Shown here one piece after another: positions 1-32,000 of a stretch of 32,000 nt of DNA; within the stretch, counting starts at the first letter, position 1, and the number at the start of each line of letters is the position of its first letter. The notes under the pieces are model-generated. The model saw only the letters and a list, made by a program, of their open reading frames with translations, made no database searches and had not been told where the DNA came from. This stretch comes from Acholeplasma laidlawii PG-8A (GTDB taxonomy: Bacteria; Bacillota_I; Bacilli_A; Acholeplasmatales; Acholeplasmataceae), in the NCBI RefSeq assembly GCF_000018785.1, contig NC_010163.1, positions 990,001-1,022,000 of the forward strand, read 5' to 3'. The position numbers and the translations under genes were made by a program.

Positions 1-301
1 GTCTCTCTGATTTACCAAACTCATTAATAATATCGGCAGCATCATCGGGCTCAAGATTTTGTACGACTAATACTTGTTCCTCTAAGCTTTGAGTTTGGAG
101 TAGTTCTGCTGCATGTTCCGGTTCTAGGTATGACAAAACATCAGCAAACTGCTCTGTAGGTAGAATTTGCTTTAATCTTTCTTGATATTCAGGTTTTAAT
201 TCTTTGAAGATTTCTACAATATCAAAACTGTGCATTTCTTCTAATGCTTGAAGGATATCCTTATCAGAAGCATCATTTAAAAGCATATCTTTAATATCCA
301 T
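1..301 (-). CDS. mgtE: Mg2+ transporter MgtE, N-terminal part (gene continues past the window start)
   Basis: Minus-strand reading frame open to the window edge, with ATG at 301-299. It is absent from the ORF track because it has no stop in the window. Translation MDIKDMLLNDASDKDILQALEEMHSFDIVEIFKELKPEYQERLKQILPTEQFADVLSYLEPEHAAELL...NLEPDDAADIINEF fits the MgtE N-terminal domain pattern. Confidence 0.6.
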   Translation of the reverse strand, partial: MDIKDMLLNDASDKDILQALEEMHSFDIVEIFKELKPEYQERLKQILPTEQFADVLSYLEPEHAAELLQTQSLEEQVLVVQNLEPDDAADIINEFGKSER

Positions 302-549
302 ATTTACACATCCCTTTAATTCTTCAACCGTTATTTTTATTACTAAAATTTGGTAAAGTCTTCTATTATCAATGATATCATTTTTAAGCCCCATTTGTCC
401 ATTATGCTGTATGATGTTATTTTTTTATTGTTCTATCTAGTTCGGTTCTTCTTTGTTATACAAAGGTTTAATAAAACGAGTGTAAATTTACATATTATTT
501 CGTCTTAGCATGTTAAAATAAATATAACAATACTTGAGAGGAAATTAAA

Positions 550-1497
550 ATGAATAAATCACAACAAAGTAGAATATTTGTTGCTAGCGCACTGTTCATA
601 CTACTGATAGCTGCTTCGTTTATTTTTGGAGCGACTGTTTTTATTGTGGGCGCACTGGCAATACTCACGTCTTTCGTGGTAGAAATACTTAGCACAAAAG
701 CTAGAAAAGAAACTTTTGATTGGACAAGTTTCTGGATCACACCACTTGTTATTACACTACTTACAACACCAACGATCATTGATCAAGTTTGGATGGTAAG
801 TATTGCTACAGCATTTGGGGTATTCTTTGCAAAATCCATATGGGGTGGGCAAGACAAGAACGTATTTAATCCAGCCATGGTTGGATTAATCTTCATTGCA
901 CTTGCATTTCCAATTTATGTTAATAATTTTCTAGAACCAGTATCTGGTTTGGCTTCTCCTCAGACTTTAGCTACAATCTTTAAAAATAGTCCAGGGCAAA
1001 TCATGACTACCTATTCCTTATGGGATGTCTTACTAGGAAACTATGCTGGAGCAATCGGTACTACATTTAAGTTGGGTATCATTATATTAGGTTTACTCAT
1101 GATGGTTGTAAGAATATCTGATTGGCGTATTCCACTAACCTTTGTAGGTACATATTTTGTATTATCACTCATCAATGGTTTTACAAAAACAGGTGTTAAT
1201 CCATTTATGTATGCAACTTACTCTATTTTAATGGGACACTTAATGTTTGCTGTCATGTTTGTTTCTACAGACCCACAAACTGCACCATTATACAATAAGG
1301 GTAAATTCATCTATGGAATTGGATTAGGATTTATCACTTGGATTATTCAAAATATTTGGGTTTTCAATCCTCTTGCACCAAATACTGAAGGTATTATCTA
1401 TTCTGTAACATTCATGAATGCTGTTGTAGGCTTAATTGATGTATGGACTGTACCTAAAGTAAAAGATATTCCTAACCTCGAGGAGGTAGCTATATGA
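550..1497 (+). CDS. nqrB: NqrB/RnfD-family polytopic membrane subunit of an Nqr/Rnf-type redox pump (short form, 315 aa)
   Basis: Family-typical motifs are present: SIWGGQDKNVFNPAM and LLGNYAGAIGTTFKLGIIILGLLMMVVRISDWRIP. There are many hydrophobic segments. RBS GAGAGGA lies upstream of ATG 550, and there is an ATGA overlap with the next gene. Confidence 0.8.
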   Translation: MNKSQQSRIFVASALFILLIAASFIFGATVFIVGALAILTSFVVEILSTKARKETFDWTSFWITPLVITLLTTPTIIDQVWMVSIATAFGVFFAKSIWGGQDKNVFNPAMVGLIFIALAFPIYVNNFLEPVSGLASPQTLATIFKNSPGQIMTTYSLWDVLLGNYAGAIGTTFKLGIIILGLLMMVVRISDWRIPLTFVGTYFVLSLINGFTKTGVNPFMYATYSILMGHLMFAVMFVSTDPQTAPLYNKGKFIYGIGLGFITWIIQNIWVFNPLAPNTEGIIYSVTFMNAVVGLIDVWTVPKVKDIPNLEEVAI

Positions 1498-3464
1498 AAA
1501 AATATATTAGTATGTTAAGTTTCGTTCTTATCATGGGTATTGTATCTTCTGTTATTTTAATGGGTGCAGATATGATCACACGTGATAGAATTGCTAAAAA
1601 TGCAGAATATGCTTGGAAAACAGCTATATTAACGCATCATAATGTTGATTATACTGATGCAAACTTCGACGAAGTATTTCTAGAAACTTTTGAAGAAAGA
1701 ACTGCAGAAGACACTAATGGTAAGACAAGATACTTATATGTTCATAACCAAACTGGTGCAGTGAGTTATCAGTTCAGCGGTGGTGGCTTATGGGATACCA
1801 TAGCTGGTGTTATTACATTAGAAAGTGATTTCCAAACAATTGTTCAAATCACTGTTACTAAACAAGGAGAAACTCCAGGTTTAGGTGGTATTGTTGCAGA
1901 AAAACCTTATCTAGATAATTATGCTGGTAAGAAATTTGATGAATCCTTAGGGTTGGTGGCTGTTAAATCAGAACCTACTACAGATTATGAAGTAGATGCA
2001 ATTACCGGTGCTACTGGTACTTCTAATGCTTTTGTTGGTCTATTAAGTGTTGAATACCGCACTATGTTAGGTTTATTTGGAGATGTAAATCCATTATCCG
2101 TTGCTATGAAAGCTATTATGACTCATAATGATGTCGAGTTTACTGGCGAAAACTTTGAAAATGTATTTGCTCAAAACTTCGAAACAAATACAATCGATGA
2201 ATTAACACTATATACTCACAAAGTAAATGGCAACGTAAGTTTCACATTTACTGCTGGCGGATTTAACGGTCCAATTGATGCAGTTGTGACACTTGATCCA
2301 CTATTCGAAACAATTCTAGGTATCAAAGTACTTTCTCAATCAGAAGGTTGGGGCGCAGTTATTCAAACAAACCCAGCAGTATTAGAATACTTTGTAGGTA
2401 AGAAATTTGCACCTGACTTCGAATTATCTGATGATTTTGATGGTTTCGGTGGTGCTACAACGACTAGAAAGAATTTCGTATTAGGACTTAATGAAGCAAG
2501 AGATTTATATTATTCAATCTTTATTGATGGTGTAGATCCAAACATGGTTTGGAAACAAGCCCTTCTAACTAATAATGGTATTACTTCTACTGAAGCAGAT
2601 TATAAGACATTATTCAATCAAACATTTACTGTTGAAACACAAGGTGATTTAACACTTTATAGAAATAACGCAGACCAAAATATTAGTATGTTATTTGAAA
2701 CAGACGGTTTTGGTGGTGTTATTAAGGGTGTATTAACACTTGAAAATGATTTTTCAACAATTGTTTATATTACAATTTATCAACAATCCGAAACTTGGGG
2801 AGCTCGTATCCAAAATAACGCGGAATTCTTTGATGCTTATGTAGGTAAGAAGTTTGCTCCAACTATCTCATTTGTAGAAACTCCAGCAACCGATTCTGAA
2901 ATCGTTGATGGTTATGGTGGTGCAACTACAACTAAAGGCGCTATGCTTGAGATATTAAATTCAGTACGTGATACATATTACACTGCGTTCTTCGATCCAA
3001 ACATGGTTTGGAAAAAAGCAATGCTTGCAAATAACGGTGTTGAATCTACTGACTTAAATTATGAAACATTATTTGATACAACATTTAATGTAGAAACTTC
3101 TGGTGACTTAACATTATATACAAATAAGACAAATCAAAATGTAAGTTTCACATATGAAACAACAGGTTTTGTAGGTGACATTAAAGGTGTTATAACACTA
3201 GCTAGTGATTTTGAAACAATTGTTCGTATCAGTGTTTATGAACAACATGAAAAATGGGGTGCACGTATTCAAACAACCCTAACATTCTTTGATGCTTATG
3301 TTGGTAAGAAATTCTCACCAACAATCTCATTTGTAGAAACACCAACAACAGATTCTGAAATTGTTGATGGTTATGGTGGAGCTACTACAACTAAGGCTTC
3401 TATGTTAAACATTTTAAATGAGACAGTAGCAGCATACAAATTAGCATTTGCGGTGGAGGCATAA
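1494..3464 (+). CDS. nqrC: NqrC/RnfG-family subunit: N-terminal membrane anchor plus four tandem FMN-binding ectodomain modules (656 aa)
   Basis: N-terminal TM helix ISMLSFVLIMGIVSSVILMG. Module 1 has the canonical GETPGLGG and DAITGATGTS flavinylation-type motifs. Three further modules carry DGFGGATTT or DGYGGATTT. RBS GAGGAGG is at about 1480-1486. Confidence 0.8.
   Translation: MKKYISMLSFVLIMGIVSSVILMGADMITRDRIAKNAEYAWKTAILTHHNVDYTDANFDEVFLETFEERTAEDTNGKTRYLYVHNQTGAVSYQFSGGGLWDTIAGVITLESDFQTIVQITVTKQGETPGLGGIVAEKPYLDNYAGKKFDESLGLVAVKSEPTTDYEVDAITGATGTSNAFVGLLSVEYRTMLGLFGDVNPLSVAMKAIMTHNDVEFTGENFENVFAQNFETNTIDELTLYTHKVNGNVSFTFTAGGFNGPIDAVVTLDPLFETILGIKVLSQSEGWGAVIQTNPAVLEYFVGKKFAPDFELSDDFDGFGGATTTRKNFVLGLNEARDLYYSIFIDGVDPNMVWKQALLTNNGITSTEADYKTLFNQTFTVETQGDLTLYRNNADQNISMLFETDGFGGVIKGVLTLENDFSTIVYITIYQQSETWGARIQNNAEFFDAYVGKKFAPTISFVETPATDSEIVDGYGGATTTKGAMLEILNSVRDTYYTAFFDPNMVWKKAMLANNGVESTDLNYETLFDTTFNVETSGDLTLYTNKTNQNVSFTYETTGFVGDIKGVITLASDFETIVRISVYEQHEKWGARIQTTLTFFDAYVGKKFSPTISFVETPTTDSEIVDGYGGATTTKASMLNILNETVAAYKLAFAVEA
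1602..3452 (+). repeat. In-frame tandem array of four RnfG/NqrC-ectodomain modules (about 1602-2087, 2088-2534, 2535-2993, 2994-3452)
   Basis: Recurrent landmarks appear in each module: WK.A.L..(H/N)N, LTLY, (Q/E).SE.WGA or GETPGLGG, Y.GKKF, and D....GAT. Modules 3 and 4 both start with GATCCAAACATGGTTTGGAAA and are 459 nt apart. They remain clearly alignable at the DNA level. Confidence 0.8.
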
Positions 3465-3465
3465 T

Positions 3466-4125
3466 ATGGAAAACAATCAATCAATCTTACCTAAACCAAG
3501 TCGCTGGTTAAGACTCCAATACAAAAAATGGTTTCTCATACTTAAAAATGGTATTTCAGAAGAAAACCCAATTATTGTCTCAGTATTAGGTATCTGTTCA
3601 GCACTTGCTGTTACAAATAGAGTAGAAAATGCAATCGTCATGGGTATTGGTGTTACATTCGTTATCATGGCTTCTTCTATGATGGTCTCTATGATGCGTA
3701 ATCTCATCCCTTCAAAGGTACGTATGGTAGCTTTCATGGTTATTATTTCAATGTTTACTATCGTAGTTCAAATGTTCTTACAAGCATTCCTACCTGTAGT
3801 TGCTGCAAACCTTGGTGCATATACTGGTTTAATTATCACAAACTGTATTGTTATGGGTAGAGCAGAAGCATTTGCTATCAAAAATCCTGTTAAATATACT
3901 ATTATTGACGGTTTTGCTAACGGTATGGGTTATACCTTAGTATTAATTGCAATCGCTGCAGTTCGTGAGCCTTTAGCATTTGGAACATTCCTTGGTATGA
4001 GTATCCCTGGTTTTGATAACTGGATTAACTGGAACGTTATGGCGTTAGCACCTGGTGGTTTCTTCGTATTAACCTTATTAGCATGGTTAGTGCGTACATT
4101 AACCAAGAAATATGAAGAAGCGTAG
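3466..4125 (+). CDS. nqrD: NqrD/RnfE-family membrane subunit
   Basis: Start moved from the track's TTG 3448 to ATG 3466, which has RBS GGTGGAGG at 3452-3459 and lies just after the TAA of the previous gene. Motifs LGICSALAVT and GLIITNCIVMGRAEAF are typical of the NqrD/RnfE family, including its two conserved Cys. Confidence 0.85.
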   Translation: MENNQSILPKPSRWLRLQYKKWFLILKNGISEENPIIVSVLGICSALAVTNRVENAIVMGIGVTFVIMASSMMVSMMRNLIPSKVRMVAFMVIISMFTIVVQMFLQAFLPVVAANLGAYTGLIITNCIVMGRAEAFAIKNPVKYTIIDGFANGMGYTLVLIAIAAVREPLAFGTFLGMSIPGFDNWINWNVMALAPGGFFVLTLLAWLVRTLTKKYEEA

Positions 4126-4138
4126 GAGGAGATAAAAC

Positions 4139-4723
4139 ATGGAATTAATTGAATTATTCTTAGCATCAATACTATCAAATAACATCGCCTTGATCTTCAT
4201 TTTAGGGATGTGTTCATTAATCGCTGTATCTACATCCATTAAAAACTCCGTCAACATGGGTGTTGCAGTTATCTTTGTTGTTACAATCACAGCTATAATT
4301 AACTGGCCAATTTATGAATTACTTAAAGCAACTGGTACAGAACAATTAGCATTATTAGTATTTATTATTGTTATTGCAGCATTTGTACAATTCTTAGAAA
4401 TGTTCTTAGCTAAATATTTTCCAAAGATTTACGAATCATTTGGTATATTCTTACCACTAATTACTGTTAACTGTATCGTATTATCTGTATCACTGTTTTT
4501 CCAACAAAGAAATTATGACTTCTTACAAACAACCGTATTTGCATTCGGTTCTTCAGTTGGTTGGACATTTGCAATGATCTTACTTGCAGGTGTTAGACAA
4601 AAAATGTACCGCGTATCTAACCTTCCAAAAGGTTTACGTGGTCGCGCGATTGCATTCTTAATTTTAGGGATCTTAGCATTAGCATTCATTGGCTTTACCG
4701 GTATCGGTAGAGTGTCATTTTAG
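4139..4723 (+). CDS. nqrE: NqrE/RnfA-family membrane subunit
   Basis: Motifs ILGMCSLIAVS, FVQFLEMFL and LPLITVNCIVLS are typical of NqrE/RnfA. RBS AGGAGGAG lies upstream. Confidence 0.85.
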   Translation: MELIELFLASILSNNIALIFILGMCSLIAVSTSIKNSVNMGVAVIFVVTITAIINWPIYELLKATGTEQLALLVFIIVIAAFVQFLEMFLAKYFPKIYESFGIFLPLITVNCIVLSVSLFFQQRNYDFLQTTVFAFGSSVGWTFAMILLAGVRQKMYRVSNLPKGLRGRAIAFLILGILALAFIGFTGIGRVSF

Positions 4724-4732
4724 GAGGAAACT

Positions 4733-5809
4733 ATGGATCCATTATATACACCAATAATTCTTATTGGTTTACTCATCGTTGTTACACTTGTAGTTATCTT
4801 AGTTGATAAATTACTCGGTGGTGGTGGTGAACGTAAAATCACTGTTAATAAAGATAATGTCATTACAATCTCTGGTAGAGAAACAGCATTAAATGCATTA
4901 ACTAATAATAAAATTTTCTTACCTTCTTCTTGTGGTGGTAAAGCTACTTGTGGTACATGTAAATTTAGATTAGTTGACTGGCATGAAGCTCCAAAACCTA
5001 CAGAAATACCATTCTTATCAAAAGATGAAATTAGCGAAGGCGTTCGCTTATCATGTCAAGTGGTTGTCACTGAAGACATGCAAGTTGAAGTACCACCTTC
5101 CGTATTAAATGTTAAACCTTTCTATGGTAAAGTCGTTGAAGTTGAGCAATTAACACACGATATTAGACGTATTAAATTCGAAATGAAAGAAGATTTCGTA
5201 TTCAAACCAGGACAATACTTACAAATCGAAGTACCTGGTATTGAAACAACGAGAGCATACTCTATTGCATCAAATCCAAATGATTTAAGACACCCTGAGG
5301 TAATTATTCGTTTAGTACCAGGCGGTGTTGCAACTAAGTTTATTCATAAAGCTTTAGTTATAGGCGATACATTAAAAATTACAGGTCCATTTGGTGACTT
5401 CTTCTTACAAGAAGAGTCTACTCGCCCAATCATTATGATTGCTGGTGGTTCTGGTAAAGCTCCAATTCGTTCAATTATCTATAAATTAATTGAACAAAAC
5501 ATGCCAAGAAAAGCACAATACTTCTTTGGTGCAAGAACTAAAAAAGATTTATATTATACTAAAGAATTCAAAGATGTTGAAGCGATGTATCCAAACTTCA
5601 AATATATTCCAGCTTTATCTACACCACTTCCAGAAGATGAGTGGGATCTAGATATCGGTCTTATTACAGAAGTTGTTGCAAGACACACTGGTGATCTAAG
5701 TGGTCACGAAGCATATCTTTGTGGATCTCCTGGTATGATCGATGCATGTATTAAAGTATTAAGAGAAAAAGGTATGCCTGAAGAACATATCTACTTCGAT
5801 AAATTCTAA
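4733..5809 (+). CDS. nqrF: NqrF-type NADH-oxidising subunit (TM anchor, 2Fe-2S ferredoxin domain, FAD/NAD(H) reductase domain)
   Basis: N-terminal TM helix. Cys67-x5-Cys73-x2-Cys76-x31-Cys108 (SSCGGKATCGTCKF...RLSCQV). RAYSIAS is the FAD RxYS motif, GGSGKAPIRS the NAD-binding motif, and YLCGSPGMIDA the C-terminal motif. RBS AGGAGGAA lies upstream. Confidence 0.85.
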   Translation: MDPLYTPIILIGLLIVVTLVVILVDKLLGGGGERKITVNKDNVITISGRETALNALTNNKIFLPSSCGGKATCGTCKFRLVDWHEAPKPTEIPFLSKDEISEGVRLSCQVVVTEDMQVEVPPSVLNVKPFYGKVVEVEQLTHDIRRIKFEMKEDFVFKPGQYLQIEVPGIETTRAYSIASNPNDLRHPEVIIRLVPGGVATKFIHKALVIGDTLKITGPFGDFFLQEESTRPIIMIAGGSGKAPIRSIIYKLIEQNMPRKAQYFFGARTKKDLYYTKEFKDVEAMYPNFKYIPALSTPLPEDEWDLDIGLITEVVARHTGDLSGHEAYLCGSPGMIDACIKVLREKGMPEEHIYFDKF

Positions 5810-5813
5810 TTTT

Positions 5814-5846
5814 AAAGGTGAGCTTAATGCTCACCTTTTTATTTTA
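5814..5846 (+). terminator. Rho-independent terminator of the nqr-like operon
   Basis: Perfect 10-bp stem AAAGGTGAGC/GCTCACCTTT (5814-5823 / 5829-5838) with loop TTAAT, followed by a TTTTTATTTT tail. It begins 5 nt after the nqrF stop. Confidence 0.7.
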
Positions 5847-5861
5847 TGATATTCAGCTTAT

Positions 5862-5892
5862 AAAAAAACTCACCTTATTTTGGGTGAGTTTT
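5862..5892 (-). terminator. Terminator of the V-type ATPase operon (hairpin could act in both directions)
   Basis: Inverted repeat AAACTCACC (5866-5874) / GGTGAGTTT (5883-5891), flanked by A/T runs on both sides. It lies 5 nt downstream of the ntpD stop on the minus strand. Confidence 0.5.
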
Positions 5893-5896
5893 ATAA

Positions 5897-6538
5897 TCAT
5901 TTTTGACTATCTAATTGTTTTTTTAAGATAAGATCTTTAGATTTCATGATACGTATTGTATTAGATAATTCTGCCTCGTTAATTTTCATTCGAACAACTT
6001 TAATGTCTTCCATAATTTCAGGAATTAGAATATGTTCAATCGCGTTTACACGGCGCTTAGTCTTTTCAATTTCTCTTATCAAGATACGGACTCTTTTATC
6101 CATTGCAGCAAGTTCAATAAACTTATCTAAATTACTTGCTAGATTTAGGACAATATCATCTAATATTGGATGTGTACCATGAAATGAGTACGTGATTTGA
6201 GGCTTTATAGTTTCTTTAATCTCAATTTTAGGTACTGTAACACTCATGACGGACTCTTTTTTATATTCAAGTTCTAGCGTTGTTGCAGGTACTAGAAATT
6301 TTTCACGTAATTCAGATTCATAATGAAACGCTTTAGCACTATCATACTTATCTAAGGCATCCAACCATTTATCTTCAACAAGCGTGCGTAAGACTTTATA
6401 TTGTTCAACCAGTTTTAAAAATTGGCGCATCATCTCATCTTGTTTATCCTTTAAAAGACGATGTCCCTTTCTTGTTGTAGCTAGTTGATTTTTTAATCTT
6501 GTAAGCTCCATTCTTGTTGCATTAGCGATATTTGGCAT
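5897..6538 (-). CDS. ntpD: V/A-type ATPase subunit D (central stalk)
   Basis: N-terminus ATRMELTRLKNQLATTRKGHRLLKDKQDEMMRQF matches the conserved V-type D pattern. It is the last gene of the ntp-like operon. Confidence 0.85.
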   Translation of the reverse strand: MPNIANATRMELTRLKNQLATTRKGHRLLKDKQDEMMRQFLKLVEQYKVLRTLVEDKWLDALDKYDSAKAFHYESELREKFLVPATTLELEYKKESVMSVTVPKIEIKETIKPQITYSFHGTHPILDDIVLNLASNLDKFIELAAMDKRVRILIREIEKTKRRVNAIEHILIPEIMEDIKVVRMKINEAELSNTIRIMKSKDLILKKQLDSQK

Positions 6539-6543
6539 TGAAA

Positions 6544-7923
6544 TTACTCCTTAACTTTGTAGTATTTATCTAAGCGTTTATTAGAAATACGTTTCAATTC
6601 AGATCTTGGTAGAATATTTAATAATTTCCAACCTAGATCAAGTGTTTCTTCGATAGTTCTATTGGATTCATATCCTTGAGATAAGTATTCTTTTTCAAAC
6701 TTATCTGCAAATACTGCATAGAGTTTATCTGTATCAGATAATGCAGATTCACCGAGTACAGTTGCTAATTCTTTAGCTTCTTTACCACGTGCATAACTTG
6801 CAAATAATTGGTTTAATGTATCAGAGTGATCATCTCTTGTTTTACCTTCACCAATACCTTTATCTTTTAGACGAGATAAAGATGGTAAAACATCCACTGG
6901 TGGTTGTATACCTTTTTGATGTAAGCTTCTAGATAAAATAACTTGACCTTCTGTAATATATCCTGTTAAGTCAGGAATTGGGTGGGTCTTATCATCTTCT
7001 GGCATGGTAAGGATAGGTAATTGCGTAATAGAGCCTTTTTTGCCCTTTACACGACCTGCACGCTCATATAAAGACGAAAGGTCAGTATACATATAACCAG
7101 GGTAACCACGACGTCCTGGCACTTCTTTTCTCGCTGCTGAAATTTCTCTTAAGGACTCTGCATAGTTTGTAATATCAGTCATGATAATTAAAACGTGCAT
7201 ATCTAATTCATAAGCTAAATACTCAGCTGCTGTAATTGCCATACGAGGGGTTGCAATACGTTCAACTGCCGGGTCATTTGCAAGGTTTACAAACATGACT
7301 GTTCTATCGATTGCACCTGATTTTTTAAATTCCTCAATAAAGAAGTTTGACTCTTCAAATGTAATACCAATTGCAGCAAATACTACTGCAAAGTTATCCG
7401 TTGTACCAACAACTTTTGCATTTCTAGCAATCATTGCAGCTAGTTTATTATGAGGTAGTCCTGATCCTGAAAAGATTGGTAATTTTTGTCCACGAACAAG
7501 TGTATTTAATCCATCAATGGATGAAACTCCTGTTTGAATAAACTCAGATGGATAGTCTCTAGCTACCGGGTTTAGTGGTATACCATTAATATCCATTTTC
7601 ATTTCTGGAATGATTTTACCTTTACCATCTTTAGGTTCACCCATACCACTAAAGATACGGCCTAAAATGAGTGGAGATAAATCAAGTTCTAAACCATGAC
7701 CTAAGAATACTGCTTTAGCATCTTCTATTTTTAATCCTTGACTGGATTCAAATAATTGAACTAACGCTTTATCTTGATCAATTTCTAGGACACGCCCATA
7801 TCTGGTCGTACCATTAGCTAGTTTAACACGCACTGTTTCATCATACTTAACATTTTCAGTATGTGTTACAAGCATTAAGGGTCCAACGACTTCTTTGATT
7901 GTTTTATATTCTCTATTCGACAT
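6544..7923 (-). CDS. ntpB: V/A-type ATPase subunit B (non-catalytic)
   Basis: Alpha/beta ATPase fold motifs without a canonical P-loop lysine box: [60 protein letters not shown]. Confidence 0.95.
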
Positions 7924-7927
7924 CGTT

Positions 7928-9688
7928 TTACTCCTTTCTTAAACCGCTAAATTGTTGATGCATCTCTTTAACGACCTCTTCATATGTGTTTAGCATATCT
8001 TTTTCTTCAACATACTTAAAGCGTCCAATTTGTTCTTTCACAGCTAAGCGTTCAATATCTTTAAAAGACATTTCATGTTCAATTGCGTGAACTGCTAAGT
8101 CGTTAAATAAAATAATCATATCTAATAATCTAAATTGTTTATCTAATGATGAGTACGTATCAATTGGATCAAATGCATTTTGATGTAAATAGTCTTCACG
8201 AATCATTTGAGCTACTAATAATTTTAAACGATCTGATGCACCTAGTGAATCTACCCCTACAAGTCTTACAATTTCTTGGAGTGAAGCTTCTTCTTGTAAA
8301 AGCGTTGAAACAAAACTTACATGGTGTGTCCAATTTTTATCTACATTTGTGTTAAAGAAGTCTCTAATCTGTTCATCGTATAATGAATAAGATTTTAACC
8401 AATCAATTGCAGGGAAGTGACGTCTATATGCAAGTGATGCAGATAAGCCCCAAAACACTTTAACAATTCTTAGAGTTGCTTGTGATACTGGTTCTGATGT
8501 ATCCCCACCTGGAGGGGAAACAGCTCCAATAGCGGTAATTGCACCAGTTCTTGCCTTTGAACCAAGTGTTTCAACTAAACCTGCACGTTCATAGAATTCT
8601 GCAATTCTTGAACCTAAATAAGCAGGATAACCTTCTTCACCTGGCATTTCTTCTAATCTTGAAGACATTTCACGTAAGGCTTCAGCCCAACGTGATGTAG
8701 AGTCCGCCATAATAGCTACTTTATAGCCCATATCTCTAAAGTATTCAGCAATTGTAATACCTGTATAGATACTAGCCTCTCTCGCAGCAACTGGCATGTT
8801 TGAGGTGTTTGCGATTAATACAGTACGTTTCATAAGTGGCTGCCCTGTTCTAGGATCTTTTAATTCAGGGAACTCCATAAGTACGTCAGTCATCTCATTT
8901 CCACGTTCACCACAACCAATGTACACAATAATATCTGCATCAGCCCATTTTGCTAATTGGTGTTGAACTACAGTTTTTCCACTACCAAAAGGTCCAGGGA
9001 TTGCTGCAATACCACCGATAGCAATCGGGAATAACGTATCAATAACACGTTGTCCTGTAACCATTGGTTGCGTTGGTGCTATTTTTTTATTATATGGTCT
9101 TTTAATACGTACTGGCCATGATTGCATCATCTTAAGTGGTAAGATGTCGCCATCATGATCTAGTTCACATACAGTATCAACCACTGTAAATTCACCGGAT
9201 TTGATTGACTTTACAGTACCACTTAGATTTGGTGGAACCATAACTTTATGAACTACAGATTCCGATTCATGAACAATACCAATAATATCGCCACCTTCTA
9301 CAATATCCCCAACCTCAACTTGTGGTATAAATTGCCATAGCTTTTCTCTATTTAATTTAGGGATATCAACACCCAGTGGAATACCTTGTCCATGGATTTG
9401 ATAAATACTATCCAGTGGTCTTTGAATACCATCAAAAATACCACCGATCAAACCAGGTCCAAGTTCAACACTTAATGGTTCATTTGTTAAAAATACAGGT
9501 TCACCTGGTCCAATACCAGCAGTTTCTTCATAAACTTGAATCGATGCTAGATCACCACGTAATTCTAAGACTTCACCAATTAATCTTTTGTCAGAAACTC
9601 TAACAACATCATAAACTTGAGCTGAACCCATGTTTTTAGCAACAATTAATGGACCTGATACTTTAGTTATAATACCTTGATTTGTCAT
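7928..9688 (-). CDS. ntpA: V/A-type ATPase catalytic subunit A
   Basis: Walker [10 protein letters not shown], plus GCGERGNEM and [26 protein letters not shown]. The start is probably ATG 9688 ([14 protein letters not shown]), 9 nt after AAGGAG. The track's ATG 9706 (ATGA overlap with the upstream gene) remains possible. Confidence 0.95.
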
Positions 9689-9702
9689 TTTTTCATGCTC
9701 CT

Positions 9703-10008
9703 TCATATAATTGAAATCCCAATTGATTTTTCAACAAGTAATTTCAATTCGGATAATGTATCTTCATGTTTTAAACCACTTGGTAGTTTTAAAAATATAG
9801 GATACATAGACTCTTCATATTTCTCTAATAAAGTTTGAACATAAGCCTCACTAACTGCATCATAGATGATAATTTTACTATCACTTGATGCATATTTGGC
9901 AATATGTTCTTCTACATTCTTCAAGTCATTATCAACATAGACGGTTACACCCACACTACGTAGAATAATGAATGACTCATTCGTACTACATGCAACTATT
10001 TCTGGCAT
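9703..10008 (-). CDS. ntpG: V/A-type ATPase subunit F (E. hirae NtpG position)
   Basis: About 100 aa, located directly upstream of A as in ntpFIKECGABD. Assigned mainly by size and synteny. Confidence 0.6.
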
Positions 10009-10015
10009 AATTCAT

Positions 10016-10939
10016 CTACTCCTTAATTTGATAATACTTTTCTTTTAATACACGCATTTCATCTCTTTTTAAAATTGTATAGTGAAGTACTGTTGCAAAA
10101 CCTAAACTTTGGAAACTCAAATCTTCTAAAAGATTTTGTCTGTAAACATTGAATGCATCATTTAATATATCTAAGAAGTTTGGCTTACCTACATATTTAA
10201 ATGCATCAGTTAAAGTCACATCAAAGTGAAGACTTAAATACTGTCCTATTTCAGTAAGTGATTTGTCAAACAATTCCATTAGAATATGTTTATCAATCAT
10301 ACCACCACTTAAGATATTCATTTCTAAATATTCTATATTTTTATTGTATTTGATGCTTCTTATCAGTAACATCACATTCAAGATAGTCGTTTCTAATTCA
10401 ATATATTTTTTGATATAATTATCTGTTTTTTTGTTGAATGAAGTTATGATTCTATCATGTAATATTTTAATCACTCTATCAGAAATACCTTGTGCATCTA
10501 ATTGAGTTGTCTCTGATTTTATGTGATCTAAAAACGAAATGTCTTCTAAATCAAGTAAACCAGATACTCCATTTAAAATATAATCTTCATATCTTTCTTC
10601 ATGAAAGTTACTTAAACTATCTGTAAACTTATTATAAGTTAATCCTAGGTGATAGGATTTCATTAGGTTTGATAAAAACAGATGATCAAATGTTAAATAT
10701 AACACTTTAAAGATGAGATGATCTTTATCCATTAAAGATTCTAAGAATTGACGATGTTTTAATTCTTCTTCTAACATAATGCTGTCAATATTCGTTTCAC
10801 TGGCACGACCATATTGGTGTGTTTTAAGCAAACTTAAAAAATCTTTTCTAGATATATTTTCAAAACTCTTTAAATGGCTTGGTGATAATAAGTGATCCAT
10901 AGATCCACTCATTACACCACTAACAAATGAAATATCCAT
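10016..10939 (-). CDS. ntpC: V/A-type ATPase subunit C (d-like)
   Basis: 307-aa helical protein between the E-like and F-like genes. Assigned by size and synteny with the E. hirae ntp operon. Confidence 0.6.
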   Translation of the reverse strand: MDISFVSGVMSGSMDHLLSPSHLKSFENISRKDFLSLLKTHQYGRASETNIDSIMLEEELKHRQFLESLMDKDHLIFKVLYLTFDHLFLSNLMKSYHLGLTYNKFTDSLSNFHEERYEDYILNGVSGLLDLEDISFLDHIKSETTQLDAQGISDRVIKILHDRIITSFNKKTDNYIKKYIELETTILNVMLLIRSIKYNKNIEYLEMNILSGGMIDKHILMELFDKSLTEIGQYLSLHFDVTLTDAFKYVGKPNFLDILNDAFNVYRQNLLEDLSFQSLGFATVLHYTILKRDEMRVLKEKYYQIKE

Positions 10940-10941
10940 TA

Positions 10942-11547
10942 TTAATTTAACGCCTCATATATAGTTTTTTCATACTTTTTAGTTAGACTCTCAAGTAAAT
11001 TTTCAAATGAAAAGTTTAAGTCATATAGTTTACCTACAAGCATAAATCCTGATTCGATTTGTGCTGGTGTATGGCTTAATTTTAACTGATAGTCTTTACC
11101 TAATTTTTGATTTAATAGATCTGCTTCGACTAAGTCACCCTTCTTAGTTGTTAGAATACTTTGATACATTGCGTATTCTTTCTTATTTACTTGAATTTCT
11201 TCTGTTTTATCAATAGCTTGGTTTTGAATAGAACGTACTACATAATTAAAGTAGTCTTCTTTGTTTAAATGCTTTAATTCTTCTTTTAATGCTGTAAAGA
11301 TGGATTCAATCAGCTGTTGTTTAGATATAGCGACTTCATCTCTTAATGCACGTATACCTTCTTGTTTAGCTTGTTCAACTTGTGCCTTAGCTTTCTGTTG
11401 TGCTTTATGAAGTTGAACTTCTAAATCAGCTTTTGCTTCCTCAATTAATCTATGTTTAAGTGCTTCAGACTCATGCTTAGCACTTAAATTTATAGATTCA
11501 ATAATTGACTGACCTTTTTGTATTATTTTCTCTTCTAATTTTGACAT
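10942..11547 (-). CDS. ntpE: V/A-type ATPase subunit E (peripheral stalk)
   Basis: 201 aa. The N-terminal half is a charged, coiled-coil-like region rich in A/K/E/Q, and the C-terminal half is globular. The gene follows K as in ntp operons. Confidence 0.6.
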   Translation of the reverse strand: MSKLEEKIIQKGQSIIESINLSAKHESEALKHRLIEEAKADLEVQLHKAQQKAKAQVEQAKQEGIRALRDEVAISKQQLIESIFTALKEELKHLNKEDYFNYVVRSIQNQAIDKTEEIQVNKKEYAMYQSILTTKKGDLVEADLLNQKLGKDYQLKLSHTPAQIESGFMLVGKLYDLNFSFENLLESLTKKYEKTIYEALN

Positions 11548-11557
11548 AATAGCCTCT

Positions 11558-12049
11558 TTAAGCAGGTAATTGTGTCCACATTAAGATGGATACAAGTAAT
11601 GCTAAGATCGCATAAGTTTCTACTAAGGCTGTCATTGTAATCCCACGTGTTGAGATCTCTGGTCTTTTACCTGTCATTAAAATAGATGCAGCTGACATTT
11701 TACCTTGGTAAATAGCTGATACTAAACCAACAAGTGCAATTGGTAATGCTGCTGCAAAATACATTTGACCTTGCATTTCTGTTAATGCGATTGGTGAACC
11801 TGTTAACCAACCCATTCTAACTAATAATAATACTGCAACTAAGAATCCATAAATACCTTGTGTACCTGAAAGTGCTTGTAATACTAAAACCTTACCGAAC
11901 AAATCTGGTTTTTCACTTAATACTCCTGTTGCTGCTCTACCAGCAATAGAAACCCCCATCGCTGAACCAATACCTGCTAAACCTGCTGCTAAGGCAACTC
12001 CCATGAGTGCCCAAGTTAAACCGTCAAATGACATAAAAATGAATGGCAT
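11558..12049 (-). CDS. ntpK: V/A-type ATPase proteolipid subunit K (double-hairpin, 4 TM)
   Basis: 163 aa. LQALSGTQGIYGFLVA, IYQGKMSAA and ALVETYAILALLVS closely parallel E. hirae NtpK LQLLPGTQGLYGF / IAQGKVAAA / MVETYAILGF. Confidence 0.9.
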   Translation of the reverse strand: MPFIFMSFDGLTWALMGVALAAGLAGIGSAMGVSIAGRAATGVLSEKPDLFGKVLVLQALSGTQGIYGFLVAVLLLVRMGWLTGSPIALTEMQGQMYFAAALPIALVGLVSAIYQGKMSAASILMTGKRPEISTRGITMTALVETYAILALLVSILMWTQLPA

Positions 12050-12053
12050 ATTT

Positions 12054-13961
12054 TTAATTCTCCTTATTAATTTCTTTATTTTCTTTTAAATTGACTTGAT
12101 AAACATATTTTAATTGTAGGCTAAATGGTTCAAATAAGTAACCGCCGCCTTCAAAGAATTTTCCGTAAAACTCTAGATATTGTAAACGCCCTGCGTGTAC
12201 ATATGCAGATAACATACCCATAATAAAGTTAAATACGTGCCCTATTAAGTAAATTATGATACCTAATAATATACCTAATACAGGAATAGAACCCCATACC
12301 ATTTCACCTAGTAAGTTCATTGTATAAGCAATAACTGCAGTGGATAGGGATAATGCTAAAATTCTAGAGTAACTTAAGATATCTGATAAGTAACTTGTTG
12401 AGTTATATAGTCCAGCAATAGCTGAAACTATTTTTCCTGGTATAGATTTTTGTTCTCTACCATTTAATAAAATGATAATCAGTACACCTAATCCCATGAG
12501 TACATAAGATGTGTAAAGTAAAATATTTTGAATTAAGCTCTCTAGCGGGATAAACGTTGCTGTTATAAATAGACTTAATCCTACTAGGATAAATATCCAT
12601 GAACCTGCATCATTAAGGCCACCTAAGATATCTTTTTGTCGATAACTGTTAATAAGTTTCAGTATTAAACCGTGTACGATATGCACAACACCCAAAATAA
12701 GTGAAATGATTAACATCGGAACCGGATCATTTATCGGATCTAATAATGGAGTGAAGATGGTTGCTCCAAAGAAGGATCCAAATAATATACCTGCACCTAT
12801 TGAAGTGACACCTGAATAACAAAATATTTTAACCAAATCTTTTGTTGCACCTCTTAGTTTTCCAAATTTGAGTAATAAACCAAATGCAACAATCATCACA
12901 AGCCCATAACCAATATCTCCCATCATGATACCAAAGATTAACCAGTACCAAAAACTCATAGATGGGTTCGGGTCTACTTCAGAAGCAGATGGTGTTGAAA
13001 ATTGGTTGGTAATATATTCATAAGGTTTAACAAATCCATTATTCTTTAACGCTGTAGGCACCGACTCGTCTGAAAGTGCATCACGTGCTTCTAATTCAAA
13101 AACAAAGTTCTTATCATTTAATATTGTCTTGATGTCTTCTACTTGATCACCTCTAACCCAACCTTCTACATAGACTGTTGTTTCAGTACTTAAAAGTTCA
13201 ATTTGTAATTTTGATTCTTTACTTAAGAGTTGGTCATGTAAAAGTTTTAGTCCACCTAAATCTTTACTAGAATCGATAAAGAATTGTTCTGTTTCCTTCA
13301 TTTCTTTTTCAATGGATTCTAATTCGGAATTTAAGTCAGTAATCACTTCCATATTTGTCTTATCATAGTTTCTATTAGGTTCAATATTAAAATCCATGGA
13401 TTCTAGTAAATCTTCTAATCTATCACTTTGATCTTTATCAATCAAGATAGAAACATAATGATAATTATCATCACTACTTAAAATATCTACATATGCCCCT
13501 AAAGTATCCATGTGACCTTTAAATGCATCATACTTTTCTTTTTGGATAAATCCTAATACGACTTGTGTAAATCTTAAGGTTTCAATTCTTGATTGACTTA
13601 CACTTAAATTTTTATATGGTAAAAGTTCCTCATATTTTTCTTTTAAGGACTTTTGAGTTTCTTGTAACTTATAATATGTATTTTGCAAATCTAATATATT
13701 TGCTGCAAGTTCTAAGCTATGTTGATCTAAGAGTTCAAATTCAGACTTTGTAACAATCGCGTTATTACCCGTAGATTTTTTTAAATATCTTTCAATAATT
13801 TCAATAGCTTTACTCACGCGAATTAAATCTTCTGAAGGTGTAACTGATTTAAAATGCTTTTTATCAGGCATAAAAAGGGCATGCATTTGAAGTTCATTCA
13901 AAATTTGCTCCTTATCACTTTCTAGAAAAATTAATTTTACTTTTTGCATTGAAACGATCAT
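12054..13961 (-). CDS. ntpI: V/A-type ATPase subunit I (a-like stator/ion channel)
   Basis: 635 aa, with a soluble coiled N-terminal half and a polytopic C-terminal half. It contains SYSRILALSLS and HAGRLQYLEFYGKFFEGGG. ATGA overlap with the upstream gene. Confidence 0.85.
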   Translation of the reverse strand: MIVSMQKVKLIFLESDKEQILNELQMHALFMPDKKHFKSVTPSEDLIRVSKAIEIIERYLKKSTGNNAIVTKSEFELLDQHSLELAANILDLQNTYYKLQETQKSLKEKYEELLPYKNLSVSQSRIETLRFTQVVLGFIQKEKYDAFKGHMDTLGAYVDILSSDDNYHYVSILIDKDQSDRLEDLLESMDFNIEPNRNYDKTNMEVITDLNSELESIEKEMKETEQFFIDSSKDLGGLKLLHDQLLSKESKLQIELLSTETTVYVEGWVRGDQVEDIKTILNDKNFVFELEARDALSDESVPTALKNNGFVKPYEYITNQFSTPSASEVDPNPSMSFWYWLIFGIMMGDIGYGLVMIVAFGLLLKFGKLRGATKDLVKIFCYSGVTSIGAGILFGSFFGATIFTPLLDPINDPVPMLIISLILGVVHIVHGLILKLINSYRQKDILGGLNDAGSWIFILVGLSLFITATFIPLESLIQNILLYTSYVLMGLGVLIIILLNGREQKSIPGKIVSAIAGLYNSTSYLSDILSYSRILALSLSTAVIAYTMNLLGEMVWGSIPVLGILLGIIIYLIGHVFNFIMGMLSAYVHAGRLQYLEFYGKFFEGGGYLFEPFSLQLKYVYQVNLKENKEINKEN

Positions 13962-14266
13962 TTTGATATTACCTCTTTTTTAAGTAATTCCAAATATTTA
14001 GATGTTACATCTTTATAGTCGGTTTCAATTTTTTGGTGTAGTTTATTTTTAGCTACATCATTTTCTTTGGTGATTGCCTCTACTTCTAAATCAGCTTCTT
14101 TTTGTAATTGATTCAACTTTTCAAGTTGTGCTTGTTTAAGTGTATCAATTACTTGTTTTGCTTCTAATCTAGCTTTTTCTAGCATGGCTTCTTTTTCTTT
14201 TCTTGCATTTAAAATATCTTGCTCTACTTGATTTTCTAATGCAATGATTGCTTCTAGCTTGCTCAA
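13958..14266 (-). CDS. ntpF: V/A-type ATPase small coiled-coil stalk subunit (E. hirae NtpF / subunit G-like)
   Basis: 102-aa, highly charged, coiled-coil-like protein at the first position of the operon. TTG start at 14266, 6 nt after AAGGAGGA (14273-14280). Confidence 0.5.
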   Translation of the reverse strand: MSKLEAIIALENQVEQDILNARKEKEAMLEKARLEAKQVIDTLKQAQLEKLNQLQKEADLEVEAITKENDVAKNKLHQKIETDYKDVTSKYLELLKKEVISK

Positions 14267-14890
14267 ATGCCGTCCTCCTTTATGTATACTTCTCTTTTTT
14301 ATAAATATTTAATCACTTTAATCATTGTAATAAATAAGATGGTGCCTTCTAAACCCTTTATAAATATTGCAATTTTTTCGTCGTAATACATTTCGTTAAT
14401 CGAGTTTTTGCACATCTTTATAGTCAAGTTACTATTACCTTATATTTAATTCAATACGCTTTATTTAGTTCAATTTGTCATCTCATTAAACCATTTATTT
14501 TCATAAGGATACACATGTTTATAAAACATAGTTTTGACCTTCCTTGACTTTTAAAAAATCGTCTCATATGATTTATATTTTAAGATGAATTTTTTGAATT
14601 GTTCTCTCGTTAATCATTGTATCACGTATATAATAATATGGTTTTTATAATGCAATTACATAAGTATCAAATTAATTTACGCATTATCCTTCTCCACCAT
14701 AAAAAGTAGTTATTTTCCTTGTATATGCACCAGTTTATTGTGTGAATTGCTTTCTTTGTTTACAAGTGCACAAATTTAATATCACCAATTTATATACCAA
14801 AACTATTTTAACATATTTATGGAGGTTTTTCATTTAAAATCGGAAAGTTTATTACATAAATTACATCTTCGTATGTAGTTAATTTAAATA

Positions 14891-14935
14891 AAAATACCCT
14901 TAAAACTGAGTTTTTCATCAATCTTTAAAGGGTAT
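14891..14935 (-). terminator. Rho-independent terminator of the F1Fo atp operon
   Basis: Arms ATACCCTT-AAA (from 14894) and TTTAAAGGGTAT (14924-14935). The minus-strand tail is TTTTATTTAAATT. The hairpin starts 8 nt after the atpC stop. Confidence 0.55.
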
Positions 14936-14942
14936 TTCATGT

Positions 14943-17569
<2,627 letters not shown>

Positions 17570-17570
<1 letters not shown>

Positions 17571-19075
17571 TAGATAAATCTCCTTACGTGATCTATAAAT
17601 AATTCCATTAATGCCTTATCTTTAATTGCCTTATGTTCAACAAGTTCTTTTCTAAGTTTTTTACCAGTTTCATTTAAAGATAAACCTTGTTCGATTTCAG
17701 CCATTAAAGACCTGATTTGTTTTAGGTTTAAATCATCCATAAAGCCATTTTCTAGTGCATAGAATGTTACAATTTGACTTGGCATATCAATGAGTTCATG
17801 AACATCTTGTTTTAAGATTTCAACTGTCTTACGTCCACGGTCTAAACGACGCTTAGAACTTGGGTCTAAGTCTGAACCAAATTGTGCAAAACTTTCTAAC
17901 TCTCTAAAGTTAGCCAGTGAGATACGCAAGGTTCCAGCAACTTGTTTCATCGCCTTCCACTGAGCACTACCTCCTACACGTGATACGGATAACCCTGCAT
18001 TAATTGCAGGTCTTACCCCTTGGTAGAACAGTTTTTGTTCTAAGTATAATTGTCCATCTGTAATACTAATTATATTGGTTGGAATGTAGGCACTTATATC
18101 TCCTGCTTGTGTCTCAACAATTGGTAATGCAGTAATTGAACCACCACCATGTTCCTTACTTAATTTCCCAGCACGCTCTAAAAGTCTTGAGTGCAGATAG
18201 AAAATATCTCCAGGATATGCTTCACGTCCACTTGGGCGTTTCATTAATAAAGATAATTCTCTATATGCTACAGCATGTTTTGATAAATCATCATAAATAA
18301 TTAATACATCTTTACCTTGTTCCATAAAGTACTCAGCAATCGATGAACCTGTATATGGCGCAATGTAAAGTAATGTTGCTTCTTTAGATGCCCCAGCATT
18401 GATAATCACTGTATAATCCAGTGCATCTTTAATTTGTAATAATTTGACTAGATTGGCAATCGTTGAGTCTTTTTGTCCGATAGCAACATACACACAAATA
18501 ACGTTTTTACCACGTTGATTAATAATTGTATCTATGGCAATTGTAGATTTTCCAGTTTGTCTATCCCCAATAATTAATTCTCTTTGTCCTTTTCCAATTG
18601 GAACAAGTGCATCAATTACTTTGATACCTGTATGAAGTGGTTCATTTATAAATCCACGGTGCATTAAGTCTTTTGCAGGGCGTTCAATCGGATAGTATGC
18701 ATCAGCATTAATAGTACCTTTAAGGTCCAGTGGATTGCCTAGTGGATCTACAACTCTACCAAGTAGGTCTTCACCTACTGGTACTTCAAATATCTTTTTA
18801 GTGGCACGAACGTTATCCCCTTCTTTAATGAGATCAGTACGTCCAAATAAGATAATACCTACATGAAACTGTTCTAAGTTAAACACGAGTCCTTTAACAT
18901 CATGAGGTAGTTCAACAAGTTCCCCTAGAATAGCCTGGCTTAAACCATAAACGGTTGCAATACCATCTGCTACGCTTAAAACTTTACCAATACTTTCTAG
19001 TCGGACGTCAGCTTTATAGTCTTCAATTTGTTTTTGTATAAGTGCACCAATTTGGTCAATATCAATTTTAGCCAT
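17570..19075 (-). CDS. atpA: F1 ATP synthase alpha subunit
   Basis: Walker A GDRQTGKST, plus VYVAIGQK, LIIYDDLSKHAVAYRELSLLMKRPSGREAYPGDIFYLHSRLLERA. Confidence 0.95.
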
Positions 19076-19089
19076 GTGATCATCCTTTC

Positions 19090-19605
19090 CTAGATATTTG
19101 TGCGCATATCATCTAAAGCTTTCTTTAGTGAGCGCTCAATACTACGTCCTTGATATGTCATCTTTACACCTTCTATTAATGTTGGATCAATATGTTGGTT
19201 GAATTCGATTTCTAGACCAGGTAGGTAGTCTTGAATTTCTTCTTTTAATTGATTTAATCTTTTTTTGCTAAGTGGCTTAGCTGAATATAATTGTACATAA
19301 GCGATTTTTTGGTTTAGTCTAGATTTAGCAATCCATTGTTCGTATATATCTTCGTATAGTCTCACTTGATGATGACGAACAAGCAGCATTAAAAAATTCA
19401 TGAATAAAGCATCAAATATGCCAAGTTCTGTTAACATTTTATTTTTGACTCTATTTCTAATCATTGGAGAGTCTAATAAAACGATCCAGTCCGGGTAATC
19501 TCTTGCGAGTGATACAAACGTCTCAAACTGTTCAATGATAGATTCGATAGCGTCTTCTTTAAGTGCAAGCTTAAAGAGTGCATCAGAATAAATAGTTGAT
19601 GTCAT
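19090..19605 (-). CDS. atpH: F1 ATP synthase delta (OSCP) subunit
   Basis: 171 aa between b and alpha. N-terminal YSDALFKLA and C-terminal IDPTLIEGVKMTYQGRSIERSLK are typical of delta. Confidence 0.75.
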   Translation of the reverse strand: MTSTIYSDALFKLALKEDAIESIIEQFETFVSLARDYPDWIVLLDSPMIRNRVKNKMLTELGIFDALFMNFLMLLVRHHQVRLYEDIYEQWIAKSRLNQKIAYVQLYSAKPLSKKRLNQLKEEIQDYLPGLEIEFNQHIDPTLIEGVKMTYQGRSIERSLKKALDDMRTNI

Positions 19606-20129
19606 AATTTCTCATCAAGCATTTCATCGATAACTTCATCGATGTTTTCATCCGTAACTTGGTGGGATACAATCTTTTCTGCTACATCAAATGCAATATT
19701 TTTAATGTTTTCACGTATTTTTTCGCTTTGAAGGCGTAATTCTTGCTGAACATCTCTATCCACTTGTTGAATACGTCTTTTAGCTTCATTACGTGCATCA
19801 CTAATGATACGCTCTTTTTCAAGTTGCGCTTCACTCATTAATGTATCTTTCATTTGACGAGCTTCTTTTCTCATAACTTCATATTCAGTTTGTAGTTCAT
19901 ATCTGATTTGTGCGACACGTTCACGTTCGTGAGCTGCTTCATGAAGTTCTTTAGACAGCGCTTCTTGACGTTGTTCTAAGTATCTTGTAATAGGTTTCCA
20001 TAGAAAGATACGTACAACAATAATTAGAATAACAGTTGCAGCTATTTGCCATAAGACTAAATCCCATCGCTCGAAGATAGAATTTAATCCTTCTTGAATC
20101 GCATCAGATATTTCTTTGAAAATATCCAT
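19602..20129 (-). CDS. atpF: Fo ATP synthase subunit b
   Basis: Single TM (LVLWQIAATVILIIVVRIFLWKPI) followed by a long charged helix. Position between c and delta. Confidence 0.75.
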   Translation of the reverse strand: MDIFKEISDAIQEGLNSIFERWDLVLWQIAATVILIIVVRIFLWKPITRYLEQRQEALSKELHEAAHERERVAQIRYELQTEYEVMRKEARQMKDTLMSEAQLEKERIISDARNEAKRRIQQVDRDVQQELRLQSEKIRENIKNIAFDVAEKIVSHQVTDENIDEVIDEMLDEKL

Positions 20130-20140
20130 AATTTATCCTT

Positions 20141-20401
20141 TTACTTACTTGATAATATAAATGCAATAATTAATGCATAAATACCAGAAGTTTCTACCAT
20201 CGCTTGACCTAAAATCATGGTCACTGTAATTTTACCACTTGCCTCTGGTTGGCGGCCTACAGCCTCAACCGCACGTGCAGCAGCCAGCCCTTGTCCAATA
20301 CCTGCTAAACCAGCAGCCAAAATGGAAATACCAGCGCCTAAGTATGCTAAACCTGTAGCAAAAAATTCAGTTTGTGTCATTATTTGAAAGAATGTATTCA
20401 T
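20141..20401 (-). CDS. atpE: Fo ATP synthase subunit c (rotor ring)
   Basis: 86-aa hairpin with GLAGIGQGLAAARAVEAVGRQPEA loop region and LGQAMVETSGIYALIIAFIL. Confidence 0.9.
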   Translation of the reverse strand: MNTFFQIMTQTEFFATGLAYLGAGISILAAGLAGIGQGLAAARAVEAVGRQPEASGKITVTMILGQAMVETSGIYALIIAFILSSK

Positions 20402-20402
20402 G

Positions 20403-21104
20403 TCATATGCCTCCTTTGATTTCTAAATCACTTTCTTCTATTTTATTTGATGAAAATACTGTTGTAAGTAATACAAACACGATGGTTTGAATCACTCCAA
20501 ATCCTATATCGAATATCGCATGTGCTACTGGTCCTGCAATCACAGTTGCTGGTCCTGATACCGCATATATTAGTGTAAGTACTGCTGCTCCGGATGCGAT
20601 GTTACCAAATAGTCGCATCGTCATGGAGATTAACGGGGTTAAGTCACTTAATATATTTAAGGGAATCATGACTGGTGAAAACCACCACATAGGTCCCATT
20701 AAAGTCTTAAAGTGCTTGAGTCCTTTTGATCTTAATCCAACTGACTGTATTGTTATAACACTTACAATTGCAAATGCTAATGTGACCGTTGCATATTTTG
20801 TTGGTGTATCTAATAAGAATAGTCCAGATATGTTGGATAAAAATATAAAGATAGCAAGGCTTAGTATAATCGGTGCAAGCATCTTCCAGTGTTTACCAAT
20901 GTTATTTTTAGCATAGTTGTTCATAAACTGAACAAATGTAATTATACCTGTCATAACTTTGCCTGGATTATCACCAATCTTTAATTTGCTGACTTTATGC
21001 CTGATAATTAGTGAACATATCAGTACAACAAGAACAATGATGAAACTTGACCATATGTAGTAGGGAATAGTTAATAAATATCTAATCACTTGTTCTATCA
21101 TCAT
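20403..21104 (-). CDS. atpB: Fo ATP synthase subunit a
   Basis: Polytopic, with the conserved stator Arg motif MTMRLFGNIASGA. Confidence 0.9.
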   Translation of the reverse strand: MMIEQVIRYLLTIPYYIWSSFIIVLVVLICSLIIRHKVSKLKIGDNPGKVMTGIITFVQFMNNYAKNNIGKHWKMLAPIILSLAIFIFLSNISGLFLLDTPTKYATVTLAFAIVSVITIQSVGLRSKGLKHFKTLMGPMWWFSPVMIPLNILSDLTPLISMTMRLFGNIASGAAVLTLIYAVSGPATVIAGPVAHAIFDIGFGVIQTIVFVLLTTVFSSNKIEESDLEIKGGI

Positions 21105-21478
21105 CTCACCCCACTTTTACTTGTTAATGCATTGATGATTGTAGCAATCTGTATAATAGAAAACCCAGTGACTAAACTAATACCTATAAACTCTAGATTA
21201 GCACTATCTTTATTTAGCCAAATAACTAAAAATGCAACAATTACATAAATCATATATCTAAGAAATAAGGTACTAAATACAGTAATTTGATTGATCTCTT
21301 TATAACGTTCAATACGCTCTAATAAAAAGTAATTACCAATAGTAATCACGCCCGCGATTAAGAAATAAAGGAGTAGATCTAAAAATAAGGTACTATAAAT
21401 AATTGTACCTATAAGTAATAACATGCCTGCATAAACATACGTTTTTTTTAAATTAATCGCTTTGTCCGTTTTCTTCAT
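21101..21478 (-). CDS. atpI: ATP synthase protein I (AtpI)-like small membrane protein
   Basis: 125 aa with about 4 TM, immediately upstream of atpB with an ATGA overlap. Assigned by position and topology. Confidence 0.55.
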   Translation of the reverse strand: MKKTDKAINLKKTYVYAGMLLLIGTIIYSTLFLDLLLYFLIAGVITIGNYFLLERIERYKEINQITVFSTLFLRYMIYVIVAFLVIWLNKDSANLEFIGISLVTGFSIIQIATIINALTSKSGVR

Positions 21479-21692
21479 TATCTACCTTGGTTAACCTTTC
21501 ATTCCTAAAAAATTGATACAACAATAACATGCTAACAAATAAGCCTAGAATTAAACCGATACCTGAATATAATGCTTCACTAGTACCATCTGGATCTTGA
21601 TATTTACCAAGCATGGCACCTAATATGCCCCCCAGTATCATGTTGAATATAAACTGGGTTACTAACACATAAACTTTAATTGCTCTTCTCAT
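21453..21692 (-). CDS. AtpZ/ATPase_gene1-like two-TM protein at the head of the atp operon
   Basis: 79 aa with two hydrophobic helices and a short loop (GKYQDPDGTSE). It overlaps atpI by 26 nt. This resembles the atpZ-atpI arrangement known from Bacillus. Confidence 0.45.
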   Translation of the reverse strand: MRRAIKVYVLVTQFIFNMILGGILGAMLGKYQDPDGTSEALYSGIGLILGLFVSMLLLYQFFRNERLTKVDNEENGQSD

Positions 21693-21746
21693 GTTATCAC
21701 CACTTGTTTAAGTCTTATTTATAAAAAATAGTTATTTCTTATTTAA

Positions 21747-21775
21747 ATTATAACATAAAACAGCCCTAATCTAAA
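21747..21775 (-). promoter_or_regulatory. Candidate sigma-A promoter of the atp operon
   Basis: On the minus strand: TTTAGA (21775-21770), a 17-nt spacer, then an extended -10 TGTTATAAT (21755-21747). It lies about 55 nt upstream of the atpZ-like start. Confidence 0.4.
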
Positions 21776-21842
21776 ATGATTTGTCTAATATGTTATTAAT
21801 CTTTATATTGATACTAAATGCCTTATAGTAAGCCATTAAACA

Positions 21843-21886
21843 TAAAAGAAATACACAGATATACCGTTATAAGTATATCTGTGTAT
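21843..21886 (-). terminator. Terminator of the ABC-tldD-pmbA operon
   Basis: Perfect 13-bp inverted repeat ATACACAGATATA (21851-21863) / TATATCTGTGTAT (21874-21886). The minus-strand tail is TTCTTTTATG. It starts 7 nt after the pmbA stop. Confidence 0.6.
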
Positions 21887-21892
21887 CTGGGA

Positions 21893-23206
21893 TTATTTTT
21901 CTTCACCTGAGACCATAAGCTCACCAACGTGTACCGTTGGAGAACCAGTGCCTGAAACATCAAATGTGAGGTCTGAACCAATACCTTGAATATTCTTTAA
22001 TACATCAAACCAGTTTCCTGATAAGACAACCATTTTAACTGCATGGTCTAGTTTACCATCTTTAATAAATACGCCGCCAGCTTGTAAGCTAAAGCTTCCA
22101 TTAGAATGGTTCACACCTGCGTGTAATCCAACAAGATCAGTGACATAGAAACCTTCTTTAATGTCTTTAATTAATTCATTAAAGTCTTTTTTACCAGGTT
22201 CTAAGTATAATCCAGCAGGTCCAATGCCACCACCAAATGCGTTACCAGTTGGTGTTTCATTAAATAACTTAGCTGTTTTTAATGAATGTAAGAAGCCTGT
22301 GAATACACCATTATCAATAATCTTTTTAGGATTTGATGCAACGCCTTCATCATCGAATGAGTTTTGGAATGGTGCTAATTCATTTAACGGATCATCCCAC
22401 AGATTAAAGCCTTCTACTGCAATTTGTTGACCCTTTTTATCTTTAAGTGGTGTCATTTTACGGTAAGCCGCCTCACCTGAGAATAGCCCAGAGAACACGC
22501 CTAACATATCACCAAATCTTTTAGCCGAGAATACGGTGTTATACTTTTTAGTTTTAATCGATTTACCATCTAATTTAGATAGACCATTATCAATAGTCTT
22601 TTGAGCATCTTTTGCGGCATCAAAGTCACTAAACTTCTTAGCCAGTGTAATATCAAAACCTGTTTTGATATCACCATTTTTCTCAAAGATACCTACTGCA
22701 TATGCATAAGAGAAATTATGTTTTCTAGTTAAGTTTAGTCCTTTAGAGTTAATGATGGTTGTTTCACCATAACTTTCAGAGTAACTTGTAGTATCTACTT
22801 GTTTAACAAATTCATTAGCTAATACATTTTTTTCTAGTGCGATTAAGTAATCAATCTTTTCGTTAACCGGAACACTATCAAAATCAAATGTGTTTTCTTT
22901 AACTACAGGGTAACTTGGTGAACCCTCAAATATAATTGCAGGTTCTTTAACAGTTAAAGCCTCTGCATTTAATTTAAGTAAATCAAATGCTTTATCAACT
23001 GCTTCATCTGATAAGTCTTCTAAAACAAAACTTACTAATTTCTCATCATATACTGCACGGATTTTAGCTTTTTCAACATCAGAGGTCGTTAGATTTTCAA
23101 CTTTACCTTGATAGACTTCAATAGATAAACTCTTTGATCTTGTTGAAAAGATTTCTACATCACTAAAGCCTTTTTTTAATCCTAATTCAATCCAATTTTT
23201 AAACAT
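21893..23206 (-). CDS. pmbA: PmbA/TldE-family protein (partner of the TldD metalloprotease)
   Basis: 437 aa with the family-typical N-terminus GFSDVEIFSTRSKSLSIEVYQGKVE and a Gly-rich C-terminal half. It has no HExxxH motif. TAATG overlap with tldD, and GGAGG RBS. Confidence 0.8.
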   Translation of the reverse strand: MFKNWIELGLKKGFSDVEIFSTRSKSLSIEVYQGKVENLTTSDVEKAKIRAVYDEKLVSFVLEDLSDEAVDKAFDLLKLNAEALTVKEPAIIFEGSPSYPVVKENTFDFDSVPVNEKIDYLIALEKNVLANEFVKQVDTTSYSESYGETTIINSKGLNLTRKHNFSYAYAVGIFEKNGDIKTGFDITLAKKFSDFDAAKDAQKTIDNGLSKLDGKSIKTKKYNTVFSAKRFGDMLGVFSGLFSGEAAYRKMTPLKDKKGQQIAVEGFNLWDDPLNELAPFQNSFDDEGVASNPKKIIDNGVFTGFLHSLKTAKLFNETPTGNAFGGGIGPAGLYLEPGKKDFNELIKDIKEGFYVTDLVGLHAGVNHSNGSFSLQAGGVFIKDGKLDHAVKMVVLSGNWFDVLKNIQGIGSDLTFDVSGTGSPTVHVGELMVSGEEK

Positions 23207-24591
23207 TATTTGTTACCTCCTTGACCACCGACAAGCATTTTAGATACACGAATTGTCGGTTGACCTACATCAGTAGGAATAGATCCTGATGCTGCACCAC
23301 ACATACCTTGTCCATATGTTTTATTGTTTGCTACACGGTCAATTAATTGAATTGTTTCTGCACCATGACCAATTAACATTGCACCTCTTACAGGTTTTGT
23401 TAATTTACCATCTTCAATCATATAACCTTCCATAACAGCAAAGTTATATTCACCTGTTGCAGGGTTTACTGTACCGCCACCTAACTTCTTAGCGAATAAA
23501 CCATATTTTGTATCTTTAATGATATCTTCATATTCTTCAGTACCATTTTCAATATAGGTTGTATTCATTCTAGCTGTCGGAGGAAACTTATAACTTTGGC
23601 GTCTACCAGAACCGGTAGATTCATAGTTCATACGTTTACCACTTCTATAGTCTGATAAGTATCCTTTTAAAACACCTTTTTCAATCAGTAAGTTTTTACG
23701 TGTTTTGTTACCTTCATCGTCAAATGTTGTACGGCCCCATTGACCATCTTCATCACCATCATCATATGCTGTAACCACTTCACTAGCTACTTTTTGACCA
23801 AGTTTACCTGCAAACGGTGATAAACCTTTAGATACTGCAGATGTTTCAAGAGGATGCCCTACAGCTTCATGGAAAATCACGCCACCAAAGCCATTGTGAA
23901 TGACAACAGGCATTTCTTGTGGTTCCATATTATCTGCATAAAGGTAAGTCATAACTGAATGTCCTACATCTTTTGCTAGTGCTTTCAAATCGATTTCATC
24001 AAAGATTTCAAAGCCCATGTTTCTACCTGGTGCCTCATATGCATCTTGCATCAGTTCACCATCTTGAGCAACTGCAGATAATACAACACGTGTATACGTT
24101 CTTACATCATCTTGATAAATACCATTTGAATTAGCAATGAGTACTTTTTGTTCCCATTCAACCAGTGATGCTCCAGCTTGAATAATTTTATCATCATGAT
24201 CTTTAATGATATGAGATAACTCAATTAATTTCTTTGATTTTTCAGCTGGTGTCACTGAATTAAATGGAATTTTAATGTTATTTACATAAGGTAATTTATC
24301 ACCTAATGGTTTCACCTTATTTGGTGCATCATTAAATGACCCTCTTAAAGTTAACATTAATTTTTCAATTGATTGATAACTTGTATCATTTGAGTAACCA
24401 TACACTTCATCGATGCCCTTTAATAAACGAACACCCACGCCATAAGTATTTCCGCCACCGGCAGAAATTACATCACCATTGTTTACGGTGATTCGACCAC
24501 TATATGTGTCTTCTAAAAATATTTCAGAAAAATCTGCACCTGTTTCCAGTCCCAAACCTAATAATGTTTCTAATTCTTTTTTACTAAACAT
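23206..24591 (-). CDS. tldD: TldD-family zinc metalloprotease
   Basis: HEAVGHPLE (HExxxH) motif, plus GADFSEIFLEDTYS and GMCGAASGSIPTDVGQPT. Start set to ATG 24591 (MFSKKELETLLG), preceded by AAGGAAGGTGA. The track's longer ORF to 24648 would overlap the ABC gene by 65 nt. Confidence 0.85.
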   Translation of the reverse strand: MFSKKELETLLGLGLETGADFSEIFLEDTYSGRITVNNGDVISAGGGNTYGVGVRLLKGIDEVYGYSNDTSYQSIEKLMLTLRGSFNDAPNKVKPLGDKLPYVNNIKIPFNSVTPAEKSKKLIELSHIIKDHDDKIIQAGASLVEWEQKVLIANSNGIYQDDVRTYTRVVLSAVAQDGELMQDAYEAPGRNMGFEIFDEIDLKALAKDVGHSVMTYLYADNMEPQEMPVVIHNGFGGVIFHEAVGHPLETSAVSKGLSPFAGKLGQKVASEVVTAYDDGDEDGQWGRTTFDDEGNKTRKNLLIEKGVLKGYLSDYRSGKRMNYESTGSGRRQSYKFPPTARMNTTYIENGTEEYEDIIKDTKYGLFAKKLGGGTVNPATGEYNFAVMEGYMIEDGKLTKPVRGAMLIGHGAETIQLIDRVANNKTYGQGMCGAASGSIPTDVGQPTIRVSKMLVGGQGGNK

Positions 24592-26380
24592 GTGTTTCAC
24601 CTTCCTTTTTGTCATATTGCAATTGATATAGGTTATAGTATAACCCATTTTGTTTTAAAAGTTCTTGATGTTTACCTGATTCTACAATTTCACCTTTACT
24701 CATAACAATAATTCTATCACTATGTTGAATAGTAGATAGTCTATGTGCAACAATAAGCATTGTAGAAATATTCATCATTTTATTTAAGGATTCTTGAATA
24801 ATTGTTTCTGTTTCAGAGTCAATGTTTGCTGTTGCCTCATCTAGAATCATCAGACTCGGATTATAGACAACTGCTCTAGCAAAACTAATTAATTGTCTTT
24901 CACCACTACTAAAGTTGTTACCACGTTCTTTAACCACATGATCTAAACCTTCAGGTAGCTTGTTTAAGATATAATCTAGACCCACATAATTACTTGCACG
25001 TTTAATGTCTTCATCTGTAATATCAGGGTCACCAAGTGTGATGTTATCTCTAATGGTTCCACTAAATAAGAAGACATCTTGTAGCATTTGACCAACAAAT
25101 TTACGTAAGGATGAACGCTTAATGGTTTTAATATCAATCCCATCAATAAGGATTTGTCCCTTTTGGATATCGTAGTTTCTAACAATCAATTGTAGAATTG
25201 TTGTTTTACCACTACCTGTGGCACCAACAAATGCTACCGTTTCATTTGGATTGACTTTAAAGGAAACATCTTTTAAGATCCATTCACCTTCAATATAGCT
25301 AAACCAAACGTTTTTAAATTCGATTTGTCCATCAAATTTCTTTAGTTCAATCGCGTCCACATCATCTATAATATCTGGTTTTGTATCTAAGACGTCAAAT
25401 ATTTTTTCTGCTGAACTAAAACCATTTTGAAGTGCATTAAATTGTTCAGATATTTGCTGTATTGGTTCGAAGAACTGTCCAACATAAATGTAAAATGAAA
25501 TAAATAATCCGACACTTAAGGCACCATCAATGACGGTTGTTACACCAAAGTATACTGTAAGGATAGTAGCTATCATAGAAATCATCCAAATAATCGGTCT
25601 ATAAATACCAAATGTATTGATTTCTCTATAATAACTTTTCATTAACTTATCATTTAATAACTTAAAGTTTTGAACCTTCTTTTCTTCTTGATTAAATATT
25701 TGAGTGATTTTCATACCACTTAAGTTTTCAGATAAATAGCCATTGAGTTCTGAAATGTTTGTACGCACATTTCTATATGCTGTTCTTGAGTATTTCCTAA
25801 AAATGGAGCTTGCTAGTAAGATAAGTGGTAAGGTTAAGAAAGTTAGGAGTGCCATTTGCCAATTTAGTACTAATAGCACAACTGCAATCACAATCATCAT
25901 AAGAACGTTTCTTAATAGGTTAACAATCGTGTTTGTAAACATATCAGAAATGTTACCTGGGTCATTTGTTGCACGAGTAACTAATTTACCTACTGGTAAT
26001 AAATTGATTTGACCAATTGATAAATTTTCAATATGTTCAAATACTTCTTTTCGCATGACGTGCGTCACATCTTGGCCAATTTCTTGTAAGATACGTTGTT
26101 GGAAAAATCCAACAACAACACTAATCATTAAAATGACTAAACCTATAAGTGTAGCAACTGCTAATGCTAGCATCTTTTGATCGTTTGTTACATCTGTTTT
26201 AGTCATATAGTCAATCGACCAACCGGTTGCAAGTGGTAATACAAGATTTGTAAATATCGTAACAAACATCATAAAGAATGCACCAATGAACTTACCTCTA
26301 TACGGTTTTAAGTATTTTAATAATCGCTTAATTAATGTTTTATCAGCATGTGCGGCATGGTTGTCTTGAAAATCACGCAT
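24584..26380 (-). CDS. ABC exporter half-transporter (TMD-NBD), consensus-Walker-B partner of a heterodimer
   Basis: Six-TM N-terminal half. Walker A GATGSGKTT, Walker B LMILDEATANID, non-canonical signature FSSGERQ, H-loop VAHRLST. Probable start is ATG 26380, 5 nt after AAGGTGA; the track used GTG 26389. Confidence 0.85.
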   Translation of the reverse strand: MRDFQDNHAAHADKTLIKRLLKYLKPYRGKFIGAFFMMFVTIFTNLVLPLATGWSIDYMTKTDVTNDQKMLALAVATLIGLVILMISVVVGFFQQRILQEIGQDVTHVMRKEVFEHIENLSIGQINLLPVGKLVTRATNDPGNISDMFTNTIVNLLRNVLMMIVIAVVLLVLNWQMALLTFLTLPLILLASSIFRKYSRTAYRNVRTNISELNGYLSENLSGMKITQIFNQEEKKVQNFKLLNDKLMKSYYREINTFGIYRPIIWMISMIATILTVYFGVTTVIDGALSVGLFISFYIYVGQFFEPIQQISEQFNALQNGFSSAEKIFDVLDTKPDIIDDVDAIELKKFDGQIEFKNVWFSYIEGEWILKDVSFKVNPNETVAFVGATGSGKTTILQLIVRNYDIQKGQILIDGIDIKTIKRSSLRKFVGQMLQDVFLFSGTIRDNITLGDPDITDEDIKRASNYVGLDYILNKLPEGLDHVVKERGNNFSSGERQLISFARAVVYNPSLMILDEATANIDSETETIIQESLNKMMNISTMLIVAHRLSTIQHSDRIIVMSKGEIVESGKHQELLKQNGLYYNLYQLQYDKKEGETHV

Positions 26381-28136
26381 GTTGTTCACCTTCTTCCACT
26401 AATGCTTCTAATGTTTGTAGTTTCACCATTTCTTGGTAAGTAGGATTTGTTTTTAATAGTTCTTTATGTGTACCTAATCCAATAATACGACCTTCTTCAA
26501 TTAATATAATCTTATCTAGATTTTTAACGGTTGAAATACGGTGAGCTATCATTAAAGTTGTTCGACCTTTTCTAATTTTTCTTAAGTTAGATATAATTGC
26601 TTCTTCAGTTTTTGTATCTACTGCAGATACAGAGTCATCTAGGATTAAAATGGTTGGATCTTTTGCGAGTGCTCTAGCAATAGAAATACGTTGTTTTTGA
26701 CCACCTGATACAGTTGTTCCACGTTCACCTAAGATGGTGTCATATTGTTCTTTAAAGGACATCACGTTTTCATAGATATCAGATAGCTTGGATACTTCAT
26801 GTAACCAGTCTTCATCAATTTGATCTTTAAATGAAAAACCAATATTGTTTCTAATCGTGTCTGAATATAAGAAGTTATCTTGTGGTACATAACCAATATG
26901 ATCTCTTAATGCCTTAATAGAGATATCGGTCATATCATGTCCACTATAGCTAATCATGTTTGGTTTTGGTTGATATACGTGAAGTAGTAATTCTACTAAG
27001 GTAGATTTACCAGAACCAGTTTTACCTAAAATACCCACCATTTCACCAGCTTTAATCTCAAAGTTCATATCTTTTAATACGTATTCATCGCTATCTGGAT
27101 AATTAAAGTTTAGATTTTCCACTTTGATGTGCCCATCAAGTTTAACTTCTTCTAAAACTCCTGGTTTATCAACAACATCTGGTTTTGTTTCTAAGAATCC
27201 ATAAATTCTTTTAGCGGATGCTTGAGCTTGACCGTTGACCATCATAAACCAAGATAGCGCGAATACTGGCCATAACAACGTAAAGAAGTAACTAATATAT
27301 TCCGTTAAATCACCTGATTTCAATTCATTTTGTGCAATTAAAATTGAACCATATACGATAACAGATAAAATCACTAAAGTAATCATGACGTCAATAATAA
27401 TGTTGACAACAATCGAGTACTTCACATGGGTCATCGTTGTATCATATAGTTTTTTTGATTTTCGATCAAAAGTTATTGCTTCTTTAGCTTCTCTGACATA
27501 CGCTTTTATCACTTGAATACCTGTAAAGGATTCTTGAGTAAAGTCACTCATTTGTTCAAATGATTCTTGGCGTAATTTAAACTTAGCTTGCATCTTTCTA
27601 TTTAAGAAATATACTAAGACACCCATAAGTAGGATTGGTATACCTGCATAAAGGGTCATCACTAGGTTTAAACTAAACATTCTAATTAAGACCATTGCCC
27701 CTAAAAATAGACCGTCTACAAGCATTAAGAGTCCAAAACCATATAATTCTTTAACTGAATTAAGATCGTTAATGAAGTAACTCATTAAACCACCTATTTT
27801 TTGATTAGAATAGAAGTTTTGGGATAACTTGGCTGCGTGTTCAAACATATGTAGTCTAATATCTGTTTCTACTTTTCTACCATTACCAAATAGTAGCACA
27901 CGCCATAAATAACGTCCTACAGTCATAAATATTACTATCCCAATGAGATAGTAAATTAGGTTTAAGATGTCACCTACTTGTGTCACCGTACCTTCTTCTA
28001 CACCTGTAATGACTTGATTAAATATTCTAGGAATTTCTAGTTGAAAGTAATCTAGGCCAATGAGTAATAAAATACCCAATAGAAATGACCATCCATATTT
28101 AATGTAATAATGTCTAAAATGTTTTAATAATATCAT
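26373..28136 (-). CDS. ABC exporter half-transporter (TMD-NBD), degenerate-site partner of a heterodimer
   Basis: Walker A GKTGSGKST, signature VSGGQKQR, and Walker B ILILDDSVSAVD, where Asp replaces the catalytic Glu. H-loop IAHRIST. RBS AAGAGGT. Confidence 0.85.
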   Translation of the reverse strand: MILLKHFRHYYIKYGWSFLLGILLLIGLDYFQLEIPRIFNQVITGVEEGTVTQVGDILNLIYYLIGIVIFMTVGRYLWRVLLFGNGRKVETDIRLHMFEHAAKLSQNFYSNQKIGGLMSYFINDLNSVKELYGFGLLMLVDGLFLGAMVLIRMFSLNLVMTLYAGIPILLMGVLVYFLNRKMQAKFKLRQESFEQMSDFTQESFTGIQVIKAYVREAKEAITFDRKSKKLYDTTMTHVKYSIVVNIIIDVMITLVILSVIVYGSILIAQNELKSGDLTEYISYFFTLLWPVFALSWFMMVNGQAQASAKRIYGFLETKPDVVDKPGVLEEVKLDGHIKVENLNFNYPDSDEYVLKDMNFEIKAGEMVGILGKTGSGKSTLVELLLHVYQPKPNMISYSGHDMTDISIKALRDHIGYVPQDNFLYSDTIRNNIGFSFKDQIDEDWLHEVSKLSDIYENVMSFKEQYDTILGERGTTVSGGQKQRISIARALAKDPTILILDDSVSAVDTKTEEAIISNLRKIRKGRTTLMIAHRISTVKNLDKIILIEEGRIIGLGTHKELLKTNPTYQEMVKLQTLEALVEEGEQHA

Positions 28137-28284
28137 CTTGTTTTATACCTCTTAACTATTCTATCAAAAATGTGGAAATTATTTGATTTTAAACCTTGTT
28201 TTTGTAGTAATAGTTATCTGTTTTAATTTTTTTATATATAACTAGCCTTATTTTATAAGATTCCTTATATCAGGCGTTACAAAC

Positions 28285-28320
28285 ATAAACTATCCGATGT
28301 TATTTTATCGGATAGTTTAT
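28285..28320 (-). terminator. Hairpin terminator after the three-gene small-protein cassette
   Basis: Perfect 14-bp inverted repeat ATAAACTATCCGAT / ATCGGATAGTTTAT with an 8-nt loop, starting 5 nt after the stop at 28325. The T-tail is weak (GTTTGTAA). Confidence 0.5.
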
Positions 28321-28324
28321 GGAC

Positions 28325-28705
28325 TTACTCAACAATAATTCTAACCTTATCGCCGTCTTCTGTATCAACAGTTAGAATCTCACCTAATACACCTTGATTG
28401 ACCATCATAAGAATAGAATCTAAATCGATTTCATAATCATCTAGTTTTGCATTACCAAACTTACCGTTTTTTAAGAGTTTTGCAAACTCAACTGGAATAT
28501 TGATTCTAACCTTTTCACCATCAGCTGTATCTACTATGATCTTTAACATTCTAAATGATTGTTTCTTCTCATTTGGTACCGTGATAAGTTCTTGTTCTGG
28601 TTTATCCATGAGTGCAGATAGTAATTTTTCAGCCTCATCTGGTGTGATGACACCTGATTTTAGTAATTCTAATATTTGAAGTCTTTCTTCTTTTAAGTTA
28701 TCCAT
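28325..28705 (-). CDS. Small soluble protein with an N-terminal SHOCT-like helix motif and a duplicated VDT.DG.KVRI motif
   Basis: ILELLKSGVITPDEAEKLLSAL resembles the SHOCT / LiaX-YvlB N-terminal motif. KIIVDTADGEKVRINIP and ILTVDTEDGDKVRIIVE form an internal repeat. TAATG overlap with the upstream gene. Confidence 0.6.
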   Translation of the reverse strand: MDNLKEERLQILELLKSGVITPDEAEKLLSALMDKPEQELITVPNEKKQSFRMLKIIVDTADGEKVRINIPVEFAKLLKNGKFGNAKLDDYEIDLDSILMMVNQGVLGEILTVDTEDGDKVRIIVE

Positions 28706-29145
28706 TATTCGGTTTCTCCTTTAACTTTTTTAATGATTTTAATTGCTTCTTCAACTTTCATTTCACCAGTTTTAATTTTATTTAAGATTTCTTGTTGTTT
28801 ATTTTTAATATAAACTTCATCAATTTTAACTGGTTGAACCTTAACTCTTACAGGTTCATCATCATCTTCATCTACACTGTAACCAAGTGATGTGATTGCT
28901 TCATCTAAGTACTTTTTAACTGTAGGGTAGCTAATATTCATCTCTTTTTCTACCGCTTTGATGTTACCTCTGTTTTTAACAAATACCTCTATAAAGTAAA
29001 GTGTTTCTTTATGGATATAGTTAAACTTTGAAAAACTAAATTCACCCTTAATTTCCGTGTGACAATGATCACACGCTAAATGCGTAATATGTAAATCTTT
29101 ATTACATACAGGGCAGATTGTTATAACGTTATGTTTATTTGACAT
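28705..29145 (-). CDS. DUF2089-family protein (N-terminal Zn-ribbon plus HTH)
   Basis: CPVC-x13-CDHC zinc ribbon. FIEVFVKNRGNIKAVEKEMNISYPTVKKYLDEAITSLGY matches the DUF2089 core as I recall it. RBS GAGGAA. Confidence 0.7.
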   Translation of the reverse strand: MSNKHNVITICPVCNKDLHITHLACDHCHTEIKGEFSFSKFNYIHKETLYFIEVFVKNRGNIKAVEKEMNISYPTVKKYLDEAITSLGYSVDEDDDEPVRVKVQPVKIDEVYIKNKQQEILNKIKTGEMKVEEAIKIIKKVKGETE

Positions 29146-29162
29146 TTTTTATTCCTCATTTC

Positions 29163-29495
29163 TTAAAGTGTTTTTATTTTTATATAAGCATCTTTTGAAT
29201 CTACTTCGATGTAGACGTGCTTTGATGTGATAAGTTGGATTAAATCTTTGTTTGTTATAAAGTCATTGTCTAAGCTCTTTCTTTTGATGAAGAACTTAAT
29301 GAGTCCTGTAGGTATTGGAAGTATTGTAAATAAAGAGAATATACCTGTGAAGATGGGGTGATCTTTAAAACGAAACTTTACTTTGATGAAGTGTGTCTGC
29401 TTCAATTTAACTTTTACATTATAAAGTAATTGATAAGCTTCTTCTACACTCAGTTTTTGATGGTAAACTTTATTTAATGTTTTAATTTGTTTCAT
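29163..29495 (-). CDS. Hypothetical small membrane protein (110 aa), first gene of the DUF2089 cassette
   Basis: Central hydrophobic segment IFTGIFSLFTILPIPTGLIKFFI, N-terminal KLSVEEAYQLLY motif, C-terminal YIEVDSKDAYIKIK. RBS AAGGAAAG. Preceded by a near-consensus promoter. Confidence 0.55.
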   Translation of the reverse strand: MKQIKTLNKVYHQKLSVEEAYQLLYNVKVKLKQTHFIKVKFRFKDHPIFTGIFSLFTILPIPTGLIKFFIKRKSLDNDFITNKDLIQLITSKHVYIEVDSKDAYIKIKTL

Positions 29496-29535
29496 TTTTT
29501 CAATACTTTCCTTAATATTTTTAATTTACACATTG

Positions 29536-29564
29536 ATTTTATTGCTTATAATTAACTTTGTCAA
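29536..29564 (-). promoter_or_regulatory. Near-consensus sigma-A promoter of the DUF2089 cassette
   Basis: On the minus strand: TTGACA (29564-29559), a 17-nt spacer, then TAAAAT (29541-29536). It lies about 40 nt upstream of ATG 29495. Confidence 0.55.
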
Positions 29565-29611
29565 CACTTTTGATTTAAAAAATTAAAAAAATTAATTCCG
29601 ACGTTAATTTT

Positions 29612-29640
29612 TTCAAATTTTCAGTTTATTTTTGTATAAT
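29612..29640 (+). promoter_or_regulatory. Candidate sigma-A promoter of pepT
   Basis: TTCAAA (29612-29617), a 17-nt spacer, then TATAAT (29635-29640). RBS GTGAGGT lies before ATG 29662. Confidence 0.45.
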
Positions 29641-29661
29641 ATATATAAGTGAGGTATATAT

Positions 29662-30876
29662 ATGAAAAGATTACAAGAAAGATTTTTACGTTATGTAAAA
29701 ATAGATACACAATCAGATCCAAACTCTACAACTTTTCCTTCTACTTTAAAACAACTTGATTTATCTAAGTTGTTAGTTGAAGAAATATCATCAATGGGTT
29801 TTGATGCAAGATTAGATAAAGACGGCTACGTTTATGCCAAAATCGATTCTAATATCGATAAGAAGGTGCCAAGTATTGGTTTTATCGCACACGTGGATAC
29901 TTCTCCAGATGCACCAGGTAAAGATGTAAATCCTAGAATTATTAAAAACTATGATGGTTCATTAATTAAACTAAACGAAACATTTCAGATGCATCCAGAT
30001 AAGTACCCTTCGTTAAAAAAGGTAATTGGTGAAGATATTATTGTCACTGACGGTAACACTTTATTAGGTGCCGATGATAAAGCAGGTGTTGCAGAAATTA
30101 TGGAACTACTTCATAGAATCGCTGATGATAAGTCTATCAAACATGGTGACATCTATATTTGTTTCACACCGGATGAAGAAATCGGACAAGGTGCTGATAG
30201 ATTTGATTATGAATGGTTCAAAGCTGATTTTGCATATACTTTAGATGGTAGCGAAGTTGGTGGTATTGAATACGAAAACTTTAACGCTGCAAGTGCAGAC
30301 GTTAAATTTATCGGTAACTCCATACACCCAGGTAGTGCTAAAAATAAAATGATTAACGCACTTCACCTACAAATGGAGTTCCATAGTATGTTACCTAAGT
30401 TTCTAGATCCAGCAATTACTGAAGGTTATGAAGGTTTTAACCACTTATCGAATGTAACTGGTCAAGTTGAAGAGGCTTCTGCACACTATATTATTAGAAA
30501 TCACCATATGGCTAAGTTTTTAGAACAACAAAAAACTTTTGAAGCGATTAAAAACTATATGAATGAAAAGTATGGTTATGAAGCTGTTGTATTACATATT
30601 AAAGAATCTTACTTAAATATGTATGAAATTATTAAAGATCACATGTACGTGATTGATTATGCAGTCAATGCAACCAAAGCTGCAGGCTTAACGCCTAAAT
30701 TTGAAGCAATTCGTGGCGGTACAGATGGCGCTAGATTAACTTATGGTGGACTTATTTGTCCAAACCTCGGTACAGGTGCATATCACTTCCATGGACGTTT
30801 AGAGTTTGCAAGTATTAACCAAATGGAAAAAGCTGTTGAAGTTATGTTTAATATCATAAAGGAAGTACAAAAATAA
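29662..30876 (+). CDS. pepT: Peptidase T (M20B tripeptide aminopeptidase)
   Basis: N-terminus LQERFLRYVKIDTQSDPNSTTFPST, plus GFIAHVDTSPD, LLGADDKAGVAEIME, CFTPDEEIG and IRGGTDGARL, all typical of PepT. Confidence 0.85.
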   Translation: MKRLQERFLRYVKIDTQSDPNSTTFPSTLKQLDLSKLLVEEISSMGFDARLDKDGYVYAKIDSNIDKKVPSIGFIAHVDTSPDAPGKDVNPRIIKNYDGSLIKLNETFQMHPDKYPSLKKVIGEDIIVTDGNTLLGADDKAGVAEIMELLHRIADDKSIKHGDIYICFTPDEEIGQGADRFDYEWFKADFAYTLDGSEVGGIEYENFNAASADVKFIGNSIHPGSAKNKMINALHLQMEFHSMLPKFLDPAITEGYEGFNHLSNVTGQVEEASAHYIIRNHHMAKFLEQQKTFEAIKNYMNEKYGYEAVVLHIKESYLNMYEIIKDHMYVIDYAVNATKAAGLTPKFEAIRGGTDGARLTYGGLICPNLGTGAYHFHGRLEFASINQMEKAVEVMFNIIKEVQK

Positions 30877-30892
30877 AAGGAGGTTTTATTTT

Positions 30893-31888
30893 ATGTATGT
30901 AGCAAACCCAGATAGATATCAAAAGATGCAGTATCGTAGATTGGGTAACAGTGGTTTAGTGTTACCTGTGCTATCTTTTGGTATGTGGTATAACTTTGGT
31001 GAGCATAATGATTATGATACATCCAAAGCAATGATTTTAAAAGCATTTGATCACGGTATCACACACTTTGATCTTGCGAATAATTATGGTCCACCTCCCG
31101 GACATGCAGAGACTGTAATGGGTCGCATTTTAAACGACGGTCTTATAGCTTATAGAGATGAAATCATTATTTCTACTAAAGCAGGATTTAGAATGCATGA
31201 TGGTCCTTATCAAGATGGCGGTTCAAGAAAGTACTTAATGTCTTCGCTTGATCAATCACTAAAAAGATTAGGTATCCCATATGTTGATATCTTCTACCAT
31301 CATAGATATGATAGTCAAACATCTTTAAGAGAGACAATGATTGCATTAAGGGATATTGTTTTAAGCGGTAAAGCATTATATGTAGGTTTATCAAACTATA
31401 ATGCAGAACAACTAAAAACAGCGCATAAAATACTTAATGAACTCAATGTTCCATATGTCATTACTCAGCCAAGCTATTCCATGTTAAATCGCTGGATTGA
31501 AAAAGATAATTTATTAGAAACTCAAAAAAACCTAGGTGGTGGCGTTATTTGTTATTCAGCACTCGCACAAGGTTTACTCACTAATAAGTATATTACAGGC
31601 ATTCCAAGTGATTCACGTGCCAAAAACCCTGACGCACTTTGGTTTAAAGAAAAAGATGTCACACCTGAAGTTGTTGAAAAGTTAAAAAAACTGGACTTGA
31701 TCGCATCCAAACGCGGTCAAACAATTGCACAAATGGCACTTGTTTGGACCTTAAGAGATGAAAAGATGACTTCTACTTTAATTTCTACATCAAAACCTAA
31801 ACAACTAGAAGAGAACCTAGCTGCATTAGATAATATGAATTTTACAGAAGATGAATTACTACAAATCGATCACATTTTAAATAGTTAG
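30893..31888 (+). CDS. yghZ: Aldo-keto reductase of the YghZ (L-glyceraldehyde-3-phosphate reductase) type
   Basis: ANPDRYQKMQYRRLGNSGL, ITHFDLANNYGPPPG, YRDEIIISTKAG, GGSRKYLMSSLDQSLKRL, GKALYVGLSNY, QPSYSMLNRW and AQMALVW...QLEENLAAL closely parallel E. coli YghZ. RBS AAGGAGG. Probably cotranscribed with pepT. Confidence 0.8.
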   Translation: MYVANPDRYQKMQYRRLGNSGLVLPVLSFGMWYNFGEHNDYDTSKAMILKAFDHGITHFDLANNYGPPPGHAETVMGRILNDGLIAYRDEIIISTKAGFRMHDGPYQDGGSRKYLMSSLDQSLKRLGIPYVDIFYHHRYDSQTSLRETMIALRDIVLSGKALYVGLSNYNAEQLKTAHKILNELNVPYVITQPSYSMLNRWIEKDNLLETQKNLGGGVICYSALAQGLLTNKYITGIPSDSRAKNPDALWFKEKDVTPEVVEKLKKLDLIASKRGQTIAQMALVWTLRDEKMTSTLISTSKPKQLEENLAALDNMNFTEDELLQIDHILNS

Positions 31889-31895
31889 TATAGTT

Positions 31896-31926
31896 AAAGG
31901 CACCTTTAAAGGTGCCTTTATTTTTA
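31896..31926 (+). terminator. Rho-independent terminator after the reductase gene
   Basis: Stem AAAGGCACC / GGTGCCTTT (31896-31904 / 31911-31919) with loop TTTAAA and tail ATTTTTAT. Confidence 0.7.
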
Positions 31927-32000
31927 TAATTTATCAAAATAACCTTCTAAATATAAATTAAGTATTTTTTTATCTTTCCTAATGCCTAATGCACTTAAGT
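31924..32000 (-). CDS. Possible 3' end of a convergent gene (unknown product)
   Basis: The minus-strand frame is open from the window edge to TAA at 31926-31924 (...LSALGIRKDKKILNLYLEGYFDKL*). Only about 25 codons are visible and there is no recognisable motif. Confidence 0.25.
   Translation of the reverse strand, partial: LSALGIRKDKKILNLYLEGYFDKL

Follow-up and report, generated by a model that had tools for sequence, protein, structure and literature searches.

Results

How does an electron-transport complex of the RNF/NQR family dispose of its electrons when it has an NqrF-type NADH input subunit but no NqrA, RnfC or RnfB? The question is raised by five tightly packed genes of Acholeplasma laidlawii, which encode the B, C, D, E and F subunits of such a complex. 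They lie within the 32,000-nt stretch of DNA analysed here (the window).

Organization of the operon

Direct inspection of the letters showed that the B and C genes overlap in an ATGA (1494-1497), that the remaining junctions are gaps of 1, 13 and 9 nt, and that a GGAGG-type Shine-Dalgarno sequence is located 6-10 nt 5' of all five starts. For D, the ATG at 3466 was preferred over the TTG at 3448 of the ORF list because the Shine-Dalgarno sequence fits the former. All five ORFs are intact, and no NqrA/RnfC or RnfB gene lies inside the operon. In the intergenic region upstream we found no ORF of note and no Rfam family match, even at E<=1, and promoter-like matches there did not exceed the shuffle expectation. 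The original prediction had described an NqrA-less BCDEF operon with an NqrF-type NADH module, and its packing, its ribosome-binding sites and both of its borders were seen as described; gene content and Pfam domains agree with it. The host, supposed to be Acholeplasma-like, is A. laidlawii (100% identity).

Table 1. Features in and around the A. laidlawii BCDEF operon (window coordinates)
Feature	Position	Strand	Remarks
mgtE N-terminus, divergent	2-301	-	upstream neighbour of the operon
Intergenic, presumed promoter region	302-549	.	248 bp, between divergent mgtE and the operon
B subunit (NqrB/RnfD family), 315 aa, 34.8 kDa	550-1497	+	PF03116 (NQR2_RnfD_RnfE), E=1.3e-55
C subunit (NqrC/RnfG family), 656 aa, 72.3 kDa	1494-3464	+	Pfam FMN_bind x4
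Tandem duplication in C gene, modules 3 + 4	2535-3394	+	Tandem Repeats Finder: period 459 nt, 1.9 copies, 77% matches
D subunit (NqrD type), 219 aa	3466-4125	+	PF02508 (Rnf-Nqr); NqrD NF006777 209 vs cut-off 235
E subunit (NqrE type), 194 aa	4139-4723	+	PF02508 (Rnf-Nqr)
F subunit (short NqrF type), 358 aa, 40.0 kDa	4733-5809	+	Fer2 + FAD_binding_6 + NAD_binding_1; TIGR01941 240 vs cut-off 295
Intrinsic terminator	5814-5846	+	hairpin 5814-5838 (10-bp stem, 5 G-C pairs), then T-run
V-type ATPase operon, convergent	5897-14266	-	translations, Pfam
F-type ATPase operon	14943-21478	-	Pfam

An NQR-type input module and membrane core

The F subunit consists of a TM anchor followed by a plant-type 2Fe-2S domain, an FAD domain and an NADH domain, and carries Cys-x5-Cys-x2-Cys-x31-Cys, RAYSIAS and GGSGKAP. 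Its best PDB match was Vibrio cholerae NqrF (171 bits), with whose C70/C76/C79/C111 its cysteines align; two insertions of canonical NqrF (32 and 10 aa), mapped by alignment, are missing from F. Thus Pfam and alignment bear out the NqrF layout and V. cholerae cysteine spacing that had been proposed for the last gene.

The best PDB matches of D and E were V. cholerae NqrD (151.7 bits vs 137.3 for RnfE) and NqrE (160 bits vs 134 for RnfA). The four membrane cysteines noted earlier in this pair are those of the [2Fe-2S] cluster: both of D (LGICSAL, ITNCIVMG) align with NqrD C29/C112 and both of E (LGMCSLI, ITVNC) with NqrE C26/C120. The core motifs of the two subunits are identical to those of their V. 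cholerae counterparts, including the GIFLPLITVNC core of E.

The C subunit is enlarged and the flavin site of B is degenerate

The pump had also been called stripped-down, a description that C contradicts, having been enlarged to four FMN modules. A single TM helix at the N-terminus (aa 3-29), the sole hydrophobic segment, precedes FMN-binding modules at aa 38-200, 201-349, 350-504 and 503-656. D-x-x-[TG]-G-A-T is present in all four, with predicted flavinylated threonines at T174 (nt 2013-2015), T322 (2457-2459), T478 (2925-2927) and T631 (3384-3386), and the module HMM gave 227-263 bits per module. In the AlphaFold model (pLDDT 78.8, pTM 0.55) one helix/strand pattern is repeated four times. 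NqrC and RnfG were the best matches in fold comparison, and the first module is closest to NqrC. Modules 3 and 4, which form a tandem duplication in the gene, share 64% protein identity. Close species have anywhere from 2 to 6 modules, and the flavinylation threonine is kept in all modules of all C homologues examined among Acholeplasma relatives.

The B subunit has the length of RnfD. It scored 142 against TIGR01946 rnfD (cut-off 207) and 137 against NqrB NF003756 (cut-off 414); its best PDB match was RnfD 7zc6_D (104.7 bits), while V. cholerae NqrB gave 78 bits over residues 122-399 of 415. The missing part is thus N-terminal, as had been suggested, and comprises the ~100 aa of the quinone-pocket region. 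NqrB G140/G141 align with S41/F42. At the flavinylation position B keeps the invariant Thr139 (nt 964-966) within a degenerate D-x-x-S-G-A-T motif (GLASPQT). The residues that hydrogen-bond riboflavin are also kept, N107 and D241 corresponding to N123 and D249 of Acetobacterium woodii RnfD.

Among the related BCDEF loci, every one from Acholeplasma sensu stricto has a degenerate B motif, and the flavinylation region is deleted in seven (L033, L034, L038, L041, L044, L051 and L061) and absent in L059; sister lineages with outright deletion of the covalent-FMN site still keep the operon. All C expansions (the window, L001-L007, L051 and L059) are found in a degenerate or deleted B-motif background and all loci with an intact B motif have a single-module C, a link that represents only about three independent events. 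The majority of clade members combine a single-module C with an intact B motif. The four-module C and the degenerate B motif were both absent from the original prediction.

Phylogenetic position and distribution

All five proteins scored below the NCBIfam equivalog cut-offs for Nqr and Rnf. In a tree of D+E the NqrF-bearing operons were all apart from RNF (200/200 bootstraps) and the mollicute-type BCDEF clade was monophyletic (200/200). This clade was sister to RnfC-like+BCDEF operons in 167/200 bootstraps, not to canonical NQR, with which the A. laidlawii operon grouped in 1/200. In the nearest sister operons an RnfC-like subunit with 4Fe-4S domains adjoins BCDEF. The sub-cut-off scores and the position outside canonical NQR show that this is not an ordinary, already characterised Nqr subtype, and the tree places the operon, within the RNF/NQR superfamily, in a third lineage.

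Conserved copies of the operon occur in Acholeplasmatales, Izemoplasmatales and their relatives. No RnfC, NqrA, RnfB or ApbE ORF was found within +-10 kb of any of about 55 related loci, and these loci have no conserved sixth gene beside the operon. The NqrA-less architecture itself is not new. It has appeared in genome papers since 2014, as annotation notes only, for Thermotoga thermarum and Pseudothermotoga lettingae (PMC4148951), Clostridium ultunense (PMC5924567), and Acholeplasma palmae and 'Ca. Izimaplasma' ZiA1 (PMC6256511).

Discussion

A proposed flavin-terminated Na+ pump

The reading that we favor, with confidence and doubt about evenly balanced, is that BCDEF pumps Na+ at the expense of NADH and passes its electrons along the extracellular flavin chain of C to O2 or another external acceptor. 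NADH would be oxidised at cytoplasmic F by way of FAD and then the 2Fe-2S centre, and the electron would pass to an intramembrane [2Fe-2S] cluster on the four D/E cysteines, whose reduction would bind cytoplasmic Na+, by analogy with Rnf. Onward transfer to the covalent FMN of the first C module, at the outer membrane face, would release Na+ outside. Most electrons in Acholeplasma would bypass B and travel outward over the three additional FMN modules. These would hand them to O2, with H2O2 or superoxide as the product, or to a different acceptor outside the cell. Such a complex would be a 'flavin-terminated' Na+-pumping NADH oxidase. Return through B would be the minor route because there is no A/RnfC subunit, the quinone-pocket region of B is missing and its motif has decayed. 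The Rnf complex of A. woodii pumps Na+ through RnfA/E, at their [2Fe-2S] cluster, and releases it on electron transfer to the RnfG FMN, with RnfD as an electron carrier only (PMC11889175), so that exit at C would not disturb pumping. O2 reoxidises a reduced multi-FMN protein at 1.2 s-1 (Em -184 mV; PMC10339131), and it has been proposed that multi-flavinylated RnfG sends a branch of the electron flow to acceptors outside the cytosol (PMC8238504).

In favor of this route, the full NqrF layout, the four D/E cysteines and the four C motifs are all intact, and ApbE is listed for the genome as ACL_0054 (PMC4221730 supplement). The adjoining ATPase operons would suit Na+ as the coupling ion. The V-ATPase K subunit (11558-12049) resembles the Na+ site of Enterococcus hirae in its T-Q / Q / E pattern, and the F-ATPase c subunit (20141-20401) has a Na+-type signature, Q...E-T-S-G-I-Y; one Na+ V-ATPase and a Na+ F1Fo ATPase have been predicted for A. 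laidlawii (PMC4221730). A V-ATPase likewise follows BCDEF in A. oculi and at further Acholeplasma loci. If the reading is true, the complex would feed a Na+ cycle also served by these ATPases.

On the other hand, the B branch may still work, since Thr139, N107 and D241 are kept and flavinylation falls only by half when one residue of the ApbE motif is replaced (PMC12052999). The ancestral BCDEF presumably used the B path, given the single-module C and intact B motif of most clade members, and Acholeplasma may do likewise. The few independent events that link C expansion to B-motif loss, the slow reoxidation of FMN_bind domains by O2 and the lack of an obvious need for a long-range flavin wire in a wall-less cell also count against exit at C. 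From its sequence, the complex is a good candidate for the long-known membrane NADH oxidase of A. laidlawii. That classical enzyme was reported to contain copper, which the BCDEF genes do not explain.

Other routes for the electrons

Electrons might instead make a U-turn as in Na+-NQR, from F through D/E and the first C module to B (FMN, riboflavin) and on to a membrane quinone, e.g. menaquinone; NqrA would be dispensable as a cofactor-free subunit and the extra C modules a side branch or storage. The NQR-type D, E and F, the riboflavin-contact residues and flavinylation threonine of B and the intact B motif of most relatives are consistent with this route, and NqrA indeed has neither cofactors nor an assigned catalytic role (PMC12174285). 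However, the N-terminal region and the G140/G141 pair are missing from B, several sister lineages keep the operon with the covalent-FMN site deleted, and quinones were undetected in Peloplasma aerotolerans (PMC11122141), which has the same operon (L036). Entries for naphthoate, isochorismate, prenyltransferase and cytochrome are all missing from the table of core genes shared by four acholeplasmas. To our knowledge, mollicutes are described as being without quinones and cytochromes. We consider the quinone route unlikely. The original prediction that the exit is probably not the NqrA/NqrB quinone pocket is rated plausible, in view of the gaps in B and of the undetected quinones of Peloplasma.

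A U-turn ending on a cytoplasmic partner, in which the B riboflavin reduces a soluble or peripheral protein at the RnfC/NqrA dock, seems to us a poor prospect. The conserved riboflavin residues and the RnfC-like subunit of the nearest sister operons would suit it, and the genome does contain a candidate beside other possible acceptors, the RnfC ACL_0048, in a separate rnfC-D-G-E-A-apbE cluster (PMC4221730 supplement). An rnfC elsewhere that co-occurs phylogenetically with the operon had been named as evidence that would speak against the original prediction; an rnfC is present, but in a cluster that has D, G, E and A subunits to itself, so that ACL_0048 is no orphan partner of BCDEF. Moreover, this cluster is kept in all four acholeplasmas while BCDEF is not in their core table, RnfC output with NqrF input would make a futile NADH-to-NAD+ loop, and no A/C-like gene lies near any of the ~55 loci.

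An ordinary Rnf complex (ferredoxin:NAD+ oxidoreductase) is suggested by 'RnfABCDGE type' database names, B being 'RnfABCDGE type electron transport complex subunit D' at NCBI, and by the RnfD length and marginally better RnfD score of B, but it is very improbable: gene content contradicts it, with RnfB and RnfC missing and an NADH:2Fe-2S flavoprotein of NqrF type as the last gene, D and E group apart from RNF, and a separate rnf-type cluster is present. A functionless, decaying remnant, which the degenerate B motif and the one subunit fewer than in NQR and RNF might suggest, is hardly credible for five intact ORFs with strong Shine-Dalgarno sequences, all cofactor cysteines and four C flavinylation motifs kept, and such wide conservation.

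Comparison with known systems

V. cholerae Na+-NQR (NqrABCDEF) shares with the A. laidlawii operon the gene order B-C-D-E-F, the NqrF-type input with the same TM anchor, cysteine spacing and FAD/NADH motifs, the NqrD/NqrE pair with its cluster cysteines and core motifs, and a C module nearest NqrC. It differs in having NqrA, 100 more N-terminal residues and G140/G141 in NqrB, an undegenerated B motif, one FMN module in place of four and the two NqrF insertions. The RNF of A. woodii and Clostridium tetanomorphum (RnfCDGEAB) has an equivalent membrane core (D, G, E, A), a B-like subunit of the same length and N-terminus and, probably shared, Na+ pumping at the A/E [2Fe-2S] cluster; RnfB and RnfC have no counterpart in A. 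laidlawii, where the input would be NADH via NqrF and not ferredoxin.

The published NqrA-less operons of T. thermarum, P. lettingae, C. ultunense, A. palmae and 'Ca. Izimaplasma' ZiA1 are alike in five-gene architecture, the sole basis of the comparison, and a multi-module C or loss of the B flavin site is described in none of these notes. Multi-flavinylated proteins and RnfG (Meheust et al. 2021; Tong et al. 2023; PMC8238504, PMC10339131) have the same tandem FMN_bind domains with ApbE motifs in an extracytosolic position and are proposed outward electron carriers whose reduced form reacts with O2; in A. laidlawii the multi-FMN protein is instead the C subunit of an NqrF-driven complex without an A/C output subunit. 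Two-subunit 'NQR/RNF-like' systems, in which NqrB/RnfD fused to an NAD-binding domain accompanies an FMN_bind protein, have no D, E or separate F and therefore no [2Fe-2S] Na+-pumping core, but the one-way flow from NAD(P)H to the outside proposed for them (PMC8238504, PMC11334425) resembles the route that we favor for A. laidlawii.

Gene organisation of the operon

The five co-directional genes of the operon and the other features considered here are collected in the table. Direct inspection of the junctions showed that the stop codon of B and the start codon of C share an ATGA overlap (1494-1497) and that the remaining intergenic gaps are 1, 13 and 9 nt; GGAGG-type Shine-Dalgarno sequences lie 6-10 nt 5' of all five starts. 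From the Shine-Dalgarno position, the start of D was assigned to the ATG at 3466 and not to an upstream TTG. On the 5' side, the N-terminal part of a divergent mgtE extends to 301, leaving 248 non-coding bases before B. No Rfam family was found in this leader at the gathering threshold or at E<=1, the M-box (for mgtE) and the FMN riboswitch being those sought. Pfam assigns B to NQR2_RnfD_RnfE, C to four copies of FMN_bind, D and E to Rnf-Nqr, and F to Fer2, FAD_binding_6 and NAD_binding_1. The calculated masses are 72.3 (C), 40.0 (F), 34.8 (B), 24.2 (D) and 21.5 kDa (E).

The original prediction described this operon correctly in every detail, from ORFs, junctions and Shine-Dalgarno sequences to the hairpin and the mgtE gap. 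It also guessed an Acholeplasma-like host, and B is indeed 100% identical to an Acholeplasma laidlawii protein. NCBI names that protein 'RnfABCDGE type electron transport complex subunit D'; for this operon, the database names 'RnfABCDGE type subunit D' and 'FMN-binding protein' are misleading.

Positions of the nqr-like operon and of neighbouring features in the window
Feature	Position	Strand	Remarks
B-like ORF	550-1497	+	315 aa
C-like ORF	1494-3464	+	656 aa
D-like ORF	3466-4125	+	219 aa
E-like ORF	4139-4723	+	194 aa
F-like ORF	4733-5809	+	358 aa
10-bp hairpin, then T-run	5814-5846		terminator 3' of F
V-type ATPase operon	5897-14266	-	
Small ORF	13958-14266	-	102 aa, no Pfam match; leading gene of V-type ATPase operon
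AT-rich non-coding gap	14267-14942		~676 bp, downstream of F-type ATPase operon
F-type ATPase operon	14943-21478	-	
Small ORF	21101-21478	-	125 aa, no Pfam match; leading gene of F-type ATPase operon
AT-rich non-coding gap	21479-21892		~414 bp, upstream of F-type ATPase operon
TldD/PmbA metallopeptidase pair	21893-24648	-	
Fused ABC exporter pair	24584-28136	-	ABC_membrane + ABC_tran
Small ORF	29163-29495	-	110 aa, no Pfam match

Four flavin modules in the C subunit

The operon had been thought to encode a 'stripped-down' pump. This does not hold for C, which is enlarged beyond the 200-260 aa usual for NqrC/RnfG and carries four FMN modules, a build absent from the original prediction. The modules are complete and NqrC/RnfG-like (aa 38-200, 201-349, 350-504 and 503-656), and each ends in an ApbE flavinylation motif of the form D-x-x-[TG]-G-A-T (DAITGAT, DGFGGAT, DGYGGAT and DGYGGAT, respectively), with T174, T322, T478 and T631 as the predicted flavinylated threonines. 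Modules 3 and 4 arose by a recent tandem duplication and share 77% DNA and 64% protein identity. An AlphaFold model of C (pLDDT 78.8, pTM 0.55) repeats one helix/strand pattern four times, and the structures that it matches best are those of V. cholerae NqrC and of RnfG. The sole hydrophobic segment is an N-terminal TM helix (aa 3-29); together with the NqrC/RnfG homology, this single helix predicts that C is extracytosolic.

A third lineage beside NQR and RNF

None of the five proteins reaches an NCBIfam equivalog cut-off for either Nqr or Rnf; F, for instance, scores 240 against the TIGR01941 cut-off of 295. When compared with solved structures, D matches V. cholerae NqrD (151.7 bits) better than RnfE (137.3), E matches NqrE (160) better than RnfA (134), and the top match of F is NqrF (171 bits). 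F keeps the NqrF layout of a TM anchor, a four-Cys 2Fe-2S domain and FAD and NADH domains, and lacks two canonical NqrF insertions (32 and 10 aa). In the D/E pair, all four cysteines of the intramembrane [2Fe-2S] cluster align with those of chains D and E of 7xk3.

A neighbour-joining tree was calculated from concatenated D+E sequences (40 taxa, 387 columns, 200 bootstraps). NqrF-bearing operons separated from RNF in 200/200 bootstraps, and the mollicute-type BCDEF clade was monophyletic in all 200. This clade was sister to operons with an RnfC-like gene plus BCDEF in 167/200 bootstraps and grouped with canonical NQR in 1/200. In a paralogue-rooted tree, the D half and the E half gave that topology independently. 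By this topology the operon is not an RNF, nor is it a canonical NQR in decay; it belongs to a third RNF/NQR lineage, derived most simply via loss of an RnfC-like subunit. The earlier view that this is not an ordinary Nqr subtype is upheld by both the sub-cut-off HMM scores and the placement outside canonical NQR.

A scan of one genome per species gave 80 loci labelled by homology (handles L001 onward), of which ~55 have the same B-C-D-E-F operon; they come from Acholeplasmatales, Izemoplasmatales, Paracholeplasma, Peloplasma, Mariniplasma and Erysipelotrichaceae-labelled MAGs. Within +-10 kb of these ~55 loci there are no NqrA, RnfC, RnfB or ApbE genes, and neither the operon nor the rest of the window contains an NqrA/RnfC-like ORF. 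No conserved sixth gene follows F: the downstream genes form small, unrelated, lineage-specific groups, and the downstream ORFs of ~150 aa have no Pfam match. The operons of L009 and L038 have housekeeping genes as neighbours.

The RnfC-like gene (RnfC_N + 4Fe-4S) precedes B-C-D-E and an NqrF-like gene in L050, L056, L060, L068 and L076, and four of these loci (L050, L056, L060, L076) constitute the sister group of the Acholeplasma-type clade. All five, which stem from Fibrobacterota, 'Ca. Darwinibacter', Omnitrophota and unclassified MAGs, combine RnfC-type and NqrF-type nucleotide modules without RnfB, and the RnfC-like genes of L060 and L076 include a Complex1_51K FMN domain. In this they resemble the postulated intermediate between RNF and NQR.

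Two other types of locus were seen. The Clostridia-type BCDEF loci L063 and L069 (Eubacteriales, 'Ca. Limiplasma') have a conserved ORF of ~152-155 aa, 16 nt after F (12397-12855 and 13902-14369, respectively), which has no Pfam match, is absent in Acholeplasma and may be an extra subunit of that sub-lineage. L053 (10921-12936) is a different partial RNF/NQR arrangement, in which an RnfC/NqrA-like gene is accompanied by B and by a C where two sites resemble the motif; a 456-aa ORF then replaces D, E and F.

A possible one-way electron path and its Na+ cycle

In the Rnf complex of A. woodii, reduction of the RnfA/E [2Fe-2S] cluster binds cytoplasmic Na+, and transfer of the electron to the RnfG FMN releases Na+ outside, RnfD being involved in electron transfer only (PMC11889175). 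By analogy, the operon keeps exactly the parts of that half-cycle, namely F for NADH input, the D/E cluster and the FMN on C module 1. Because these parts are retained, we propose a single outward crossing. NADH electrons would cross the membrane once via the D/E cluster, pumping Na+, and would then follow C modules 2-4 until they reach O2 or a different external acceptor. For a three-FMN protein with domains of this family, the Em is -184 mV, and O2 reoxidises the reduced form at 1.2 s-1 (PMC10339131).

The boldest reading, put forward tentatively and judged less likely than not, is a halved U-path with one Na+-pumping crossing, a four-flavin exit and a decaying return through B, the whole being the classical flavin-terminated NADH oxidase; we infer its Na+ coupling, its exit route, O2 as its acceptor and its identity with the classical membrane enzyme. 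The purified A. laidlawii membrane NADH oxidase reportedly has subunits of ~65, 40 and 19 kDa and contains flavin and Fe-S. Such sizes would fit C (72), F (40) and E/D (21-24 kDa), which we take as a lead only.

The V-type ATPase operon is convergent with the nqr-like operon, and its K subunit has the T-Q/Q/E pattern; the F-type ATPase operon comes next, its c subunit containing Q...ETSGIY. Both are complete, and with their Na+-type c/K signatures they would form, together with the pump, a 21-kb 'sodium energetics' block. Siewert et al. had predicted Na+ V- and F-ATPases for A. laidlawii (PMC4221730). The order BCDEF then V-ATPase is kept in other Acholeplasma loci, and the neighbourhood is consistent with a Na+ cycle. 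The two AT-rich gaps that flank the F-type ATPase operon match no Rfam family, and positions 14001-15000 have 26.5% G+C. Further on, the first ABC gene overlaps the end of the TldD-like gene by ~65 nt if a GTG start is used.

The B subunit and alternative electron exits

The main alternative to an outward exit is an NQR-like return of electrons through B to a membrane quinone, which we consider unlikely. At the flavinylation site B has GLASPQT where NqrB and RnfD have D-x-x-S/T-G-A-T, a degeneracy missed in the original prediction; Thr139 is kept, and the D and A positions are changed. Among solved structures B scores higher with RnfD (104.7 bits) than with NqrB (78), and it aligns with NqrB residues 122-399 only, so that it has no counterpart to the N-terminal ~100 residues. 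Its residues S41/F42 align with G140/G141 of NqrB, the quinone/inhibitor site. Quinones were not detected in Peloplasma aerotolerans, which bears the operon (L036; PMC11122141), and the four-species acholeplasma core table holds no quinone-biosynthesis or cytochrome entries (PMC4221730). On the side of a return through B, residues N107 and D241, which correspond to N123 and D249 at the riboflavin site of A. woodii RnfD, are conserved, and single substitutions in the ApbE motif halve flavinylation and do not abolish it (PMC12052999); both points speak against a B branch that has lost all function.

The state of the B motif was compared with the number of C modules across loci. Most single-module loci keep D-x-x-x-x-A-T-P-L in B. 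All loci of Acholeplasma sensu stricto keep the Thr and have changed D and A positions; the motif is absent in L059 (Haploplasma); and the whole segment is deleted in L033, L034, L038, L041, L044, L051 and L061, as well as in P0041, a homologue from the protein searches. The motif-deleted loci belong to the Mariniplasma / 'Tenericutes MO-XQ' group, and their operon is otherwise intact. The number of C modules differs between close species, from two in L007 (A. equifetale) to six in L001, with three in L004, L006, L051 (Mariniplasma) and L059, four in L002, L005 and the A. laidlawii operon, and five in L003 (A. oculi); further C homologues of 361-1020 aa, all from Acholeplasmataceae relatives, were found in the protein search. 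The target Thr is kept in every C module examined. C expansions occur only where the B motif is lost and in no locus where it is intact, which is suggestive of a link between the two, in perhaps ~3 independent events. Two homologues have parts of B and C in one polypeptide, P0123 (801 aa; motif-deleted B, PF03116, followed by a three-module C) and P0073 (506 aa; a PF03116 part with FMN_bind modules); P0123 may be a real B-C fusion or a read-through gene call.

Less probable still is a route that returns electrons through B to a partner protein encoded at another locus. For A. laidlawii, a supplementary table to the A. oculi genome paper gives a separate cluster of RnfC (ACL_0048), RnfD (ACL_0049), RnfE (ACL_0052), an RnfA-like protein (ACL_0053), the surface-anchored ACL_0050, named subunit G in A. 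brassicae, and ACL_0054, a 'thiamine biosynthesis lipoprotein' orthologous to A. oculi ApbE; ACL_0048-ACL_0056 also includes a heptaprenyl-diphosphate-synthase-component-I-like membrane protein, and the table names no RnfB (PMC4221730). The genome therefore has a predicted ApbE, which the four intact motifs of C require. The original prediction presumed no rnfC elsewhere that co-occurs with the operon; an rnfC exists, but inside its own cluster with its own membrane subunits. The ACL_0048-ACL_0054 cluster is conserved in four of four acholeplasmas, and the core table comprises only genes common to all four species (PMC4221730). The operon, which adjoins mgtE (ACL_0964/0965), is not in that table, so rnfC shows no specific co-occurrence with it.

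Gene content and tree contradict the 'ordinary Rnf' that the database names suggest, and conservation and intact cofactor motifs contradict a non-functional remnant.

Comparison with known systems

The basic five-gene architecture is already known, though uncharacterised. NqrA-less nqrBCDEF sets, first noted in 2014, appear in annotation remarks, with 'acceptor unknown', for Thermotoga thermarum and P. lettingae (PMC4148951), Clostridium ultunense and Alkaliphilus metalliredigens (PMC5924567), and A. palmae and 'Ca. Izimaplasma' ZiA1 (PMC6256511). In the searchable literature we found no biochemical study of this arrangement and no description of the four-module flavin subunit, of the decay or loss of the B flavin site in those same lineages, of a third lineage that is sister to the RnfC-like+BCDEF operons, or of the Na+-ATPase neighbourhood.

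Within the ancient family of redox-driven Na+ pumps two branches are known, RNF and NQR, and the operon is a widespread third arrangement with NqrF input and without an A/C output subunit. The Acholeplasma variants are informative, the outward C modules numbering 2 to 6 while the inward B flavin site decays, and this pattern points to a one-way outward path that would still pump Na+ and is testable. If the outward path is true, the genes of the much-studied A. laidlawii membrane NADH oxidase would be identified, and it would become clear how an organism free of quinones and cytochromes can conserve the energy of NADH oxidation. The operon would also be a natural example of a covalent flavin 'wire' on an ion pump, and the first respiratory Na+ pump ending in protein-bound flavins, without quinone or haem.

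Na+-NQR (NqrABCDEF) has six subunits, whereas the operon lacks both NqrA and the NqrB-type N-terminal extension. It differs from RNF (RnfCDGEAB) in lacking RnfB (multiple 4Fe-4S) and RnfC (FMN, 4Fe-4S) and in having NqrF in the last position. Multi-flavinylated RnfG has been described in a general way, with the suggestion that it diverts electrons to extracytosolic acceptors (PMC8238504); the accessible part of the supplements of the Meheust paper holds no Acholeplasma entries. With multi-flavinylated extracytosolic proteins C shares the presence of at least two FMN_bind domains, each with an ApbE motif, C having four.

What the first reader, a model, noticed from the sequence alone, without database searches (positions are those of the whole stretch)
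1494..3464. Quadruplicated FMN-binding ectodomain in the NqrC/RnfG-like subunit: a predicted four-flavin chain on the outer membrane face
Seen: after one N-terminal TM helix, the 656-aa protein repeats the whole RnfG/NqrC ectodomain four times. Each copy ends in a potential flavinylation threonine. These are DAITGAT (T174, nt 2013-2015), DGFGGAT (T322, 2457-2459), DGYGGAT (T478, 2925-2927) and DGYGGAT (T631, 3384-3386). Only module 1 has the canonical GETPGLGG box. Modules 2-4 share the variants SEGWGA, SETWGA and HEKWGA, and a GGATTT site, so they form their own subtype. Established: canonical NqrC/RnfG have a single FMN_bind domain. ApbE/FmnB flavin transferases attach FMN covalently to the Thr/Ser of a Dxx(s/t)gA(T/S)-type motif on the extracytosolic side. 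Multi-FMN_bind lipoproteins such as Listeria PplA act in extracellular electron transfer. Inference: the pump may hand electrons along four covalent flavins away from the membrane, to O2, soluble acceptors or extracellular substrates, rather than back into NqrB. No apbE-like gene is in the window.
Basis: partly seen in the sequence, partly recalled or inferred. Interest (0 to 1): 0.8.

Follow-up and report, generated by a model that had tools for sequence, protein, structure and literature searches.

The report
Four-module flavin subunit of Acholeplasma Nqr-like complex
A wall-less bacterium, Acholeplasma laidlawii, has a respiratory-type NADH enzyme whose outward-facing flavin subunit is repeated four times while the usual inward return route for electrons has been lost, so it probably passes electrons to something outside the cell; multi-flavin subunits of this general kind have already been catalogued in other bacteria.

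Summary
ORF 1494-3464 (+) encodes a 656-aa protein with one N-terminal membrane helix and four complete NqrC/RnfG-type FMN modules. Each has Thr at the flavinylation position (T174, T322, T478, T631).

The window is Acholeplasma laidlawii. The gene lies in a five-gene nqrB-C-D-E-F operon with no nqrA, rnfC or rnfB.

New points:
- Relatives in Acholeplasmataceae carry 2-6 modules. All 67 alignable extra modules keep Thr/Ser at the acceptor site.
- All four modules are under purifying selection.
- The B subunit has lost its own flavinylation motif. Single-module sister operons (Izemoplasmatales) and canonical Rnf/Nqr keep it.
- The inbound Fe-S ligands in NqrD, NqrE and NqrF are intact.

Together these support outward electron delivery through covalent flavins.

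Not shown: flavinylation of modules 2-4, an apbE gene in the genome (none in the window +-10 kb; the rest of the genome could not be searched), flavin-flavin distances, the acceptor, and ion pumping.

The concept is not new. Meheust et al. 2021 described multi-flavinylated RnfGs and drew the same inference. This is a new variant of that kind, of moderate interest.

The parts
550..1497 (+). nqrB/rnfD-like membrane subunit (315 aa). It lacks the covalent-FMN motif of NqrB/RnfD.
   Evidence: Pfam NQR2_RnfD_RnfE E 1.3e-55. Best PDB matches are RnfD 7zc6_D and NqrB 7xk3_B. The region aligned to DGVTTAT/DGYSGAT reads EPVSGLASPQTLA and is not conserved in the Acholeplasmataceae clade. The acidic and gate residues equivalent to V. 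cholerae E144, D346, D397, F338 and F342 are retained, judged by eye in the alignment. The sequence is 100% identical to an NCBI protein named for A. laidlawii.
1494..3464 (+). nqrC/rnfG-like subunit, 656 aa, the finding itself. Its start overlaps the nqrB stop (ATGA).
1494..1580 (+). N-terminal membrane anchor (aa 1-29: MKKYISMLSFVLIMGIVSSVILMGADMIT). There is no lipobox Cys.
   Evidence: Sequence. AlphaFold2 predicts a long helix over aa 2-48. It aligns to the TM helix of V. cholerae NqrC and C. tetanomorphum RnfG.
1581..2090 (+). Module 1 (aa 30-199), a canonical NqrC/RnfG module with GETPGLGG and DAITGAT. T174 is at nt 2013-2015.
   Evidence: It aligns to V. cholerae NqrC, with T174 opposite the flavinylated T225. 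All FMN-pocket residues of V. harveyi NqrC are kept.
2091..2537 (+). Module 2 (aa 200-348), with SEGWGA and DGFGGAT. T322 is at nt 2457-2459.
   Evidence: It forms its own orthologous group across the A. laidlawii clade. dN/dS is 0.12.
2538..2999 (+). Module 3 (aa 349-502), with SETWGA and DGYGGAT. T478 is at nt 2925-2927.
   Evidence: dN/dS is 0.03.
3000..3461 (+). Module 4 (aa 503-656), with HEKWGA and DGYGGAT. T631 is at nt 3384-3386. It is 67% identical to module 3.
   Evidence: dN/dS is 0.33 on few substitutions.
3466..4125 (+). nqrD/rnfE-like subunit. The ATG at 3466 is the called start; the longest ORF begins at a TTG at 3448.
   Evidence: Pfam Rnf-Nqr E 7.8e-55. NCBIfam nqrD 209 bits, below the cut-off of 235. 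It has exactly two Cys, in the conserved contexts LGICSAL and TNCIVMG. Gene call in L001.
4139..4723 (+). nqrE/rnfA-like subunit.
   Evidence: Pfam Rnf-Nqr E 5.6e-53. It has two Cys, in LGMCSLI and VNCIVLS.
4733..5809 (+). nqrF-like subunit: TM helix, 2Fe-2S ferredoxin domain, FAD domain and NAD(H) domain. This is the electron entry module.
   Evidence: Pfam Fer2, FAD_binding_6 and NAD_binding_1. NCBIfam nqrF 240 bits, below the cut-off of 295. Cys67, 73, 76 and 108 are present.
5814..5838 (+). Intrinsic-terminator-like hairpin followed by a T-run. It marks the end of the operon.
   Evidence: 10-bp stem with 5 GC pairs, then TTATTTTATG.

Best explanation
The gene encodes the NqrC/RnfG-type subunit of a five-subunit NqrBCDEF complex of Acholeplasma laidlawii. 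The protein is held in the membrane by one N-terminal helix. It displays four complete NqrC-like FMN modules on the outer surface of this wall-less cell.

Most likely each module carries one FMN, phosphoester-linked to Thr174, Thr322, Thr478 or Thr631 by an ApbE-type flavin transferase encoded elsewhere in the genome. NADH is oxidised by NqrF (FAD, 2Fe-2S). Electrons cross the membrane through the Cys-ligated Fe-S centre of NqrD/E and reach the FMN of module 1.

The complex has no NqrA/RnfC, and its B subunit has lost its own flavinylation site. The normal return route to the cytoplasmic side is therefore missing. Electrons would leave outward through modules 2-4 to an external acceptor. The most probable acceptor is O2, which would make the complex a membrane NADH oxidase producing H2O2 or superoxide. 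Fe(III), free flavins or other oxidants are alternatives.

Shown here: the architecture, the operon content, loss of the B-subunit motif, conservation of the acceptor Thr, purifying selection, and intact Fe-S ligands. Inferred: flavinylation of modules 2-4, the direction of electron flow, and the acceptor. Whether the flavins act in series or in parallel, and whether Na+ is still translocated through subunit B, remain open.
For: 1) There are four NqrC/RnfG modules with Thr at the site that aligns to the flavinylated T225 of V. cholerae NqrC.
2) In 28 relatives with 2-6 modules, all 67 alignable extra modules have Thr (62) or Ser (5) at the acceptor position. Thr at +2, which H-bonds flavin N3 in NqrC, is present in 66 of 66. 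Asp at -6 is present in 52 of 66 (pocket residues from PMC4348036).
3) Apo-NqrC binds free FMN very weakly, so an extracytosolic module can keep a flavin only if it is covalently attached (PMC4348036).
4) dN/dS against strain 8195 is 0.07, 0.12, 0.03 and 0.33 for M1-M4.
5) The operon is nqrB-C-D-E-F, with no nqrA, rnfC or rnfB, in all 11 contexts examined.
6) The flavinylation motif of subunit B is absent or unconserved in 29 of 29 Acholeplasmataceae-clade sequences. It is present in the Izemoplasmatales/HGW-Tenericutes sister operons, which have a single-module NqrC, and in C. tetanomorphum RnfD, V. cholerae NqrB and the L014 RnfD.
7) The Fe-S Cys ligands of NqrD, NqrE and NqrF are kept.
8) A characterised multi-FMN protein (SaFMN3) is fully flavinylated by ApbE and is reoxidised by O2 at 1.2 s-1 (PMC10339131).
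9) The same inference was published for multi-flavinylated RnfGs (PMC8238504).
Against: - No apbE was found in the window, within 10 kb of it, or beside any homologous operon. The rest of the genome could not be searched.
- Modules 2-4 have Gly instead of Ser/Thr at -3 of the D-x-x-[S/T]-G-A-[S/T] motif.
- In modules 2-4 the ETPGLG loop and the Leu-Trp loop, which line the flavin in NqrC, are replaced by x-W-G and F-x.
- AlphaFold2 gives no confident inter-module geometry (pTM 0.49 and 0.68). Modules of ~150 aa could place the flavins too far apart for direct tunnelling.
- No acceptor gene is conserved next to the operon.
- Sister operons also lack nqrA yet keep the subunit-B FMN site. Loss of nqrA alone therefore does not prove outward flow.
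- No experimental data on this protein were found in the searchable literature.
Confidence: 0.5

Rival explanations
1. Parallel flavin sites rather than a serial wire. Modules 2-4 are flavinylated, but they are not an ordered relay reaching away from the membrane. They act as several equivalent terminal sites, or as an electron buffer. Each would be reduced by contact with module 1 or with the NqrD/E centre through domain movement, and each would react independently with O2 or another oxidant. Copy number would then tune capacity or turnover rather than reach.
For: Copy number varies freely (2-6), and the distal module type is repeatedly re-duplicated in single lineages. Inter-module geometry is not confidently fixed (pTM 0.49/0.68). 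The three flavins of SaFMN3 share one potential and behave identically. Published AlphaFold models of multi-FMN proteins are mostly beads on a string (PMC11334425). NqrC itself is known to move between partners in Na+-NQR (established knowledge; titles of PMC10643135 and PMC12901251).
Against: The connectors between modules are only ~6 residues, between two helices, not flexible Gly/Ser linkers. In the A. laidlawii clade, M1, M2 and M3/4 are three distinct conserved types in a fixed order, which suggests position-specific roles.
Confidence: 0.25
2. Only module 1 is redox-active. Modules 2-4 are degenerate, flavin-free copies that serve as a spacer, a surface shield, an adhesion or flavin-scavenging domain, or size-variable surface protein, as is common in Mollicutes. 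The complex otherwise works like an ordinary Nqr/Rnf-type enzyme with an unknown membrane acceptor.
For: Modules 2-4 lack the absolutely conserved ETPGLG box and the Leu-Trp loop, and have a non-canonical -3 residue. In the deepest relatives (P0023, P0025-P0030) the extra modules are very divergent and several lose Asp-6 or have Val at -1. Copy number varies between close relatives. No apbE was located.
Against: The acceptor Thr/Ser is kept in 67 of 67 extra modules and Thr+2 in 66 of 66, across lineages that duplicated independently. That is hard to explain without a flavin. Glu of the ETPGLG box is kept in 51 of 71 extra modules, and Lys of GKKF in most. dN/dS is 0.03-0.12 for M2 and M3. Loss of the subunit-B FMN site leaves module 1 with no known partner.
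Confidence: 0.15
3. Inward or reversible operation. The surface flavins collect electrons from an external reductant or a reduced shuttle and feed them inward to reduce NAD+, possibly driven by the Na+ gradient made by the neighbouring ATPases. Alternatively the complex mainly serves Na+ homeostasis.
For: Rnf-type complexes are reversible (PMC12174285 abstract). The operon lies next to V-type and F-type ATPase operons. In A. hippikon it lies next to Trk and a Na+/H+ exchanger. The ion-path residues of subunit B are kept.
Against: NqrF-type input modules are NADH dehydrogenases. FMN at about -200 mV is a poor donor to NAD+ without strong energisation. No supporting physiology is known.
Confidence: 0.05

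Closest known systems
Multi-flavinylated RnfG subunits in RNF gene clusters (Meheust et al. 2021, eLife, PMC8238504). They are predicted only, not characterised.
   Same: A membrane-anchored RnfG/NqrC-type subunit with several tandem FMN_bind modules, encoded inside the operon. The published inference is the same: a second electron path to extracytosolic acceptors. An example retrieved here is L014, an rnfC-D-G-E-A-B operon with a 621-aa, 4-module RnfG.
   Different: In the L014 example the cluster keeps rnfC, the RnfD flavinylation motif (DGVTTAT) and canonical ETPGxG plus D..[TS][GS]AT in every module. That would give a branch added to a complete loop. Here the input module is NqrF. There is no NqrA/RnfC/RnfB, subunit B has lost its FMN site, and the distal modules are a distinct 'WG' subtype.
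[quoted passage not shown]
   Same: NqrF, NqrD, NqrE and NqrB homologues in the same gene order. The Fe-S ligands are conserved. Module 1 aligns with NqrC, including the flavinylated Thr.
   Different: There is no NqrA. NqrB lacks the ~100-aa N-terminal extension and the DGYSGAT FMN site. NqrC has four modules. All NCBIfam Nqr equivalog scores are below their cut-offs. Quinone reduction is unlikely.
Two-subunit 'NQR/RNF-like' unidirectional systems (Meheust 2021; Huang 2024, PMC11334425).
   Same: A proposed one-way NAD(P)H-to-extracytosolic-flavin electron path built from part of the Nqr/Rnf machinery.
   Different: Those systems fuse an NqrB/RnfD membrane domain to a cytosolic NAD-binding domain, have only two subunits, and lack NqrD/E/F. 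Here NqrD, NqrE and a separate NqrF are present, and NqrB carries no NAD domain.
Secreted or lipoprotein multi-FMN proteins: Listeria PplA of the extracellular electron transfer system, and SaFMN3/CbFMN4 (Tong 2023, PMC10339131).
   Same: Several ApbE-type covalent FMNs on one extracytosolic polypeptide. [quoted passage not shown] The FMNs are reactive with O2.
   Different: Those proteins use minimal ~85-aa FMN_bind domains joined by flexible linkers, and they are separate proteins fed by Ndh2/quinone or unknown donors. Here each repeat is a full ~150-aa NqrC ectodomain joined by ~6-residue connectors, and the protein is an integral subunit of the NADH-oxidising complex.

Membership tests
Pfam FMN_bind (PF04205) | Score above the gathering threshold. 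| tested here: met
   129 bits against a cut-off of 22, E 1.1e-37, 4 separate stretches.
RnfG subfamily (NCBIfam TIGR01947) | Score above the curated cut-off. | tested here: met
   123.4 bits against a cut-off of 102, in 4 stretches; the best stretch covers aa 12-189.
NqrC equivalog (NCBIfam TIGR01938 and the NF0037xx models) | Score above the curated cut-off. | tested here: not met
   114.1 bits against a cut-off of 144. All other NqrC models are far below their cut-offs.
Na+-NQR complex | Six subunits, including NqrA. | tested here: not met
   The operon starts with nqrB at 550. Upstream is 250 nt of intergenic DNA and a convergent MgtE gene. nqrA is absent from all 11 related operon contexts. 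A copy elsewhere in the genome cannot be excluded.
Na+-NQR complex | Covalent FMN site in NqrB (DGYSGAT-type motif). | tested here: not met
   The aligned segment reads EPVSGLASPQTLA. The terminal position varies (T/S/F/I/M/V) in 29 clade members.
Na+-NQR complex | NqrF with 2Fe-2S, FAD and NADH domains, and Cys pairs in NqrD/E for the intramembrane Fe-S centre. | tested here: met
   Pfam Fer2 + FAD_binding_6 + NAD_binding_1. Cys positions confirmed.
Na+-NQR complex | Na+-dependent quinone reduction. | not testable with these tools
   This needs biochemistry.
RNF complex | RnfC (NADH/FMN/Fe-S) and RnfB (ferredoxin-side Fe-S) subunits. | tested here: not met
   Neither is in the operon or the window. 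L014 serves as a positive control and does show RnfC.
ApbE flavinylation substrates | Motif D-x-x-[S/T]-G-A-[S/T] (PMC12052999). | tested here: inconclusive
   Module 1 (DAITGAT) matches fully. Modules 2-4 (DG[FY]GGAT) match 6 of 7 positions, with Gly at -3. The effect of Gly at -3 is not reported in the texts read.
ApbE flavinylation substrates | A flavin transferase (ApbE/FmnB, PF02424) encoded in the genome. | not testable with these tools
   None in the window or within 10 kb of it. Indirect support: the canonical module-1 motif is essentially invariant across the family. One paper states that ApbE homologues accompany rnf clusters in Mollicutes (PMC7074142).
Multi-flavinylated proteins (Meheust 2021 definition) | More than one FMN_bind domain on a predicted extracytosolic protein. 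| tested here: met
   Four domains follow a single N-terminal TM helix.
Two-subunit NQR/RNF-like system (Meheust 2021 definition) | NqrB/RnfD membrane domain fused to a C-terminal PF00175 NAD-binding domain. | tested here: not met
   The NqrB-like protein is 315 aa and matches PF03116 only. PF00175 lies in the separate NqrF.

The most novel reading that the evidence does not exclude
The Acholeplasmataceae NqrBCDEF complex is a rewired Na+-NQR derivative. It has lost both NqrA and the subunit-B flavin, and instead grew a variable-length array (2-6) of covalent surface flavins. It would work as an outward-directed, possibly still Na+-coupled, NADH:O2 or NADH:extracellular-acceptor oxidoreductase. 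It would then be the molecular identity of the classical membrane-bound, flavin-terminated NADH oxidase that distinguishes Acholeplasma from Mycoplasma. That classical biochemistry is recalled from the 1960s-80s literature and could not be verified with the paper tools. It would also be a natural flavin-only 'wire' operating on a wall-less cell surface.
Probability: 0.35. Interest if true: 0.75.

Novelty: new variant of a known kind. Interest (0 to 1): 0.45.

Why it matters
If all four modules carry FMN and electrons leave through them, this is a compact, cytochrome-free and quinone-free route from cytoplasmic NADH to the cell exterior. It is built by pruning and extending the Na+-NQR scaffold.

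It would offer a natural series of 1- to 6-flavin versions of the same complex, which could be used to test how multi-flavin proteins conduct electrons. The host is genetically tractable and wall-less, so the flavins face the medium directly; A. laidlawii tools are described in PMC10805103 (listed).

It could also explain how quinone-less acholeplasmas reoxidise NADH at the membrane and feed their Na+-based bioenergetics. V-type and F-type ATPase operons lie immediately downstream.

Subunit B loses its flavin site in the same lineages in which subunit C gains modules. That is a concrete evolutionary clue about how electron paths in Nqr/Rnf machines are rerouted.

Tried and rejected
1) Finding apbE.
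- Pfam scans of all window ORFs of 100 aa or more found none.
- Gene tables extending 10 kb beyond the first operon genes and beyond the last gene of the window found none.
- Ten further homologous operon contexts found none.
- A whole-genome search was not possible. The word-indexed protein search would be saturated by close relatives of any ApbE query available to me, so I ran no further search on it.

2) Literature on this protein.
- No paper holds Acholeplasma together with NqrC, NqrF or RnfG.
- The only paper holding Acholeplasma together with ApbE is an unrelated Enterococcus study.
- The supplements of Meheust 2021 that are held as text do not contain Acholeplasma.
- The A. laidlawii genome paper is not held.
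- The classical NADH-oxidase papers were not found.

3) FMN riboswitch or other RNA element upstream: no Rfam hit in the whole window.

4) Flavin-flavin distances: the structure tool returns confidence values only, not coordinates. pTM 0.49 and 0.68 do not settle rigid against flexible.

5) Conserved acceptor gene next to the operon: none. Neighbours differ between lineages. V-ATPase adjacency holds only within the Acholeplasma clade. A DtxR-like repressor lies upstream in one MAG only.

6) Rejected: the repeat as an assembly or annotation artefact. The identical protein is seen on 4 contigs. A 96% identical copy is in strain 8195, and orthologues occur across the family.

7) Rejected: modules 2-4 acquired from a PplA-type protein. 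A full HMMER scan of 1.84 billion representatives finds them only in multi-module NqrC/RnfG proteins or fragments of these. The module tree points to internal duplication.

Full report
**Observation.** The ORF at 1494-3464 (+) is real and encodes 656 aa.
- Flavinylation-type motifs: DAITGAT (T174, nt 2013-2015), DGFGGAT (T322, 2457-2459), DGYGGAT (T478, 2925-2927) and DGYGGAT (T631, 3384-3386).
- There is a single GETPGLGG box at aa 125.
- SEGWGA, SETWGA and HEKWGA are at aa 283, 432 and 585, and GGATTT occurs three times.

Pfam FMN_bind matches in four stretches (E 1.1e-37), as does NCBIfam rnfG (123 bits against a cut-off of 102). I cut the ectodomain into four ~150-aa modules: aa 30-199, 200-348, 349-502 and 503-656. 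Pairwise BLASTP between them gives E 1e-21 to 3e-74. M3 and M4 are 67% identical, M2 is 40-44% identical to M3/M4, and M1 is 37-38% identical to the others. The repeat is therefore far beyond chance, and each unit is the whole NqrC/RnfG ectodomain rather than only the ~80-aa Pfam core.

**Structure.** AlphaFold2 with a 17-sequence alignment gives mean pLDDT 82 and pTM 0.49. After the N-terminal helix (aa 2-48) the same fold is repeated four times. Each candidate Thr sits at the N-terminus of the last helix of its module (H174-195, H322-344, H478-499, H631-652). Modules are joined by ~6-residue connectors. Foldseek against the PDB returns only NqrC and RnfG chains at E <= 1e-3. By sequence, T174 aligns with the flavinylated T225 of V. 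cholerae NqrC. A model of M3-M4 alone has pTM 0.68. The modules are confidently folded, but their mutual arrangement is not confidently fixed. The tools give no coordinates, so flavin-flavin distances could not be measured.

**Source and context.** The exact protein is encoded on LS483439.1 (GCA_900476025.1, 1.50 Mb). A 96% identical copy is in Acholeplasma laidlawii strain 8195. The neighbouring NqrB-like protein is 100% identical to an NCBI entry named for A. laidlawii.

The gene is the second of a five-gene operon:
- nqrB/rnfD-like, 550-1497
- nqrC-like, 1494-3464
- nqrD-like, 3466-4125
- nqrE-like, 4139-4723
- nqrF-like, 4733-5809

A good terminator hairpin follows at 5814-5838. Upstream of nqrB there are 250 nt of intergenic DNA and the end of a convergent MgtE gene. 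There is no nqrA, rnfC or rnfB. Downstream on the other strand lie a V-type ATPase operon (5897-14266) and an F-type ATPase operon (14943-21478). No ApbE-family gene is in the window or within 10 kb on either side. No Rfam element, including the FMN riboswitch, is present.

**Relatives of the protein.** The word-indexed search found 30 relatives, all from Acholeplasma, Haploplasma or uncultured Acholeplasmataceae where a source names them. Their lengths are 361-1020 aa. An HMM of the four modules finds 2 to 6 modules in them. Examples are three modules in P0007 and P0008 (503 aa, 73-74% identical to the query) and six in P0001 (965 aa, 73% identical).

Across 74 extra (non-first) modules, 67 align at the flavinylation position, and all 67 have Thr (62) or Ser (5). 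Thr at +2 is present in 66 of 66 alignable modules and Asp at -6 in 52 of 66. The residues at -1 to -3 vary (GAT, GVT, SAT, AAT, NVT and others).

A neighbour-joining tree of the modules shows three things:
- In the A. laidlawii clade, M1, M2 and the M3/M4 type form three orthologous groups.
- The distal type has been re-duplicated repeatedly within single lineages (P0001 m4-m6, P0004 m3/m4, P0009 m3/m4).
- Other clades (P0018, P0020-22) multiplied their own canonical module independently.

Between the window and strain 8195, dN/dS is 0.07, 0.12, 0.03 and 0.33 for M1-M4. All four modules are therefore under purifying selection. The M4 figure rests on few substitutions.

**Are modules 2-4 flavin sites?** The ApbE motif is D-x-x-[S/T]-G-A-[S/T] (PMC12052999). 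M1 fits it completely. M2-M4 fit at six of seven positions, with Gly at -3.

The FMN pocket of V. harveyi NqrC is lined by Leu149, Trp150, Glu176, Thr177, Leu180, Gly181, Lys211, Gly227, Ala228, Thr229, Leu230 and Thr231. Apo-NqrC binds free FMN very weakly (PMC4348036). M1 keeps all of these residues. M2-M4 keep the Glu, the Lys (GKKF), Gly-Ala-Thr and Thr+2. They replace Leu-Trp by Phe-x and TPGLG by x-Trp-Gly. The pocket is thus remodelled with aromatic residues rather than destroyed.

Aromatic stacking on the flavin, together with a Thr or Ser at +2, is what the crystal structures of proven multi-FMN proteins show (PMC10339131). The acceptor residue is universally retained in an extracytosolic domain that cannot hold FMN non-covalently. 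I therefore consider flavinylation of M2-M4 likely, but it remains an inference.

**The rest of the complex.** NqrD and NqrE each contain exactly two Cys in the conserved contexts, and NqrF has its four 2Fe-2S Cys. The inbound path is therefore intact: NADH, then FAD, then 2Fe-2S, then the intramembrane Fe-S centre.

Subunit B is RnfD-sized (315 aa). It retains the acidic and Phe residues that line the ion path in V. cholerae NqrB, judged by eye from the alignment. The segment that aligns with the flavinylation motif (DGYSGAT in V. cholerae NqrB, DGVTTAT in C. tetanomorphum RnfD) reads EPVSGLASPQTLA. In 29 Acholeplasmataceae-clade sequences this segment is not conserved, and the would-be acceptor position is T, S, F, I, M or V.

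By contrast, the next-closest group keeps a canonical DGFAGAT or DLFTGAT motif. That group consists of Izemoplasmatales and 'HGW-Tenericutes-2'-type sequences, 38-43% identical to the window protein. Their operons are also nqrB-C-D-E-F without nqrA, but with a single-module, 194-aa NqrC (L015, L016). L015 is even syntenic with L004. L004 is an Acholeplasmataceae MAG whose NqrC has four modules and whose B subunit lacks the motif.

One single-module operon (L012) has an ambiguous B-subunit site, DPLTGSETT.

The likely order of events is:
1. An NqrA-less NqrBCDEF complex arose.
2. In Acholeplasmataceae, subunit B then lost its flavin, together with multiplication of the subunit-C module.

**Mechanism proposed.** In Na+-NQR, electrons go from the NqrD/E centre to FMN(NqrC), then to FMN(NqrB), riboflavin and quinone (established knowledge; summarised in PMC8238504 and PMC11334425). 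Here the first acceptor after NqrC is missing, and so is NqrA. The simplest reading is that electrons arriving at module 1 leave outward, through or onto modules 2-4, to an external oxidant.

O2 is the leading candidate:
- The reduced multi-FMN protein SaFMN3 is reoxidised by O2 at 1.2 s-1.
- From memory, not verified here, Acholeplasma is classically distinguished by a membrane-bound, flavin-terminated NADH oxidase and lacks cytochromes and quinones.
- Fe(III) or other acceptors remain possible.

No acceptor gene is conserved next to the operon in the contexts examined. Whether the flavins act in series or as parallel sites, and whether Na+ is still moved through subunit B, cannot be decided from sequence. 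The neighbouring ATPase operons make a link to ion bioenergetics plausible. In A. hippikon, Trk and Na+/H+ exchanger genes are also adjacent. Neither observation proves such a link.

**Comparison with what is known.** Meheust et al. 2021 surveyed 31,910 genomes and found 2081 proteins with more than one FMN_bind domain. [quoted passage not shown] Huang et al. 2024 modelled such proteins (PMC11334425). Tong et al. 2023 showed that 3- and 4-FMN proteins are fully flavinylated by ApbE (PMC10339131).

A full HMMER scan of 1.84 billion representative proteins found 1404 relatives (E <= 1e-3). Of the 139 best-scoring representatives not already found in the first search, 117 are single-module proteins of ~190-210 aa and 22 have two or more modules. 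One of these, P0072, has four canonical modules and lies in a complete rnfC-D-G-E-A-B operon whose RnfD keeps its DGVTTAT site (L014). That is the published type.

The Acholeplasma system differs in four ways:
- Its input module is NqrF.
- It has no NqrA, RnfC or RnfB.
- Its B subunit has no flavin site.
- Its distal modules are a distinct WG subtype.

It also differs from the two-subunit 'NQR/RNF-like' systems, which fuse NqrB to an NAD-binding domain.

Annotation-level papers mention an 'Rnf complex' in acholeplasmas (PMC4221730). They also mention an NqrBCDEF set in Izimaplasma ZiA1 and a Na+-NQR complex in A. palmae (PMC6256511). No searchable paper discusses the multi-module subunit, the missing NqrA or the lost B-subunit site in Acholeplasma. 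A 2025 RNF/NQR review does not mention Mollicutes.

**Verdict.** Outward electron delivery is strengthened by new operon-level evidence. Four covalent flavins forming a chain, the acceptor, and pumping all remain unproven, and the presence of apbE in the genome could not be checked. I file the finding as a new variant of a known kind (a multi-flavinylated NqrC/RnfG subunit), of moderate interest.

Noticed in passing
window 550-1497 (+): The NqrB/RnfD-like subunit lacks the covalent-FMN attachment motif found in V. cholerae NqrB (DGYSGAT) and RnfD (DGVTTAT). The aligned segment is EPVSGLASPQTLA, and it is unconserved in 29 Acholeplasmataceae homologues. Sister Izemoplasmatales-type homologues keep the motif.
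   Followed up: yes
window 1-550, and the operon 550-5809: The operon begins with nqrB. There is no nqrA, rnfC or rnfB. The same five-gene layout holds in all 11 related contexts examined, including single-module versions (L012, L015, L016).
   Followed up: yes
window 5897-14266 (-) and 14943-21478 (-): A complete V-type ATPase operon and a complete F-type ATPase operon lie back to back immediately downstream of nqrBCDEF, forming a ~21-kb bioenergetic cluster. V-ATPase adjacency is conserved in L011, L017 and L018 but not in Haploplasma (L002) or the deeper MAGs.
   Followed up: partly
P0021 (801 aa): One metagenomic homologue has the NqrB-like domain (PF03116) and three FMN_bind modules in a single ORF. 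This is either a natural B-C fusion or a frameshift or assembly artefact.
   Followed up: no
window 3000-3461, compared with L006: Between two A. laidlawii strains, synonymous divergence of module 4 is only 0.05, against ~0.26 for modules 1-3. DNA identity along the operon is mosaic (91-98%), which suggests recombination between strains.
   Followed up: partly
window 3448-3466: The longest nqrD ORF starts at a TTG at 3448, overlapping the end of nqrC. Gene callers use the ATG at 3466, one base after the nqrC stop codon.
   Followed up: partly
L015 compared with L004: The two loci are syntenic: DEAD_2 helicase, ribonucleotide reductase and HSP90 on one side, and beta-eliminating lyase, acetate kinase and phosphotransacetylase on the other. 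They differ in the operon. L015 has a 194-aa single-module NqrC and a B subunit with DLFTGAT. L004 has a 646-aa four-module NqrC and a B subunit without the motif.
   Followed up: partly
L018 8161-8844 (-): In one Acholeplasma-clade MAG, a DtxR/MntR-type iron-dependent repressor gene sits divergently just upstream of nqrB. This hints at metal-dependent regulation. It is absent at that position in A. laidlawii.
   Followed up: no
P0222 and P0225-P0240: Outgroup NqrB proteins of ~390-395 aa carry DGFSGET or DGFSGGT where V. cholerae has DGYSGAT. This is a variant of the subunit-B flavinylation site that I did not look into.
   Followed up: no
window 21893-24648 (-), 24584-28136 (-), 28325-29495 (-): The rest of the window holds a TldD/PmbA metallopeptidase pair, two ABC exporter genes and a DUF2089/SHOCT-like pair. 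Nothing links them to the finding.
   Followed up: no
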